A stretch of DNA of 64,000 nucleotides from Paludibacteraceae bacterium (GCA_017541805.1 JAFXYK010000061.1:5674-69673), one strand, 5' to 3'; numbered from the stretch's first letter, positions 1 through 64,000 are shown. Made by a program: numbers and translations. The notes: generated from the letters alone by a model not told the origin.

Positions 1-713
1 GGACCGGTGTAGATAATTTTCTCTGCGATGGACTCCAACTCCTCGCGGTGCGCGAAAAAGTCGCAGTTCACGCGGGTCTCGATACCCTCCAGCAGTTTCT
101 CTATCAGCACGTTATAGCCGCCGATAGGAATACCCTGGTACGGATCGTTGAAATAGTTGTTATCGAAGATAAACCGCAGGGGCAGACGACGGATGATGAA
201 TGCCGGCAGTTCGGTGCACGGCCGTCCCCATTGCTTCTCGGTGTACGATTTGATCAGTTTCTCGTATATATCTCGTCCGACGAGCATCAGCGCCTGTTCC
301 TCCAGGTTCGCCGGTTCACGGCTGTTAAGTTGATTTTTGATTTCAGATTGTTGATTTTTGATTTTCGCTTGCGCCTCTTCCGGCGTATGAACACCCCACA
401 TTTGGTAGAACGTATTCATGTTAAACGGCAGGTTGTACAACTCGCCTTTGTAGTTCGCTACAGGACAGTTGGTATAGCGGTTAAACGGCACAAGGGCGTT
501 CACAAAATCCCACACCTCTTTGTTGGCAGTATGGAAGATATGAGCGCCGTAAGTATGTACGTGGATGCCGGCCTGGTCGGCGCAATAGACATTGCCGCCC
601 AGTTGCGGACGTTGGTCAATCACGAGGCAACGTTTGCCTGCCTGTTTAGCCTTGTAGGCGAAGGTAGCTCCAAAAAGGCCGGAGCCAACTATGAGATAGT
701 CGTACTGAATCAT
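1..713 (-). CDS. glf: UDP-galactopyranose mutase (C-terminus lies beyond the window edge)
   Basis: Minus strand from ATG 713-711 reads MIQYDYLIVGSGLFGATFAYKAKQAGKRCLVIDQRPQLGGNVY..YGAHIFHT..FNMNTFYQMWGV..NLEEQALMLVGRDIYEKLIKSYTEKQWGR. It has the FAD GxGxxG motif and is colinear with Glf as I recall it. It is missing from the ORF track because it is open at the edge; +ORF 48-743 is its antisense shadow. Confidence 0.9.
   Translation of the reverse strand, partial: MIQYDYLIVGSGLFGATFAYKAKQAGKRCLVIDQRPQLGGNVYCADQAGIHVHTYGAHIFHTANKEVWDFVNALVPFNRYTNCPVANYKGELYNLPFNMNTFYQMWGVHTPEEAQAKIKNQQSEIKNQLNSREPANLEEQALMLVGRDIYEKLIKSYTEKQWGRPCTELPAFIIRRLPLRFIFDNNYFNDPYQGIPIGGYNVLIEKLLEGIETRVNCDFFAHREELESIAEKIIYTG
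332..366. repeat. Degenerate heptamer array, 5 units (GATTTTT GATTTCA GATTGTT GATTTTT GATTTTC), inside glf
   Basis: Direct reading. The sense strand (minus) gives GAAAATC AAAAATC AACAATC TGAAATC AAAAATC, encoding KIKNQQSEIKNQ. Confidence 0.85.
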
Positions 714-2140
714 GGTCGAACGAGTATTGAGTATTCTTTGTAAATATTTCGTACTTCGGGAGTGTAGCCCCAACTAGTGAAGATCGAGTCGTGTTCCTGG
801 GTGCAGATCACATATTTCGGCATTCGTTCATGCATCTGTTCCCATGCCTGTTCCCGCTGTTCCTTGGAAATCGAAGGCGGCAGGTAGAAGAGCGAACTCG
901 CCGGTTTGGCATCTATCTGCAGCCATAAGCGATATGCGAAGGAGTAGTTAGGGTTTAATGCATTCCACTTCGTACGATCTTCGGGCTCGACAATGGCTAC
1001 ATGGTCATCCTTGCTGATATGATGGTTGATGTACATCGCCGCCTGCTCGGTGTGCTTGTGCTCGAAGGGCATCAGACGCAGATACGAGCGGATACCCATG
1101 AACGCCACACCCACAAAAATCATGAACCATACCGTGAACAGATATAATTTCCTCCGCGCTTTGATGTACGGCCACGCTAAGATGAACAGCAGGGCGTACA
1201 TCGGGATGCAGGGGATGAGATAATGCGGATAGCCGTTCTTGATATACGCCGTCGGGATGAGCGAGCAGAGGCACAGACAGCAGAGGAAAGCATAGCGCCA
1301 AGTCCGTGTATGACCGTATTTGGTGATCAGCACGAAGCAGTAGATGCCCGGCAAGCATATCGCCGTCATGTAGAAGAATCCCAACAGACGACGCAACAGG
1401 GTAGGACTGTATGCGACGAAGTTAAACCGGATATAGGCTTCCATCAGTTCCTGCGTGTTCTGCTGCGACATGAGCCACAACGTGATTGGCACGGCTATCA
1501 CCGCCAAACCGACGACGACGCCTGCCGTATAACGCAAGAAAACCCGCCAGTTCCAATGACGGAGCAGGTGGATCGTGAAATAGAGTGCGATGGGGATGAG
1601 AACGGCCGATATGTTCGGCTTGGTACAGAGACAGACGGCTACCGACGCAGCGAAAAGGATGATCTCGAGCGTAGAGCAGTATTCTTTGTCCCGGTAATGC
1701 TTGATGCCGACGTACATGCTGTACATACAACCCGGCAACGCCAGCCATTCGGGACTGCCTTCATCGATGAACGGCGCCTGCCAGTAGCAGCCCATGATAA
1801 GCGCGATGAGCATCGACTCTTTCTCGTCTTCATACAACCGCGCCATGCGGTAGATGAGGATGAGAACGACGTAGAGAATCGCCACATCGAGCAGCCACAC
1901 GCCGTACACGCCCGCGAAAGAAAAAAACCAATAGATCAGGTACACCAACGGTCCCTTGTGGTCAAACATATCGCGGTACATGATCAAACCGTCTTGAATC
2001 CAACCGGCACAGCGCATATAGACGCATATGTCGGTAGGATAGTTGCCGTTGCCCCACAACGCCATCGAGTGGGGAAGCTGCAGCACGACTGCCAGGATAC
2101 CCAGCAGCCACCAAGACGCTTTGTCAGTCAGTCCTTTCAC
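710..2140 (-). CDS. GT-C fold (ArnT/PMT-like) integral-membrane glycosyltransferase
   Basis: 476 aa with many hydrophobic helices. The N-terminal loop YRDMFDHKGPL resembles the loop motif of ArnT/PMT-type enzymes. GTG start. ATGA overlap with the glf start. Confidence 0.7.
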   Translation of the reverse strand: MKGLTDKASWWLLGILAVVLQLPHSMALWGNGNYPTDICVYMRCAGWIQDGLIMYRDMFDHKGPLVYLIYWFFSFAGVYGVWLLDVAILYVVLILIYRMARLYEDEKESMLIALIMGCYWQAPFIDEGSPEWLALPGCMYSMYVGIKHYRDKEYCSTLEIILFAASVAVCLCTKPNISAVLIPIALYFTIHLLRHWNWRVFLRYTAGVVVGLAVIAVPITLWLMSQQNTQELMEAYIRFNFVAYSPTLLRRLLGFFYMTAICLPGIYCFVLITKYGHTRTWRYAFLCCLCLCSLIPTAYIKNGYPHYLIPCIPMYALLFILAWPYIKARRKLYLFTVWFMIFVGVAFMGIRSYLRLMPFEHKHTEQAAMYINHHISKDDHVAIVEPEDRTKWNALNPNYSFAYRLWLQIDAKPASSLFYLPPSISKEQREQAWEQMHERMPKYVICTQEHDSIFTSWGYTPEVRNIYKEYSILVRP

Positions 2141-2168
2141 CTCTAAACCTTAAACTTTAAACCTTCTT
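2141..2168. repeat. Heptamer array, 4 units (CTCTAAA CCTTAAA CTTTAAA CCTTCTT), at the GT2 stop / GT-C start junction
   Basis: Direct reading. It covers the GT2 stop (2157-2159) and the whole 16-nt spacer up to the GTG at 2140. Confidence 0.75.
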
Positions 2169-2888
2169 CCTGCGGATACCTTTATTGATCGTGAAGAAAT
2201 CGCCGAGCGCTTTAACGCCGATCTTGAAGATACGCTTCATGTTGATCGAGTTGACACCGCCTTGGCGGGGACGGAACGTGATGGGATACCATCCGATATT
2301 GTATTTCCAGCGAACAGCAATCGCGCTGACAGCTACGTTCGCCAGGTTATAGTCCTTCGGGATGATCTCCAGTACCGGTTTGAGTTTCTCGATCTTGAGC
2401 AGACGGAACGGCGTGTTAGCGTCCTTTACCCAGCAATGGAACATCAGCCATACCACAAACCGCAATGTCTTCGTCACAAACACACGGCTCGCGCCATCCT
2501 GACGGCCACCGCGGGTTCCGATCTGGAAGTCATATTTCTCGCGGTTGTCCCACATCTGCCAGAACTCCTCCGGCAGCGTCTGACCATCACTATCGGTCTG
2601 GAACACATAGTTGGCTCCGTGGTCAATCGCATAGCGATAGAGGAAAAGCACCGTGCCGCCGTGACCCGAGTTGGGCTTGTCGATCGGCTCGAAATACTTG
2701 TATTTCGGTTGCAACTCCTGCATGATAGCGAAGGTGTTATCCTTACTACCGTCATTGGCAATGACCAACTTAGCCACATGGCCGTCGGCGTTGATCTTCT
2801 CGCAGACAGGATGCCATTGTTGAATCACTTCTTCGATGTTGGCCGCCTCGTTATAAGCCGGCATTACAAAATAGATTGTATCTTTCAT
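2157..2888 (-). CDS. Glycosyltransferase family 2 (GtrB/DPM1-like polyprenyl-phosphate sugar synthase type)
   Basis: MKDTIYFVMPAYNEAANIEEVI..LVIANDGSKDNT..QTDSDGQ: GT2 N-terminal signature and a DxD-type motif. No C-terminal TM helices seen. Confidence 0.8.
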   Translation of the reverse strand: MKDTIYFVMPAYNEAANIEEVIQQWHPVCEKINADGHVAKLVIANDGSKDNTFAIMQELQPKYKYFEPIDKPNSGHGGTVLFLYRYAIDHGANYVFQTDSDGQTLPEEFWQMWDNREKYDFQIGTRGGRQDGASRVFVTKTLRFVVWLMFHCWVKDANTPFRLLKIEKLKPVLEIIPKDYNLANVAVSAIAVRWKYNIGWYPITFRPRQGGVNSINMKRIFKIGVKALGDFFTINKGIRRKKV

Positions 2889-3328
2889 CTCTTGTGAGTA
2901 TAAAATGTTATGAACTTATTCAAAATAAACTGTATCAACGCTACCACTACCGTAGCAATGAGCTTGAAGACCCAATATTGCATACCGCCCAAAACGACCA
3001 TGTAATGCAACATCACGGCGGAGATAAACCAGCCGAACAGACCTACGGCATAGAACGACAGAAAACGGACAGCCGTCTTGTTCTTCACCTTGAAATTATA
3101 GGCTCGATTGAGGAAGAAGGACGTGAATATTCCGACATGAATACCTATTGCAAGCGCGAGTTGCGAGTCATGAAACAGATAGCCGAAAATAGTGATATCC
3201 GGTAAGATATGGCTGTAGTATAGGCCTGTTGAAACAGCGTAATCCAGGGCGGCACAGAACCCGCCGATAATGCCGTACAGAATGAGATTTCTGAACCGCG
3301 CATAGAGATTTTTGATGAACGTAATCAT
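2885..3328 (-). CDS. GtrA-family small membrane protein (putative polyprenyl-phosphate-sugar flippase)
   Basis: 147 aa from ATG 3328 with 4 hydrophobic helices: LYGIIGGFCAALDY..FFLNRAYNFK..LNKFITF. The track's TTG start at 3352 lies inside the -7 promoter box, so I rejected it. 4-nt overlap with the GT2 gene. Confidence 0.75.
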   Translation of the reverse strand: MITFIKNLYARFRNLILYGIIGGFCAALDYAVSTGLYYSHILPDITIFGYLFHDSQLALAIGIHVGIFTSFFLNRAYNFKVKNKTAVRFLSFYAVGLFGWFISAVMLHYMVVLGGMQYWVFKLIATVVVALIQFILNKFITFYTHKR

Positions 3329-3349
3329 ACTATATTTCCAAATCGGCTG

Positions 3350-3381
3350 CAAAGGTACAACATTTTTTCCACATATGCAAG
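3350..3381 (-). promoter_or_regulatory. Bacteroidota-type promoter for the gtrA-GT2-GT-C-glf operon
   Basis: Minus strand reads CTTG-N20-TACCTTTG, 22 nt upstream of ATG 3328. Confidence 0.55.
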
Positions 3382-3472
3382 CGCGCGCGTGCTTTTTTTA
3401 TTTTTTCTGTTGTTTAGTGTTTGTGGCTCGGGCATAGGCAGTGTAACCCTTCCCCTATGTTTCTGCTTCCAA

Positions 3473-3620
3473 ACACGAATGATACACGAATGATACACGA
3501 ACGATACACGAATGATATTCGAACTATCAGTATAGCCTAACCGTAACCTAACAATACCCTAACCGTACTCTAACCATAGGATTACCATAAGATCACCATA
3601 GGATAACCATAGGATAATTC
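3473..3620. repeat. About 13 consecutive degenerate 11-nt units (ACACGAATGAT family, then CTAACC.TA.. / A..ACCATAGG family)
   Basis: Direct reading: acacgaatgat x4, attcgaactat, cagtatagcct, then ctaaccgtaac, ctaacaatacc, ctaaccgtact, ctaaccatagg, attaccataag, atcaccatagg, ataaccatagg. Confidence 0.85.
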
Positions 3621-3698
3621 ATTTCCTCCGTATTTTTCACCACCATTTACTATATTATATACTTATATATAATATATTTTTTTGTAAATCATTTTTTA

Positions 3699-3730
3699 TT
3701 TGCATATATGCAATTTTTGTAGTACCTTTG
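3699..3730 (+). promoter_or_regulatory. Bacteroidota-type promoter for the lipoprotein gene at 3739
   Basis: TTTG(3699-3702)-N20-TACCTTTG(3723-3730). Confidence 0.65.
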
Positions 3731-3738
3731 CAGGCGGA

Positions 3739-5508
3739 ATGAAAAAAATACTGGGAATAGGGTTGCTGGTGCTGTTGTTGGCGTCGTGCGCGAACAGGGG
3801 TGCCGGGCCGCAGGGCGGGCCGAAGGATACGATTCCTCCGGTGGTGCGTCAGTGCGAGCCGGCGCAGGGGACGCTGAACTTCAGCGCGAAGAAGATAGAG
3901 ATCACGTTTGACGAGTATATCCAGTTGGATAACCTCGGCGCGAACCTATTGATGTCCCCTCCGCAGCAGAACCCGCCGGAGGTGAAGGCGCGCGGCAAGA
4001 AAGTGACGATCCAATTCCAGGACACGCTCTATCCCAATACGACCTACACGATCGATTTCGGCGCGGCTATATGCGACTACCGAGAGAAAGTGCCGTTGCG
4101 CGGATTCTCCTATTACTTCGCTACGGGCGACGAGATAGACACGCTGGAGACGAGCGGATATATATACGATGCGCTGACGCTAAATCCGATGCACGGTATC
4201 ACGGTAGGTATCTACGCGAACATGGCGGACAGCGCGTTCGAGCGTCTGCCGTTCCTGCGTATCGCGAAGACGGACTCCGCCGGTATGTTCCGCATCAAGA
4301 ACATCCACCAGGGCCGGTATCGGCTGTACGCGGTAGAGGACATGAGTCGCGACTACCGGTTGACGATCGGCGAAGCGATGGCATTCATGGACACGGTGAT
4401 CACGGTGGAGGCCGCTGCGCCGGTAGCCATGGATTCGACAGCGAGCGACTCCATCGCGCCGCAGGTGCCGGAGGTACAGCATAAGTTGTTCTTGTTCAAA
4501 GAAGCGCAGAAGAAGCTCTATTTCCAGCGTGCCAAACGAGAGGAGCAACACCGTATCCAGTTCTCTTTCTCCGCGACGCCGGACAGCCTGCCGCAGATCC
4601 GCCCACTGAGCGACAGTCTGCACTACCACGTGGCGTACTCCGCGCAGCGCGACACGGTGTCGATATGGTTGACGGACAGTATGTCGATCAAGCAGGACTC
4701 GCTGTTCTTCGAGGTACGCTATCGGATGACGGACTCGCTATATAACTTAGTATGGAGTACGGATACGATCCGCGCCATATGGCGTGCTCCGCGTCTGACG
4801 GCGAAAGCGCAGGAGGCGAAAGAACGCGCGGCTCGCAACAGGCGGTTGACACTGAGTTGCAACGCCCGCAAGGGATTCGACATATACGACACGCTGACGC
4901 TGCGCTGCACGACGCCGCTGGCCTCTATAGCCGACACGGCTATCCGTCTATACGAGAAACGCGACACGAACCGCATCGCGCTGCCGTACACGATGGTGCC
5001 GTATGACACGATGCCGATGGCGATCCAGTTTCTGGCGGAGCTTCAGCCGGAAGGGAACTACGAGCTGCTGTTAGACAGCGGTGCGCTGCACGACGTATAT
5101 GGCATCACGCATATAGCGGCCAACTACGGGTTGACAGTGAAGGCACTGACGGACTACTCGACGCTGCGCGTGAAGATAATGCCGTATGACCCGCAGGCGC
5201 GTATACAGCTGATGAACAACAAAGATGAAGTGCTGCGCGAACTGCCGGCAAGCGAGGAAGGGGCGTTATTCGAATACCTGAAGCCCGACGGCTATTACCT
5301 GCGCCTGTATATCGACCGGAACCACGACCAACAATGGACGACGGGTAACTGGTCGCTTAAACGTCAGCCGGAGCCGATCTATTACTTCCCGGAGAAGATA
5401 CAGACGAAGTCCAATTGGGATTTCGAGGAAGAATGGGATTATACGGCGATCGAGCAGACGCAATCCAAACCCAAAGAACTGATCAAAGTTGGCAGCACGA
5501 AGAAATGA
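3739..5508 (+). CDS. Lipoprotein with an N-terminal bacterial Ig-like domain
   Basis: MKKILGIGLLVLLLASCANRG is a lipobox. GPKDTIPPVV..P.QGTLNF is typical of Ig-like (Big_5/SbsA-type) domains. The track start at 3700 lies in the promoter, so I trimmed it to ATG 3739. Confidence 0.6.
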   Translation: MKKILGIGLLVLLLASCANRGAGPQGGPKDTIPPVVRQCEPAQGTLNFSAKKIEITFDEYIQLDNLGANLLMSPPQQNPPEVKARGKKVTIQFQDTLYPNTTYTIDFGAAICDYREKVPLRGFSYYFATGDEIDTLETSGYIYDALTLNPMHGITVGIYANMADSAFERLPFLRIAKTDSAGMFRIKNIHQGRYRLYAVEDMSRDYRLTIGEAMAFMDTVITVEAAAPVAMDSTASDSIAPQVPEVQHKLFLFKEAQKKLYFQRAKREEQHRIQFSFSATPDSLPQIRPLSDSLHYHVAYSAQRDTVSIWLTDSMSIKQDSLFFEVRYRMTDSLYNLVWSTDTIRAIWRAPRLTAKAQEAKERAARNRRLTLSCNARKGFDIYDTLTLRCTTPLASIADTAIRLYEKRDTNRIALPYTMVPYDTMPMAIQFLAELQPEGNYELLLDSGALHDVYGITHIAANYGLTVKALTDYSTLRVKIMPYDPQARIQLMNNKDEVLRELPASEEGALFEYLKPDGYYLRLYIDRNHDQQWTTGNWSLKRQPEPIYYFPEKIQTKSNWDFEEEWDYTAIEQTQSKPKELIKVGSTKK

Positions 5509-6154
5509 TATTGTTTTTCTGGCGGTAGGTCTGCTGATTCAGGTCATCACGTACTTCATCACGAATCATCTTCATCCCGGTTCGCTTACTCCAATCAGCC
5601 TGCTATCCGGCCTGCTGGGTATATGCTCGGTATGTCTGGCGTCGCAAGGCAATATACTGACGTACTTGTTCGGCTTCGGTCAGGTAGGCACGTATATGTA
5701 TCTGCTCATCACGCAGCAGTTGTACGGCCAGATCGCTCTGAACAGTTTCTACCTCATCACGATGGTGTACGGCGTTTATGTATGGAAGCGCCGTCTGCAT
5801 GCCGACAGCCGCGAGGTGCAGACCCGTGCGCTTCGTCAGCCGGTGCTGCTGGCGATCATAGCGGCTACGGTGGTGGTATCGGGTTTAGCGGGATGCGGCA
5901 TGGGCGCATGGACAAGTAATCCTCAGCCGTACTTAGATGCCTATACGACAGTACCTGCACTGGTGGCGCAGGTACTGATGATTCTTGTCTATCGGGAGCA
6001 CTGGTATATATGGCTGGCCGTAGATGTGCTGAATGTGGTGCTATGGCTGCGGGTAGGGGACTACTGCATGGCGGCGCAGTATGTGTTCTGGTGCGCTAAC
6101 TGTATATACGGTCTGAACCGCTGGAAGCACCTTATTTCTCATTCGGCATCCTGA
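5489..6154 (+). CDS. pnuC: Nicotinamide riboside transporter PnuC family
   Basis: Multi-TM protein: VYGVYVWKRRL..HWYIWLAVDVLNVVLW..VFWCANCIYGLNRW. TTG start, uncertain; it overlaps the upstream stop by 20 nt. Confidence 0.7.
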   Translation: MAARRNDIVFLAVGLLIQVITYFITNHLHPGSLTPISLLSGLLGICSVCLASQGNILTYLFGFGQVGTYMYLLITQQLYGQIALNSFYLITMVYGVYVWKRRLHADSREVQTRALRQPVLLAIIAATVVVSGLAGCGMGAWTSNPQPYLDAYTTVPALVAQVLMILVYREHWYIWLAVDVLNVVLWLRVGDYCMAAQYVFWCANCIYGLNRWKHLISHSAS

Positions 6155-7145
6155 GCGAATAGAGGATCGCCTCCATCTTACGCAGCGTATTACGCTTCTT
6201 CTGGTTCGGCGCATGGATGAACGCTTCGGCATGCACCACAAGTCCGTTCACCTGGTCGAGACGGGTGAGGCTGACAAACGGACCTCCCATGGCTTCGCCG
6301 TCTTTGATTTTCCACAGTCCTCTTGTCTCGATGCCATAGAAGCCGCCGACGGTGTCACGTAACGCGGTGACGGAACGGGATACAGGCGGCTCGAACTTCA
6401 CCTCCGTAGCCATATAACTGCCTTCTACCTGCGCGCTGACCAGTTCCTTCACCACGCGGTCTCGCATGGCGATGATGGAGTCATTGGAGAACTGGCTCTG
6501 GGCGGTATAAGGATAGGTATAGACCATGATATCCTTGCGCATCGGGCCTTTGTTATCGCAGCACCAAACGACATTCACTTTGCGTTTGTTGAGGACGAGG
6601 GTAGAGTCTTTGATAAGCAGGTATTCCTCTGGAATAAACATCTTATATTTGCTGCGCTTGAGTGCGGCGACGGCCTGTTCGTTCTTGCTGCCTTTATAGA
6701 GGTTGAGTTGGCGCGCGAGCTCCTCACGCACGAACCACTCGCGAATCTCGGCACCATGCTGGCGCCAGTACTCGAGGAAAGCAGGTGTGCTGGGCGCATT
6801 GATACGCATATAAGCCTGTGGCTTCGCCCATACATCCAAAGAAGTAGCGGCTTTGACGCGCGTGTAGGCATTCGGATTGATGTCGATCTGCAGGATATTA
6901 CGTCCGGCTTTCAGATGGTCCTTGAACAGGTCGGGCTTGACGGACGAGACGGTCAAGGTATGCTCGGACTGCGGCAGGCCGTACATATACGCCCCCAGGG
7001 TGTCCTTCACCTCCTCCTTCACATTATCCTCGCAGATGACGAGACACTCATAGATAGACCCCGAGGTAGAGGTCAAAAACCGGTTGTCCAGATTACATCC
7101 GGCGAGTACTGCTGCGCACAGCGCATAAAAGATGATTTTTTTCAT
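6132..7145 (-). CDS. Lipoprotein, DUF4837-like
   Basis: MKKIIFYALCAAVLAGCNLD is a lipobox, from ATG 7145. The family call is from memory of similar ~330-aa Bacteroidales lipoproteins. Confidence 0.55.
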   Translation of the reverse strand: MKKIIFYALCAAVLAGCNLDNRFLTSTSGSIYECLVICEDNVKEEVKDTLGAYMYGLPQSEHTLTVSSVKPDLFKDHLKAGRNILQIDINPNAYTRVKAATSLDVWAKPQAYMRINAPSTPAFLEYWRQHGAEIREWFVREELARQLNLYKGSKNEQAVAALKRSKYKMFIPEEYLLIKDSTLVLNKRKVNVVWCCDNKGPMRKDIMVYTYPYTAQSQFSNDSIIAMRDRVVKELVSAQVEGSYMATEVKFEPPVSRSVTALRDTVGGFYGIETRGLWKIKDGEAMGGPFVSLTRLDQVNGLVVHAEAFIHAPNQKKRNTLRKMEAILYSLRMPNEK

Positions 7146-7166
7146 AATTGCTATTGAAATTTGGTG

Positions 7167-7198
7167 CAAAGGTAGTACAAAATATTTAAATTTGCAAA
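7167..7198 (-). promoter_or_regulatory. Bacteroidota-type promoter for the lipoprotein gene 6132-7145
   Basis: Minus strand reads TTTG-N20-TACCTTTG, 21 nt upstream of ATG 7145. Confidence 0.65.
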
Positions 7199-7213
7199 AA
7201 AAAGCACTAAAAA

Positions 7214-7245
7214 TTTGCGTATTTCAATATTTTTTACTAATTTTG
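7214..7245 (+). promoter_or_regulatory. Bacteroidota-type promoter for the AraC-family gene
   Basis: TTTG(7214-7217)-N20-TAATTTTG(7238-7245). Confidence 0.6.
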
Positions 7246-7293
7246 CGCCGCAAAAGTGAATTTGATCATTCAATCTACTAAAAGCTAAATACC

Positions 7294-8154
7294 ATGACGT
7301 TATCAAACCAGTTTGTTTTTTTGACTACTGACATAGAGGGATTCCGTCTATGCAGAAACACTCGTTCTCAGACCGGCATGACCGCCATTCTGTGTTTGGG
7401 AGGATGGATAGAAGTCGACATGTATGGAAAGATGGTGCGCATCGAGAAGGATGACCTGTTCGTGCGTATTCCTACCCATGATTTTCAGGTAGGTCCATAC
7501 AATGTATCGGATGATTATGAATTCATGCAAATCACGGTGGATGCCAAGATTTTCGAGCAGATCATGTTCGATCATATGCGTATGGAGCCGAACTGGTATG
7601 TGAAGCAAGAGTATATCCGTAACCATCCGGTATTCCGGCTCAGTGAACCGAGCAAGGACTTTTTCAAGGCCTATTTCAATATGTTGATTCTCAATCTGGA
7701 AGCTCCAGCGACGGATTACCGGTTGCAGATCATGAAGCTGTTGGCAAAAGGCGCGACGATGGAGTTGCTCAACTATCTGGATAAACTATCGGTGATCAAA
7801 CCCGATGATCTGCTTCGTATGTCGGTTAACCAGAGCGACTATACGTTCCAGGAATTCATGCGTCTGCTGCAGCAGTATCCGCACGAGCGCGAGGTACAGT
7901 GGTTCGCGAAAAAAATGGATATCACGCCGAAGTATCTGTCGGAGATATGCAAGGACCGCAGCGGTAAATCTGCGAGCCAATGGATAGCCGAATATACGGT
8001 GACGGAGTTGAAATACCTCCTTCGCAATACCACAAAACCGATTCATGAGATTGCGAAAGAGATGGAGTTCCCGAATGCGAGCTTCTTCTGCCAGTACACG
8101 AAAAAGCATACAGGCCTCTCGCCGAATGCCTTCCGAAAGGAAACGAAACTATAA
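7294..8154 (+). CDS. AraC-family transcriptional regulator
   Basis: C-terminal double HTH: VQWFAKKMDITPKYLSEICKDRSGKSASQWI..IHEIAKEMEFPNASFFCQYTKKHTGLSPNAFRK. Confidence 0.85.
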   Translation: MTLSNQFVFLTTDIEGFRLCRNTRSQTGMTAILCLGGWIEVDMYGKMVRIEKDDLFVRIPTHDFQVGPYNVSDDYEFMQITVDAKIFEQIMFDHMRMEPNWYVKQEYIRNHPVFRLSEPSKDFFKAYFNMLILNLEAPATDYRLQIMKLLAKGATMELLNYLDKLSVIKPDDLLRMSVNQSDYTFQEFMRLLQQYPHEREVQWFAKKMDITPKYLSEICKDRSGKSASQWIAEYTVTELKYLLRNTTKPIHEIAKEMEFPNASFFCQYTKKHTGLSPNAFRKETKL

Positions 8155-8187
8155 AAAGAATCCCCGGTTTTCGCCGGGGATTTTCTT
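8155..8187. terminator. Bidirectional intrinsic terminator between the AraC-family gene and glyA
   Basis: 9-bp stem AATCCCCGG / CCGGGGATT (8159-8167, 8174-8182), with an A-run on the left and a T-run on the right. Confidence 0.75.
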
Positions 8188-8206
8188 TGAACGTACGCCT
8201 GAAGCA

Positions 8207-9487
8207 TTACCAAGCAAAGAGCGGGTATTGCTTCATGGTCTTATTCACTTCTTCGCGTACGGAAGCGATCGTGGCTTCGCTCGTCGGATCTTGCAGCACC
8301 TTATCAATCAGTTCTACGATCCAACCCATCTGGTTCTCCTTCAGGCCGCGGGTAGTGATCGCCGGTGTACCGAAGCGCAGACCGGAGGTCTGGAATGCAG
8401 AGCGGCTGTCGAACGGCACCATGTTCTTATTGGTGGTGATATCGGCGCTGACGAGGGCCTGCTCGGCTACCTTACCCGTCAAATCCGGGAATTTGGTGCG
8501 GAGGTCGATGAGCATGGAGTGGTTATCCGTACCACCGCTGATCACTTTATATCCCTTATCGATGAACGCCTGCGCCATGACGGCAGCATTAAGTTTCACT
8601 TGCTTCTGATAGGTCTTGAAGTCCTCGGTGAGTGCTTCGCCGAAGGCCACTGCTTTGGCTGCGATGACATGCTCGAGCGGACCGCCTTGTGTACCCGGGA
8701 AGACCGCAGAATCGAGTAGGGCACTCATCTTCTTGATCTCACCCTTCGGCGTGGTCTTACCCCAAGGATTATCGAAGTCCTTGCCCATGAGGATGACGCC
8801 TCCACGCGGACCGCGGAGGGTCTTATGGGTGGTGCTGGTGACGATATGCGCGTACTTAAGCGGGTTCTCCAGCAGTCCGGCAGCGATCAGTCCGGCAGGG
8901 TGCGCCATATCGACCATGAAGATCGCGCCTATCTCGTCGGCCACGCGACGGATACGGGCATAATCCCACTCACGGCTGTAGGCCGAAGCACCGGCGATGA
9001 TGAGTTTCGGCTTTTGGGTGCGGGCCTTCATCTCCAGGTCGTCGTAGTTGACGCGACCGGTTGCTTCATCGAGGTCATAGCCGATGGCATTGAACATGAG
9101 ACCGCTGAAGTTCACGGCAGAACCGTGGCTGAGGTGACCACCATGGCTGAGGTTGAGTCCCATGAAGGTATCGCCGGCTTTGAGACACGCCATGAAGACC
9201 GCCATGTTCGCCTGTGCGCCGGAGTGCGGCTGCACATTGACGTACTCGGCGTTATAGAGCATCTTAAGACGATCGCGCGCGATATTCTCCGCGATATCCA
9301 CTACCTCGCAGCCTCCGTAGTAACGATGGCCGGGATAGCCCTCGGCGTACTTATTGGTCAGCACGCTGCCCATGGCTTCCATCACTTGATCACTCACGAA
9401 ATTCTCACTCGCGATCAACTCAATTCCTTTGGTCTGACGCTCGCGCTCCATGCGGATGACGTCAAAAATCTCTGTGTCTCGATTCAT
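8207..9487 (-). CDS. glyA: Serine hydroxymethyltransferase
   Basis: 426 aa: [40 protein letters not shown]. Confidence 0.97.
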
Positions 9488-9492
9488 ACTAT

Positions 9493-9527
9493 GATTGATG
9501 ATTAACGATTATCGATTTACGGTTATT
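9493..9527. repeat. Heptamer array, 5 units (GATTGAT GATTAAC GATTATC GATTTAC GGTTATT), directly 5' of glyA
   Basis: Direct reading. It ends 5 nt from ATG 9487. In the sense orientation it reads TAAATCG ATAATCG TTAATCA TCAATC. Confidence 0.85.
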
Positions 9528-9558
9528 AAAAAGCAAAGGGGAACTAATCGTTCCCCTT
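9527..9558 (-). terminator. Intrinsic terminator after tRNA-Thr
   Basis: Stem AAGGGGAAC / GTTCCCCTT (9536-9544, 9550-9558), followed on the minus strand by TGCTTTTT. Confidence 0.7.
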
Positions 9559-9559
9559 G

Positions 9560-9632
<73 letters not shown>

Positions 9633-9664
9633 GAGATTGTGAGCCTGTTATTAAAAAGCGGGTG

Positions 9665-9696
9665 CAAAGGTACTGCTTTTTTTTGAATTGTGCAAA
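9665..9696 (-). promoter_or_regulatory. Bacteroidota-type promoter for tRNA-Thr
   Basis: Minus strand reads TTTG-N20-TACCTTTG within the cassette TTTGCACAATTCAAAAAAAAGCAGTACCTTTGCACC. Confidence 0.7.
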
Positions 9697-9711
9697 TATT
9701 TTTGCATTTTT

Positions 9712-9743
9712 TTTGCGTATATGGTATAATTTTTGTACCTTTG
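9712..9743 (+). promoter_or_regulatory. Bacteroidota-type promoter for the gene at 9753
   Basis: TTTG(9712-9715)-N20-TACCTTTG(9736-9743). Confidence 0.65.
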
Positions 9744-9752
9744 CCAGCGGTT

Positions 9753-11030
9753 ATGAGAAAAATAGCGTTCATAGTACTCCTTATCACCTCCGCCATAGGC
9801 GCGCATGCGCAGACGCACGCGTGTTCCTTTAAAGAAAATATCCGCACGCTGCGCGTGGAGCGAATGGCGCTGGTGTTGGATAAGGGGGTAGTGGACGGTT
9901 CGGACCCGGAGAACACGCTGCATATCTCGTTCGACGAGATGAGTCATGACGTGCATTTCTATACCTATATGGTAAGAATGATGGATTGTTGTAATGATGG
10001 AATGATGAATGACAGAGTGGTGAGCGGAGAGTACCTAAAGGGTTTCACGACCCGCGATATCGTGGATTATGAGCACTCCATCAACACGAGCCGCGAATAT
10101 ACGCATTACTGGTTTGATTTTCCGAACGAAGATATGAGGTTGACGATGAGTGGCCAGTATCTGCTGTCGATCTACGAGGACGGTAATCCGGATAACAAAG
10201 TGGCGGAGGTGTCCTTCTGTGTGGTGGAGCCGCTGGTGAAGATTGATGCGCGCGTACGCGCCAACACGGATATCGAGTTCAACGGCCGCTATCAGCAGGT
10301 GGATATCGACGTGAACACCGCGGCGCTGGATATGAGGAATCCGGACGAGGTGAGGGTAGTGGTGACACAGAACAACAGCCTGCAGCAATCCGTTATGATC
10401 GACCGGCCGACGTTCGTGGAGACAAACCGGCTGCGCTATATCAATAACAAAGACCTGATTTTTGAAGGCGGCAACGAGTATCACCATTTCGATGCGTTCA
10501 GTTGTTTCTACGCCGGTTACGGTATAGACCGCGTCTATCATGAGATGGGGGACTACCACGTGCTGCTTTTCCCGAGCGAGGTGACGAAAGGGCAGTATAT
10601 CCATGAGTACGACAGCGACGGCCGTTTTGTGGTGAACGCCGAGCGCACCGCCGATTCGGATACGGAAGCCGAGTATATGTGGGTTCACTGGACGTTGCCG
10701 ATGGAGAAGCCTTTCTTCGACGGCGCGCTGTATGTGGACGGCGATATGTTCCAAAGCGAGTTGACGCTTCGCAACCGCATGGAGTATGATGCAGACGCTA
10801 AATGCTACTGGCTGACGTCGCTGGTGAAACAAGGCGGTTACGACTACCGATTTGTGTTTAAGCCCAAAGTCGAAAGTAAAAAGTTAAAAGAAAAAACTAC
10901 CACCCAGAAAGTGGATGGTAGTTATTGGCAGACCGAGAACGAATATACGATTTACGTCTTTTGGAAACCTGTCGGTTCTCGGAGTGAGCGCCTGGTAGGC
11001 ATTCAGGCTATTCGCTCAAACGCGCTTTGA
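9753..11030 (+). CDS. Secreted protein, DUF5103 / T9SS-plug-like (tentative)
   Basis: Signal peptide [72 protein letters not shown] resembles my memory of DUF5103 proteins. The track start at 9690 lies in the promoter. Confidence 0.5.
9976..10015. repeat. Octamer array, 5 units (GAATGATG GATTGTTG TAATGATG GAATGATG AATGACAG), inside CDS 9753-11030
   Basis: Direct reading. It encodes [14 protein letters not shown]. Confidence 0.75.
10866..10900. repeat. Heptamer array, 5 units (AAAGTCG AAAGTAA AAAGTTA AAAGAAA AAACTAC), inside CDS 9753-11030
   Basis: Direct reading. It encodes [12 protein letters not shown]. Confidence 0.75.
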
Positions 11031-12351
11031 TCGCCTTGCTCTCTGCTTCATAGCCCGGTTTGTCTAACAGGGCGAACATATTCTTCTTATACGCTTCTAC
11101 ACCCGGTTGGTTGAACGGATTAACATCCAGTACATAACCCGAGATACCGCATCCGCGCTCGAAGAAATAAATGAACTGACCGATGTTGTACTCGTCGATC
11201 TTCTCGAAGGAGATGTGGATATTGGGCACACCGCCATCGACGTGAGCCAGTTGGGTACCGAGCTCTGCCATCTTGTTCACTTCATCCACGCGCTTGCCGG
11301 CGAGGAAGTTGAGTCCGTCGAGGTTCTCTTCGTCCATCGGTACGAGCACTTTCTTGTTGGCTTTCTCGATCGAGATCACGGTCTCGAAGATCGTACGCTC
11401 GCCGTCCTGGATCCACTGACCCATGGAGTGGAGGTCGGTGGTGAAATCAACCGATGCCGGGAAGATACCCTTATGGTCCTTACCCTCAGACTCGCCGTAC
11501 AGTTGTTTCCACCACTCGCTGAAATAGTGCAGTTTGGGATTGAAGTTAACGAGGATCTCGATCTTCTTTCCGCTGCGATAGAGGGCGTTACGGATGGCTG
11601 CATATTGGCATGCCGGGTTCTGAGCGTACGGCACTTTGACGTCCGTTGCTTTCTCCATATCCTGCGCACCGCGTACCATCGCCTTGATGTCTCCACCTGC
11701 TACTGCGATCGGCAGCAGACCAACCGGCGTGAGCACCGAGAAACGGCCGCCTACGTTATCAGGGATAACGAAGGTCTTGTAGCCTTCCTTAGTAGAGAGC
11801 GAACGGAGTGCACCTTTGGCTTTGTCCGTTACCGCCACGATACGATGCTTCGCTTCCTCTTTGCCGACTTGCTTCTCGAGCATGGTCTTCAACAGACGGA
11901 ATGCGAGCGCTGTCTCGGTCGTTGTACCGGATTTGGAGATATTGATGATACCGAACTGCTTGTCTGCGAGGAACTCCATGAGCTCTGCCAGGTAGTCCTC
12001 ACCGATGTTGTTACCTGCATACACTACATACGGGTTCTTGCGATCTTTTGCTACGAAGGTATCAAAAGCCGAAGCCAAAGCCTCATTCACAGCGCGTGCA
12101 CCGAGGTAAGAACCTCCGATACCGGCTACGATCACTACCTCACAGCGTTTGCGCAGTTCGTCGGCGCAGGCCTGTACTTCCGCCAAGAAAGCATCGGTGA
12201 TCGAGGAGGGCAGATGTACCCATCCGATGTAATCATTACCGGCACCCTGACCGTTCTCCAGCAGCAGGTTAGCCGCTTCGGTCTGTGCTTCCAATTTCTT
12301 TAATGCAGCTGCGTCCACAAACGAGGCAGCATTCTTCAAACAGATTTGCAT
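11008..12351 (-). CDS. pgi: Glucose-6-phosphate isomerase
   Basis: 447 aa: [45 protein letters not shown]. Confidence 0.95.
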
Positions 12352-12353
12352 GG

Positions 12354-13343
12354 TTATTGTAATTTAGTAGTTAAAGACTTGATAATTGGTTTCGCCTTCT
12401 GGCGGTTATAGAGAATCTCGTACATCGCGTCCACGATAGGGATGGAAACCTGCAAGCGCTCGTTGGCCATATGAATGGCTTTGGTGCCATAATAGCCTTC
12501 GGCTACCATCTCCATTTCCATCTGTGCCGCCTTGACGGAGTACCCGAGACCGAGCATCTGGCCGAACTGACGGTTTCGACTGAACTGAGAATAGCCGGTG
12601 ACGAGCACGTCGCCCAGGTAACCCGAGGCAGTGATGTCGCGCGGCACATTGCTGACCGCGGTGGCGAAACGCTGGATCTCCTGGATGGCATTGGAGAGCA
12701 GGACAGCCTGGAAGTTATCACCGTAGTGCAGCGCCTGGCACATACCCGCCGCGATGGCGTAGATGTTCTTGAGGACCGAACTGTACTCGAGTCCGATGAC
12801 GTCATTCGAAACGGTGGTATGGACATATTCCGTCTGGAATAGTTTGGACCACGCTTCGGCGTTCTGCCTGTTCTCGCATCCGATGGTGAGGTAACTGAGT
12901 CGCTCCAGCGCGATCTCTTCCGCGTGACACGGTCCGGCGATGACGCCGAGTTGGTCAAACGAGATACCGAAGCGGTTATGCAGATAGTCGGTGATGATGA
13001 CGTTCTCATCGGGAATCATACCCTTGACGGCCGAGATGACCACTTTGTGGGTCATGTCGCGACGGATCTTCGTCAGCGTCTGCTTGACGTACGGCGAAGG
13101 GATAGCGAGGATGAGCACATCGGACTGCGCTACGGTCTGGTTGATATCCGAAGAGAAATGGATACGGCTCACATCGAAACTTGCTGCACCGAGATAAGAA
13201 GGGTTCTTGCCGGTGGAGATAAACTCATCGATCACCTCCTGGCGACGGATGAACCAGTTGATCTCCCCTTGGTTCATCATAACGATCTTCGCCAAGGCGG
13301 TAGCCCAACTGCCCGAACCCAATATAGCTACTTTGCGATACAT
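12354..13343 (-). CDS. gpsA: NAD(P)H-dependent glycerol-3-phosphate dehydrogenase
   Basis: 329 aa: [31 protein letters not shown]. Confidence 0.93.
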
Positions 13344-13349
13344 GAAAAT

Positions 13350-13384
13350 AATTATGATTGCAAATTTATGATTTATGATTTATT
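13350..13384. repeat. Heptamer array, 5 units (AATTATG ATTGCAA ATTTATG ATTTATG ATTTATT), at the lysS stop / gpsA start junction
   Basis: Direct reading. It covers the lysS stop (13380-13382) and ends 6 nt from the gpsA ATG at 13343. In the sense orientation it reads ATAAATC ATAAATC. Confidence 0.8.
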
Positions 13385-14900
13385 CCGGACGCATGGTGGG
13401 GAATAAGAGTACTTCCTGGATGGTGGACTGACCGGTCATGAACATCGCCAGACGGTCGATACCGATACCGATACCCGAAGTAGGCGGCATGCCATATTCG
13501 AGGGCACGCATGAAATCATGGTCGATGACCATGGCCTCGTCGTCACCCTTGTCGGCGAGCTTCATCTGCTCCACGAAACGGTTGTATTGGTCAATCGGGT
13601 CATTGAGCTCCGAATAAGCGTTCGCCAACTCCTTACCGTTCACCATAAGCTCGAAACGCTCGGTCAGACCGGGTTTGGAGCGGTGCATCTTCGTCAGCGG
13701 ACTCATCTCGACGGGGTAGTCGGTGATGAAGGTAGGTTGGATGAACGTGCCCTCGCAGGTCTCGCCGAAGATCTCATCGATCAGTTTGCCTTTACCCATA
13801 TGCTCCGTGTCCTCGACGCCCAGTTTCTTGGCCTCTACGCGGATCTCGTCTTCGGTCATGGAAGCCAGATCAAGACCGGTCTTCTCCTTGATAGCATCAA
13901 GGATCGGCAGACGACGGTACGGCGCCTTGAAATCGACCTCATGGTCACCTATCTGCACCTTGGTAGAGCCGTTCACAGCAATTGCGATGCGCTCCAGCAA
14001 CTGCTCGGTGAAGCCCATCATCCAGTTATAATCCTTGTATTGCACGTAGAGCTCCATGCAGGTGAACTCAGGGTTATGGTTGCGGTCCATACCTTCGTTG
14101 CGGAAGTTACGTCCGATCTCATAGACGCCCTCAAAACCACCTACGATGAGTCGCTTCAGATAGAGCTCCGTCGCGATACGCAGGTACATGTCTACATCTA
14201 AGGTGTTATGATGGGTGATGAACGGGCGCGCCGAAGCACCTCCGGCAATCTGCTGCAGGATAGGGGTCTCCACTTCCGTATATCCGGCTTCGTCGAACAC
14301 TTGGCGCATGGTGCGCAGGATAGCTGCACGCTTGAGGAAGGTATCCTTCACGCCGTCGTTCACGACGAGATCAACGTAACGCTGACGATAGCGCTGCTCC
14401 GGATCATTGAATCCGTCGTACGCCACGCCGTCTTTGTATTTAACGATAGGCAGCGGCTTGAGCGATTTGGCCAGCACCGTCAGTTTCTTCGCGTGAACGG
14501 ATATCTCACCCATCTGGGTGCGGAAGACGAAACCCTCGATACCGATGAAGTCACCGATGTCCAGCAGTTTCTTGAAAACGACGTTGTACATCTGTTGATC
14601 GATCGTGGTGGGTGTCTCGCCCTCTACTACCGGCGCCTGTATGTCATCGCGACTTACATAGACCTGAATACGTCCTTTGGAGTCCTGGATCTCGATGAAC
14701 GAAGCTTTACCCATGATACGCTTCGACATCAATCGTCCGGCGATACGCACCGGCTTCTGATCCCATTCGTCAAAATGCTCCTTGATGTCCGTCGAGTGGC
14801 CTGTCACCTCATATTCGTCAGCGGGGTAGGGGTTGATGCCCATATCGCGCATGGTCTGCAGACTTTGGCGACGGACGATTTCTTGTTCTGATAATTCCAT
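13380..14900 (-). CDS. lysS: Lysine--tRNA ligase (class II)
   Basis: MELSEQEIVRRQSL.. from ATG 14900: FRNEGMDRNHNPEFT..GIGIGIDRLAMF. The 35-codon upstream extension in the track was rejected. Confidence 0.95.
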   Translation of the reverse strand: MELSEQEIVRRQSLQTMRDMGINPYPADEYEVTGHSTDIKEHFDEWDQKPVRIAGRLMSKRIMGKASFIEIQDSKGRIQVYVSRDDIQAPVVEGETPTTIDQQMYNVVFKKLLDIGDFIGIEGFVFRTQMGEISVHAKKLTVLAKSLKPLPIVKYKDGVAYDGFNDPEQRYRQRYVDLVVNDGVKDTFLKRAAILRTMRQVFDEAGYTEVETPILQQIAGGASARPFITHHNTLDVDMYLRIATELYLKRLIVGGFEGVYEIGRNFRNEGMDRNHNPEFTCMELYVQYKDYNWMMGFTEQLLERIAIAVNGSTKVQIGDHEVDFKAPYRRLPILDAIKEKTGLDLASMTEDEIRVEAKKLGVEDTEHMGKGKLIDEIFGETCEGTFIQPTFITDYPVEMSPLTKMHRSKPGLTERFELMVNGKELANAYSELNDPIDQYNRFVEQMKLADKGDDEAMVIDHDFMRALEYGMPPTSGIGIGIDRLAMFMTGQSTIQEVLLFPTMRPE

Positions 14901-14913
14901 GTTTGTTATACTG

Positions 14914-15189
14914 TTATGCGTTTTTTCTCTTCTCGAGCTGTCCCTCCAACGCATTAAGGCAAGCATCCAGACCTTCCTCGAAGGTGTCCGCGGTCTTCTC
15001 AGCAAACATACCGGCGATACGAACCTTCACCTCTTTGTTGGCATTCGTCTGCGGCTTAATGACCGACATGCGGATCTCTACTTTGTCCTCTGCGTTCAGA
15101 TGACGCTCAAAACGGTTCATTTTCTTCTCGATAAACTGTTCAAGTTTATCCGCCATTTCAAAATTTACGGCATTAATTGTTAAGTTCAT
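14914..15189 (-). CDS. hpf: Ribosome hibernation factor, short HPF/RaiA family
   Basis: 91 aa: MNLTINAVNFEMADKLEQFIEKKMNRFERH..VKVRI. Confidence 0.8.
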   Translation of the reverse strand: MNLTINAVNFEMADKLEQFIEKKMNRFERHLNAEDKVEIRMSVIKPQTNANKEVKVRIAGMFAEKTADTFEEGLDACLNALEGQLEKRKNA

Positions 15190-15226
15190 AGTACGTATAA
15201 TTTAAAGGGTTAAACTAAATTTCGTG

Positions 15227-15258
15227 CAAAGATACACTTTTTTTTGCATATATCCAAA
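15227..15258 (-). promoter_or_regulatory. Bacteroidota-type promoter for hpf-lysS
   Basis: Minus strand reads TTTG-N20-TATCTTTG. Confidence 0.6.
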
Positions 15259-15283
15259 AAATATTGAAAATAAATCGTAATTA

Positions 15284-15315
15284 TTTGTATAATCAGAAAA
15301 ATTTTACTAATTTTG
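15284..15315 (+). promoter_or_regulatory. Bacteroidota-type promoter for gcvP
   Basis: TTTG(15284-15287)-N20-TAATTTTG(15308-15315), 27 nt before ATG 15343. Confidence 0.65.
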
Positions 15316-15342
15316 CGGCAAATTTTAAATACTAATCCATTT

Positions 15343-18156
15343 ATGCAAGTTAATTACTTGGAGTCGCGCCATATCGGACTCACCGCTCAAGACGAACAAA
15401 AGATGTTGGAGGCCGTTGGTGCCGAGTCAATCGAATCGCTGGTACGCGAGACCATGCCGGCGGATATCCTGTTGCCGGAGGGTATCGAGTTGGATCAACC
15501 GCTCACGGAGCAGAAGCAGTTGGAGAATGCAGACGAGTTGCTGGCGGAGAATATTCCGGCCCGCTCGTATATCGGACGCGGTTGGTACGGTACGATCACG
15601 CCGGCTGTCATTCGTCGTAATATCCTCGAGAACCCTGTTTGGTACACTTCGTACACGCCGTATCAGGCGGAAGTGAGTCAAGGTCGTCTCGAGGCGCTTT
15701 TTGTTTTCCAGACCATGATCAGCGACCTGACGGGCCTGCCTCTGGCGAACTGTTCGTTGTTGGACGAGGCTACCTCGGCAGCTGAGTCGGTGACAATGAT
15801 GCGTAATTTGCGCAGCCGCGAGCAGGTGAAGAACAATGTGCGGAAGGTGTTTGTGGACGAGAAGATTTGGCCGAACACCCTATCTGTATTACGTACGCGT
15901 GCGAAAGGTCAGGATATCGAGATAGTGACCGGTAATTATGCGGATTTTGAACCGAATGCGGATTTCTTCGGTGCCCTCGTGCAGTGGCCGAACAGCGACG
16001 GATCGATCGAGGATTATGAGACCTTCATCGAGGATTGTCATGCGGCCGGACTGAAAGTGACGGTGGTGGCTGATCTGATGGCGTTGGCGCTGCTCAAACC
16101 GCTGGATGCAGATATCATGTGCGGTACTGCGCAGCGTTTCGGTCTTCCGATGGGCTTTGGGGGGCCGACAGCCGGATATATGGCAACGCGCGATGAGTAC
16201 AAACGTGATATGCCGGGCCGTATTATCGGCCTGAGTAAAGATAAATACGAGCATCCTGCTTTCCGTCTGGCATTGCAGACCCGCGAGCAACATATCAAGC
16301 GCGAACGCGCTACGTCGAATATCTGTACGGCGGAGGCGCTCTCGGCGATGATGGCGGGAATGTACGGCGTCTATCACGGAGCGGAAGGTATCCGCGAGAT
16401 CGCAGAAGGTATCCACAGCAAGGCGGTGTACCTGAACGAAATGCTGCAGGCATACGGATTCGAGCAGGAGAACGCGGAGTTCTTCGATACGCTGAAGATT
16501 CAGTTGCAGGAAGGACAGTTGAAAGACCTGAAGGCCAAAGCAGAGGAACTGGGTATCAACCTGTACTACGACCCGCAAGGATGGGTTGGCTTGGCGGTAG
16601 ATGAGACCGTAGATATCGACGACATGAATGACTTGATCGAGTTGTTCGCGGAGGTGTCCGGTAATATCCCGCAATATGAGGAGACGGACGAGGCTTTTGA
16701 AGGCCTGTGGGCAATCGATGAGAGCCGTGTACGCGACGTGGATTACATGCAGGAGGAGGTATTCCAACTCTATCATACCGAGACGGAGATGATGCGTTAT
16801 CTGAAGCGTCTGGACCGCAAGGATATCTCCTTGGCAACCTCGATGATCCCTCTGGGCAGCTGTACGATGAAGCTCAACCCCGCGGCCTCTATGATTCCTA
16901 TTACGTTCAGCGGCGCGATGAATGTGCATCCGCTGGCGCCGGATGATCAGGTGGAGGGTTATAAGGTGATCATGGAGCAGTTGAAGCGCCAACTGTGTGC
17001 TATCACCGGTTTCGATGCTTGTACCTTACAGCCGACTTCCGGTGCTGCCGGTGAATATACGGGTTTGGTAGTCATTCGTGAGTACCTGCAGCGTCAGGGT
17101 CAAGCTCAGCGCAAAGTGCTGTTGATCCCTGCTTCGGCGCACGGAACGAACCCTGCATCCTGCGTACAGGCCGGATTTACGCCGTGCGTGGTCAAATGTG
17201 ACGAGTTGGGCAACACCGACCTGGCAGATTGGAAAGCCAAAGCAGAGGAGAACAAAGAGGTGCTGGCCGGCTGTATGATTACCTATCCGTCCACCCATGG
17301 TATCTTCGAGCAAGCGATACGCGATATGATTGCCGCCGTGCATGACAATGGCGGATATGTCTATATGGACGGCGCGAACATGAATGCGCAGATCGGATGG
17401 ACCAATCCGGCCTTCATCGGTGCCGATGTTTGTCACTTGAACTTACATAAGTCCTTTGCTTCTCCTCACGGAGGTGGCGGTCCGGGTGCCGGTGCTGTAT
17501 GCTGTACGGCTGCTATGGCGGATTGCCTGCCGTCGGAGGACGCTAACCGTGTCTCTACGGCTATCTACTGCAATGCGAACATGGCCTTGATCTCTTGGGG
17601 ATATATCGCGATGATGGGTGCCGAAGGACTCCGTCATGCTACTGCGGCTGCTATTCTCAGTGCGAACTACATGGCGAAACGTCTCAAAGATGCGTATGGC
17701 ATCGTTTATACCGGGGCGACGGGTAGAGTAGGACATGAGTTGATTTTGGACTGCCGTCAGTTCCACGCTATCGGCATCACGGAGGCGGATATCGCGAAGC
17801 GACTGATGGATTACGGCTATCATGCGCCGACGCTCTCTTTCCCGGTTCATGGTACGCTGATGGTGGAACCGACGGAGAGTGAGTCGCTCGTGGAGATTGA
17901 CCGTTTCTGCGACGTGCTGCTGCAGATCCGTCAAGAGATCGCAGACGTGGAGTCCGGTAAAGCCGATAAAGAAGATAATGTGCTGCTGAATGCACCGCAT
18001 CCGGAGTATGAAGTGGTGGCAGACGAGTGGACGCATCCGTACACCCGCAAGCAGGCTGCATATCCGACCGAATGGGTGGCGCAGACGAAGTTCTGGTGCC
18101 CGGTAGGACGTGTCGATAATGGCTTCGGCGATAGAAACCTGGTGGCTAAGTGGTAA
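15343..18156 (+). CDS. gcvP: Glycine dehydrogenase (aminomethyl-transferring), single-chain P protein
   Basis: About 937 aa from ATG 15343: SYIGRGWYGT..TPYQAEVSQGRLEALF..NLHKSFASPHGGGGPG. The track's TTG start at 15313 overlaps the -7 box. Confidence 0.96.
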   Translation: MQVNYLESRHIGLTAQDEQKMLEAVGAESIESLVRETMPADILLPEGIELDQPLTEQKQLENADELLAENIPARSYIGRGWYGTITPAVIRRNILENPVWYTSYTPYQAEVSQGRLEALFVFQTMISDLTGLPLANCSLLDEATSAAESVTMMRNLRSREQVKNNVRKVFVDEKIWPNTLSVLRTRAKGQDIEIVTGNYADFEPNADFFGALVQWPNSDGSIEDYETFIEDCHAAGLKVTVVADLMALALLKPLDADIMCGTAQRFGLPMGFGGPTAGYMATRDEYKRDMPGRIIGLSKDKYEHPAFRLALQTREQHIKRERATSNICTAEALSAMMAGMYGVYHGAEGIREIAEGIHSKAVYLNEMLQAYGFEQENAEFFDTLKIQLQEGQLKDLKAKAEELGINLYYDPQGWVGLAVDETVDIDDMNDLIELFAEVSGNIPQYEETDEAFEGLWAIDESRVRDVDYMQEEVFQLYHTETEMMRYLKRLDRKDISLATSMIPLGSCTMKLNPAASMIPITFSGAMNVHPLAPDDQVEGYKVIMEQLKRQLCAITGFDACTLQPTSGAAGEYTGLVVIREYLQRQGQAQRKVLLIPASAHGTNPASCVQAGFTPCVVKCDELGNTDLADWKAKAEENKEVLAGCMITYPSTHGIFEQAIRDMIAAVHDNGGYVYMDGANMNAQIGWTNPAFIGADVCHLNLHKSFASPHGGGGPGAGAVCCTAAMADCLPSEDANRVSTAIYCNANMALISWGYIAMMGAEGLRHATAAAILSANYMAKRLKDAYGIVYTGATGRVGHELILDCRQFHAIGITEADIAKRLMDYGYHAPTLSFPVHGTLMVEPTESESLVEIDRFCDVLLQIRQEIADVESGKADKEDNVLLNAPHPEYEVVADEWTHPYTRKQAAYPTEWVAQTKFWCPVGRVDNGFGDRNLVAKW

Positions 18157-18179
18157 TTGATAATTGGTAATTGGTAATA
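18152..18179. repeat. Heptamer array, 4 units (GGTAATT GATAATT GGTAATT GGTAATA), at the gcvP stop / yitT-like start junction
   Basis: Direct reading. It includes the gcvP TAA (18154-18156) and abuts ATG 18179. Confidence 0.85.
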
Positions 18180-19159
18180 TGTTCCGTTACAGTGAGTTCG
18201 TCAACCCGCATGTAGGGCCCAGAGAGTCGCGGACACGTATAGTCTTCGAGTATTTGGCGATTATCTTCGGTATCTTCCCTATGGCTCTGATGGTCAACTG
18301 GGTGTTGCTGCCGCATGCGTTTGTGGGAGGCGGCTTGACGGGTATCTGTTCGGCAATCTATTACCTGACCGGAGGTTTGATGCCTTCCGTCTTTCCGGAG
18401 TACGGCGGTGCTATTCCTGTATGGCTGACGACATTCGTCTTCAATGCGATTCTGCTGACGATAGCCGGCTTGACGGTAGGATGGCGTTTCTGCATCCGAA
18501 CGATGGTGGGAGTGTCTGCTATCACGGTATGGTATAGCGTCATTCCTATCTTACCCGAGCCGATCATAGAAGATCCCTGGCTGGGTGCATTGATGGGCGG
18601 TTTCGTGTTCGGTCTCAGCCTGGGCTGTGTGCTGGCGGCTAACGGTTCTTCGGGAGGTACGGATATCGTAGCGATGATAGTGAACCACTATCATAATATC
18701 TCGCTTGGCAATATCATGCTGGCCTGCGACGTGCTGGTGATCGCCTCGGCTTTCTTCCTGCCACTGCCGGATTCGATGCTGGCGGAAGAAGGGAAGACAC
18801 AGACGTATCTGCATATCAAGCGAGTGCTCTACGGTGTGGCGATGACGATTTCTTATACCGTGGCGGTAGACTGGGTGATGGATCGGTTCCACCGCAGTGT
18901 GCATTTCTTGATCTATTCGACCAAGTATGATCAGATAGCGACGGCTATCAATACCACCGTTCATCGAGGCGTGACGGTGCTGGACGGCACAGGTTGGTAC
19001 TCGAAACAACCGGTCAAAGTGATCTCGGTGCTGGTACGTAAACCGGAGAGTTCGCTGGTCTTCCGTATCGTGAATGAGATTGACCCGGATGCGCTGGTAT
19101 CTATCGTTGATGTACGGGGTGTTTTTGGTGCCGGCTTTGACAAAATAAAGGGGAAATAG
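18179..19159 (+). CDS. YitT-family membrane protein with a DUF2179 C-terminal domain
   Basis: Multi-TM N-terminal region, then HRGVTVLDGTGWYSKQPVKVISVLVRKPES..IVDVRGVFGAGF. Confidence 0.8.
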   Translation: MFRYSEFVNPHVGPRESRTRIVFEYLAIIFGIFPMALMVNWVLLPHAFVGGGLTGICSAIYYLTGGLMPSVFPEYGGAIPVWLTTFVFNAILLTIAGLTVGWRFCIRTMVGVSAITVWYSVIPILPEPIIEDPWLGALMGGFVFGLSLGCVLAANGSSGGTDIVAMIVNHYHNISLGNIMLACDVLVIASAFFLPLPDSMLAEEGKTQTYLHIKRVLYGVAMTISYTVAVDWVMDRFHRSVHFLIYSTKYDQIATAINTTVHRGVTVLDGTGWYSKQPVKVISVLVRKPESSLVFRIVNEIDPDALVSIVDVRGVFGAGFDKIKGK

Positions 19160-19177
19160 CATTTTTTTTCAAAAAAA

Positions 19178-19209
19178 TTTGGCTATATCAAAAAAAAGCA
19201 GTACTTTTG
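19178..19209 (+). promoter_or_regulatory. Bacteroidota-type promoter for tRNA-Ser
   Basis: TTTG(19178-19181)-N20-TACTTTTG(19202-19209) within the cassette ..ATATCAAAAAAAAGCAGTACTTTTGCACCCGC. Confidence 0.7.
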
Positions 19210-19233
19210 CACCCGCTTTTGACGAAAAGCCGA

Positions 19234-19322
19234 GGAGAGTTGACTGAGTGGTCGAAAGTGCCGCACTCGAAATGCGGTGTACGCATTACGTCGTACCGGG
19301 GGTTCGAATCCCTCACTCTCCG
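19234..19322 (+). tRNA. tRNA-Ser (anticodon CGA), class II with a long variable arm
   Basis: GGAGAGTTGACTGAGTGGTCGAAAGTGCCGCACTCGAAATGCGGTGTACGCATTACGTCGTACCGGGGGTTCGAATCCCTCACTCTCCG. The anticodon loop is CTCGAAA. Confidence 0.93.
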
Positions 19323-19341
19323 CGAAGAAAAAGCAGAAAAA

Positions 19342-19376
19342 ATGGCATATACTCTTGTATATGTCATTATTTTTTT
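19342..19376 (+). terminator. Intrinsic terminator hairpin (ATGGCATA..TATGTCAT family, copy 1)
   Basis: Stem ATGGCATATAC / GTATATGTCAT with one G-T wobble, loop TCTT, then TATTTTTTT. Confidence 0.7.
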
Positions 19377-19385
19377 GTAATTTTG
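19354..19385 (+). promoter_or_regulatory. Candidate promoter for the Na/Pi cotransporter operon
   Basis: CTTG (in the hairpin loop)-N20-TAATTTTG(19378-19385). The -33 element is non-consensus. Confidence 0.45.
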
Positions 19386-19438
19386 CAGCGGATTTGTGTC
19401 CAAAGACAAAATGTGTATCATAAATCATTAATACCTAT

Positions 19439-21145
19439 ATGGAATTTGCAGTACAAATTGTAACCCTGATCGGCTCAGTAGCGATGCTGATGTTCGGTAT
19501 GAAGGTGATGTCTGAAGGCCTTCAGAAGATGGCGGGTAGTAAGTTGAGCAACGTGCTAGGTACGATGACGACGAACCGCTTCACGGGTGTACTCACCGGT
19601 TCGTTCATCACGGCGGCAGTGCAGTCTTCTACGGCTACAACGGTCATGACGGTCAGCTTCGTGAGTGCCGGTATTCTCTCGCTTGCGCAGGCGATCTCGG
19701 TGATTATGGGTGCGAATATCGGTACGACCTTCACGGCGTGGATCATGGTGCTTGGTGGCGGTAGTTTTGACATGCGCCTGGTGGTTTATACGCTGATTGT
19801 AGTGGCGGTAGCGCTGATCTATTCGAAGAAGAAAGCGAACTTAGGTGATTTCCTGATAGGTTTGGCATTGATGTTATTAGGTTTGACGACCTTGAAGATC
19901 AATGCAACCGAGATGCACCTGGATGAGATGGACGCAGTGCGTAATTTCTTTAACGCGACATCCAGCTGGGGCTACGGCAGTTATTTCTTATACCTGTTGG
20001 TGGGTGGTATCTTGACCTTCGCGGTACAGAGTTCGGCGGCGATCATGGCCATCACCATGACCCTCTGTTCTACGCACGTGTTGCCGATTGATATGGGTAT
20101 CTCGCTCGTGCTCGGTGAGAATATCGGTACTACGATCACATCGAATATCGTCGCTCTCTCAGCCTCCGTGCAGGCGAGACGTGCGGCGCTGGCGCACTTG
20201 GTGTTCAACCTCTTCGGTGTGATCTGGGTGCTGTGTATCTTCCGCATGTTCGTCGGCTTTGTATGCGATCTATGGAATGTGGACTTCACGCCGGGTAAGA
20301 CCTCTGACGTCGATGCAATTCAGTTGAGTGCGATCCTGGCTACGTTCCACACTTTCTTTAACGTCTTCAACACCTGTATCCTCATCGGATTTATCAAGTA
20401 TCTGGAGAAGCTGGTCATCTGGATCTTGCCGTCCAAGCCGGAGCAGAAAGATACGGACAGCCAACTGCGCTTTATCTCCGGTGGCCTTATGTCCACGTCC
20501 GAGTTGTCTATCCTTCAGGCATGGAAAGAGATTCACGTCTTCGGTGTACGTACGCAGCGCATGATCGGTATGATTCACGACCTCTATAACGAGACGGATG
20601 AGACGGAGTTCACGAAGATCTTCTCGCGTATCGAGAAATATGAAGGTATATGCGACCGTATGGAATATGAGATCGCGCAGTACCTGAATGCCGTGGCGGA
20701 CGGTCGTCTGTCGGATCAGTCCAAGCACGAGGTGCACAAGATGCTGCGTATCGTGAGTGAGTTGGAGTCGGTGGGTGATGCGAACTATAACTTATCCCGT
20801 TATATCCGACATAAGCACGAGAACAACATCAAATATACGGACTATCAGAATAAGAACGTCGAGATGATGATTTACCTGCTGAGCGGTGCGGAGACAATGA
20901 TGGTGGAGGCGCTTGAGCGCGTGAATATCACAGAGGATGCATTCCATGAAATGACCAACATGGAGAATGAGATCAATAATTTCCGCGATGAACTGAAGAT
21001 GCAGAATATGCAGCATATCACGGAGAAAGAATATGACTATACAACCGGCGTCAACTACATGGATATCATCCTCGAATTAGAGAAGATGGGTGACTATATC
21101 ATCAATGTAGAGGAGGCTATCTACGAACATAAACACGATAAGTAA
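19439..21145 (+). CDS. Na/Pi cotransporter family protein with a PhoU-like C-terminal domain
   Basis: GMKVMSEGLQK..AAVQSSTATTVMTVSFV..GANIGTT repeated twice, followed by a helical C-terminal region. Confidence 0.88.
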   Translation: MEFAVQIVTLIGSVAMLMFGMKVMSEGLQKMAGSKLSNVLGTMTTNRFTGVLTGSFITAAVQSSTATTVMTVSFVSAGILSLAQAISVIMGANIGTTFTAWIMVLGGGSFDMRLVVYTLIVVAVALIYSKKKANLGDFLIGLALMLLGLTTLKINATEMHLDEMDAVRNFFNATSSWGYGSYFLYLLVGGILTFAVQSSAAIMAITMTLCSTHVLPIDMGISLVLGENIGTTITSNIVALSASVQARRAALAHLVFNLFGVIWVLCIFRMFVGFVCDLWNVDFTPGKTSDVDAIQLSAILATFHTFFNVFNTCILIGFIKYLEKLVIWILPSKPEQKDTDSQLRFISGGLMSTSELSILQAWKEIHVFGVRTQRMIGMIHDLYNETDETEFTKIFSRIEKYEGICDRMEYEIAQYLNAVADGRLSDQSKHEVHKMLRIVSELESVGDANYNLSRYIRHKHENNIKYTDYQNKNVEMMIYLLSGAETMMVEALERVNITEDAFHEMTNMENEINNFRDELKMQNMQHITEKEYDYTTGVNYMDIILELEKMGDYIINVEEAIYEHKHDK

Positions 21146-21146
21146 T

Positions 21147-21848
21147 ATGAAAGAGATCTTAGTGAAAAATGTATTAGCCGGTGCGCTGATCGCTCTCGGC
21201 TTGTGCTTCGGAGGCTACTTTATTTACAAGGGCTTCAGCAGCTACGCGTCCAAAGACCGTGCAGTGAGTGTGAAAGGTCTTAGCACCCGCGATGTGAAGG
21301 CGGATCATGCTATTTGGCCGCTCTCTTATGGCGCGAGTGGTAATAACCTGCCGGATTTGTATAAATACCTGGAGGGGCGTACGCAGTATATCCGTACTTT
21401 CCTGATGAACCTGGGCTTCAAGACCGAGGATATCCAGGAGGGTTCAATCTCCGTTTCGGATAACTGGGACAGTTATTATGGTGACCGTCGTCCGGAGTTC
21501 AATTATACGCTCAGCACCTCGCTCATCGTCTCTACGGACAATGTGGACCTGGTAGTAGCATGCCAAGGTAAAGAAGCCGAACTGCTCAAAGAGGGCATGA
21601 TCGTCACCACCAACAGCTGGAACCTGGATTATCAATATAACGGTCTTCCGGAGTTGAAGCCGTCGATGATTGAAGAGGCGACTCGCAATGCACGTACGGT
21701 GGCGCAGAAGTTCGCTGAGGACGCACAATGCAAACTGGGTTCGATCCGTCGCGCCAGCCAAGGTCAGTTCTCCATCGAGGCCGATGAGTATCAACCGTGG
21801 ATCAAGCATGTCCGCGTGGTAACAACGGTGGACTATTTCCTGGAATAG
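21147..21848 (+). CDS. SIMPL-domain (DUF541) protein
   Basis: N-terminal TM anchor, then SVKGLSTRDVKAD.. and a C-terminal ..ARTVAQKFAEDA..LGSIRRASQGQFS pattern. Called from memory. Confidence 0.55.
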   Translation: MKEILVKNVLAGALIALGLCFGGYFIYKGFSSYASKDRAVSVKGLSTRDVKADHAIWPLSYGASGNNLPDLYKYLEGRTQYIRTFLMNLGFKTEDIQEGSISVSDNWDSYYGDRRPEFNYTLSTSLIVSTDNVDLVVACQGKEAELLKEGMIVTTNSWNLDYQYNGLPELKPSMIEEATRNARTVAQKFAEDAQCKLGSIRRASQGQFSIEADEYQPWIKHVRVVTTVDYFLE

Positions 21849-21851
21849 GGA

Positions 21852-23132
21852 ATGGCAGGGAGTAGTTTTTCAACAAAACTGGGTCTGGTCATGGCGGCAG
21901 CAGGAAGTGCTGTCGGCCTGGGAAACATTTGGAAATTTCCTTACATTGCCGGTGAGAACGGCGGTGCAGCTTTTCTCGTGGTGTACCTGATATGCGTATT
22001 GCTGCTGGGTTTGCCGCTGGTCATGACCGAGTTTCTTATTGGAAAACACTCCGGGAAGAGCGCGTACGGTGCGTTTAAGGAGCTCAAAGGCACTAATCGA
22101 TGGCAGTGGCTCAGTTGGATGTGCATGCTGACCGCGATGCTTTTCATAGGTTTCTATTTTGTGGTAACAGGATGGTGCTTTAATTATCTGTTCGAAGCGC
22201 TGACGAATGTGCTGCACGGAGCAGAAATGGATTCGCTCTCCACGCATTTTACGCAAGTGATCTCCAATAAACCGCGGATGATTCTCTTTTCGCTGTTTCC
22301 TGTGCTGCTGACAGCTACCGTGTTGTGGTTTGGTGTCAATAAAGGAATAGAGAAACTGAGCAAGGTGTTGATGCCATTGCTGCTGGTGATGATGGTGTTG
22401 ATGGCGGTGCGGGTACTGATGCTTAAAGACAGCGCTATCGGCATGCAGTTCTTCTTCCAAGCCGACTTCAGCAAACTGAATCCTCAAGCTGTGATGAAGG
22501 CAATGGGGCAGTGCTTCTTCAGCCTCTCCATCGGAATGGGAGCGCTCATCACTTACGGCGCATATATGCCTAAGAATCAGAGTGTTTCGAAGACCTCCAT
22601 GCAGGTGGTGATACTGGATACCTTGGTCGCTATACTGGCCGGAATGATCATCTTCCCTGCCGTCTTTGCCTTCGGAATGGATCCGGCCGAAGGCCCCGAA
22701 CTGGTGTTCGTCATCCTGCCGGCGATCTTTGAGCAGATGTCGTTCTCGTACATCTTTGGTGTGCTGTTCTTTTCGCTGCTCTGTATCGCGGCCATCACGT
22801 CAACCATCTCGATCATGGAAGTGTCTGTGGCGTTTGTGAACGAAGCTACTGGCGGCAGACTGAATAGGCACAAGAGTGTGCTCCTGGTGTCGGCAGCAGT
22901 GATACCCTTGGTGCTCGCATGTGTGTTCTCGAATTCCGTATTCGATGTGTTTGACACGCTCACATCCTGTGTGCTGATGCCTTTGGGCGCATTAGGAATG
23001 GCCCTCTTTGTGGGATGGAACCTGCCCAATTACAACCATTTTGCCGGAAAGGTGTTTATCTTCTCTGTGCGATGGATCGTTCCGATCGCTATTCTGGTGA
23101 TTTTCCTCAATAGCGTCGGGATCATACAATAG
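21852..23132 (+). CDS. Sodium-dependent transporter, SNF (neurotransmitter:sodium symporter) family
   Basis: AAGSAVGLGNIWKFPYIAGENGGAAFL plus about 11-12 TM helices. Confidence 0.9.
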   Translation: MAGSSFSTKLGLVMAAAGSAVGLGNIWKFPYIAGENGGAAFLVVYLICVLLLGLPLVMTEFLIGKHSGKSAYGAFKELKGTNRWQWLSWMCMLTAMLFIGFYFVVTGWCFNYLFEALTNVLHGAEMDSLSTHFTQVISNKPRMILFSLFPVLLTATVLWFGVNKGIEKLSKVLMPLLLVMMVLMAVRVLMLKDSAIGMQFFFQADFSKLNPQAVMKAMGQCFFSLSIGMGALITYGAYMPKNQSVSKTSMQVVILDTLVAILAGMIIFPAVFAFGMDPAEGPELVFVILPAIFEQMSFSYIFGVLFFSLLCIAAITSTISIMEVSVAFVNEATGGRLNRHKSVLLVSAAVIPLVLACVFSNSVFDVFDTLTSCVLMPLGALGMALFVGWNLPNYNHFAGKVFIFSVRWIVPIAILVIFLNSVGIIQ

Positions 23133-23151
23133 AAAGTAAAAAATCAGATAT

Positions 23152-24189
23152 ATGTTAAAAGATTCGATTCAAAATTTATTAGGTCAAGTACGTGAAATGA
23201 ACGCAGCCAACGCGGAAGAGTTGGAGGCGCTGCGTATTAAATATCTCAGTAAGAAAGGCGAGATCACGGCGCTCTTCAATGAGTTCCGTGAGGTGCCGGC
23301 TGACCAGAAACGTGAGATTGGTCAGATGCTGAATCAACTGCGTCAGCAGGCTGAGACACGTATTAACGAGCTCAAGGAGCAGTTCGAGGCGAAGAAAGCT
23401 GAGGCGGAGAAACTGGACCTCACTCGTACGCCGGATCCGATTGCCTTAGGTACACGTCATCCGCTGTCGCTGGTGCGGGAAGAGATCGAAGATATCTTCT
23501 CTCGTATCGGATTCACGATCGCACAAGGACCGGAGGTGGAGGATGACAAGCACGTGTACGGCATGCTTAATTTCGCTCCGGAGCACCCGGCGCGTGATAT
23601 GCAGGATACGTTCTTCATCGAGAAAGAGATCGGTGTACAGAAGCCGACAGACGTGCTGCTGCGCTCGCATACATCCTCTGTGCAGACACGCGTGATGACG
23701 AGTCAGAAACCGCCTATCCGTGTGCTCTGTCCCGGGCGTGTGTATCGTAACGAGGCGATCTCCGCACGTGCGCACTGTTTCTTCCACCAGGTAGAAGGAC
23801 TCTATATCGATAAGAATGTCTCGTTCGCTGACCTGCGCGAAGCGCTGCTCTATTTCAGCAAAGAGATGTTCGGACCGGAGACCAAGATCCGTCTGCGTCC
23901 GTCGTATTTCCCGTTCACGGAGCCGAGTGCAGAGATGGATATCAGTTGTAATATCTGCGGCGGAACAGGATGTTCATTCTGCAAAGGCACCGGATGGGTG
24001 GAGATCCTCGGTTGTGGTATGGTCGATCCGAACGTGCTCGAGGCATGCGGCATTGATAGCAAGGAATATAGCGGCTACGCCTTCGGTATGGGCGTGGAGC
24101 GTATTACGAACCTCAAATACCGCGTGAAGGACCTGCGTCTGTTCTCCGAGAACGACGTCCGTTTCTTGCGACAGTTCGAGAGTTGTTAA
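23152..24189 (+). CDS. pheS: Phenylalanine--tRNA ligase alpha subunit
   Basis: HPLSLVREEIEDIF..LLRSHTSSVQ..GRVYRNE..FHQVEG..YFPFTEPS..GMGVERI. Confidence 0.96.
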   Translation: MLKDSIQNLLGQVREMNAANAEELEALRIKYLSKKGEITALFNEFREVPADQKREIGQMLNQLRQQAETRINELKEQFEAKKAEAEKLDLTRTPDPIALGTRHPLSLVREEIEDIFSRIGFTIAQGPEVEDDKHVYGMLNFAPEHPARDMQDTFFIEKEIGVQKPTDVLLRSHTSSVQTRVMTSQKPPIRVLCPGRVYRNEAISARAHCFFHQVEGLYIDKNVSFADLREALLYFSKEMFGPETKIRLRPSYFPFTEPSAEMDISCNICGGTGCSFCKGTGWVEILGCGMVDPNVLEACGIDSKEYSGYAFGMGVERITNLKYRVKDLRLFSENDVRFLRQFESC

Positions 24190-24221
24190 AAAAAGAAGAG
24201 CCGTGCGGCTCTTTTTTTTTA
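24188..24221. terminator. Bidirectional intrinsic terminator (pheS / DUF2490-like gene)
   Basis: Stem AAGAGCC / GGCTCTT (24196-24202, 24207-24213), flanked by an A-run and a 9-nt T-run. Confidence 0.75.
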
Positions 24222-25049
24222 CCATTCGAAGTTATACGATATTCCGAAGAGGTTTTGATACATCGTTTCTTCGGTTAACTCGATCTTTCCTTTCTTCTTC
24301 GTTATATTGATATCGCGGTTGTAGCCGTACGTGAAACGATAGTAGAAATCGAACGAACTGCGCTTGCTCACGCGCCATTTAACGCCCACTTGGGTGCGTA
24401 CGTGGTTGATGAACTGCTGACCGTCTTTCTGCATGTATTCCGGAGCATTCAGCGTGTTCTCCACCTCCAACCACACATAGGGCTTTACGTTCGGGCGGCT
24501 GAAGATGTAGAAATCCGAACCTATACGGCTGCGAAGCAGCCATGTAGCGGCGTTCCTCTCCAGCGCATTGATGCTGTCCGTCCGTATGTCGCACAGGAAA
24601 CGCTCACGCAGGTAAATCTTGGCGTAGCGCATCTTATATGAGCCGGTGAGGCCGAAGAAAACACGGTGACGCAGGAACTTACTCGGATCCGACCAGCCTT
24701 TGTTACCCAAGAGACGAAGCGTATAGCCGGCGTCGCCTTTGAGATACGGAAACTCCGGGTGAGCGTACGAGAGCGACAGGGTGGTGTAAGACTTGGTGAA
24801 CGCAGCTGCATACGTTGTGTCAATTGCTACTTGTTTGGCACTCATACCAGTCTTGGTGTCATAGAGACTGAAACGCACGTGCTCCGAGAGACTCAACTTA
24901 AGACCATTGTCCCATTTCTTGGAGAAAGAGACACCGAGGCGCGTCTGGACACTCTGTTCCGTCGTTGCACCCTGGCTGTCGTATGTCACGGCGAAAGCCG
25001 ATAGACCGAGCATCAACAGCACTCCTATGCATGATAAACGAAGCCGCAT
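24219..25049 (-). CDS. Outer-membrane beta-barrel protein, DUF2490-like
   Basis: Signal peptide MRLRLSCIGVLLMLGLSAFA, alternating beta-strand pattern, and a C-terminal ..LFGISYNFEW aromatic end. Confidence 0.6.
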   Translation of the reverse strand: MRLRLSCIGVLLMLGLSAFAVTYDSQGATTEQSVQTRLGVSFSKKWDNGLKLSLSEHVRFSLYDTKTGMSAKQVAIDTTYAAAFTKSYTTLSLSYAHPEFPYLKGDAGYTLRLLGNKGWSDPSKFLRHRVFFGLTGSYKMRYAKIYLRERFLCDIRTDSINALERNAATWLLRSRIGSDFYIFSRPNVKPYVWLEVENTLNAPEYMQKDGQQFINHVRTQVGVKWRVSKRSSFDFYYRFTYGYNRDINITKKKGKIELTEETMYQNLFGISYNFEW

Positions 25050-25055
25050 AAACGC

Positions 25056-25877
25056 TTAACTTTGAGCTTTATACTTCACCATCTGATCGATACTGTTGTG
25101 TATCTTTCCTGCCTCAAGAGGGTAGGTCACTTTGATGTACGCTACGTCGCGCAGGAAGTCAATATGTCCAATTTCGACATCCAGCACTTTGAGTCCCGTA
25201 CGCTCCTCGATGTCGGCGATTAGCGTTGCACGGTTCTCCGGCTTGATGTTCTCAATTTTCTCATAAAGAATGATTTTCGTTGAAATGCGCTTGCGCGCCT
25301 GCCATGCTTCGAAGCCCCACGCCATGAGTACTATCACCGCATTCGCAAAGAGCAACAGGTACCATGCTAGGCCTTCTGCTTTCAGGCTCAGGGAGTTGAT
25401 TACAGAGATCGCGATGATGAGGAACATATAGTTCATCTCGCGGATAGGCACCGTTTCTGTACGGTAGCGGATCATTCCGAAGATAGCAAAAAGACCCAAT
25501 ACAAACCCGGTCTGAATGTCCAATATCTGCATCAACCAGAGCAGCACAAACATACCGCTGGAGAACAGCATATACGTCACATAATAATCGCGACGATGGC
25601 TGAACCGATAGTAGATGCAATAGACCACTAACCAGGTCACCAGCAGGTTGAAAAGGAACATCAACGGCATAGTGATCAGATTGTCACTCACGTGCAGAAA
25701 ATCGGCAATGTTATTCATCAGCGTCGAGATACTCTCCGGTGCACCACCGAACTCAGCGGCTATCTCCGGATCAAAATCACCTGGTGTCGCGGCTGCTAGC
25801 GTGTTGTCTGTTACCGGATCTAAAAAACCTTCCGGCATGGGTTCCATCGTGGGATTGCTAAAATCTACTTGAATCAT
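25056..25877 (-). CDS. DUF4956-like integral membrane protein
   Basis: 273 aa with about 5 TM helices (LFNLLVTWLVVYCIYYRF, MLFSSGMFVLLWLMQIL, ..) and a soluble C-terminal domain. ATGA overlap with the VTC gene. Confidence 0.6.
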   Translation of the reverse strand: MIQVDFSNPTMEPMPEGFLDPVTDNTLAAATPGDFDPEIAAEFGGAPESISTLMNNIADFLHVSDNLITMPLMFLFNLLVTWLVVYCIYYRFSHRRDYYVTYMLFSSGMFVLLWLMQILDIQTGFVLGLFAIFGMIRYRTETVPIREMNYMFLIIAISVINSLSLKAEGLAWYLLLFANAVIVLMAWGFEAWQARKRISTKIILYEKIENIKPENRATLIADIEERTGLKVLDVEIGHIDFLRDVAYIKVTYPLEAGKIHNSIDQMVKYKAQS

Positions 25878-26653
25878 ATTGCTAACATTTTTTCTATAGT
25901 TCGAATCTTATTCTTAAACCGGTTTTTCTTGATGTCCGGTGTGGTGAGCGCAATACCGATGCAGTATTTACTGATCTTGAACGGATGCACCCGCAGATCC
26001 AGCATGATATCAGTCATGTGTGATGGTACATTGCCGTCGCGCTTGAGTTCAATGATCACCAGGTCGTTAAACGTCTTCATTTCTCCGCTCACCACATTGG
26101 TCCATAGCAGGTCCATGTCGATCGTCAACCGTTCGGTTTTCGCCTTATTAACCAAGGTGATACGGTGAAACTTCGTACTCAGGTGCGGACTCAGTTCCGA
26201 CCACTGATAGCGGCTCTTGGCGGCAATGAAATCCTCTACGCTCCATAGCTCTTTTTTGCTCTCACCGAAGGTGCTGCCCTGAATATCAAAACCCGGCACC
26301 GCGATGCGTTTTTTCTTCGTCCGCCCTTTGTTGTTCTTGCGTTTGATCTCCAGAAACGTCAACTGACTCTCTACATATTGACGCACCCGAATCTTCTGCC
26401 GCACCAGCTGTTTGTCGTGATGGCGCACATACATATCCAGGCTCTCAGTGTCATAATACATCGTGTCGTACGTCGCGATGCGCTTGCCGTCGATCTCTTG
26501 AGCATAATAGTCTTTCTGTGCCGCATCCAGGATCGCAGGAAGCATCGACAAAGGCACCGCAAACTTGGTGTCGATGCGGTTCATCAGTTTGACGCTCTCC
26601 ATCTCGTCTAACGAGATAGGGTCGAACTTACTTATCTGAGAAGATATACTCAA
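25874..26653 (-). CDS. VTC-domain (polyphosphate polymerase domain / CYTH-like) protein
   Basis: 259 aa: LMNRIDTKFAV..YDTMYYDT..QKIRVRQY..LTFLEIKRK..ERLTIDMDL..LVIIELKRDG. This matches my memory of bacterial VTC-domain proteins. Confidence 0.7.
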   Translation of the reverse strand: MSISSQISKFDPISLDEMESVKLMNRIDTKFAVPLSMLPAILDAAQKDYYAQEIDGKRIATYDTMYYDTESLDMYVRHHDKQLVRQKIRVRQYVESQLTFLEIKRKNNKGRTKKKRIAVPGFDIQGSTFGESKKELWSVEDFIAAKSRYQWSELSPHLSTKFHRITLVNKAKTERLTIDMDLLWTNVVSGEMKTFNDLVIIELKRDGNVPSHMTDIMLDLRVHPFKISKYCIGIALTTPDIKKNRFKNKIRTIEKMLAI

Positions 26654-27056
26654 AAACCTTGATACTGAATAGTTTACCGTTCGGTAAATAGTTGTACTGT
26701 TTGGCTTTGGTGCCGTCCGTATTCCACTCGTATTTACGGATGCGCACAGGACGGTTGCGGTCGTTGTATTCCACTTCTTCCACTACCTTACCCGTCACAT
26801 CATCGTATTTGCTCGTCACGCGCTTGCGTTGGCCGTAGCTGGCGTACTCAATCTCCTCGACGCAGCGGCCCTGATCGTCATACACTTTCACGTGATCCAA
26901 CCACCGTGCATTCGTCTTCGAATCGGTGTTCCATTCTTTTACGGTCAGGTTCTTACGTTTCTCACGCTTAGCGAGTTGCTCCGGCGTTAATAAACTTTGG
27001 GCTGCAGCCGTGCCTGCGATCAGCAGACAAGCCATCAAATACATGTATCTTTTCAT
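26628..27056 (-). CDS. Small secreted protein with three ~22-aa hairpin repeats
   Basis: From ATG 27056: MKRYMYLMACLLIAGTAAAQS, then VKVYDDQGRCVEEIEY / SKYDDVTGKVVEEVEY / RKYEWNTDGTKAKQYNY. The track's 57-codon N-terminal extension overlaps queH and was rejected. Confidence 0.6.
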   Translation of the reverse strand: MKRYMYLMACLLIAGTAAAQSLLTPEQLAKREKRKNLTVKEWNTDSKTNARWLDHVKVYDDQGRCVEEIEYASYGQRKRVTSKYDDVTGKVVEEVEYNDRNRPVRIRKYEWNTDGTKAKQYNYLPNGKLFSIKVFEYIFSDK

Positions 27057-27063
27057 ATCTTTC

Positions 27064-27690
27064 TTATTTTCGTTGACTGAACTCACAACCGCAGTAGAGC
27101 TGGTTGTAAAAATTATATTCTTTGAGCAATTGATTTCTGCGCTCCTGTAATCCGTCCTTCCGCCAGTTCTGCGCCCAAAAACTGACTTCTGAATGCTGAA
27201 TACTGACTGCTTCCGCTGCGCGCTCACCTGCAGCGTTTATCTGCTCCAGGTTTTTCCATCGTGAAGAGGCGAGGGTAGTGGCGAAGAATGGAATACCCAG
27301 TTCTTGTGCCTTCCGGGCCGTAGCTAACAGACGATGGTAGAAACATGCTTCGCATCGCCGTCCCCGCTCGGGTTCGTCTTCCAAGCCACAAATATCATGC
27401 CGCCATGCGTCGTGCATTTCTTTGTAGCAGCTTTGTTGGCTTGCTTCGGTTCTAAACCGGTCATTATCGATCCAGGTGATGCCCAGCGATTCTGCATGCC
27501 TTTTGCTTTCGTTCTTGCGAATCTCGTATTCCTCGCGCGGATATATATTAGGATTATAGTAGTAAATAACCGGCTCAATCCGGTGTGCCAACAGCCATTC
27601 CACAATAGCACTGGAGCACGGGGCACAGCAGGCGTGTAGCAGCACTTTCGTGCAGCCTTCGGGAACTATTATGGCGCTTTTTATCGGCAT
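27064..27690 (-). CDS. queH: Epoxyqueuosine reductase QueH (DUF208)
   Basis: LLHACCAPCSS..YYYNPNIYP..RCEACFYHRL..TLASSRWKN..YCGCEFS. Confidence 0.9.
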   Translation of the reverse strand: MPIKSAIIVPEGCTKVLLHACCAPCSSAIVEWLLAHRIEPVIYYYNPNIYPREEYEIRKNESKRHAESLGITWIDNDRFRTEASQQSCYKEMHDAWRHDICGLEDEPERGRRCEACFYHRLLATARKAQELGIPFFATTLASSRWKNLEQINAAGERAAEAVSIQHSEVSFWAQNWRKDGLQERRNQLLKEYNFYNQLYCGCEFSQRK

Positions 27691-27719
27691 ATTTACGGCT
27701 TTTATTCAAAAAAACGCTA

Positions 27720-27750
27720 CAAAAGTACACTTTTTTTTGCACATATCAAA
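27720..27750 (-). promoter_or_regulatory. Bacteroidota-type promoter for the queH-VTC operon
   Basis: Minus strand reads TTTG-N19-TACTTTTG. Confidence 0.6.
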
Positions 27751-27767
27751 ATAAATTTGTAATTTTG
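27736..27767 (+). promoter_or_regulatory. Bacteroidota-type promoter for small lipoprotein A
   Basis: TTTG(27736-27739)-N20-TAATTTTG(27760-27767). It overlaps the divergent queH promoter. Confidence 0.6.
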
Positions 27768-27840
27768 CGGCCGGTTTTGTAAAAAACGAATCCTAATTTA
27801 GGAAATAATAAACAATTATTAACAAAAATTCATTACTAGT

Positions 27841-28137
27841 ATGAAGAAAGTATTATTCTTTGCTGCTGTATTGGCAGTTGCTTCTATGACTTTCGTTGCT
27901 TGTGGCAAGAAAGAGAACAAAGAGGCTGAGCAAGAATGCAACGAGGCAACCGAGCAAGTAGAGGCTGCTCCTGCTGCTGACGTTGACCGTGCAGAGGCTG
28001 CTACCCAGGCTATCGAGGCTGCTGCTTCGATGGAAGAGGTGATGGCTGTAGCTATGGAGTATCAGGACCTCTCTGACGAGGACTTCACTCCGGAGCAACA
28101 AGCTCGTATGCAAGCTGCTGTAGCTAAATTGCAATAA
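27841..28137 (+). CDS. Small acidic lipoprotein (paralog A)
   Basis: MKKVLFFAAVLAVASMTFVACGKKENKEAE.. is a lipobox. The C-terminus is ..EYQDLSDEDFTPEQQARMQAAVAKLQ. Confidence 0.7.
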   Translation: MKKVLFFAAVLAVASMTFVACGKKENKEAEQECNEATEQVEAAPAADVDRAEAATQAIEAAASMEEVMAVAMEYQDLSDEDFTPEQQARMQAAVAKLQ

Positions 28138-28162
28138 TTTATTGTAATTTTCAGCAAAAAAA

Positions 28163-28192
28163 ATGGCATACTCTTGTGTATGTCATTTTTTT
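28163..28192 (+). terminator. Intrinsic terminator hairpin (ATGGCATA..TATGTCAT family, copy 2)
   Basis: Stem ATGGCATAC / GTATGTCAT with a G-T wobble, loop TCTTGT, then a T-run. Confidence 0.7.
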
Positions 28193-28204
28193 GTTGTACC
28201 TTTG
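28173..28204 (+). promoter_or_regulatory. Candidate promoter for small lipoprotein B
   Basis: CTTG (in the hairpin loop)-N20-TACCTTTG(28197-28204). Confidence 0.5.
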
Positions 28205-28247
28205 CACCCGATTTTGTACAACATCAATTTTTAAATTCATTTCTAGT

Positions 28248-28544
28248 ATGAAGAAAGTATTTTTCTATGCTGTTCTCTTTGCTGCTGCTTCGATGACTTT
28301 CGTAGCTTGCGGTAAGAGCGAGAACAAAGAGGCTGAAAACGAAGAGTGCTGCCAAGGCAAAGAGAACCACGAGTGCTGCAAAGCGAAACGTGCTGAGCAA
28401 TACGTCAGCGCAATCGAGGCTGCTCAAACGCTCGAAGAGGCTATCGCGCTGAGCGAGGAGTATCAGGATCTCGTTGGCTACGAGTTCAGTGAGGAGCAAC
28501 AGGCTCGTATGGCTGCTGCTGTTGCTAAATTAGGTGCGCAATAA
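28248..28544 (+). CDS. Small lipoprotein (paralog B) with a CC-x7-CC segment
   Basis: From ATG 28248: MKKVFFYAVLFAAASMTFVACGKSENKEAENEECCQGKENHECCKAK....EYQDLVGYEFSEEQQARMAAAVAKLGAQ. Confidence 0.7.
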   Translation: MKKVFFYAVLFAAASMTFVACGKSENKEAENEECCQGKENHECCKAKRAEQYVSAIEAAQTLEEAIALSEEYQDLVGYEFSEEQQARMAAAVAKLGAQ

Positions 28545-28567
28545 TCACATCGATTTTGGCTAAAAGA

Positions 28568-28598
28568 ATGGCATATGCGACGCATATGTCATTTTTTA
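28568..28598 (+). terminator. Intrinsic terminator hairpin (ATGGCATA..TATGTCAT family, copy 3)
   Basis: Stem ATGGCATATGC / GCATATGTCAT with a G-T wobble and a short loop, then TTTTTT. Confidence 0.7.
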
Positions 28599-28630
28599 TT
28601 TGCATATCTCAAAAAAAAGTAGTACCTTTG
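28599..28630 (+). promoter_or_regulatory. Bacteroidota-type promoter for the ffh operon
   Basis: TTTG(28599-28602)-N20-TACCTTTG(28623-28630). The cassette reads TTTGCATATCTCAAAAAAAAGTAGTACCTTTGCACCCGC. Confidence 0.7.
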
Positions 28631-28655
28631 CACCCGCAATTAAATTAGGAGTAAA

Positions 28656-29954
28656 ATGTTTGATAATTTATCGGAACGATTAGAACGGTCTTTTAAGATT
28701 CTGAAAGGTGAAGGCCGTATCACGGAAATTAATATCGCGGAGACGGTCAAGGATATCCGCAAGGCGCTGTTGGAGGCCGATGTGAACTACAAGACGGCGA
28801 AGCAGTTTACCGACCAGGTGAAAGAGAAAGCGCTGGGTCAGAACGTCATTACCTCGGTGCGTCCTGGCCAGTTGATGGTCAAGATTACCCACGACGAACT
28901 GGCGGCTCTCATGGGTGGCGAAGCGCAGGAGATCAACCTCAAAGGTACGCCGGCGGTCATCCTCATGGCGGGTTTGCAAGGTTCGGGTAAGACCACTTTT
29001 GCATCCAAACTGGCGAACTACCTGCAGACCAAGAAGAACAAACGTGTCATGTTGGCGGCCTGCGACGTCTATCGTCCGGCGGCTATTGAGCAGTTGCGCG
29101 TCCTCGGTGAGCAGATCAACGCCAAGGTATATCTGGGTGAGAACGAACCCAATCCGGTTAAGAAAGCGCAGGAGGCTATTGCCGAAGCGCGTAAGTTCGG
29201 CTATGACGTCGTCATCGTCGATACCGCCGGTCGTTTGGCTATCGATGAACAGATGATGCAGGAGATAGCGGCTATCAAGCAGGCTATCAACCCGTCGGAG
29301 ACCTTGTTCGTCGTTGATGCGATGACCGGTCAGGATGCTGTCAACACCGCCAAGGAGTTCAATGATCGCCTCGATTTCGACGGCGTCGTACTCACCAAGC
29401 TCGACGGCGACGCCCGTGGTGGTGCCGCGCTGAGTATCCGCTCGGTGGTTAACAAACCGATTAAGTTCATCGGTACGGGTGAGAAGATGGAGGCGCTCGA
29501 TGTCTTCCATCCCGCGCGTATGGCGGACCGTATCCTCGGTATGGGTGATGTCGTCTCCCTCGTCGAGCGCGCGCAAGAGCAGTACGACGAAGAGGAAGCA
29601 CGCCGTATCAGTAAGAAGATCGCTAAGAACCAGTTCGACTTCAATGATTTCTTAGGTCAGTTGAACCAGATCAAGAAGATGGGTTCGATGAAAGACCTCA
29701 TGGGTATGATCCCGGGTATGGACAAAGCCATGAAGGGCGTTGAAGTGAGCGATGATGCGTTCAAACCTATCGAAGCGATGATCAACTCTATGACACCGGC
29801 GGAGCGCTCCAATCCGAGTCTGCTGAACGGTAGCCGCAAAGCGCGTATCGCCAAAGGTGCCGGCGTCGATATCGTTGCGCTCAACCGCTTCCTCAAGCAG
29901 TTTGAGCAGACCTCCAAGATGATGCGCAAAGTGCAACAGATGCGCCGTAAATAA
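28656..29954 (+). CDS. ffh: Signal recognition particle protein
   Basis: ILMAGLQGSGKTT..DTAGR..TKLDGDARGGAALS plus a Met-rich M domain. Confidence 0.97.
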   Translation: MFDNLSERLERSFKILKGEGRITEINIAETVKDIRKALLEADVNYKTAKQFTDQVKEKALGQNVITSVRPGQLMVKITHDELAALMGGEAQEINLKGTPAVILMAGLQGSGKTTFASKLANYLQTKKNKRVMLAACDVYRPAAIEQLRVLGEQINAKVYLGENEPNPVKKAQEAIAEARKFGYDVVIVDTAGRLAIDEQMMQEIAAIKQAINPSETLFVVDAMTGQDAVNTAKEFNDRLDFDGVVLTKLDGDARGGAALSIRSVVNKPIKFIGTGEKMEALDVFHPARMADRILGMGDVVSLVERAQEQYDEEEARRISKKIAKNQFDFNDFLGQLNQIKKMGSMKDLMGMIPGMDKAMKGVEVSDDAFKPIEAMINSMTPAERSNPSLLNGSRKARIAKGAGVDIVALNRFLKQFEQTSKMMRKVQQMRRK

Positions 29955-29965
29955 CTCTTCACAGC

Positions 29966-30499
29966 ATGTCCGACCATCACTACCACCATCACCACGTCCA
30001 CGGCACGAATGATAAGAACCGTGGCTTAGGCGGCGCACTGAGAATGCGCGACAAACAGGCTTATTACGGCCTGATTCTGGTCATTGTGGCGGTGCTTGGC
30101 TTCGGAGCATACAAACTGGTGATGCTCTTTGCGGACGAGCTGAGACAGATTCCGAATGGCGATCCGACGGAGGAACTGAGTGTCGATGCTTTGGGTATCC
30201 GGAAAGCCGAAGAGGCGGATGCTATCCATTTTGCGGACAGCCTGGCGCATCAGTATAATGTGGACTCGATCCGTCGCTCCGTCAGGGGGGATGAACATAA
30301 TGTCTATCGGCCGCCACGCAAGAAAGACAACACCCTCATCGACGAGCGCGAAGCGAAAGATATATGGCGAAACCTGCAGCATTGGTTCAAAGCCAACGGA
30401 GGTGACCCGGAGTTCATCGCCGGCATCGTCCTCTTCTGCCTGGGTATCTTCAGCCTCATCGGATTCGGTATATACAAACATAAACATAGAAATCGTTGA
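29966..30499 (+). CDS. Hypothetical membrane protein with a His-rich N-terminus
   Basis: MSDHHYHHHHVHG.., with two hydrophobic helices (YYGLILVIVAVLGFGAY, IAGIVLFCLGIFSLIGFGIY). It lies 11 nt after ffh and 3 nt before folD. Confidence 0.55.
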   Translation: MSDHHYHHHHVHGTNDKNRGLGGALRMRDKQAYYGLILVIVAVLGFGAYKLVMLFADELRQIPNGDPTEELSVDALGIRKAEEADAIHFADSLAHQYNVDSIRRSVRGDEHNVYRPPRKKDNTLIDEREAKDIWRNLQHWFKANGGDPEFIAGIVLFCLGIFSLIGFGIYKHKHRNR

Positions 30500-30502
30500 C
30501 AC

Positions 30503-31426
30503 ATGATATTAGACGGAAAACAAATAGCACAGACCATTCGTGCGGAGCTGCGCGAACAAGTCGCTGCCCTCACGGCCAACGGTCTACGGGCACCTAAACT
30601 GGCGATCGTCATCGTCGGGAATAATCCGGCTTCCGAGACCTATGTGAATAATAAGATCAAGGCCTGTGCCGAAGTGGGCATTGACGCGGTGAAGATCGCT
30701 TATCCGGCCGAGATCACCGAGCAGACTTTGTTGAATGAGATCCATCGACTCAATAATGACGATTCCATCGACGGTTTCATCGTTCAACTGCCTTTGCCAG
30801 AACATATCAATGAGACGCAGGTGCTCAGTACCATCGACTATCGCAAGGATGTGGATGGACTCACGCCGGAGAATGTAGGGCGTACGGTGCAAGGCCTGCC
30901 GTCTATCATCAGCGCTACGCCGCGAGGCATACGCGAACTGCTGGCGCGGTATGAGATCGCTACCGAAGGCAAACATGTGGTGGTTATCGGACGGTCGAAT
31001 ATCGTCGGCAAACCCATCGCGATGCTCCTCATGCAGCGTCCGTACCTCTCTCTGCCGGGGTTGAGCGCTGCTTCGCTCGGTGACGCCACGGTCACGGTAT
31101 GCCATTCCAAGACGCGCGATCTCAAGGCTATCTGCCTCACCGCCGATATCATCATCGTGGCCGCCGGATGTCCGAATCTGCTCACGGTGGACATGGTCCG
31201 CGAAGGAGTTACCGTCATTGATGTGGGGATCAACCGCATCGACGATCCTGCTGCGCCGAAAGGATATCGACTCGTCGGAGACGTGGATTTTGCGAACGTA
31301 GCACCCAAAGCCGCGTATATCACTCCTGTTCCCGGTGGAGTAGGTCCGATGACCATTGTTTCGCTGTTACAAAATACCTTACAAGCATATAATGAACATT
31401 CTTTGCCACAAGGGCACGATTTATGA
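30503..31426 (+). CDS. folD: Bifunctional methylenetetrahydrofolate dehydrogenase / methenyl-THF cyclohydrolase
   Basis: ILDGKQIA..LAIVIVGNNPASETYV..VQLPLP..VVVIGRSNIVGKP..PVPGGVGPMT. Confidence 0.95.
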   Translation: MILDGKQIAQTIRAELREQVAALTANGLRAPKLAIVIVGNNPASETYVNNKIKACAEVGIDAVKIAYPAEITEQTLLNEIHRLNNDDSIDGFIVQLPLPEHINETQVLSTIDYRKDVDGLTPENVGRTVQGLPSIISATPRGIRELLARYEIATEGKHVVVIGRSNIVGKPIAMLLMQRPYLSLPGLSAASLGDATVTVCHSKTRDLKAICLTADIIIVAAGCPNLLTVDMVREGVTVIDVGINRIDDPAAPKGYRLVGDVDFANVAPKAAYITPVPGGVGPMTIVSLLQNTLQAYNEHSLPQGHDL

Positions 31427-32523
31427 ATATACTCGATAAAATCGATGGCCTCGAGGCCAAGTTCCATGAGGTGAGTCTGTTGATCACGGACCCTTCGGTG
31501 ATCGCCGACCAGGCGCGGTATGTGCGGCTCAATCGCGACTATCACGACCTGGAGCGCGTGCTCGAGTGTGCCCATCGCTATAAGAAAGCGGTCACCGACC
31601 TGCAGGACGCCAAGGACCTCTTCTTCAATGAGTCTGATCCCGAGATGAAAGAGATGGCGAAAGCGGAGATCGATGAACTGGAACCGCAGATTCCCAAACT
31701 GGAGGAGGAACTCAAACTCCAACTCTTACCCCAGGATCCTGAGGATGGCAAGAATGTCGTCATGGAGATTCGTGGCGGTACGGGAGGTGATGAAGCGGCG
31801 ATCTTTGCCGGTGACCTCTTCCGTATGTACACCAAGTATTTCGAACTCAAAGGATTCAAATATACCGTTTCATCCTTCACCGAAGGTGCGGCCGGCGGAT
31901 ATAAGGAGATTATCTTCAATGTCACCGGCGTCAATGTCTATGGTACGCTCAAGTATGAGAGTGGCGTGCACCGCGTGCAGCGCGTGCCGGTGACCGAGAC
32001 CCAAGGACGCGTGCATACTTCGGCGGCTACCGTAGCGGTGCTGCCCGAGGCGGATGAGTTCGAAGTGCATATCAACGAAGGTGAGATCAAGTGGGAGACT
32101 TTCCGTTCCGGCGGTGCCGGCGGACAGAACGTTAATAAGGTCGAGTCCGGTGTGCGGCTGCGTTATAACTGGAAGAACCCCAATACCGGCGAAGTGCAGG
32201 AGATACTCATCGAGTGTACCGAGACGCGTGACCAGCCTAAGAACAAAGAGCGTGCTCTCTCGCGCCTGCGTACGCAAATCTATGATAAGGAGCACCAGAA
32301 ATATATCGATGACATCGCAGCACGCCGTAAGACGATGGTCTCGACCGGTGACCGAAGTGCGAAGATCCGCACCTATAACTACCCGCAGGGACGTATCACC
32401 GACCATCGTATCGGTTATACCGTCTATAACCTCGCGGCCTTCATGGACGGCGACATACAAGGCGTCATCGATGCCCTCCAGGTAGCCGAAAACGCCGAAC
32501 GCCTCAAGGAATCAGAATTGTAA
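31423..32523 (+). CDS. prfA: Peptide chain release factor 1
   Basis: RVQRVPVTETQGRVHTS (PxT-type motif) and RSGGAGGQNVNKVESG (GGQ). Confidence 0.95.
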   Translation: MNILDKIDGLEAKFHEVSLLITDPSVIADQARYVRLNRDYHDLERVLECAHRYKKAVTDLQDAKDLFFNESDPEMKEMAKAEIDELEPQIPKLEEELKLQLLPQDPEDGKNVVMEIRGGTGGDEAAIFAGDLFRMYTKYFELKGFKYTVSSFTEGAAGGYKEIIFNVTGVNVYGTLKYESGVHRVQRVPVTETQGRVHTSAATVAVLPEADEFEVHINEGEIKWETFRSGGAGGQNVNKVESGVRLRYNWKNPNTGEVQEILIECTETRDQPKNKERALSRLRTQIYDKEHQKYIDDIAARRKTMVSTGDRSAKIRTYNYPQGRITDHRIGYTVYNLAAFMDGDIQGVIDALQVAENAERLKESEL

Positions 32524-33227
32524 TGTATCTCTTTTATTGTCCTGATATTGAAACGAAGCAGACCCTTTCCGAAGAGGAGAGTGCCCACTGCGTGCGGGTG
32601 CTGCGCTATAGCGCAGGCGATGAGATACTCATCACCGACGGACGGGGTACGACCTATACGGCGCGTATCACCAATCCGCACCCCAAGCATTGTGATTTTG
32701 AGATCCTGACGGCGGAGAAACAGCAGCCGCACCATGCTTTTCACCTGCATATCGCCATCGCGCCGACGAAGAACATCGAGCGCATGGAGTGGGCCATCGA
32801 GAAATGCGTGGAGATTGGCGTCGATGAGATCACGCCGCTCTTGTGCCGTTTCTCGGAACGTAAGCAACTGCGTACCGACCGACTGGAGAAGATCATCCTC
32901 TCGGCGGCGAAACAGAGTCTGACGCCTTACTTGCCGGTCCTGCATGAACTGACGCCGTATGATGCGTTTATCCGCGAGCAGGCGAAGATCAACCAGCAAT
33001 GCTTCATTGCCCATTGCTATAAAGAGGATAAACGGGTGCTCAAAGAAGAGATAGAGCGGGGTCGAGACGTGCTCGTGCTCATCGGTCCCGAAGGAGATTT
33101 CAGTGAACAGGAAGTGGCGGATGCCCTGGCGCTCGGTTTCATCCCCGTCAGCCTGGGTAACAGTCGTCTCCGCACCGAGACCGCCGGCGTCGTGGCTTGT
33201 CATACCGCCGTGCTGATCAATGAATAA
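32523..33227 (+). CDS. rsmE: 16S rRNA (uracil1498-N3)-methyltransferase
   Basis: MYLFYCPD....HCVRVLR...GDEI.ITDG.G....LIGPEGDFS..E......G...VSLG.RLRTETA. Confidence 0.88.
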   Translation: MYLFYCPDIETKQTLSEEESAHCVRVLRYSAGDEILITDGRGTTYTARITNPHPKHCDFEILTAEKQQPHHAFHLHIAIAPTKNIERMEWAIEKCVEIGVDEITPLLCRFSERKQLRTDRLEKIILSAAKQSLTPYLPVLHELTPYDAFIREQAKINQQCFIAHCYKEDKRVLKEEIERGRDVLVLIGPEGDFSEQEVADALALGFIPVSLGNSRLRTETAGVVACHTAVLINE

Positions 33228-33233
33228 CGCAGA

Positions 33234-33806
33234 ATGAGTATCGATTCGGACATAGTTATCGCCATCAACGGCTGCAATAGTCCTTACATGGACGAACTGA
33301 TGTGGCTTATCAGCAAGCCTACCACATGGATTCCGCTCTATGTGCTGCTGCTCGTCCTGATGTGGGTCAAGATTAAAGACTGGCGTAAGATGGTGATCAT
33401 CCTGGTCGGTTTTGCCATTGCCGTCGGACTTAGCGATTTTATCTGCAGCGGCATCCTCAAACCTATCGTTTGCCGCCTGCGGCCGACGCACGACCCCAAT
33501 ATGCCGATGCTGCATCTCGTGCATAAATACCGCGGAGGTCTGTACGGTTTCTGCTCCAGCCATGCCGCTAACTCCATGGCGGTAGCGGTTCTTTTCAGCC
33601 TCTTATACCGCAAAAAAACAGTCACCGCACTACTCATGGTGTGGGTGGCTGCTGTATGTTATAGTCGCATGTATCTCGGGGTACATTACCCCACCGATAT
33701 ACTGGCCGGACTCGCTATAGGGAGTCTGTTGGCTGCACTGACGTGGCTGGTGCTATCAATTGCGTACCGTGTGGACGACGAGGAGTCTCCGAGGGATGAT
33801 TCATAA
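33234..33806 (+). CDS. PAP2-family phosphatase (undecaprenyl-diphosphate / lipid phosphatase type)
   Basis: KPIVCRLRP..FCSSHAANS..SRMYLGVHYPTD: the three PAP2 motifs. Confidence 0.85.
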   Translation: MSIDSDIVIAINGCNSPYMDELMWLISKPTTWIPLYVLLLVLMWVKIKDWRKMVIILVGFAIAVGLSDFICSGILKPIVCRLRPTHDPNMPMLHLVHKYRGGLYGFCSSHAANSMAVAVLFSLLYRKKTVTALLMVWVAAVCYSRMYLGVHYPTDILAGLAIGSLLAALTWLVLSIAYRVDDEESPRDDS

Positions 33807-34104
33807 ACTGCTCGAACTCCTCCGGCGTCAATAAGCGCTCTAACTCATCGTGAATAGCCTGCATGCGCTGCATGTTCTCCGCGCGCGTCAGTCCTTTCTG
33901 ACGCCAACGGGCGTACTTCAAGTGCATACGATAAATCGTATCGATGCGCACGGAGTCTTTGATACCTAACTCGCGCGCTACACGGATCGTTTGTTTACGC
34001 GCTTCCTCCTCTGGGGTGCGCTGAGGACGAGGACCTTCCTTCTGGGCAATCATGGTAATAGCCAAAAATGCACCGAATAATAGCGTAAAAAATCGTTTTG
34101 TCAT
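33715..34104 (-). CDS. Small secreted helical protein (hypothetical)
   Basis: From ATG 34104: MTKRFFTLLFGAFLAITMIAQ signal peptide, then a charged helical body. Its last ~30 codons overlap the PAP2 3' end. Confidence 0.5.
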   Translation of the reverse strand: MTKRFFTLLFGAFLAITMIAQKEGPRPQRTPEEEARKQTIRVARELGIKDSVRIDTIYRMHLKYARWRQKGLTRAENMQRMQAIHDELERLLTPEEFEQFMNHPSETPRRPHGTQLIAPATSVQPTDSL

Positions 34105-34126
34105 ATAAAAAACCACAACAAAAATC

Positions 34127-35335
34127 ATGCCAAAATGGCCTGAAATAGCAATCGCCTCTCGCCTTTATTTTTCGCGCCCTGCGGTGCGGGTCGCTTTGGC
34201 GGGAATCATCGTCGGAATAACCGTCATGATTCTTACGGTATGTATTGTGGTCGGGTTCAAACAGACGGTGACCAACAAACTCGCCGGTTTTGATGCGCAT
34301 ATCCAGGTCGTCAGTTTCGAGACCAATGACTCATACGACCTCTCGCCCATCGAGGTGTCCGACAGTCTGCTCGTGCAGCTACGGTCCTTCCCGCATGTCA
34401 CGGCGGCATCGCCTTTCATCACCAAACCCGGTATGCTCAAGACCGATTCGGCCTTCCATGGCATCGTGCTCAAAGGCACCGAATACTGGTCGTTTTTTGA
34501 GGACAATAGAGTAGAAGGTGTCATCCCTTCCGAACCCCAACAGGTGCTCCTCTCGCGGCTGGTGGCGAACCGCTTGCAACTCCATGTAGGCGACCCTGTT
34601 CCCTGCTATTTCATCGAAGAAAAGGACGTGCGGGCACGCAAGTTGACTATCTCCGGCATCTATGATTCCGGCTTCGAGCAATACGATGAACTGTTTGTCC
34701 TTACGCCGCTTGAAACGATGCGAAGTCTGCAAAAATGGGATTCAACCACCTATTCGGGTATAGATATACTCGTGGATGACGTGCGGAACATCGAATCGGC
34801 GTACGATGATATCTACTTTGCTACCGTCAATCATATCGATGAAAACGGCTATAATTGCTATTTCGTACAGAACCTGTATGAGAAGAATCCGAAGATCTTT
34901 TTGTGGCTCGATCTGCTGGATATGAATGTGGTGCTGATCATCATCCTCATGCTCATCGTCGCGGGAATGAATATGGTCACGGGACTGATCATCCTCATCC
35001 TCGAATCCGTCCAACTCATCGGCACGCTCAAGGCACTCGGCGCCAATAACCGCTTCATCCGGCGTATCTTCCTAACGCAAGCTTCTATGCTCATCGTCAA
35101 GGGCTTGCTCTGGGGAAATATCCTCGGACTCACGCTCGCGGCGATCCAGTATTTCGGCCATGTCATCCCGTTGGAATCGGCTACATATTATGTCAATACC
35201 GTTCCGGTGGCTTTCCCGTGGATGTGGATAGTGCTGCTCAATGCCGTCACGATGGCGCTCTGTATGCTTGTTCTGCTGCTGCCGTCTATGATCATATCGA
35301 ATATCCATCCCGCTAAAGTAATGCATTTTGAGTGA
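34127..35335 (+). CDS. ABC transporter permease, FtsX/LolE-like
   Basis: IASRLYFSR..VALAGIIVGITVMILTVCIVVGF plus a large periplasmic loop and C-terminal FtsX helices: ..LKALGANNRFIRRIF.. Confidence 0.85.
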   Translation: MPKWPEIAIASRLYFSRPAVRVALAGIIVGITVMILTVCIVVGFKQTVTNKLAGFDAHIQVVSFETNDSYDLSPIEVSDSLLVQLRSFPHVTAASPFITKPGMLKTDSAFHGIVLKGTEYWSFFEDNRVEGVIPSEPQQVLLSRLVANRLQLHVGDPVPCYFIEEKDVRARKLTISGIYDSGFEQYDELFVLTPLETMRSLQKWDSTTYSGIDILVDDVRNIESAYDDIYFATVNHIDENGYNCYFVQNLYEKNPKIFLWLDLLDMNVVLIIILMLIVAGMNMVTGLIILILESVQLIGTLKALGANNRFIRRIFLTQASMLIVKGLLWGNILGLTLAAIQYFGHVIPLESATYYVNTVPVAFPWMWIVLLNAVTMALCMLVLLLPSMIISNIHPAKVMHFE

Positions 35336-36186
35336 TGAAACTGCAAACGACCGTAGATATACAACCCTCCGAATGGAAGATAGGCTATGAGGACCGCATC
35401 CTCCTGCTCGGCTCCTGTTTCTCCGATGAAATCGGCGAACTGATGGCGCAGCGCTACCTTCATGTCACCTCCAATCCCTTCGGTACGCTCTATAACCCGC
35501 TCAGCATCGCGCAAGCCATAAATCAACAATCACAAATCACCATACGGCGCAAGCAGATCGGAAGAAATCACAAATTAGCCCTCGTAGAATACGAGGGCCT
35601 TTGGCACTCCATGTCTCACCACGGTTCGTTTTCTCGTCCTACCAAGGCCGAAGCGGAAGCCGCCGTGCGCGAGTCTGTCGAATTGATGCAGCGTGCCCTT
35701 CAGGAAGCCTCCGTCGTCATCGTCACTTTCGGTACCGCCTGGGTCTATGAGATGAATGGGGTAGTGGTAGGTAACTGCCATAAGATGCCGGAATCGAACT
35801 TCACCCGCAGACGCCTTTCTGTCGATGAAATCGTGCAAACATGGCGTCCTATCCTGGAGCAGTATCCCGATAAACACTGGCTCTTCACCGTCTCGCCTAT
35901 CCGTCATATCCGCGACGGCCTCCACGAGAACCAACTGAGCAAAGCCACGCTTTTAGAGGCGATAGAAGAATTGGGGTCTTATTTTCCTTCCTACGAAATC
36001 ATGCTCGATGAGTTGCGTGATTACCGCTTCTATGCCGACGATCTCGTCCATCCTTCTTCGATGGCGGTTGCCTATATATGGGAGCGTTTTGTCGATACGT
36101 TCTGCACGCCGCAGACCAAGAATGAACTCATCCTGCAGCATAAACGCTGGAAACACGAGCATCATATCCCGCTTCATCAACAATAA
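35335..36186 (+). CDS. GSCFA-family protein
   Basis: ILLLGSCFSDEIG is the family-defining GSCFA motif, plus ..TFGTAWVY..DLVHPS. The start is ATG 35335 in a TGATG overlap with the upstream stop. Confidence 0.8.
   Translation: MKLQTTVDIQPSEWKIGYEDRILLLGSCFSDEIGELMAQRYLHVTSNPFGTLYNPLSIAQAINQQSQITIRRKQIGRNHKLALVEYEGLWHSMSHHGSFSRPTKAEAEAAVRESVELMQRALQEASVVIVTFGTAWVYEMNGVVVGNCHKMPESNFTRRRLSVDEIVQTWRPILEQYPDKHWLFTVSPIRHIRDGLHENQLSKATLLEAIEELGSYFPSYEIMLDELRDYRFYADDLVHPSSMAVAYIWERFVDTFCTPQTKNELILQHKRWKHEHHIPLHQQ
35521..35541. repeat. Heptamer array, 3 units (AATCAAC AATCACA AATCACC), inside the GSCFA gene
   Basis: Direct reading. It encodes NQQSQIT. A further AATCACA lies at 35566-35572. Confidence 0.65.
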
Positions 36187-36222
36187 CCATTATAAATCAA
36201 TCCTTTTAAAAACAAAACAGTT

Positions 36223-36942
36223 ATGAAATTATGTAACAAATTCGCTGCTGAGTTCTTCGGAACGGCAGTATTGGTACTGGGCGGTTGTGGTACTGCCTTG
36301 TTCGGAAACGTAGGTTTTCTGGGTGTTGCTTTAGCCTTCGGTTTGACGATCGTAGCAGCTGCGTATGGTATCGGCCATATCAGCGGTGCGCATCTCAATC
36401 CGGCTGTCAGCTTCGGTGTGTTCATGAACGGCCGCATGAGTGCCAAAGAGATGTTGTGGTACTGGTGTGCACAGGTCCTCGGCGCTATCACGGCTGCTGC
36501 TATCCTGTTCGGTATCGTTAAGTCGGTAGAAGGTATGGAAGTTGGTACGTTCGCTGCGAACGGCTATGGTGATTTCTTTGTCACGGATGGTGTGATCGCT
36601 GCCGGTTATCTGCATACTACGGCATGCGGTGCGTTCGCTATTGAGGCAGTGCTGACTTTCGTCTTCCTGATGGTAATCCTCGGTGTGACGGACAGCAAGC
36701 ATAATAATGGTGCTTTCGGTGGTCTGGCTATCGGTCTTACCTTGACCCTCATTCACCTCATCTCTATTCCGTTGACCAACACTTCGGTGAACCCGGCTCG
36801 TTCTATCTCGCAGGCTCTCTTCTCGGAGAACAGCCTGGCTATGCCGCAGTTATGGCTCTTCATCGTGGCTCCGATGGTAGGTGCCGCCCTCGCCGGTCTG
36901 TGCTACAAATACATCACCTGCGAAGGAAATTGCAAGAAATAA
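36223..36942 (+). CDS. aqpZ: Aquaporin Z (MIP family)
   Basis: Two NPA boxes: SGAHLNPAVS and NTSVNPARS. Confidence 0.93.
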   Translation: MKLCNKFAAEFFGTAVLVLGGCGTALFGNVGFLGVALAFGLTIVAAAYGIGHISGAHLNPAVSFGVFMNGRMSAKEMLWYWCAQVLGAITAAAILFGIVKSVEGMEVGTFAANGYGDFFVTDGVIAAGYLHTTACGAFAIEAVLTFVFLMVILGVTDSKHNNGAFGGLAIGLTLTLIHLISIPLTNTSVNPARSISQALFSENSLAMPQLWLFIVAPMVGAALAGLCYKYITCEGNCKK

Positions 36943-36962
36943 GTTCCGGTAAGATAATCAAG

Positions 36963-36991
36963 GGTGGGAGGCAACTCCCGCCTTTTTTTTA
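36963..36991 (+). terminator. Intrinsic terminator after aqpZ
   Basis: Stem GGTGGGAG / CTCCCGCC (one G-T pair), loop GCAA, then an 8-nt T-run. Confidence 0.75.
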
Positions 36992-37045
36992 TTTGGCATG
37001 GTATTTGTATATCGTTAGTGAACCTGTAAAAAAGGAGAGAAATAT

Positions 37046-37576
37046 ATGAAAAAGATTGTTATTTTGGCTATTAGCGCCATCTTTGTGGCTAACATGAGCG
37101 CACAAGAAGCAAAACCCGCGAAGTGCGAGGGTAAGAAATTCAACAAGGCAGAGAAAATCGAGTTTGACATCAAGCGTCTGACCAACGAGTTGATGCTCAG
37201 CGACCAACAGGCAGAGAAATTCGCCGTTACCTATCGCGAGTATGCCGGTAAGCTGGATGACCTGTTCGAAGCCAACAAACCGGCTCAGTTCGAACCAGGT
37301 AAGGAACTGACGGATGCGGAATTGGACAAGATGGCCAAGCAGCGTCTGGAGGGATTTAAGAAACTGGCGGAACTGCAGACCAAGTATTACGATAAGTTCC
37401 GTAAAGATCTGAGTGCCCGCCAGGTACAAAAGGTACTGCGTTTTGATGAGGCTTTTGGCCCGAAGCCGTGTTGCGGAAAGCACAAGGGTCCGAAATGTGA
37501 CGGTCCCCGTCCGGAGTGCGGCAAGAAGCACGGACATCATCCGAACGGTTCGAAACCGGCTCCGAAAGCAGAGTAA
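37046..37576 (+). CDS. Periplasmic helical protein (Spy/CpxP-like LTxxQ-type) with a Cys/His-rich tail
   Basis: Signal peptide MKKIVILAISAIFVANMSAQ. LSDQQAEKF and LSARQVQKV motifs. The tail is PCCGKHKGPKCDGPRPECGKKHGHHPNG. Confidence 0.55.
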   Translation: MKKIVILAISAIFVANMSAQEAKPAKCEGKKFNKAEKIEFDIKRLTNELMLSDQQAEKFAVTYREYAGKLDDLFEANKPAQFEPGKELTDAELDKMAKQRLEGFKKLAELQTKYYDKFRKDLSARQVQKVLRFDEAFGPKPCCGKHKGPKCDGPRPECGKKHGHHPNGSKPAPKAE

Positions 37577-40192
37577 TTATCCTTTGAGTGCTTTGATAGC
37601 TTCTTCAAGGGCAGCGATGCGGGCTTCCGCGTCGCTTTTCTTTTTGCGCTCCAGCTCAACGATCTCCGGCTTGGCGTTAGCCACGAAGCGCTCGTTACCG
37701 AGCTTCGCCATCACGCCGCGGAGGAAGCCTTGCTGGTGCTGCAGGTCCGCTTCGAGTTTCTTGAGTTCCTCATCCACATTGATGAACTGATCCATCGGGA
37801 TAGCGAACTCCGTCGTTCCGACGATGAACTTAGCGGCGTTACCGCTTACCTCACCGTTAACGACTACATCTATATTCGCCAATTTGTCCACGAGGGCATT
37901 GAGGGCGACCGGCGAGATGAGCGTGAGACGCTCTTTCTGCGGGATATTCTTCGACGCACGTGCATTGCGCACACCGGCGATGATGGCCTTGAGGTCTTCT
38001 ACCTCGGCGAGGATCTCGAGATCGCGAGAGGTCGAGACTTCGAGGGTAGAGGTCATGATCGATTCGCCTTCTTTGCGTTCGTAGAGGTTCTGCCACAGTT
38101 CTTCCGTGATGAACGGCATGAAGGGGTGGAGTACCCGCAACAGGCGATCGAAGAAGGCAAGTGTAGCCTCGTAGGTCGCGCGGTCAATCGGTTGCTGATA
38201 AGCCGGTTTGATCATCTCGAGGTACCATCCGCTGAACTCATCGCAGTAGAGTTTGAAGATCGCCATGAGGGCTTCGGACAGACGGTATTTGCTGAACAAG
38301 TCGGCTATCTCGGCTTCGGTCTGCGCGAGTTGGGCATCGAACCACTTGATGGCGTATTTGGATGTCTCCGGCTGCGGGATATCGGCTACCTCGAGGCCCT
38401 TGACCATACGGAAGCAGTTCCAGATCTTATTGCAGAAGTTACGTCCCTGCTCGCAGAGCGAGTCATCATAGAGGATATCGTTTCCGGCGGGTGCGGAGAG
38501 GAGGATACCCATACGGACACCGTCGGCACCAAAACGTTCGATGAGGTCGAGCGGATCAGGACTGTTACCGAGGGATTTGGACATCTTACGACCCAGTTTA
38601 TCGCGCACGATACCGGTGAAATAGACATGCTTGAACGGCATCTTACCTACATATTCATAACCCGCCATGATCATACGTGCTACCCAGAAGAAGATGATAT
38701 CCGGACCCGTAACGAGGTCGGCAGTGGGGTAGTAATAATTGATCTCTTTGTTATCAGGATGGTCGATTCCATCGAACAAACTGATCGGCCAGAGCCATGA
38801 ACTGAACCATGTATCGAGGGCTCCTTCGTCCTGGACGTAGTTACCCTCCGGCTTGGTCTCCGAAACGATGATCTTATCGTCCGGGTAGTTCTCGAGACCG
38901 GTCTGCGCCAGCAAGTCGGCATCGTAGTACGCCGGAATACGGTGACCCCACCAGAGTTGACGGCTGATACACCAGTCTTTGATGTTCTCGAGCCAGTTGC
39001 GGTAGGTGTTCTTGTATTTAGCGGGATAGAAGACGATATCATCGTTCATCACCGGCGGCAGCGCGATGTCGGCGAAATGCTTCATCTTCACGAACCACTG
39101 CAGACTTAAGCGCGGCTCAATAGGTACGTTGGTACGCTCGGAGTAGCCGACCTTATTGTCATAATCTTCGATTTTCTCGATGAGACCGAGGTTTTTGAGA
39201 TCTTCGACGATCTGCTTGCGGCAGTCGAAACGGTCCATGCCGTGGTACTTACGTACGTTAGGCTGCAGCTCTTGCTCCACCGTGTCCATATTAAGATGGG
39301 CATCCGGCGTGAAGATATCGATGGTCTTGAGGTTATATTTCTGACCAAGCATATAGTCGTTCACATCGTGCGCCGGCGTCACTTTGAGGCAACCGGTACC
39401 GAAACCGATCTCTACATAGCGGTCCTCAATGATCGGGATGACACGACCGACACCCGGTACGATGACATGTTTTCCCTTGAGCCACTGGTTCTTCTCCTCC
39501 TTGGGATTGATGCAGACGGCGATATCACCGAAGATGGTCTCCGGACGGGTGGTAGCGACGATGGCGTACTTACCCGGCTCCTCCGCTACTTCGTAGCGCA
39601 GGTAATAGAACTTATTATGCTCGTCGTGGTAGATGACCTCCTCGTCGGAGAGGGCCGTTTGCCGCTCCGGGTCCCAGTTGACCATACGGAGACCGCGGTA
39701 GATGAGACCTTTGCGATAGAGGTCGCAGAAGACCTTGATGACGGCTTTGGAGCGCGTCTCATCCATGGTGAAGGCGGTGCGATCCCAGTCGCAAGAGCAA
39801 CCGAGTTTGCGCAGCTGCTTGAGGATGATTCCTCCGTGTTCATCGGTCCAATCCCAAGCATGCTTGAGGAACTGCTCGCGGGTCAGGTCGGATTTGTTGA
39901 TACCTTGCTCTTTCAGTCGTTTGATGACCTTGGCTTCGGTAGCAATAGAGGCATGGTCAGTACCCGGCACCCAGCAGGCGTTCTTGCCCTCCAGGCGCGC
40001 ACGACGGACGAGGATATCCTGAATGGTCTCATTCAGGACATGGCCCATATGGAGCACACCCGTCACATTGGGCGGCGGAATAACGATAGTAAACGGTTCG
40101 CGGCCATCCGGCTCACTGTGAAAAAGCTTGTTGTCCAACCAATATTGGTACCAACGCGCTTCGATCTCTGTAGGATTATATTTCGATTCCAT
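37577..40192 (-). CDS. valS: Valine--tRNA ligase
   Basis: 871 aa: [13 protein letters not shown] (HIGH) and KMSKSLGN (KMSKS), with a C-terminal coiled coil. Confidence 0.97.
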
Positions 40193-40227
40193 AAATCAGT
40201 AATTGTTATTCGACACAAAAACGGGCA

Positions 40228-40259
40228 CAAAATTACTGCTTTTTTTTGAAATACGCAAA
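40228..40259 (-). promoter_or_regulatory. Bacteroidota-type promoter for valS
   Basis: Minus strand reads TTTG-N20-TAATTTTG. The cassette is TTTGCGTATTTCAAAAAAAAGCAGTAATTTTGTG. Confidence 0.65.
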
Positions 40260-40303
40260 TAAAAAGAAAAAAATCTGCAAATATAGAAATAAAACGAGTT
40301 TTA

Positions 40304-40335
40304 TTTGCATATGTCAAATATTTATTGTAATTTTG
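40304..40335 (+). promoter_or_regulatory. Bacteroidota-type promoter for nadE
   Basis: TTTG(40304-40307)-N20-TAATTTTG(40328-40335). Confidence 0.65.
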
Positions 40336-40358
40336 TGCGCTAAATTGTGAATTATGCT

Positions 40359-42290
40359 ATGGATACCAATTTTGGATTTGTACGAGTGGCGGCAGCCGTG
40401 CCGACGATGCGTGTGGCGGATTGCCGCTATAATGCGGAGCAGATCAAGCTGCAGATTGACGAGGCGATTGCCGAAGGAGTAGAGGTGATCTGTTTCCCGG
40501 AGTTGAGTGTGACGGGTTACACGTGTGCGGACCTGTTTTTTACGCAGCAGCTGCAGCAGAGCAGTATGCGTGAATTGGAAGGTATCTGCGCTTACACGCG
40601 CGGAAAAGCGATCATCGTGTTAGTGGGTGCGCCGCTGCAGGTGGATAATGACCTATTCAACTGCGCGTTCGTGATGACGGACGGCGAGGTGATGGGTGTG
40701 GTACCGAAGGTGAACCTGCCGAACACGGGTGAGTTCTACGAGAAACGCTGGTTCACGAGTGGTCGTGCTGCGCGCGAGTACATGCCCGGAGGTGTGGCTC
40801 CGCGGATTCCGAAGATAGAGATATGGAGTGGGGAGGTGCCGTTCGGTACGGACCTGCTGTTCTGTACGCGAAACTATAGTTTCGGTATCGAGATATGCGA
40901 GGACCTGTGGAGTCCGCTGCCGCCATCGACGCAGTTGGCTATCCAGGGTGCGGAGTTGATCTTCAACCTCTCGAGCTCAAACTGCATCATCGGTAAGCAT
41001 ATCTTCCGTCGCCAGATGATCAAGCAGCAGAGTGCGCGTGTACATTGCGGCTATATCTACACCTCGTCGGGTGTGGGAGAGTCCACGACCGATGTGGTCT
41101 TCTCCGGCAGTACGTATATCGCAGAGAACGGCGACATCCTGACCGCAGGAGAGCGATTCCAACGGAACAATTCGATGATCATTCAGGAGATCGATATCGA
41201 GCGTCTGCGTACCGATCGGCAGCGCAACACCAACTTCACCAAGGACAAGACCGGTCACTACCGTCATATCAACGTAGCGCCTATCGAACGGGAGGAGGAG
41301 ATGACCGAGCCGATCCATCGTACGTTCTCGCCGACGCCGTTCCTGCCGAAGAAAGGGAAGGAAGAGCAATACTGCCTGGACGTCTTCTCTATCCAGACAA
41401 ACGCGCTGGCGCGGCGATGGGAACATACGCACTCCGAGACCGTCGTCATCGGTATATCCGGTGGATTGGACAGTACGTTGGCGCTCATGGTTAGCGTGCA
41501 AACAGCCGATCTGTTGGGGTACGACCGCAGTAGAGTGGTAGGCGTGACGATGCCGGGCTTCGGGACCAGCGACCGCACCTATCAGAATGCGCTGAGACTG
41601 ATGAAAGAGCTGGGTATCACCCACCGCGAGATATCGATATGCGACGTGACGACGCAACACCTGTCCGACATCGCCCATAACATCGATATCCACGATGCGA
41701 CGTATGAGAACGCCCAAGCGCGTGTGCGTACGCTGATCCTGATGGACCTGGCGAACGAACTGAACGGCTTGGTGGTCGGCACAGGTGACCTGAGTGAATT
41801 GGCGCTCGGCTGGTGTACGTACAACGGCGACCAGATGTCGATGTACTCCGTCAATGCCGGTATCCCCAAGACGCTCGTGAAATACCTCGTGCGATTTGCG
41901 GCAGAGAACCTGTACGGCGAACCGCTGCGTACGATACTCCTGGATGTGGTAGAAACACCAGTTTCACCGGAACTGTTGCCGACGGACGAGAACGGCGAGA
42001 TCGCCCAGAAGACCGAGGACAAAGTAGGTCCGTACGAGTTGCACGATTTCTTCCTCTTCTATTTCATGCGCTTCGGTTTCACCCGCGAGAAAATCAAATA
42101 TATGGCATGCAAAGCCTTTGAAGAGCAATACGACGAAGCGACGATCGATAAATGGCTCAACGTGTTCATGCGGCGTTTCTGCACGCAGCAGTTCAAGCGC
42201 TCGGCGATGCCGGATGGACCGAAAGTAGTTAGTGTTAGCTTATCTCCCCGTGGAGACTGGAGAATGCCAAGCGATGCCACATGCATCTAA
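40359..42290 (+). CDS. nadE: Glutamine-dependent NAD+ synthetase (CN-hydrolase domain + NAD synthetase domain)
   Basis: FPELSVTGYTCADLF..EICEDLW, then VIGISGGLDSTLAL (SGGxDS). I preferred ATG 40359 to the track's GTG 40347. Confidence 0.93.
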   Translation: MDTNFGFVRVAAAVPTMRVADCRYNAEQIKLQIDEAIAEGVEVICFPELSVTGYTCADLFFTQQLQQSSMRELEGICAYTRGKAIIVLVGAPLQVDNDLFNCAFVMTDGEVMGVVPKVNLPNTGEFYEKRWFTSGRAAREYMPGGVAPRIPKIEIWSGEVPFGTDLLFCTRNYSFGIEICEDLWSPLPPSTQLAIQGAELIFNLSSSNCIIGKHIFRRQMIKQQSARVHCGYIYTSSGVGESTTDVVFSGSTYIAENGDILTAGERFQRNNSMIIQEIDIERLRTDRQRNTNFTKDKTGHYRHINVAPIEREEEMTEPIHRTFSPTPFLPKKGKEEQYCLDVFSIQTNALARRWEHTHSETVVIGISGGLDSTLALMVSVQTADLLGYDRSRVVGVTMPGFGTSDRTYQNALRLMKELGITHREISICDVTTQHLSDIAHNIDIHDATYENAQARVRTLILMDLANELNGLVVGTGDLSELALGWCTYNGDQMSMYSVNAGIPKTLVKYLVRFAAENLYGEPLRTILLDVVETPVSPELLPTDENGEIAQKTEDKVGPYELHDFFLFYFMRFGFTREKIKYMACKAFEEQYDEATIDKWLNVFMRRFCTQQFKRSAMPDGPKVVSVSLSPRGDWRMPSDATCI

Positions 42291-42318
42291 ATTGAAAAAT
42301 GAAAAATGAAAATTGAAA
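42291..42318. repeat. Heptamer array, 4 units (ATTGAAA AATGAAA AATGAAA ATTGAAA), at the nadE stop / murB start junction
   Basis: Direct reading. It begins right after the nadE TAA and contains the murB ATG (42306). Confidence 0.85.
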
Positions 42319-43235
42319 GGGATATATCGTTGCTGCCTTACAATACCTTTGGTATTGATGCCAAGGCGAAGGTGTTCATCGAGTATTACTCGTTGGATGA
42401 GTTGCGGCAGGTACTGAAGGAATACAAGGGTGAGCGGATCCTGCATATAGGACAGGGTTCGAACCTGCTGTTTACTGCCGATTTCAACGGCGTGATCCTG
42501 CATTCCGGCATGGCGCGTGCGCGCTTTCTGGACGACGAGACGGTAGAGGCACAGAACGGTTTGCGACTCGATGATATGATCGCGCAGTTGACCGACATGG
42601 GGTATTCGGGCTTGGAGAAACTGAGTCTGATACCCGGTGAAGTAGGTGCGTCGGCGGTGCAGAACGTTGGTGCGTACGGCTGCGAAGCGAAAGATGTGAT
42701 CGAGCGCGTCTATACAATCGATGTGGAGACGCTCAAAGAGCGTGTGTTCACCAATGCGGAATGTAAGTTCGGTTATCGTGACAGTACCTTCAAACATGAA
42801 CTGAAGGGCAAGTATATCGTCACCTCCGTCGTGTATAAAGTGCATCCGGGCGATGCGGTCAAGACCCGCGAAGAGATCATCGAGACGCGCAATGGTAAGT
42901 TACCGAAAGTTGGCGAAGTAGGTTCAGCGGGTTCGTTCTTCATGAATCCCTTTGTGCCGGAAGAGCAAGCGAACGCGCTGCTGAAGCTCTATCCGGACAT
43001 GCCGCATTTTGCGACGCCGCAAGGCGTGAAGATCCCTGCCGCATGGCTGATAGAACAATGCGGATGGAAGGGCAAGACCCTCGGTGGTGCACAGGTATGG
43101 CCAAAGCAACCGCTGGTGATCGTGAACGCGAATAAGGCGTCTGCGAAAGATATTATGAACCTTGCCGCCGCAGTAAGCGCAAGTGTGCAAGATAAATTCA
43201 ATATAACGATTAATCCCGAAGTAAACTACATATAA
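42306..43235 (+). CDS. murB: UDP-N-acetylenolpyruvoylglucosamine reductase
   Basis: LLPYNTFGIDA..HIGQGSNLLF..PGEVGASAVQNVGAYG..GSAGSFFMNP. Confidence 0.9.
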   Translation: MKIERDISLLPYNTFGIDAKAKVFIEYYSLDELRQVLKEYKGERILHIGQGSNLLFTADFNGVILHSGMARARFLDDETVEAQNGLRLDDMIAQLTDMGYSGLEKLSLIPGEVGASAVQNVGAYGCEAKDVIERVYTIDVETLKERVFTNAECKFGYRDSTFKHELKGKYIVTSVVYKVHPGDAVKTREEIIETRNGKLPKVGEVGSAGSFFMNPFVPEEQANALLKLYPDMPHFATPQGVKIPAAWLIEQCGWKGKTLGGAQVWPKQPLVIVNANKASAKDIMNLAAAVSASVQDKFNITINPEVNYI

Positions 43236-43236
43236 T

Positions 43237-44544
43237 ATGGCTGCATTCATTGTAGAAGGAGGACATAAACTGCATGGCAGTATCACGCCGCAGGGCGCCA
43301 AGAACGAAGCGCTGCAAGTGCTGTGTGCCGTGCTGCTGACCAAAGAGACGGTGGTGATCAACAATCTGCCGAACATCCTCGATGTAAACAACCTGATTGA
43401 TTTGCTCGCATCCATCGGTGTGCGCGTGGAGAAACTGAGTAAGGGTACGTATGCTTTCACGGCATCGGAACTCGATACGGCGTATCTGCGCAGTGCTGAT
43501 TTCCTCAAGAAATGCAACAAACTGCGTGGCTCGGTGATGCTCATCGGTCCGCTTTTGGCGCGTCTCGGCGAAGTGACATATGCAAAACCCGGCGGCGATA
43601 AGATCGGTCGTCGGCGTCTGGACACACATTTTCAAGGCATGGTGAACCTCGGGGCGACGTTTAAATATGACCAGGAACTGCTGGCTTACCGTTTTAACGG
43701 TAAACACCTGAAGGGCACCTACATGCTATTGGACGAAGCTTCTGTCACCGGAACAGCGAACATCATTATGGCGTCTGTCCTCGCCGAAGGAACCACTACA
43801 ATCTACAATGCAGCCTGCGAACCGTACGTGCAGCAACTTTGCCGTCTCTTGAATAACATGGGTGCGAAGATCAGCGGAGTCGGCTCGAACTTGTTGACCA
43901 TCGAAGGTGTGAAATCGCTTCACGGCGCACAACATAAACTCTTGCCGGATATGATCGAAGTCGGTTCATTTATCGGCATGGCAGCTATTACCGGTTCTGA
44001 ACTGCGTATCAAAGAGGCGGGAATAAAAGACCTTGGAATCATTCCCGATGCTTTCCGCCGTTTAGGAATCCGCATTGAGGAAGAAGGGGACGATCTGGTT
44101 ATTCCTGCGCAGGAGCACTATCAGATTGAGTCGTTCCTCGATGGCTCTATTCTCACGGTTGCCGATGCGCCGTGGCCGGGCCTGACGCCGGACTTGCTGT
44201 CTGTCCTTCTTGTGGTAGCCACACAGGCAAAAGGCTCTGTGCTTATCCACCAGAAGATGTTCGAATCCCGTCTTTTCTTTGTGGACAAACTGATTGACAT
44301 GGGCGCGCAGATCATCCTCTGTGATCCTCACCGTGCAGTTGTAGTTGGTCACGACCACACCCGCCAACTCAAACGCAATAACATGACTTCGCCCGATATC
44401 CGTGCAGGTATAGCCATGCTGATTGCCGCCATGTCTGCCGAAGGCACATCCCGTATCGACCACATCGACCAGATCGACCGTGGTTACGAAGACATCGAGC
44501 ACCGCCTTAACGCCATCGGTGCTTGCATAAAGAGAGAGGAGTGA
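43237..44544 (+). CDS. murA: UDP-N-acetylglucosamine 1-carboxyvinyltransferase
   Basis: FIVEGGHKLHGSITPQGAKNEALQVL..KPGGDKIGRRRLDTH..DRGYEDIE.RL. Confidence 0.95.
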   Translation: MAAFIVEGGHKLHGSITPQGAKNEALQVLCAVLLTKETVVINNLPNILDVNNLIDLLASIGVRVEKLSKGTYAFTASELDTAYLRSADFLKKCNKLRGSVMLIGPLLARLGEVTYAKPGGDKIGRRRLDTHFQGMVNLGATFKYDQELLAYRFNGKHLKGTYMLLDEASVTGTANIIMASVLAEGTTTIYNAACEPYVQQLCRLLNNMGAKISGVGSNLLTIEGVKSLHGAQHKLLPDMIEVGSFIGMAAITGSELRIKEAGIKDLGIIPDAFRRLGIRIEEEGDDLVIPAQEHYQIESFLDGSILTVADAPWPGLTPDLLSVLLVVATQAKGSVLIHQKMFESRLFFVDKLIDMGAQIILCDPHRAVVVGHDHTRQLKRNNMTSPDIRAGIAMLIAAMSAEGTSRIDHIDQIDRGYEDIEHRLNAIGACIKREE

Positions 44545-44588
44545 AAGTAATATGCAAAATTTGCATATAACAAGAAAATAAAATAAGA

Positions 44589-45593
44589 ATGAACGAGAAA
44601 CCTATAGAAAATAGAGGTGAGATTATCATCTATCGTGCAGAAGACAACACGGTTCAGCTCGATGTGCGCATGGAGAACGAAACCGTGTGGCTAAGTCAGC
44701 AACAGATGGTTCAGCTTTTCAACTCCACAAAGCAAAATATTAGTTTGCATATTGGCAATATATTTCGCGAGGGAGAATTACAAAAAGAAGCAACCGTCAA
44801 GGAATACTTGACAGTTCAAACTGAAGGAAATCGGCAAATCTGTCGTAAAGTTCTGTACTATAACCTTGATGTAATCATCTCCGTTGGTTATCGTGTCAAG
44901 TCTCAACGCGGTGTACAATTCCGTCAATGGGCAAACAGAATTCTCAAAGACTACCTCGTCAAAGGTTTTGCCATCAATGAAAAACTCCGCCGTGAGCAGT
45001 TGTCGGATCTGCGGCAGTTGGTCCAGATTGTAGGACGGACGGTGCAAAGCAAAGCGGTAGAGAGCGCAGATGAGACGCAAGCTATTTTTGATGTGGTTTT
45101 GGATTACACGTACGCGTTGGATACGCTCGATAATTATGATTACGAGCGTCTGACCGTCAAAGAGACCACGCCCGAAGAACGATTCCATGCTACGTACGAG
45201 AATGCTATGCAAACGATTAGCGCACTGCGTGAGAAATTCGGTGGAAGCACTTTGTTTGGCAATGAGAAAGACGATTCGTTCAAAAGCAGTATAGGTCAGA
45301 TTTATCAGACCTTTGGAGGCAAGGACCTCTATCCGAGTGTGGAAGAGAAAGCGGCGATGTTGCTGTATTTGGTTACCAAGAACCACTCCTTCTCTGATGG
45401 CAACAAACGCATTGCAGCAACTTTGTTCCTCTGGTTCTTGAACAACAACGGCATCCTCTATCGCGAAGATGGCACCAAGCGTTTGGCGGATAACACCCTT
45501 GTCGCACTAACCCTTATGATTGCCGAGAGCCGCATAGAAGAAAAAGACACCATGGTCAAAGTGGTAGTAAACTTGATAAACCAGAAGAACTGA
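44589..45593 (+). CDS. RhuM-family protein with a C-terminal Doc/Fic domain
   Basis: YYNLDVIISVGYRVKSQRGVQFRQWANRILKDYLVKGF (RhuM signature) plus HSFSDGNKRIAATLF (Doc-type Fic motif H-x-F-x-D-G-N-K-R). Confidence 0.8.
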   Translation: MNEKPIENRGEIIIYRAEDNTVQLDVRMENETVWLSQQQMVQLFNSTKQNISLHIGNIFREGELQKEATVKEYLTVQTEGNRQICRKVLYYNLDVIISVGYRVKSQRGVQFRQWANRILKDYLVKGFAINEKLRREQLSDLRQLVQIVGRTVQSKAVESADETQAIFDVVLDYTYALDTLDNYDYERLTVKETTPEERFHATYENAMQTISALREKFGGSTLFGNEKDDSFKSSIGQIYQTFGGKDLYPSVEEKAAMLLYLVTKNHSFSDGNKRIAATLFLWFLNNNGILYREDGTKRLADNTLVALTLMIAESRIEEKDTMVKVVVNLINQKN

Positions 45594-45653
45594 AAGTATA
45601 ATATTGTAACACAAGATATTTTTTTGATTAATGAATAAAACAAATAATAATCT

Positions 45654-47027
45654 ATGAAAAAATCAATCTTTCTTTTTATCATTTTGGTTTGTGCGATGAG
45701 TGCGCAAGCAGTTGAGTACTTTAGATACACTAACGCAGAGGGTGTAGAACTAAGGTATCGTATTATCAATTCAAAGGAAGTGGCAGTAACTCCTGACATT
45801 ACTACCAGTTCTTGGGACAGCACCACGGTTAATTATCCAAACATTCTATGTGATAGTATTCGTATACCGGACACGGTAGAATATAATGGTAATTCTTACA
45901 TGGTTATTGGTATTGACAACAATTCTTTTGCCTGTGTGAAAAATGTAAAAAAGGTAATACTCCCGAAAACCATTCGTTCTGCTCCATCATTGGCATTTAA
46001 TTACATTTCAGGAATAGAAGAAATTATTGTGGACGAAGAAAATCCGTATTATACAACAGTAAATGGTGTTATGTATACCAAGGATATGAAATGTCTAACT
46101 GCTTATCCTTCTGCGAAGCCTGACTCCGTATTTATAGTGCCGGAAGGTCCACAATCCGTAGGTATGTATGCTTTTACATTGTTAAGAAATTTAAAAGACA
46201 TCACGATGCCATTAACCTTAAAAACAATGGAAAATGGAGCAATGATTACCGGTAGTATTCAGCGCGCTGTATTTCAAGATAGTGTAACGATGTTTGAGTA
46301 TGGAGCATGTTCTTTGTACGAAGCGGAAGAAATCGTGTTGGGCAACAGCGTAGATACATTTAATTCGCCAATAATTGCATTTTCCAAACCGATAACATTA
46401 ACTTGCCGCACAATAACACCGCCTTACTTCCCATTACAATCAGCAGCAGGTTCCCATCTTGGTGAATCAGAGTTGCGTGTCCCCATGCAAAGTGTTGCTG
46501 CTTATCAGCAAGCCGAAGGATGGAAATTATTTGGCAACATTGTATCTATCGAGCCGCCTATAGTAACCGGTTTGGATAATGTGCAAGTGTCGTGGGTGCA
46601 AAATTTCTCTGCAACGGGCTATGTCTGGACGCTTTATACGGACGAGGCGCATACACAGCGGTATATGACGCTTACCTTTGATGCAAACGGACATTTGACA
46701 GGTATTGACTTGGCGGGGAATCAAGCACCAGCACGTGTACCGGCTTTGTATGAAGAGGACGAAGAAGAAGCAACGCAATTCGCAGAATATTACTCGTTTA
46801 CGATTACAGGTCTCTCTGCGAACACGACCTATTATTTCGTCCGCCAGAGCCTGAACGGAACAGATGTTATTGACGAGGAAAACGGTACATTTGAAACACT
46901 ATCCAGTACTGAGGCTGTTGAAAAAATCAACGATGCCTCTGCTCCCATAAAAGTCATCAGCAACGGTGGTATATTTATTAAACAAGGTGATAAAACCTAT
47001 ACTCTCCAAGGTCAAGAGGTAAGATGA
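45654..47027 (+). CDS. Secreted BspA-type leucine-rich-repeat surface protein
   Basis: Signal peptide MKKSIFLFIILVCAMSAQA. Repeated ..IPDTV..IG..AF..C..L..I.LP.. LRR_5-like units. A Fn3-like C-terminal region and the shared C-terminal tail. Confidence 0.7.
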   Translation: MKKSIFLFIILVCAMSAQAVEYFRYTNAEGVELRYRIINSKEVAVTPDITTSSWDSTTVNYPNILCDSIRIPDTVEYNGNSYMVIGIDNNSFACVKNVKKVILPKTIRSAPSLAFNYISGIEEIIVDEENPYYTTVNGVMYTKDMKCLTAYPSAKPDSVFIVPEGPQSVGMYAFTLLRNLKDITMPLTLKTMENGAMITGSIQRAVFQDSVTMFEYGACSLYEAEEIVLGNSVDTFNSPIIAFSKPITLTCRTITPPYFPLQSAAGSHLGESELRVPMQSVAAYQQAEGWKLFGNIVSIEPPIVTGLDNVQVSWVQNFSATGYVWTLYTDEAHTQRYMTLTFDANGHLTGIDLAGNQAPARVPALYEEDEEEATQFAEYYSFTITGLSANTTYYFVRQSLNGTDVIDEENGTFETLSSTEAVEKINDASAPIKVISNGGIFIKQGDKTYTLQGQEVR

Positions 47028-47089
47028 AAGCGAAGTGGGTGAGTATAGTGGATAGTTAACTAAAGTATAATCATAATCAGTCTTCACTC

Positions 47090-47133
47090 GGCAACGACAC
47101 GGCAACGACACGGCATCGACGTATGACGTCACT
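47090..47133. repeat. 11-nt array, 4 units (GGCAACGACAC x2, GGCATCGACGT, ATGACGTCACT), containing the TGACGTCA palindrome
   Basis: Direct reading. TGACGTCA lies at 47124-47131. Confidence 0.8.
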
Positions 47134-47173
47134 ACAATGTTAGTACAATAATCAACCCAAATTACAAGCAAAT

Positions 47174-47506
47174 ATGGCACAAGCGGAACTCAATATCGCA
47201 ATTGACAAAATGTCCGGCAAAATCTATGGAGAAAGCGATGTGTATATTACCCATCGTTACGGCAAAACGGTCATTTCTCATTACCCCAAACATCGGGATC
47301 CTAATTCTCTCACGCCTCATCAGCGTGACCTAAACACCTCTTTCGCCCAACTGTCCAAACAGGCAAAACTTGAACTTGCTGATCCCGAAAAACGTGCCGC
47401 TTGGCAGCAACGATATGACGAATATAAAGCCAAATATAATCCGGCAGACAAATACTATTTCACCCTCCGTGGCTTTGTCATCGCCCAATTGAAAAAATCG
47501 GAGTAA
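47174..47506 (+). CDS. Hypothetical 110-aa basic protein
   Basis: ATG-initiated ORF with no signal peptide: MAQAELNIAIDKMSGKIYGESDVYITHRYGKTVISHYPKHRDPNSLTPHQRD... No family recognised. Confidence 0.45.
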   Translation: MAQAELNIAIDKMSGKIYGESDVYITHRYGKTVISHYPKHRDPNSLTPHQRDLNTSFAQLSKQAKLELADPEKRAAWQQRYDEYKAKYNPADKYYFTLRGFVIAQLKKSE

Positions 47507-47590
47507 GTCTCATCTGCCTATCCAGACATATTTCGCAAGAATCCGCTTTATAATAAAAATTTGGTTCATATAATAAAATTTTAATATGCA

Positions 47591-49267
47591 ATGAATAATA
47601 CATCTTTCTTGAAACCCCTGATCATCAGCTGTATGTTGACTTGGGCAATTATGGCAATGGCGCAACAAACAACGTATAAGCCAGACTCACGGTACATATG
47701 TCCGGCAAACGGGACGATGACGCAATTAGCAAGGCCGGATTATGATCACAACAACCATTCTTTTTACATCTGTACGTCAGAAGGAAAAGTAGGAGTAGTG
47801 GATGAGCGTAAGTTAGTTGTTATTCCTATTGAATATGATGAAATAAAACGCATTAATTCTAATTATTGCCTTATTAGAAAGGATGACAAATGGGGAGTAA
47901 TAACTCAGTACGGAGAATTTGTATTGCCTCCGGTACTTGAATCTGTCTCCTATAGTTCGGCAGGCTTTACATTATCTGACGGTGATGGTTCTCCTATTAC
48001 TGTGGAAGACGATTTGTTGCATTTTGACTCTGATTTAAGAAAAGTTGCGGCACTGCTTTCTATGCATTTTAAATGGGGTAATGCATTTGTCTTGAGAATG
48101 GATAACACTACCAAGGCTATACCTGTGGATGAATTCTGGACATCGGGCGAGTTCCATGATGGACTTATGCCTGTTTGGGATAAGAATAGCAAGAAACTAG
48201 GCTTTCTTAATACCCAAGGAGAATGGGCTGTTCCAATCAGTATTCCTCATGACAGATTGTTTAATGAGAATTTTGCGTTCAATGGTGGTTATTTGGTTCT
48301 TGAGCATGCCGGACGCTATAAGATATATAATAAGAAGGGACAGGTTCTATGGAGCCAGGTATTCGAAGCGGGAAATTCCAAATATACTCTCTCGAATTAT
48401 GTCAAAGGCGGATATGCGTTACTTTGCATCCAATCGGCTAACCGGACGCAGTGGAAATATGTGTCATCCAACGGCACACCGATGTTCCCTGAGGTTTTTG
48501 GAACAAAAACATACCAGATGCCTTATGGAAGGATAAATGAATTTGTCCGTCCTATGTGCGATGAGATGGTTGCTTTTCCAGATTTTAGTACCAGCGAACA
48601 TCGGTGGGGGTTCTTTGACAAGAATGGAAAGGTTATTGCGAGAGGCAAGTATGCAAACGTGCATGATTTCCAAGAAGGCTTAGCGGCTGTACAAATGCCG
48701 GAAGGTGGGGAGAATCCTAATAAATGGGGCTTCATTGACAAAACGGGTAATATGGTTATTCCTGCCAGATTTAGCAACGAGCCGGGGGATTTCTCGGAAG
48801 GTCTGGCTGTGGTTACAAAAACGAATGGACTGAAAGTGTATATTAATAAAAATGGAGAGGTGGTAAGTCCGGAATATTCTAATGCGCAGCCATTTGTTAA
48901 CGGAATAGCTTTTATGGAGGTTTATAATGGATACACATCAGAATATTATGCCTTGGACCATTCTTTCAATGTGGTTAATTTCCTCTTGCCAAGTCAACTT
49001 TTTACTCCGGAGACACGTGCACAGATATTAGAAACGGCTAAAAATCCGAACCGCCCAGCCCGCGATGTGTTTTTTTATCCTGGTTACAATATTAGTCAAT
49101 TGGTTAATTACCGCGGTGACTTGTATTTTGTGTGGTCTGACAACATTACGACAATTAATTCGATAACGGATGGCGTGGTTCATGTATCTTACGGAGAAAG
49201 ACAGAGCGATTTTTATTGTGACACTACAGGAAAAATATTGTTTTACATGACTAGAAATGAGTTCTAA
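47591..49267 (+). CDS. WG-repeat (KWG) protein, secreted
   Basis: Signal peptide, then repeated units KWGVITQYGEFVLPP, RWGFFDKNGKVIARGKY, KWGFIDKTGNMVIPARF, each followed by F.EGLA.V. Confidence 0.75.
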   Translation: MNNTSFLKPLIISCMLTWAIMAMAQQTTYKPDSRYICPANGTMTQLARPDYDHNNHSFYICTSEGKVGVVDERKLVVIPIEYDEIKRINSNYCLIRKDDKWGVITQYGEFVLPPVLESVSYSSAGFTLSDGDGSPITVEDDLLHFDSDLRKVAALLSMHFKWGNAFVLRMDNTTKAIPVDEFWTSGEFHDGLMPVWDKNSKKLGFLNTQGEWAVPISIPHDRLFNENFAFNGGYLVLEHAGRYKIYNKKGQVLWSQVFEAGNSKYTLSNYVKGGYALLCIQSANRTQWKYVSSNGTPMFPEVFGTKTYQMPYGRINEFVRPMCDEMVAFPDFSTSEHRWGFFDKNGKVIARGKYANVHDFQEGLAAVQMPEGGENPNKWGFIDKTGNMVIPARFSNEPGDFSEGLAVVTKTNGLKVYINKNGEVVSPEYSNAQPFVNGIAFMEVYNGYTSEYYALDHSFNVVNFLLPSQLFTPETRAQILETAKNPNRPARDVFFYPGYNISQLVNYRGDLYFVWSDNITTINSITDGVVHVSYGERQSDFYCDTTGKILFYMTRNEF

Positions 49268-49290
49268 GAGCGCATGACAATGAAGATTCT

Positions 49291-49322
49291 CTTGCATATA
49301 TCAGAAAAAAGCAGTACCTTTG
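49291..49322 (+). promoter_or_regulatory. Candidate promoter for the dsbD-like gene
   Basis: CTTG-N20-TACCTTTG. The cassette is CTTGCATATATCAGAAAAAAGCAGTACCTTTGCGG. Confidence 0.55.
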
Positions 49323-49364
49323 CGGGTCGCAAAGAATAGTGATCATTAACGATAATAACGACGT

Positions 49365-51011
49365 ATGAAAAGAATAGTAAGCATATTATTAGTTATAGTA
49401 CCGCTTTTTGTGGTAGCGCAAATTCAGCAGCCGGTGAAATGGAGCGGAGAGGAAATAGGGGACAGTGTGCGCTGTACCGCAATGATAGAACCGGGATGGC
49501 ATATGACATTGATTTCTGTAGGTGAACAGGGGATAGGAGAAGATATATATGAGACTCCTTATCATATGATGATCGGCAAAACGGAGAAGATTCGTTTTAC
49601 AGCCTGCAATGATGTCAACTGCCTATCTCCGGAAGTATGGGGATGGGATGGGCTTGCTGATCAGAATTCAACTGTTCATAATCAACCTTCAGCTGTCAGC
49701 AGTCCGTTATCATCTGTCAGTAGTCAGTTATCCGAGCATAATGTGCATAAGTGGGAATTTACTAACGAGAGGTCTATCTGGTGGATATTTGTGCTGGGAT
49801 TATTAGGTGGCTTGATCGCTATCTTCACTCCATGTGTATGGCCGATTATTCCGATGACTGTATCGTTTTTCCTCAAACGCACGGATAATGGTTTGCGTAA
49901 TGCTGCGTTATATGGGCTGAGCATAATCATATTATATGTCGGTTTGGGCCTATTAGTAACAATACTATTTGGCGCTTCTGCTCTGAATGATTTGAGCACC
50001 AACGCTGTTGTGAATATTATATTCTTTGTAATTTTAGTGCTATTCGCACTATCTTTCTTTGGCTTGTTCGAAATTACACTGCCGGACAGTTGGTCCACCA
50101 AACTAGATAGTAAAGCCCGTTCTACAGGTGGGTTTTTGAGCATATTGTTCATGGCTTTCACGCTGGTAATCGTCTCTTTCTCCTGCACCGGTCCAATCAT
50201 AGGCACTTTGCTTGTCGAGGCGGCAGGAAAGAGTCTGTTGGCACCGGCTATCGGTATGTTAGGTTTTGCCGTTGCTTTGGCTTTACCGTTCTCGCTGTTT
50301 GCTTTGTTCCCGCAGTGGCTCAAAAGGGCACCGAAATCCGGAGACTGGATGACGAGTTTCAAAGTGGTTTTGGCGTTCCTTGAGTTGGCACTCTCGCTGA
50401 AATTTTTAAGCGTGGCGGACATGGCGTACGGATGGGGAATATTACCTCGCTGGCTGTTTATCGCGATATGGATTGGCTGTTTTGCAGGTATCGGCATCTA
50501 CCTGTTATGGCGGATACATAAAGTGAATTGGTTACGTCGTGCGATTCGTTCGCTGATCATCATTCCTTCCTTTGCTTTCGCCGGCTATCTCGTGCCCGGT
50601 CTATGGGGCGCACCGGTCAAGGTGATCAGTGCTTTTGCTCCTCCGATGAAGATAGAAGGGCTGGATGTATTCCATGATTTCGAGCAAGGATTGGCGTACG
50701 CCAAACAGGAGCACAAACCTGTTATCGTCGATTTCACCGGGTATGGATGTGTCAACTGCCGTAAGATGGAGGCGTATGTGTTGGATGACGCACGCGTCAA
50801 AGCGCGACTGCAGAGATATGTGTTCATCGAGTTGTTCGTGGATGCAAAGCAAGACGGTATAGGTGACAAAAACAGCCGTCTGCAACGGGAGTTATTCGGC
50901 TCCAACGCCCAGCCGTACTATGTGCAGTTAGATGCCGACGGCCGGCAAATAGCGGAACCGATGGCGTTTACCACCGACCCGAATGAGTTTATGAATTGGT
51001 TATTGTATTAA
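49365..51011 (+). CDS. dsbD: Thiol:disulfide interchange protein, DsbD family
   Basis: The central CcdA-like TM core has FTPCVWPIIP and SFSCTGPIIG. The C-terminal thioredoxin fold has DFTGYGCVNCRKME. Confidence 0.8.
   Translation: MKRIVSILLVIVPLFVVAQIQQPVKWSGEEIGDSVRCTAMIEPGWHMTLISVGEQGIGEDIYETPYHMMIGKTEKIRFTACNDVNCLSPEVWGWDGLADQNSTVHNQPSAVSSPLSSVSSQLSEHNVHKWEFTNERSIWWIFVLGLLGGLIAIFTPCVWPIIPMTVSFFLKRTDNGLRNAALYGLSIIILYVGLGLLVTILFGASALNDLSTNAVVNIIFFVILVLFALSFFGLFEITLPDSWSTKLDSKARSTGGFLSILFMAFTLVIVSFSCTGPIIGTLLVEAAGKSLLAPAIGMLGFAVALALPFSLFALFPQWLKRAPKSGDWMTSFKVVLAFLELALSLKFLSVADMAYGWGILPRWLFIAIWIGCFAGIGIYLLWRIHKVNWLRRAIRSLIIIPSFAFAGYLVPGLWGAPVKVISAFAPPMKIEGLDVFHDFEQGLAYAKQEHKPVIVDFTGYGCVNCRKMEAYVLDDARVKARLQRYVFIELFVDAKQDGIGDKNSRLQRELFGSNAQPYYVQLDADGRQIAEPMAFTTDPNEFMNWLLY
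49690..49731. repeat. Tandem 21-nt duplication (3 x 7 nt each) in the dsbD linker
   Basis: CAGCTGTCAGCAGTCCGTTAT / CATCTGTCAGTAGTCAGTTAT. It encodes SAVSSPL SSVSSQL. Confidence 0.8.
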
Positions 51012-51015
51012 AGAT

Positions 51016-52653
51016 ATGAAAAAACTATTCTCTTTCATCGCCGTGATGGCGGTATCTATGTCCCTTTCCGCCCAATTGGCTTGGGACACGGAGTTTACAA
51101 AAGATGATTTCAACAACGCGCAAACCGTTATATCCAAGTCGGAAAACGTCAGTTTTGACAATCCCGTATTAGGAATAGGTGGCGGTTTGAAAATAGGTAA
51201 GCTTGTTATTCTCGGCAGTGCGTACGAAGATGAGTGTGTGATCGCACTCAGCCAGGTGGGCATCCCGGAGACGCTCAGTTTTGCATGGCAAGGCGGCAGT
51301 AACGGTTCATTCAGTGTGTACCAATCCACCGACCATAATAACTGGTCGCTCGTGCTGACCAAAGAAGGTAACACGATCTCAACGGACACTGAGGAGAGTG
51401 TTACTTTAGCGACCAACACACGCTATTTGAAATTCTACGCGAGCGCCAAGACCGCTGTCGCTTTCCGCAAGATCAAAGTGACCGAACTCAAGAGCCTGAG
51501 TGCGAGCACAGACGAGTGGCCGTTTGGTACGGCTATGGTAGATGATGCGGATGGTGTGAAGAGTGTGGCGGTCAATTGGACGAATATCGTCGCTCAGGTG
51601 AGTTCCACCGACCCGCATTTCTCCGCATCCCTCACGACGATAGGTCAGAAGAACCAGATTAACCAGACGACGCAACTCAATATCATCTATTCGCACAGCG
51701 AGGCGGGTAAGCACAGCGGTGAGATTGTTATTGCCGGTGAAGGCAAGGAGGTACGTATTGTTGTTTCCGGAGAGACGAAGAAATATGACCAGACGCTCAC
51801 TTGGATCCAGACGTTGGATGAGTGCGCAACGACAGACAAGATCCTGCTCAATGCGTTCACTTCGTCGGGTCTGCCGGTCGTTTATGAGAGTTCGGATTCC
51901 ACGGTGGCGTATGTAGAGGAAGGTGTGGTGCAGATCGTCTGCGCCGGTGAAGTTACTTTGACAGCCACTCAGCCCGGTAACTACAAATACAATGCAGCCG
52001 AACCGATCGCCAAGAGTTTAGTGATCCGCAAAGCCGATCCGATGATAGGTGTGACGGTGGACGACCTGACGTACGGTCAGCCCTTAAGTGCCGCCGTGAT
52101 CCACGAGACGCTGGGACAGTTGACGGGTTCGTTTGCATGGCAGGATATAGCGGTAGATACGCTGTTGGATGCCGGCAACTATGCGCTGACCTTGCTTTTC
52201 ACGCCGGATGATGCATGTGTGTACAACACACGTCAACTGCAGGTAGCGGTTCATGTGAATAAAGCAGTACAAACCATCCTCTGGGAGGGGCAAGAGACGG
52301 CACTGACCGTAGGGACACCGGTTCCTTCGACGGCTATTCTCTCGTCCGGGCTGCCTATCACGTACGCTTATACGGAGTGTCTGCTGTCGATCGAGGATGG
52401 TATCATCTTGCCGGAGAACGAAGGAGAAGTGACGGTGGTGGCCTACCATCCCGGCAATCACAACTACCTGCCTACAACGGTCATTATGACGATCTTTACG
52501 ATTGAGGCGTCATCCGGTGATGAGACGGACGTAGAGCAACTGTCGGCAGAACAACAGCGCGCCGCCCGTAAGTTCATGCACGCCGGGCAAGTATATATGC
52601 ACTATGCCGGTAGGGTATATGACGCGCAAGGCAAACTGATCAAAGATTTTTAA
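51016..52653 (+). CDS. Secreted surface protein with Ig-like / MBG-type domains
   Basis: Signal peptide MKKLFSFIAVMAVSMSLSAQ. ..DDLTYGQPLSAAV....G.FAWQD....LDAGNY.L.L.FTPDD is MBG-like. It carries the shared C-terminal tail. Confidence 0.55.
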   Translation: MKKLFSFIAVMAVSMSLSAQLAWDTEFTKDDFNNAQTVISKSENVSFDNPVLGIGGGLKIGKLVILGSAYEDECVIALSQVGIPETLSFAWQGGSNGSFSVYQSTDHNNWSLVLTKEGNTISTDTEESVTLATNTRYLKFYASAKTAVAFRKIKVTELKSLSASTDEWPFGTAMVDDADGVKSVAVNWTNIVAQVSSTDPHFSASLTTIGQKNQINQTTQLNIIYSHSEAGKHSGEIVIAGEGKEVRIVVSGETKKYDQTLTWIQTLDECATTDKILLNAFTSSGLPVVYESSDSTVAYVEEGVVQIVCAGEVTLTATQPGNYKYNAAEPIAKSLVIRKADPMIGVTVDDLTYGQPLSAAVIHETLGQLTGSFAWQDIAVDTLLDAGNYALTLLFTPDDACVYNTRQLQVAVHVNKAVQTILWEGQETALTVGTPVPSTAILSSGLPITYAYTECLLSIEDGIILPENEGEVTVVAYHPGNHNYLPTTVIMTIFTIEASSGDETDVEQLSAEQQRAARKFMHAGQVYMHYAGRVYDAQGKLIKDF

Positions 52654-52664
52654 ACATTGAAGCT

Positions 52665-53426
52665 ATGAGATATGACACAAAGCGTCCGAAGGAGAAAGAG
52701 ATGATCTTTGGTGTTCGGGCGGTGATGGAGGCTATTGATGCCTGCAAGGTGCTGGACAAAGTGCTGGTTCGCCGCGATATGAGTTCGGCGATAGGTCGTG
52801 AGTTATTGCTCAAACTGGAAGGCACCGGTACGCAGATTCAACGGGTGCCGCTGGAGAAGTTGAACCAGTTCACGGATAAGAACCATCAAGGCGTGATCGC
52901 TTTCCTGAGTCCGATTGAGTTCTATCCGCTGGAGAACATCGTTGCCTCGCTGTACGACGAAGGCAAGGTGCCATTGCTGGTGATGCTGGACGGTGTGACC
53001 GACGTGCGTAACTTCGGTGCTATCGCCCGTACGTGTGTCTGCGCCGGTGTAGATGCACTGATTATCGGTACCCGCGGCAGTGCGGCTATCAACGGGGATG
53101 CCGTCAAAGCGTCTGCCGGTGCGCTGCACAGCCTGCCGATATGTAAGGTGGAGAATATGCAGAACGCGTTGCGTTATTTGCAAGAGAGCGGTTTGCGCCT
53201 CGTAGCGGCGACTGAACATACGGACCGTAACTACACAGAAGTGGATATGACGGTGCCGACCTGTATCGTGATGGGTTCGGAAGAGAAGGGTATCTATGAA
53301 GAGAACCTCAAACTCTGTACGGACCAGGTGCGTCTGCCAATGACTGGTGTGATCGAGAGTCTGAACGTGAGTGTAGCTGCCGGCGTATTTATCTACGAAG
53401 CGATAAGACAGCGGAGCTGTCAATGA
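52665..53426 (+). CDS. rlmB: 23S rRNA (guanosine-2'-O)-methyltransferase, RlmB/TrmH family
   Basis: IFGVRAVMEAI..LDGVTDVRNFGAIARTC..IVMGSEEKGI..P..G.IESLNVSVAAGVFIYE. Confidence 0.88.
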   Translation: MRYDTKRPKEKEMIFGVRAVMEAIDACKVLDKVLVRRDMSSAIGRELLLKLEGTGTQIQRVPLEKLNQFTDKNHQGVIAFLSPIEFYPLENIVASLYDEGKVPLLVMLDGVTDVRNFGAIARTCVCAGVDALIIGTRGSAAINGDAVKASAGALHSLPICKVENMQNALRYLQESGLRLVAATEHTDRNYTEVDMTVPTCIVMGSEEKGIYEENLKLCTDQVRLPMTGVIESLNVSVAAGVFIYEAIRQRSCQ

Positions 53427-53453
53427 TGTATTGATGTATTGATGTATTGATGG
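53422..53453. repeat. Octamer array, 4 units (AATGATGT ATTGATGT ATTGATGT ATTGATGG), spanning the rlmB stop and the RluA-family start
   Basis: Direct reading. Every unit contains TGATG. The first supplies the rlmB TGA (53424-53426) and the last supplies ATG 53450. Confidence 0.9.
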
Positions 53454-54154
53454 AAGTACTATACGAAGACAACCATATTATTGCTGTCAACAAGACTTGC
53501 AACGAGATTGTGCAGGGCGATAAGACCGGCGACACTCCGCTTTCGGAGATCGTGAAGGCGTATATCAAAGAGAAATACAATAAGCCCGGTGAGGTCTTTT
53601 TGGGAGTGACACACCGTCTGGATCGTCCGACGAGCGGGGTAGTTCTGTTCGCCCGAACGAGCAAAGCACTCACGCGATTGAATGCGATGTTCCAAGAAAA
53701 GTCGAGAGTGGAGAGTCGAGAGTCGAAAGCTATCAAAAAGACTTATTGGGCGATCGTGCAAGGCTGCCCGAAACAGCCCGAAGCAAGGCTTGAAAACTGG
53801 TTAGTTCGCAACGAACAGCAGAACAAGAGTTATATCGCAAAACCGAACGCAAAGGACGCGAAGAAGGCTATTTTGGATTATCGTATACTTGTTCGCGGAG
53901 AAAATTATACTTTATTAGAGGTTAACCTGGAGACCGGAAGACACCATCAGATACGCTGTCAGTTAGCAGCAATAGGCTGTCCGGTGAAGGGCGATTTGAA
54001 GTACGGCGCCAAGCGTAGCAATCCGGATGGAGGTATATGCCTGCATGCCCGCAAAATAGAATTTATTCACCCTGTAAGTAAAGAACATATATGTATCACA
54101 GCTCCTGTACCAAACGATTCTTTGTGGCAGCAACTCTCTGCCTCAGTTCACTAA
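53450..54154 (+). CDS. RluA-family pseudouridine synthase
   Basis: VLYEDNHIIAVNK..GVTHRLDRPTSGVVLFARTSKA..KTYWAIVQG..GRHHQIRCQLA. Confidence 0.88.
   Translation: MEVLYEDNHIIAVNKTCNEIVQGDKTGDTPLSEIVKAYIKEKYNKPGEVFLGVTHRLDRPTSGVVLFARTSKALTRLNAMFQEKSRVESRESKAIKKTYWAIVQGCPKQPEARLENWLVRNEQQNKSYIAKPNAKDAKKAILDYRILVRGENYTLLEVNLETGRHHQIRCQLAAIGCPVKGDLKYGAKRSNPDGGICLHARKIEFIHPVSKEHICITAPVPNDSLWQQLSASVH
53701..53728. repeat. Heptamer array, 4 units (GTCGAGA GTGGAGA GTCGAGA GTCGAAA), inside the RluA-family gene
   Basis: Direct reading. It encodes SRVESRESK. Confidence 0.85.
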
Positions 54155-55755
54155 TCGCTTTTGCTACGGTCTTACCGGCCATCGTTCCTGCTTTCCCCGG
54201 TGCCGAAGGATTCGGTAAATATACCACCGGCGGTCGCGGCGGTAAAGTGGTGTATGTGACTACTTTGGCGGATGACGCCAATGGTGATACGGAAGGATCA
54301 CTTCGTTGGGCGATGAAGCAGTATCCGGACGATCCGCTGACGGTTTGTTTTGCAGTGACAGGAGAGATTCGCTTGGTGAAGGACCTGCGTATCAACCGCA
54401 AAAACTACACGATTGCCGGACAAACAGCGCCCGGTGTGGGAATCGTTATTACGCATAATAAGGTGAACTGCGGTGGATCGGAGAACTTCATCATCCGCAA
54501 TATCCGTTTTCGGGTAGGAAACGAGGATGCCGCCGGCAACTTCTGCAAAGAGAATGCTTTCGGCGCAGAGAACTGCTCGAACTTCATCCTGGATCACTGT
54601 GATTTCGGATGGTCTGCAGAAGAGAACATCAATACGTTCGACAGCCATTTCTTCACGGTGCAGTATTGTATTGTGCACGAAGGCCTATATGACTCCGGTC
54701 ACCCGAAGGGTGCGCGCGGATACGGCTGTCAGTGGGGTGGTTCGCCGGCCAGTTACCATCATAACCTGTTAGCACATAACAATGGCCGTTCCTGCCGTTT
54801 CAACGGTGCGCGGAACAATGACCGTGTCGTGTACCTGGATTACATCAATAATGTGAATTTCAATTACTACGGCGGTAGCAGCGGTTGTCACGGAGGAGAG
54901 AACACCTGCGATGAAAAGTACTATAACGGCAAGAACTCCGGGCATGAGGTTAATTTCGTGAATAACTATTATATCAAGGGTCCGAATACAACCAACACCC
55001 GTCTCTTCGTGGTAGCTGATCTGCAGCGCAGCGGTGCTACCAGTAGAGGTCCAAGTCGATGGTATATTAACGGCAATATCTTTGACGGCGAGCCGTCTGC
55101 GACGGAGGATAACTGGAGCGCAGTGACCATCAAGACCTACACGAAAGAGGAGGCGCGTGTGGATACGTTGATTCGAACGAAAACACCGTATTGGGATTGC
55201 AATGCGGATTCTACGGAGTTTTCCGGTCTGTATGATTTCGATGACTTGGCTTATGCGGCAAGTATGTTTGAAACGGCAGAACAGGCCTATCAGACGGTAT
55301 TGGATACTGTAGGTGTCTTCCCGCGCGACCATGTAGAGAAACGTATCATCGAGGAGACGCGGACTAATACGTACACCTACAGCGGCTATAAGTCCAAAAA
55401 GAAAGGCATCATTGATGTCCCCTCCGACGCCGAGGGTTTCTATGCCTATACAGAGGTAGCGCCGTTGGTAGATACTGATCAAGACGGCATGCCGGACGAG
55501 TGGGAGATTGCGAATGGATGCAACCCGAATGTGGCGGATAACAACACGATGGATGGAAGCGGCTATACGATGTTAGAGTTATATCTGGACTTTGCGATGA
55601 CGCACAAAACACCGATGGATGATGGCTATCAAGACCATCAAGGAGTACAGAATACAGAATACAGAGTACAGACGCAAAAAATACTCCGCGACGGACAATT
55701 GTTCATCCAGCGCGGAGAAAAGATTTACACCTTACAAGGCTTGGAAATCCAATAG
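54091..55755 (+). CDS. Pectate lyase (PL1-like), secreted
   Basis: Signal peptide, then AFPGAEGFGKYTTGGRGGKVVYVTTLADD. A beta-helix body, a calcium-binding-like DTDQDGMPDEWEIANGCNPNVADNN segment and the shared C-terminal tail. Confidence 0.78.
   Translation: MYHSSCTKRFFVAATLCLSSLIAFATVLPAIVPAFPGAEGFGKYTTGGRGGKVVYVTTLADDANGDTEGSLRWAMKQYPDDPLTVCFAVTGEIRLVKDLRINRKNYTIAGQTAPGVGIVITHNKVNCGGSENFIIRNIRFRVGNEDAAGNFCKENAFGAENCSNFILDHCDFGWSAEENINTFDSHFFTVQYCIVHEGLYDSGHPKGARGYGCQWGGSPASYHHNLLAHNNGRSCRFNGARNNDRVVYLDYINNVNFNYYGGSSGCHGGENTCDEKYYNGKNSGHEVNFVNNYYIKGPNTTNTRLFVVADLQRSGATSRGPSRWYINGNIFDGEPSATEDNWSAVTIKTYTKEEARVDTLIRTKTPYWDCNADSTEFSGLYDFDDLAYAASMFETAEQAYQTVLDTVGVFPRDHVEKRIIEETRTNTYTYSGYKSKKKGIIDVPSDAEGFYAYTEVAPLVDTDQDGMPDEWEIANGCNPNVADNNTMDGSGYTMLELYLDFAMTHKTPMDDGYQDHQGVQNTEYRVQTQKILRDGQLFIQRGEKIYTLQGLEIQ
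55643..55670. repeat. Heptamer array, 4 units (GAGTACA GAATACA GAATACA GAGTACA), inside the pectate lyase gene
   Basis: Direct reading. It encodes VQNTEYRVQ. Confidence 0.85.
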
Positions 55756-56727
55756 TTAGCGATACTTGCTTTCGGTACAATCGCCGAGGAGCGATAGATA
55801 GGATTCATAGCGTGAGATCGCTATGGATCCTTTTATAATGGCTTCCTGTACGGCACAACCGGGTTCGTTGGTGTGGGTGCAGTTGCTGAAACGGCATTCA
55901 CGACTGACCGCAAAGATATCGCGGAAATAATGCGACACTTCCTCTTTCTCAAAATCGATGGACCCGAAGCCTTTGATACCCGGGGTGTCTATAATCCAAC
56001 CTTCGGTTGGGTTTATAGGTTTATTGGCTTCGCCGTTTATACTGTTAAGAGCGTACATCTCCGAGAAGGTGGTGGTGTGCATGCCTTTGTCGTGTGCGTC
56101 GGAGATCTTACCGGTACGCGTCATCTCGCGTCCGAAAAGGGCATTGAGAAGCGTCGATTTGCCGACACCCGAATTACCGGAAAGAAGGGTGGTTTGCCCT
56201 GCAAGCAGGGCGTTTATTGCTTCGCGTGTATTGCCTTCGGCGTTTAGATTTTTCGCACTGATAGCGAGTGTTTTATAGCCGATAGACTCGTATAAGGCAC
56301 GGAGATCGGCCAATTGTGCTAATTCTTCTTCGGTAAGCAAGTCAATCTTATTAAATATAAGTATCGCGCGCACGCGATAGGCCTCACAGGTAGCGAGGAA
56401 ACGATCGATGAAGGTAGTGGAGGTGACGGGATGGTTGACGGTGACGATGAGTGCCACCTGATCGATGTTCGCCGCCAGTATATGACTCTCTTTGCTGAGA
56501 TTAGTGGAGCGACGGATGATATAGTTCCGCCGCTCTTCTATCTCAATGATCCAGTTCGTGCCGTCGAGTAGGGTTTGTACTTCCACAAAATCACCCACCG
56601 CCACAGGATTGGTGCTGCGAATACCCCGGATGCGGAAATTACCTTTGATATGGCATTCCACATCCAAACCGTCGTTCATGCGAACGACGTAACTGCTACC
56701 CGTTGATTTAATGACTAAACCGCGCAC
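55756..56727 (-). CDS. rsgA: Ribosome small-subunit-dependent GTPase A
   Basis: [60 protein letters not shown] start. Confidence 0.92.
56005..56046. repeat. 8-nt-periodic segment (GTTTATAG GTTTATTG GCTTCGCC GTTTATAC) inside rsgA
   Basis: Direct reading. On the sense strand it encodes [14 protein letters not shown] between HTT and DTPG. Confidence 0.65.
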
Positions 56728-56738
56728 CGATGAACCGG

Positions 56739-57302
56739 TTAAACCGTCATGATCTCTTTCTCTTTGGCTGCGTAGAGGGCTTCGACCTTTGCGATATACT
56801 TATCGTGGGTCTTCTGCATATCCTCTTCGGCGTCCTTCTCGATGTCTTCGCTCAAGCCGTTCTTAACGAGTTTCTTGAACTCCTCGATGGCATCGCGACG
56901 TGCGTTTCGGATAGACATCTTTGCCTCCTCCAACTCACCTTTGCACTGCTTACAGAGGTCACGACGACGCTCTTCGGTAAGCGGCGGCAGGATCAGACGG
57001 ATGGTCTCACCGTTATTCGACGGCGCCAGTCCGATATTCGAGTTGATAATCGCGCGCTCAATCTCACTGATCAGTTTCTTCTCCCACGGCGTGATAGCAA
57101 TGGTGCGAGCATCCGGAGTGGTGATCGTTGCGCAGTTAGCTAAGGGAGACATTGCTCCGTAGTAATCGACCTTAATCGGGTCCAAGATACGCGGGTTTGC
57201 TTTACCGGCGCGAATGTGCTGAAGGGTGTCGTCCAAGTGAGTGACAGCATTCTGCATTAACTCTTCAGCGGCAGATTCCAATAATTCAAGTTCGTCTTCC
57301 AT
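56739..57302 (-). CDS. frr: Ribosome recycling factor
   Basis: 187 aa: ..[19 protein letters not shown]....L...A.I..PDARTI.I.PWEK....IE.AI..SN.GL.P. Confidence 0.95.
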
Positions 57303-57306
57303 ACTA

Positions 57307-58011
57307 TTAGGGTTTTACGAGAGTTCCAATAGCCTCTCCGTTAATAACTTTTTCTAAATTACCTACTTGGTCCATGTTAAAGACATAGATCGGCATGCCG
57401 TTCTCTTTGCACATGACAGTAGCTGTTTGGTCCATCACTTTGAGTCCGCGTGCGATCACTTCATCATAGGTGATCTCGGTGAACTTCGTGGCCGTCGGGT
57501 CTTTCTCCGGGTCGGCGGTGTAGATGCCATCTACACGCGTTCCTTTGAGCATGACGTCGGCTTTGATCTCCAGCGCACGGAGACTCGAACCGGTGTCCGT
57601 AGTGAAATAGGGTGCACCTGTTCCTCCGGCAAGGATGACCACGTTGCCTTTGTCCAGCAGTCGCTGTGCTTTAGCCGGGCTATAGAAGTCTCCGATCGGC
57701 TCCATACGGATGGATGTCAGTACACGAACGGGTTGACCAATGGCCTCGAGACCAGACTGTAACGCCAAAGCGTTAATGACCGTAGCTAACATGCCCATTT
57801 GGTCGCCCTTGACGCGGTCAAAACCTTTTTTTGCACCACTCAAACCGCGGAAGATATTACCTCCTCCGATGACGATGCCTATCTGGACACCTTTCTGTGC
57901 GATGGCTTTCACTTGCTCGGCGTATTGGTTCAGACGCTCTGTATCAATGCCGTAGCCTTGATTGCCTTGCAGACTCTCGCCGGATAGTTTTAATAAAATG
58001 CGTTTGTACAT
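57307..58011 (-). CDS. pyrH: UMP kinase
   Basis: From ATG 58011: [40 protein letters not shown]. The track's 14-codon extension runs through the repeat array. Confidence 0.94.
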
Positions 58012-58016
58012 AATTA

Positions 58017-58044
58017 GATTTTCGATTTTCGATTCTCGATTTAA
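58017..58044. repeat. Heptamer array, 4 units (GATTTTC GATTTTC GATTCTC GATTTAA), at the gamma-CA stop / pyrH start junction
   Basis: Direct reading. It covers the stop at 58041-58043 and ends 5 nt from ATG 58011. In the sense orientation it reads TAAATCG AGAATCG AAAATCG AAAATC. Confidence 0.88.
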
Positions 58045-58565
58045 CGGTACCAACTTGCGTACATCGCGTAGTTATTGGCTATTTTTTTGTTTATCTCTGC
58101 TGTTTGTGCAGGGTCGGCTTTCTTGATGAATTTCGCCGGCACCCCTCCCCATATCTCGTGCGGGCCTATCTGCGTACCCTTGAGCACGAGTGCGCCTGCT
58201 GCTACTATCGCTCCTTCTCCTACATGCGCATCGTCGAGCAGGGTAGCACCCATACCTATCAGCGCGAAGTCATCTACGTCCGCTCCATGAATGGTGACAT
58301 TGTGTCCTACGGACACATAGTTACCCAGTTTGATGGTGGATTTTTGATAGAGGGTGTGCAGCACCGCGCCATCCTGGATGTTACAATGTTCACCAATGAC
58401 GATGGTGTTGACATCGCCGCGCAGCACAGAGTTAAACCAGAGGCTTGATCCTTCTCCCACCGTCACATCACCGACGACGGTGGCGTTCTCTGCCATGAAG
58501 ACGTCATCAGCGATGTGCGGGGTGAGGATCTCACCGTTTCTATTGATGGTTTTTATTAAAGCCAT
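58041..58565 (-). CDS. Gamma-carbonic-anhydrase-like hexapeptide-repeat protein
   Basis: FMAENATVVGDVTVGEGSSLWFNSVLRGDVN.I.IGE..NIQDGAVLH: left-handed beta-helix repeats. Confidence 0.82.
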   Translation of the reverse strand: MALIKTINRNGEILTPHIADDVFMAENATVVGDVTVGEGSSLWFNSVLRGDVNTIVIGEHCNIQDGAVLHTLYQKSTIKLGNYVSVGHNVTIHGADVDDFALIGMGATLLDDAHVGEGAIVAAGALVLKGTQIGPHEIWGGVPAKFIKKADPAQTAEINKKIANNYAMYASWYR

Positions 58566-58575
58566 AGATTTCCAG

Positions 58576-59325
58576 TTAACGAGCTGCGATGATGGCTAAG
58601 AATTTCTCTGCAACGAGGGCAGCGCCGCCAATCAGACCACCGTCGATATCCGGGCAAGCGAAGAGTTCAGCCGCGTTCTTCTCATTGCAGCTACCGCCGT
58701 AGAGGATGGTTGTATCTTCTGCAGCCGCTTTACCGTATTTCTCAGCTACGAGACCGCGGATGTAAGCGTGGATCTCCTGTGCCTGCGCCGGAGTAGCGGT
58801 CAGACCGGTACCAATTGCCCATACGGGTTCGTAAGCCAGTGTGATGTTCTTCCACTCCTCTGCGGTCAGACCGAAGACAGAACCCTCAAGTTGTGCTTTT
58901 ACCACTTCGTTCTGCTTGCCTGCTTCACGCTCTTCCTTTACTTCACCGATGCAGAAGATCACTTTCAGACCGTTAGCCAAAGCGAGGCGTACTTTCTCAG
59001 CCAGCATCTCATAGCTCTCTGCATAGTACTGACGACGCTCCGAGTGGCCCAAGATGACATATTCAGCGCCGGTGGATTTAACCATCTCAGCACTTACTTC
59101 ACCCGTGTATGCGCCCTTCTCATGGTCTGCGCAGTTCTCCGCTGCCACTTTGATAGGCGAGCCTTTGAGCAACTCAGCTACGGTAGCCAAGTGAATAAAC
59201 GGCGTGCCGATCACTACGGCGCAATTCGGGTTCTTAACAGCTTCTTTCAACTCGGTAGCCAAAGCTACACCTTCTTGCAGGTTCTTGTTCATTTTCCAGT
59301 TACCTGCTACCATTCTTGTTCTCAT
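58576..59325 (-). CDS. tpiA: Triose-phosphate isomerase
   Basis: From ATG 59325: [31 protein letters not shown]. The track start at 59337 is a TTG. Confidence 0.95.
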
Positions 59326-59342
59326 AAAGTTATTCAATTTTA

Positions 59343-60539
59343 TTATAGTTGTTTCATATTATGTTTTTCTTTCACCACTCCGTTTTGGAGCACCACTACG
59401 CCCGGATTGGCGCGTACGATGGTCTTCAACGGCGTTTTATCATTCATCAGGAATGCTTCCGGTCCCAGTTCGTTCTCTTCAGCAAAAGCATCGATCTCAT
59501 CGTAGGTGGAGCCTGTGACGATATAGCACAGTTCGCCGTTAGCGATCTTCGCTTTATACAGTTCAATCGCTCGGTCTGCTTGTTTGCGGTCACGTTTATT
59601 GAGATCGTACATGATGATAAGTGTGACGGGCTCTTGCTCCATCAAGATATCGTATGTCATATCATCGCCATCGTAGTTCCACAAGACGAAATCCGTGATG
59701 GTCGGTTCCTTACCTGGATCTAAGATGCGTGTCTCCTGGTATTTGAATGTCCAAGTGCTGTCACCATTGAGGTCCGGTCTCTCTCCATAAAGGAACTCCT
59801 TCAACTCGCCCTCTTTCTCAAACGTGTAGAAGACATCAATCTTCGGCGCAACACCGTCTTCCATCAACTCCATGATGTTGTTTCCTACCTTATACGGCCG
59901 GAAATCAATGATGGGCAGGTGAGTATAACTATATCCCATTATGCCTGCCGCCGTGCCAAGCGCTACGAGTGCGATACATAGTTCCACCCACCAAATAAAG
60001 AGTTGCGGTATGGCTTTTCTGCACAGGACAAGGATGATGGCCAGTACCAGCAGGATGACATTCTTCCGGAAAGTCTGCCAGTTGGTGATGACTATCGCGT
60101 CTCCGAAACAACCGCAATCCGAGACAGGATTGGCGATCGCTATATAGAGGGTGATCGGCGTCATAATGAGGTAGAAGACCAATGTAGCCCAAGACGTGAA
60201 GCGTGTACGCACGTTGAAGAGCATCGTGATACCCAGCAGCAGTTCGGTAGCGATCAGGATGACCGCCAAAGCACCGGCTCCAGGGATGAAGAAGGAGAAG
60301 AAACTATGCAGTCCGTTCATCCCGCCTTCCAAAGCGGCTAAGGAGAATGCCTCGAGATAGTCTTCGATTTTATACACCGTACCGAGCGGGTCCACGGCTT
60401 TCACAAAACCGGAGAAGATGAAAACCAGTGCGAGTAGGGTACGGCTGATAGAGCCGATAACATGCAGGATCTTCATCGTCTGATAGTGCTCCAGTTTGGG
60501 AATCCGGAAGTTAATATGTGGGAGTTTAAATCTCTTCAT
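59343..60539 (-). CDS. DoxX/MauE-type membrane protein with a C-terminal thioredoxin-like domain (BT_3928-like)
   Basis: [26 protein letters not shown] and 4-5 TM helices, then a soluble domain. The start is uncertain (an alternative ATG lies at 60476). Confidence 0.55.
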
Positions 60540-61065
60540 AGTGGATTAAATCAAATATCGCATAATTGATAATATCGAAATAATTGCCTTCCACTCCTTC
60601 GGAGGCAATGGTCTTACCGTCGTGCTCAATGATGGTCTTGATGCGTATTATCTTCGCGAGAATCATATCAACGATGCCTTCTTTTGACATCTCTCGCCAA
60701 GCCTCGCCATAATCATGGTTTTTGCGAACCATCAGTTCTTTCGCTTCGTTGAGAACTGCATCGTAGTGTTTGGTGGCCTCTTCATTGGTCATATCCACTG
60801 CGTCAGCAAAACCTTGGCGTGATTGAATGATGGCTGTAATACCATAGTTTACGATTGCGCGTAAGTTTCCCGGTATATCGTCGCCGACGAGGCTGACACC
60901 GGTCTCTTGGCGCTGGCGGATATTACATGCTTTGATGTACAGCTGGTCCGTAATTCCGTGCAGGCGGAAGATGCGCCAGGAAGGACCATAGTCGCTCATC
61001 TTATTGATGAAGATTGCGCGACATTTTGCTGTCACTTGGTCAAATTCTTTTACAGTATCGTGCAT
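60526..61065 (-). CDS. DUF1599-domain protein
   Basis: Two copies of the K..DYG..W motif ([11 protein letters not shown] and [11 protein letters not shown]). The family call is from memory. Confidence 0.6.
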
Positions 61066-62357
61066 AATTGATCCAATGTTACTTGTTGTTGTTCTCCGGT
61101 AGCCATGTTCTTGAGCATGACTGTATTGGTCTCCATCTCATTCCCTCCGACGATAGCTACAAACGGAATTTGTTTGTCGTCTGCATAGCCAATCTGTTTC
61201 TTCATCTTGGTCGGTTCCGGGTACACTTCTACCGTTATATTACGTGCGCGCAGTTGTTTCGCCCAGCCGAGCGCATAATGCAATTCTGCGGCACCAAAGG
61301 TTGCGAAGAGGAGTTGCGTGGTAGATTGCAGTTCCTTCGGGAACAAATCCAACTCTGTCAACACATCGTAGATACGATCGGCACCGAACGAGATTCCGAC
61401 ACCGGATACGCCCGGAAGACCGAAGATGCCGGTGAGATTGTCATAGCGACCTCCACCGGTGATAGACCCTATTTGTGCATCGAGTGCTTTGACTTCAAAG
61501 ATGGCACCGGTGTAATAATTGAGTCCGCGCGCGAGGCAGAGATCCAATTCAATGGACAATTGACAATTGACAATTGACAATTCGTCATAGACGATCTCCA
61601 TTTCCTCCACACCTTTGAGACCGACTTCACTATTGGCTAAGATGGTCTTGAGGGCATTGAGTTTCTCGGCAGTCGTACCGCTGAGGTTGAGGATAGGTTG
61701 CAATTTAGCTACTTGTTCATCCGTGAGTCCGCGTTCGAGGAGTTCCGCATTGACGGCATCGATGCCGATCTTATCGAGTTTGTCAATGGCTACGGTGATA
61801 TCAATGATCATCTCCGGCGCTCCGATCACTTCGGCGATACCGGCCAGGATCTTGCGGTTGTTGATATGCAGGCAGACGTTGATGCCCAAGCGTCGATATA
61901 CCTCTTCTACGATCTGAATCAGTTCCAGTTCGCCCAGCAGGCTGTCAGAACCGATCACATCTACGTCGCACTGATAGAACTCACGGTAGCGACCTTTCTG
62001 CGGACGATCTGCACGCCATACAGGTTGAATCTGGAAACGCTTGAAGGGGAAAGAGATCTCCTCGCGGTGCTGCACGACATAGCGCGCAAAAGGAACAGTG
62101 AGGTCATAACGAAGACCTTTCTCCGGCGCAAGTGCTGCTTTCTCTCCGCTGTTTTGAATGCGGAAGAGCAGTTTGTCACCTTCTTCTCCGTACTTGCCCA
62201 TCAAGGTGCCGATATTCTCCATGGCCGGTGTCTCAATCTGCTGAAAACCGTATAAAGAGAACACACCTTTGATGGTATCAAAGATATAATTGCGACGCGC
62301 CATCTCCAATTGTCCAAAATCTCGCGTCCCCTTAGGTATACTTGGTTTTTGTGCCAT
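61050..62357 (-). CDS. hisS: Histidine--tRNA ligase
   Basis: [75 protein letters not shown]. Confidence 0.95.
61554..61588. repeat. Heptamer array (GGACAAT, TGACAAT x3, TCGTCAT) inside hisS
   Basis: Direct reading. The sense strand reads GAATTGTCAATTGTCAATTGTCAATTGTCC and encodes [10 protein letters not shown]. Confidence 0.9.
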
Positions 62358-63556
62358 TATTTAAAAATCTCCTTATAAATTTTGTCTGTTGTTCCTAATT
62401 CAGATGTCACATATTCGGCTGCTTTTGCGCCTAGCTCGACATGATTATTGAATGCGGTATCAAGCGCCGCTTCCAGTTCGCTATATTTTTTGATACTCCG
62501 GGCCGCTCCTGCATCTATCAGTTCTTTGGCTTCACGGAAATGTTCATAGTTAGGTCCGAAGAGAATCGGTTTGCCGTACACGGCTGCTTCAATCGTGTTG
62601 TGAATGCCGACTCCAAAGCCTCCTCCGATGTACGCTACCTGTCCGAAGGGGTAGGTGGCGGACAATAAGCCCATCGTGTCCACGAGTAGTATGTTCGCGT
62701 TTTGCAGGATATTTCGGCTGCTGATAGGCGATGAAGCATTGGTGATGGAGCTATAACGCACGAATGACCCTTTGAAGAGGTTGAAGATGAATTGCAGGTG
62801 TTTCTCCGTCAACTCATGCGGGACGAGGATCAACTTGGCTAACGGATCCTTGGCCATATATTTCTGCAGCAACACCTCATCTTTCGGCCAGGTGCTGCCG
62901 GCTACCAAGACGCGCTCGCATCCTTCTACAAACTGCGCGACCGGCGTCAGTCTCTCCCCATTGATTTTTCTTCCATTGGTCATCACGTCTGCCATGCGGT
63001 CAAAGCGTGTATCGCCTGCTACGGAGGCATTATGAACGCCGTGTTCCGCCAAGAGACGACGAGACGCTTCGTCTTGCACGAAGATATGCGTGAAGCGCTT
63101 GAGGATCCTCAGTTGGCTGTGTCCCCACCAACGGAAGAAGTACTGATGCTTGCGGAAGATGGCGCAGATACTGTACGTAGGAATCTGTTTTTTGCTTAAC
63201 TCGCGGATATATGCCGGCCAGAACTCATACTTGACGAAGATGGCCATGCTGGGTTGCAGCACTTTGATGAAGCGCTTGGCGTTCCGGCGAGTAGGTAAAG
63301 GCAGGTAATAGATGCCATCCGCCAGTTCGTAGTTCTTCCGCGCTTCGTAGCCGGAGGGAGAGAAGAAGGTGACCACTACTTTTCGCCTCGGGTTATTTGC
63401 CTTGAGCTTTTCAATGAGAGGTCTTGCCTGCTCGAACTCACCTACGGATGCCGCATGAAACCACACGGCACCGCAGTTCTGTTCCAAGAGCGCTATATGC
63501 TTCTTATCCAGCGTGGTGCGCTGTCCTTTCCAATATGCCTTGAACTTCTCTGACAT
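62357..63556 (-). CDS. waaA: 3-deoxy-D-manno-octulosonic acid (Kdo) transferase
   Basis: [54 protein letters not shown]. 1-nt stop/start overlap with hisS. Confidence 0.9.
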
Positions 63557-63559
63557 GCG

Positions 63560-64000
63560 TTATTTAAAGCAATAGCGAATACCGATATTGACGGAGTAGT
63601 CGAACAGACGTGCTCCCTTGTAGTCGGCGAACATAAGTGCATAGCCCGGACGGAAGTCAAAGGATACAGCGATAGGCGCATTTTTCATCTTGGCTTCCAC
63701 ACCTCCTGCGGCACCGATACCAAAGACACCCATGTGTACATTTCTTTCGAAATTAAAAGGCATCCATCCGAGTTTGAGTTGACCACCGGCATACCAGTTC
63801 AACGCCATGCCGTTCGTCTCTTTGATCAGTCCCTGATAGAGGAGGACGACATTATCCATCAAACCGGCATACGAGGAACGACCGTATTGTTCGGCCGTAC
63901 CACCGTCCGGACAGAAGAAATAACCCAACTCTTCTATCAAGCCGAAATGCTCGGTGAACATGAATTTGGCTTGCGCACCAATTCCTAAACCACCTACGAT
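63560..64000 (-). CDS. Outer-membrane beta-barrel protein, C-terminal part (N-terminus beyond the window edge)
   Basis: The frame stays open to the window end (..GGLGIGAQAKFMFTEHF..), with Gly/aromatic-rich alternating strands ending ..VNIGIRYCFK. Confidence 0.4.
   Translation of the reverse strand: MVGGLGIGAQAKFMFTEHFGLIEELGYFFCPDGGTAEQYGRSSYAGLMDNVVLLYQGLIKETNGMALNWYAGGQLKLGWMPFNFERNVHMGVFGIGAAGGVEAKMKNAPIAVSFDFRPGYALMFADYKGARLFDYSVNIGIRYCFK

What the first reader, a model, noticed from the sequence alone, without database searches (positions are those of the whole stretch)
24219..27690. Five-gene operon joining a VTC polyphosphate-polymerase domain to a DUF4956 membrane protein, an outer-membrane barrel and a periplasmic repeat protein
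Seen in sequence: five minus-strand genes lie behind one recognisable promoter (27720-27750) and end at the hairpin at 24188-24221. The spacings are a 7-nt gap, a 26-nt overlap, an ATGA overlap and a 6-nt gap. In order they are queH, a 142-aa signal-peptide protein, a 259-aa VTC/CYTH-like protein (IRVRQY, FLEIKRK, VIIELKRDG), a 273-aa ~5-TM DUF4956-like protein and a 276-aa DUF2490-like barrel. Established knowledge: in eukaryotes the VTC domain is the catalytic core of a complex that couples polyphosphate synthesis to membrane translocation. Inference: this may be an envelope-spanning, Ppk-independent route that makes polyP and moves it to the periplasm or the cell surface. I know of no experimental role for the bacterial VTC+DUF4956 pair.
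Basis: partly seen in the sequence, partly recalled or inferred. Interest (0 to 1): 0.7.

Follow-up and report, generated by a model that had tools for sequence, protein, structure and literature searches.

The report
Bacterial VTC-type polyphosphate module, envelope-linked
A gut or rumen Bacteroidales bacterium carries a conserved four-gene cluster that pairs a yeast-type (VTC) polyphosphate polymerase with an inner-membrane partner, a secreted repeat protein and a basic outer-membrane barrel; it may be a second, untested bacterial route for making and moving polyphosphate.

Summary
Five minus-strand genes (queH, a 142-aa secreted repeat protein, a 259-aa VTC protein, a 273-aa DUF4956 protein and a 276-aa DUF2490 protein) sit between one full Bacteroides-type promoter (27720-27750) and one terminator, with the stated spacings. 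All three predicted Pfam families match.

The functional unit is four genes, not five. Across 80 Bacteroidales species, VTC and DUF4956 are adjacent in 79, DUF2490 follows in 76, and the repeat protein is present in 73. queH abuts the cluster in only 3. About 60 loci also carry a lipoprotein gene that this window lacks.

The VTC protein keeps eight of the nine Vtc4 residues needed for polyphosphate synthesis. These include the lysine that separates active Vtc4 from inactive Vtc2/3. DUF4956 models as five transmembrane helices plus an ACT-like domain and resembles no solved structure, including the VTC channel.

In other phyla the VTC/DUF4956 pair sits beside phosphate transporters, phytase-like and acid phosphatases, an OprO/P-type porin, or CotH kinases.

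A membrane-coupled polyphosphate enzyme in phosphate homeostasis is well supported. Export across the envelope is plausible but unproven. Cytoplasmic storage and polyphosphate import remain live rivals. The pair has been noted in the literature but never assayed.

The parts
27720..27750 (-). Bacteroides-type promoter: -33 TTTG (27747-27750), 19-nt spacer, -7 TACTTTTG (27720-27727). It overlaps a divergent promoter at 27736-27767 (+).
   Evidence: The bipartite motif occurs 13 times in the window against 0.5 expected, and this is the only copy on the minus strand upstream of or within the cluster.
27064..27690 (-). queH (epoxyqueuosine reductase). It is probably co-transcribed here but is not part of the conserved module.
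   Evidence: Pfam QueH 4e-54. It directly abuts the cluster in only 3 of 80 related loci and lies within about 5 kb in 8 more.
26628..27056 (-). Secreted 142-aa beta-hairpin-repeat protein ('sp142'). It has a type-I signal peptide, and the mature part is basic (pI 9.2) with a conserved AKRxKRKNLTVKEWN motif.
   Evidence: A homologue is present in 73 of 80 loci, mostly directly upstream of VTC and sometimes after DUF2490.
25874..26653 (-). Cytoplasmic VTC-domain (triphosphate tunnel) protein, a putative polyphosphate polymerase. It has a TTG start that overlaps sp142 by 26 nt.
   Evidence: Pfam VTC 1.6e-30. A family profile finds only Vtc2/Vtc4 at E < 0.01 in the PDB. Catalytic residue equivalents are K30, R89, R91, K104, R164, E202, S228 and K229.
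25056..25877 (-). DUF4956 inner-membrane protein. It has an acidic N-terminal tail (net -12), five transmembrane helices, and a C-terminal ACT-like beta-alpha-beta-beta domain. Its ATGA start overlaps VTC.
   Evidence: Pfam DUF4956 4e-47. AlphaFold2 pLDDT 75.5. Foldseek gives only weak ACT-domain hits. It is adjacent to VTC in 79 of 80 Bacteroidales loci and in four other phyla.
24219..25049 (-). DUF2490 outer-membrane beta-barrel. It has a signal peptide and a C-terminal ...NFEW, and the mature protein is unusually basic (net +13, pI 9.6).
   Evidence: Pfam DUF2490 5.5e-10 plus a weak OMP_b-brl hit. It is present directly after DUF4956 in 76 of 80 loci. Of 16 well-conserved positions, 7 are Arg and 1 is Lys.
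24186..24213 (-). Intrinsic terminator hairpin (stem 24196-24213) with a T run. It is flanked by an A run, so it can act in both directions with the convergent pheS gene.

Best explanation
The conserved unit is four genes: sp142, VTC, DUF4956 and DUF2490. In most relatives a lipoprotein gene is added. In this genome queH sits in front as a passenger under the same promoter.

Proposed mechanism:
1. The soluble VTC protein is a Vtc4-like tunnel enzyme. It polymerises the gamma-phosphate of ATP into polyphosphate at the cytoplasmic face of the inner membrane.
2. It works only together with DUF4956. The arginine-rich cytoplasmic loop of DUF4956 (GLFAIFGMIRYRTE...) and its ACT-like domain dock and regulate the enzyme. 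Its five-helix bundle, probably as an oligomer, passes the growing chain to the periplasm. The membrane potential (outside positive) would favour this, as it does at the yeast vacuole.
3. The acidic periplasmic tail of DUF4956 contacts the basic secreted repeat protein.
4. The basic, arginine-lined DUF2490 barrel lets phosphate species cross the outer membrane.
5. The whole serves phosphate homeostasis.

Shown: gene structure, family membership, conserved catalytic residues, synteny, and co-variation between the tail and the repeat protein.

Inferred: polymerase activity, the VTC-DUF4956 contact, translocation, and its direction.
For: Pfam VTC at 106.9 bits.

In 65 diverse bacterial homologues the invariant residues are R26, K30, R89, R91, K104, K114, R116, R164, E202, K204, S228 and K229. 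The profile alignment to Vtc4 (3g3q; chain index + 185) puts them on R196, K200, R264, R266, K281, K294, R296, R361, E426, K428, S457 and K458. K200, R264, R266, K281, R361, S457, K458 and Y359 are required for polyP content in yeast, and E426 chelates the Mn2+. K458 is I/L in the inactive Vtc2/3 (bioRxiv 10.1101/2023.01.27.525886). R264A/R266A/E426N is the standard dead mutant (PMC9911596). The same residues are invariant in Alphaproteobacteria and Deinococcus.

Pairing: VTC and DUF4956 are adjacent in 79 of 80 Bacteroidales species. They are also adjacent, in either gene order, in Nitratireductor, Aminobacter, Shinella and two Deinococcus. In Streptomyces and Nonomuraea, unannotated matches to both proteins lie within about 300 nt of each other.

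DUF2490 follows DUF4956 in 76 of 80 loci. sp142 is present in 73 of 80.

DUF4956 topology: loops 1 and 3 and the stretch after TM5 hold 10 K/R, against 1 on the other side. The N-tail has no K/R and 12 D/E.

The N-tail motif DPxIAxxF co-occurs with the polybasic type of sp142 (60/6/1/12).

The barrel and sp142 are basic. In Pseudoalteromonas the gene after DUF4956 is a phosphate-selective OprO/P-family porin (Pfam 2.4e-47).
Against: No activity has been measured for any bacterial member.

The Tyr359 equivalent is Phe in Bacteroidales (Tyr in Alphaproteobacteria, Cys in Deinococcus). Y359F lowers polyP in yeast.

Position 28 is an invariant Asp/Glu where Vtc4 has Thr. This recalls the acidic ExExK strand of hydrolytic tunnel enzymes (my knowledge).

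DUF4956 has no detectable similarity to the VTC membrane domain or to any solved channel. A published analysis reads it as an MgtC-like regulator with an ACT domain and suggests the polyP stays cytoplasmic (bioRxiv 10.1101/2024.04.20.589940).

Phosphate-scavenging neighbours fit storage or import as well as export.

The co-variation statistic is not corrected for phylogeny; it rests on roughly three clades.
Confidence: 0.4

Rival explanations
1. Uptake plus a cytoplasmic sink. VTC makes polyphosphate that stays in the cytoplasm. DUF4956 is only a membrane anchor and ACT-domain sensor or regulator, MgtC-like in role, playing the part of the SPX domain in yeast. The barrel and the repeat protein bring phosphate in. 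The module is a Pho-type 'take up and store' unit.
For: Neighbours in other phyla are a PiT transporter, phytase-like esterases, a HAD acid phosphatase, phnDCE and an OprO/P porin. The C-terminal domain of DUF4956 is ACT-like. The Streptococcus intermedius authors propose cytoplasmic polyP and an MgtC-like partner. In yeast the VTC genes belong to the PHO regulon together with transporters and secreted phosphatases (my knowledge).
Against: An anchor or regulator would not be expected to keep polar residues in the membrane helices (N77 and N179 invariant, N161 nearly so, within Bacteroidales). It also would not be expected to have an acidic periplasmic tail that co-varies with a secreted protein. 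hhalign of the family against E. coli YhiD (MgtC family) finds nothing, and Pfam MgtC hits 1 of 35 members at E = 0.007. The invariable pairing with a polytopic membrane protein mirrors the eukaryotic coupling.
Confidence: 0.3
2. Polyphosphate (or pyro-/oligophosphate) scavenging. An exposed lipoprotein, the barrel and the repeat protein capture the external polymer. DUF4956 threads it inward. The tunnel enzyme consumes it processively, either running in reverse (polyP + ADP -> ATP) or acting as a hydrolase.
For: The layout resembles Bacteroidetes nutrient-uptake loci: lipoprotein, outer-membrane barrel, periplasmic protein, inner-membrane protein, cytoplasmic enzyme. There is an OprO/P-family porin in Pseudoalteromonas and phosphate-acquisition neighbours elsewhere. 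An acidic residue at position 28 and loss of the Tyr359 equivalent distinguish the bacterial enzymes from Vtc4. Many tunnel enzymes are tripolyphosphatases (my knowledge).
Against: The enzyme belongs to the VTC family, not the hydrolytic CYTH families, and keeps the Vtc4-specific lysine. Importing a polyanion works against the membrane potential. The CotH/pel contexts in Gram-positives do not look like nutrient uptake.
Confidence: 0.15
3. The tunnel enzyme acts on a different substrate or makes a different product, for example by phosphorylating or polyphosphorylating an envelope glycan, lipid or protein, or by turning over a nucleotide or triphosphate. The module would then modify the cell surface rather than handle free polyphosphate.
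For: The module is associated with beta-helix 'carbohydrate-binding' Cthe_2159 lipoproteins in 36 of 80 loci. It is associated with pel polysaccharide operons, CotH kinases and a glycoside hydrolase in Gram-positives. The tunnel-enzyme superfamily is catalytically diverse (my knowledge).
Against: All the triphosphate- and polyP-binding residues of Vtc4 are kept. Deleting the Streptococcus genes did not change Pel. The phosphate-metabolism neighbours in Proteobacteria and Deinococcus are not explained.
Confidence: 0.1

Closest known systems
Yeast/eukaryotic VTC complex (Vtc4/Vtc3 or Vtc2/Vtc1; PDB 3G3Q, 8I6V)
   Same: It has the same catalytic domain family (Pfam VTC). It has the same tunnel residues, including the Lys458 equivalent found only in the active subunit. 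The catalytic domain is always combined with a membrane component, and there is a link to phosphate homeostasis.
   Different: The bacterial enzyme is a free 250-aa soluble protein. It has no SPX domain and no fused three-helix DUF202-type membrane domain. Its partner is an unrelated five-helix + ACT protein. Tyr359 is Phe here, and Thr198 is an invariant Asp/Glu. Activity is untested.
cotH - VTC-like - DUF4956 accessory genes of Gram-positive pel operons (S. intermedius SIR_1594/1593/1592; bioRxiv 10.1101/768473 and 10.1101/2024.04.20.589940)
   Same: It has the same VTC + DUF4956 pair. Its catalytic residues are also reported as kept. DUF4956 is likewise described as a transmembrane region plus an ACT domain.
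   Different: Here there is no CotH, no pel operon and no DUF4832 hydrolase. Instead there are diderm-specific partners: the DUF2490 barrel, the secreted repeat protein and, in relatives, lipoproteins. Those authors reported not finding the trio outside pel operons.
MgtC family (five transmembrane helices + C-terminal ACT-like domain)
   Same: It has the same overall architecture. MgtC is tied to phosphate/ATP homeostasis in Salmonella (as cited).
   Different: I could not confirm homology. hhalign against E. coli YhiD gives nothing, and the Pfam MgtC model hits 1 of 35 members weakly.
OprO/OprP phosphate- and pyrophosphate-selective porins (Pfam Porin_O_P)
   Same: It has the same position in the cluster: the gene directly after DUF4956 in Pseudoalteromonas is an OprO/P-family porin. 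DUF2490 is likewise a basic barrel rich in conserved arginines.
   Different: DUF2490 is a different, smaller family with no Porin_O_P hit. Its selectivity has never been measured.
PPK1/PPK2, the established bacterial polyphosphate kinases
   Same: The proposed reaction is the same: ATP-dependent polyP synthesis, probably reversible.
   Different: The fold is unrelated. PPKs are not paired with an envelope set of genes. A 2025 review still assigns PPK to prokaryotes and VTC to eukaryotes (PMC12526157).

Membership tests
VTC-type polyphosphate polymerase (Vtc4-like triphosphate tunnel enzyme) | Match to the Pfam VTC domain above the curated cut-off, over the full domain | tested here: met
   106.9 bits against a cut-off of 23; residues 25-236 cover model positions 1-233 of 235.
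VTC-type polyphosphate polymerase (Vtc4-like triphosphate tunnel enzyme) | Basic tunnel residues K200, R264, R266, K281 and R361, plus S457 | tested here: met
   K30, R89, R91, K104, R164 and S228 are invariant in 65 diverse homologues. They align to those Vtc4 positions by profile against 3g3q. Their roles are given.
VTC-type polyphosphate polymerase (Vtc4-like triphosphate tunnel enzyme) | Metal-binding Glu426 | tested here: met
   E202 in VIIELK aligns with E426 in VLEVK.
VTC-type polyphosphate polymerase (Vtc4-like triphosphate tunnel enzyme) | Lys458, present in active Vtc4 but Ile/Leu in inactive Vtc2/Vtc3 | tested here: met
   K229 (ISKYC) aligns with K458 (FSKF) and is invariant across phyla.
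VTC-type polyphosphate polymerase (Vtc4-like triphosphate tunnel enzyme) | Tyr359 | tested here: not met
   F162 in the window and in Bacteroidales; Tyr in Alphaproteobacteria; Cys in Deinococcus. Y359F lowers polyP in yeast.
VTC-type polyphosphate polymerase (Vtc4-like triphosphate tunnel enzyme) | ATP-dependent synthesis of polyphosphate | not testable with these tools
   This needs an enzyme assay. No published assay of a bacterial member was found.
Eukaryotic VTC complex (as an assembly) | Catalytic domain joined to a DUF202-type three-helix membrane domain and to SPX sensor domains | tested here: not met
   The 259-aa protein has only the VTC domain. The neighbour is DUF4956, with no sequence or fold match to VTC chains.
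DUF4956 (PF16316) | Full-length match above the cut-off | tested here: met
   160.5 bits against a cut-off of 30.6; residues 77-252 cover model positions 1-169 of 169.
MgtC family | Detectable homology to MgtC/YhiD proteins | tested here: inconclusive
   hhalign of the 35-sequence profile against E. coli YhiD gives probability 0.1%. Pfam MgtC hits 1 of 35 members at E = 0.007. CDD is reported to assign the Streptococcus homologue to MgtC. The shared architecture (five TM helices + ACT-like domain) is seen in the model.
DUF2490 outer-membrane barrel (PF10677; TCDB 1.B.81) | Pfam match above the cut-off, a signal peptide and a C-terminal aromatic residue | tested here: met
   39.7 bits against a cut-off of 29.8, plus a weak OMP_b-brl hit. 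The N-terminus is MRLRLSCIGVLLMLGLSAFA and the protein ends ...NFEW. The downstream genes in distant loci score up to 114 bits.
OprO/OprP porins | Match to Porin_O_P | tested here: not met
   The window barrel has no such hit. Only the Pseudoalteromonas neighbour is a member.
Single operon from a Bacteroides sigma-A-type promoter | TTTG-N19-21-TAnnTTTG upstream, no other such site inside, and a terminator at the end | tested here: met
   Transcription itself was not tested. A 7/8 -7-like box lies inside queH.

The most novel reading that the evidence does not exclude
Bacteria have a third, VTC-type class of polyphosphate synthase that works only with DUF4956 as a synthesis-coupled translocase. 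In Bacteroidales it is built into an envelope-spanning apparatus (DUF4956 tail, secreted repeat protein, DUF2490 barrel, lipoprotein) that deposits polyphosphate in the periplasm or on the cell surface. This would be a bacterial counterpart of the acidocalcisome/vacuole pathway. It may have arisen by recruiting an unrelated membrane protein.
Probability: 0.22. Interest if true: 0.85.

Novelty: new variant of a known kind. Interest (0 to 1): 0.6.

Why it matters
Textbooks and a 2025 review assign polyphosphate synthesis to PPK enzymes in prokaryotes and to VTC in eukaryotes.

This family is large: 3,978 clusters at 50% identity, 879 of them with E <= 1e-30. It keeps the Vtc4 active site and is spread over at least five phyla. 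It is abundant in gut and rumen Bacteroidales, including Segatella copri and Parabacteroides.

If it is active, several consequences follow:
- Bacterial polyP budgets, and ppk-knockout phenotypes in these organisms, would need re-reading.
- Coupling of polymer synthesis to membrane passage would have a simple two-protein bacterial model.
- Periplasmic or surface polyP would affect metal binding, phosphate storage and host interactions in the gut.

The question can be tested directly with a 259-aa soluble protein and a 273-aa membrane partner.

Tried and rejected
- phmmer of the single VTC protein against PDB sequences found nothing. A family profile was needed.
- NCBIfam had no model for any of the five proteins.
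- The first AlphaFold2 run of DUF4956, on a shallow alignment (>=75% identity), gave pLDDT 55 and was discarded. A profile search for more diverse homologues raised it to 75.5.
- Foldseek of that model against the PDB had a best E of 0.14. Hits were only ACT-like domains, and nothing matched the membrane part or the VTC channel.
- DUF4956 profiles against PDB sequences gave one chance-level hit (E = 3.3) and none.
- The MgtC lead was not confirmed. hhalign against E. coli YhiD was negative, and there was one weak Pfam hit in 35 members.
- The search for related loci with the 65-sequence alignment failed because no conserved stretch was available. A 13-sequence alignment worked.
- I asked whether the nearby Na/Pi cotransporter belongs to the module. 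It is within reach in only 2 of 80 loci, so I rejected it as a member.
- The defence-system reading was rejected: no PADLOC hit.
- There is no Rfam element in or around the cluster.
- Literature searches for B. thetaiotaomicron BT3496-99 data gave only a non-significant entry in an iron-stimulon table.
- No paper reports an assay of a bacterial VTC protein.
- ppk1/ppk2 status cannot be settled from this window.

Full report
**1. The observation**

- queH: 27064-27690
- A 142-aa protein: 26628-27056 (here called sp142)
- A 259-aa protein: 25874-26653
- A 273-aa protein: 25056-25877
- A 276-aa protein: 24219-25049

The junctions are a 7-nt gap, a 26-nt overlap, an ATGA overlap and a 6-nt gap.

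sp142 has a type-I signal peptide. Its mature part is made of beta-hairpin repeats of the form YDxxGxxxEExEY. It gives only weak hits to DUF2963, MORN_2 and RHS_repeat.

The promoter is real by the standards of this phylum. TTTG-N19-TACTTTTG lies at 27720-27750. The full bipartite pattern occurs 13 times in the window against 0.5 expected, always in front of genes. It occurs nowhere else on the minus strand within the cluster. A 7/8 match to the -7 box inside queH (27108-27115) leaves room for a weak internal promoter.

A hairpin with a T run at 24196-24213 ends the unit and faces the convergent pheS gene.

The TTG start of the VTC gene, and hence the 26-nt overlap, is supported. The first 17 residues (...FxPISLxEME) are conserved in relatives that start upstream with ATG, GTG or TTG. 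Distant representatives align from residue 3-9. NCBI's model of the identical protein is 242 aa and probably too short.

The organism is an uncultured Paludibacteraceae (Bacteroidales) from gut or rumen metagenomes.

**2. What the conserved unit is**

A scan of one genome per species returned 80 Bacteroidales loci whose VTC proteins are 49-84% identical to this one. They include Paludibacteraceae, Prevotellaceae (among them Segatella copri and Leyella stercorea) and Rikenellaceae. I called ORFs in these loci and searched them with the window proteins.

| Feature | Loci (of 80) | Note |
|---|---|---|
| VTC directly followed by DUF4956 | 79 | The exception is cut by a contig end |
| DUF2490 gene directly after DUF4956 | 76 | Three of the four exceptions are contig ends |
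| sp142 homologue | 73 | Usually directly upstream of VTC, often with the same 26-nt overlap; in about eleven loci it lies after DUF2490 |
| queH within about 5 kb | 11 | Directly abutting in only 3 |

All ten downstream ORFs that phmmer had missed in the distant loci are Pfam DUF2490, scoring up to 114 bits.

In the nearest relatives a gene for a Cthe_2159-family beta-helix lipoprotein lies between queH and sp142. That gene is present next to the cluster in 36 of 80 loci and absent from the whole window.

Another 24 loci, and a Parabacteroides genome, carry a roughly 235-aa lipoprotein with a faint carboxypeptidase-regulatory-like fold in the same position. Many of these lipoproteins have acidic residues just after the lipidated cysteine (for example CNKDDE). 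From my own knowledge this resembles the Bacteroidetes surface-export signal.

So the window holds a minimal version: a four-gene core, no accessory lipoprotein, and queH as a passenger sharing the promoter.

**3. The enzyme**

The VTC family in bacteria is large. There are 3,978 clusters at 50% identity with E <= 1e-3, and 879 with E <= 1e-30. Almost all of the 150 best hits are free-standing proteins of about 250 aa.

In 65 diverse members the invariant residues are R26, K30, Y62, Y66, D68, H78, R85, K87, R89, R91, Y93, E102, K104, K114, R116, R164, D179, E202, K204, S228 and K229.

A profile of these sequences finds only Vtc2 and Vtc4 in the PDB (E = 2e-3). The printed alignment, with chain index + 185 equal to Vtc4 numbering, gives this mapping:

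| Window residue | Vtc4 residue |
|---|---|
| R26 | R196 |
| K30 | K200 |
| R89 / R91 | R264 / R266 |
| K104 | K281 |
| K114 | K294 |
| R164 | R361 |
| E202 | E426 |
| K204 | K428 |
| S228 / K229 | S457 / K458 |

In yeast, K200, R264, R266, K281, Y359, R361, S457 and K458 are each needed for polyP. E426 chelates the Mn2+. K458 is the one position that differs in the inactive paralogues Vtc2/Vtc3. R264A/R266A/E426N is the standard dead enzyme.

There are two differences from Vtc4.
- The Tyr359 equivalent is Phe in Bacteroidales, Tyr in Alphaproteobacteria and Cys in Deinococcus.
- Position 28, Thr198 in Vtc4, is Asp or Glu in every phylum examined.

I read the protein as a Vtc4-like polymerase with about 0.6 probability. 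The two differences keep a hydrolytic or reverse activity open.

**4. The membrane partner**

With an alignment of 136 homologues the AlphaFold2 model reaches pLDDT 75.5. It shows:
- five transmembrane helices (65-93, 97-119, 123-139, 145-166, 172-193)
- a C-terminal beta-alpha-beta-beta domain with pLDDT of about 90

Foldseek finds no solved structure with E < 0.1. The weak hits are ACT or ACT-like domains: TyrA, NikR, aspartate kinase and the acetohydroxyacid synthase regulatory subunit. None is a VTC chain. Sequence profiles find no credible PDB relative either: one chance-level hit (E = 3.3) and none.

The positive-inside rule places the N-terminus outside and the ACT-like domain in the cytoplasm. 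There are ten K/R residues in loops 1 and 3 and after TM5, against one on the other side.

The best-conserved stretch is GLFAIFGMIRYRTE...REMTYLF, which spans TM3, the cytoplasmic loop and the start of TM4. Across phyla, G128, L129, F130, R139, Y150 and F152 are invariant, together with R226 and G228 of the ACT-like domain. Within Bacteroidales, N77 and N179 inside helices are invariant and N161 nearly so.

A preprint on Streptococcus intermedius describes the homologue as four transmembrane segments plus an ACT domain. It reports a CDD assignment to MgtC. I could not confirm MgtC homology.

**5. A link across the periplasm**

In the window and most relatives, DUF4956 has a roughly 60-residue N-terminal tail with no K/R and 12 D/E. 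The tail carries a conserved DPxIAxxF motif. sp142 starts with a conserved polybasic motif, LxPExLAKRxKRKNLTVKEWN, and is basic overall (pI 9.2).

The two features travel together. Sixty loci have both. Twelve have neither, meaning the tail is short and sp142 is of a divergent type or absent. Seven are mixed, and most of those are regex misses or truncated loci.

The nominal Fisher p is 4e-9. The sequences are related, and the loss probably happened about three times, so I treat this as suggestive only. It suggests that the periplasmic tail of the inner-membrane protein contacts the secreted protein.

The barrel is unusually basic for an outer-membrane protein (net +13, pI 9.6). Seven of its sixteen best-conserved positions are arginines. 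It ends in an aromatic residue.

**6. Context outside Bacteroidales**

tblastn against plasmid records finds VTC and DUF4956 side by side in several phyla.
- Nitratireductor: DUF4956, VTC, a PHO4/PiT phosphate transporter, a phytase-like esterase
- Aminobacter and Shinella: DUF4956, VTC, a phytase-like esterase
- Deinococcus taeanensis: CotH, VTC, DUF4956
- Deinococcus sp. QL22: VTC and DUF4956, next to a HAD acid phosphatase and phnDCE
- Streptomyces and Nonomuraea: unannotated matches to both proteins, within about 300 nt of each other

In Pseudoalteromonas a lamin-tail-domain protein and a remnant of a VTC gene precede DUF4956. The next gene there is a phosphate-selective OprO/P-family porin (Pfam 2.4e-47).

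In Firmicutes and Bifidobacteria the pair follows pel operons together with a CotH kinase. In Clostridium perfringens NELoc-2, VTC-domain proteins lie alongside a CotH kinase.

Three points follow. The pair is the invariant core. Its companions are almost all extracytoplasmic. In Proteobacteria and Deinococcus the theme is phosphate acquisition.

This mirrors the yeast PHO regulon, in which VTC genes are co-regulated with transporters and secreted phosphatases (my knowledge). The context therefore supports a role in phosphate homeostasis but does not fix the direction of transport.

**7. Mechanism and rivals**

*Best reading (0.4).* A Vtc4-like polymerase docks on DUF4956. DUF4956 regulates it through the ACT-like domain and passes the chain to the periplasm. 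There sp142 and the basic barrel handle it. The periplasm is topologically and electrically like the vacuole lumen, so the membrane potential would favour export of a polyanion (my knowledge of the yeast system).

*Rival 1 (0.3).* The polyP stays in the cytoplasm. DUF4956 is an anchor and sensor, and the barrel imports phosphate.

*Rival 2 (0.15).* The set is a polyphosphate-scavenging locus with the tunnel enzyme running in reverse or hydrolysing. The layout (lipoprotein, barrel, periplasmic protein, inner-membrane protein, cytoplasmic enzyme) looks like a Bacteroidetes uptake locus.

*Rival 3 (0.1).* The enzyme has a different substrate or product, linked to envelope polymers.

A chance cluster is excluded by the synteny.

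**8. Novelty**

NCBI already names these proteins 'polyphosphate polymerase domain-containing' and 'DUF4956 domain-containing'. Two pel papers describe the Gram-positive trio with CotH. They report that single deletions did not change Pel, but they did not measure polyphosphate.

The only mention I found of the Bacteroidales form is a non-significant line in an iron-stimulon table, for BT3498-99. No paper in the library assays a bacterial VTC protein. A 2025 review still treats VTC as the eukaryotic enzyme.

The enzyme kind is therefore known. What is new here is the diderm, envelope-linked, four-gene form and the evidence tying its parts together. I class it as a new variant of a known kind, with interest 0.6.

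There are no defence-system hits and no Rfam element in or around the cluster.

Noticed in passing
window 19439-21145 (+): A Na+/Pi cotransporter with a C-terminal PhoU domain (Pfam 2.4e-51 and 5e-11) lies 3 kb from the cluster. A homologue is within 8 kb of the cluster in only 2 of 80 related loci (L005, and L075 where it is divergent from VTC). It is probably a coincidental neighbour, but it is phosphate-related.
   Followed up: partly
window 25874-26653 (-): NCBI's model of the identical VTC protein is 242 aa and starts at the internal ATG. Conservation of residues 1-17 in relatives argues for the 259-aa TTG start, which overlaps the upstream gene by 26 nt.
   Followed up: yes
window 27720-27767: Two full Bacteroides-type promoters overlap back to back: minus strand for queH and plus strand for the gene at 27841. 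Similar divergent pairs occur at 7167-7245, 9665-9743, 15227-15315 and 40228-40335.
   Followed up: partly
window 27841-28137 and 28248-28544 (+): Two tandem paralogous genes encode roughly 98-aa lipoprotein-like proteins (signal peptide ending ...FVAC, shared C-terminal EEYQDL...EQQARMAAAVAKL). Neither has a Pfam family.
   Followed up: no
window about 44000-50000: G+C drops to 0.41-0.44, against about 0.50-0.55 elsewhere. The stretch holds several genes for signal-peptide proteins (45654-51011). It may be a horizontally acquired segment.
   Followed up: no
L086 (Pseudoalteromonas plasmid NZ_CP142031.1) 6270-8648: A lamin-tail-domain protein, a 104-aa ORF matching only the last 45 positions of the VTC model (a likely gene remnant), DUF4956, then an OprO/P-family phosphate-selective porin. 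This would be a DUF4956 kept without an intact VTC partner.
   Followed up: partly
L008 704-1820 and L014 9580-11340: L008 carries a second, partial inverted copy of the cluster: a DUF2490 gene, a VTC fragment and extra Cthe_2159 genes. L014 has two tandem DUF2490 genes. These are local duplications of module parts.
   Followed up: no
L057, L062, L071, L073, L076, L077, L091, downstream of DUF2490: In one Bacteroidales subgroup a roughly 1,835-1,900-aa bacterial alpha-2-macroglobulin gene directly follows the cluster on the same strand.
   Followed up: no
L048 10209-11954 (also L063): A gene for a protein-kinase domain fused to an AAA ATPase follows DUF2490 on the same strand in two loci.
   Followed up: no
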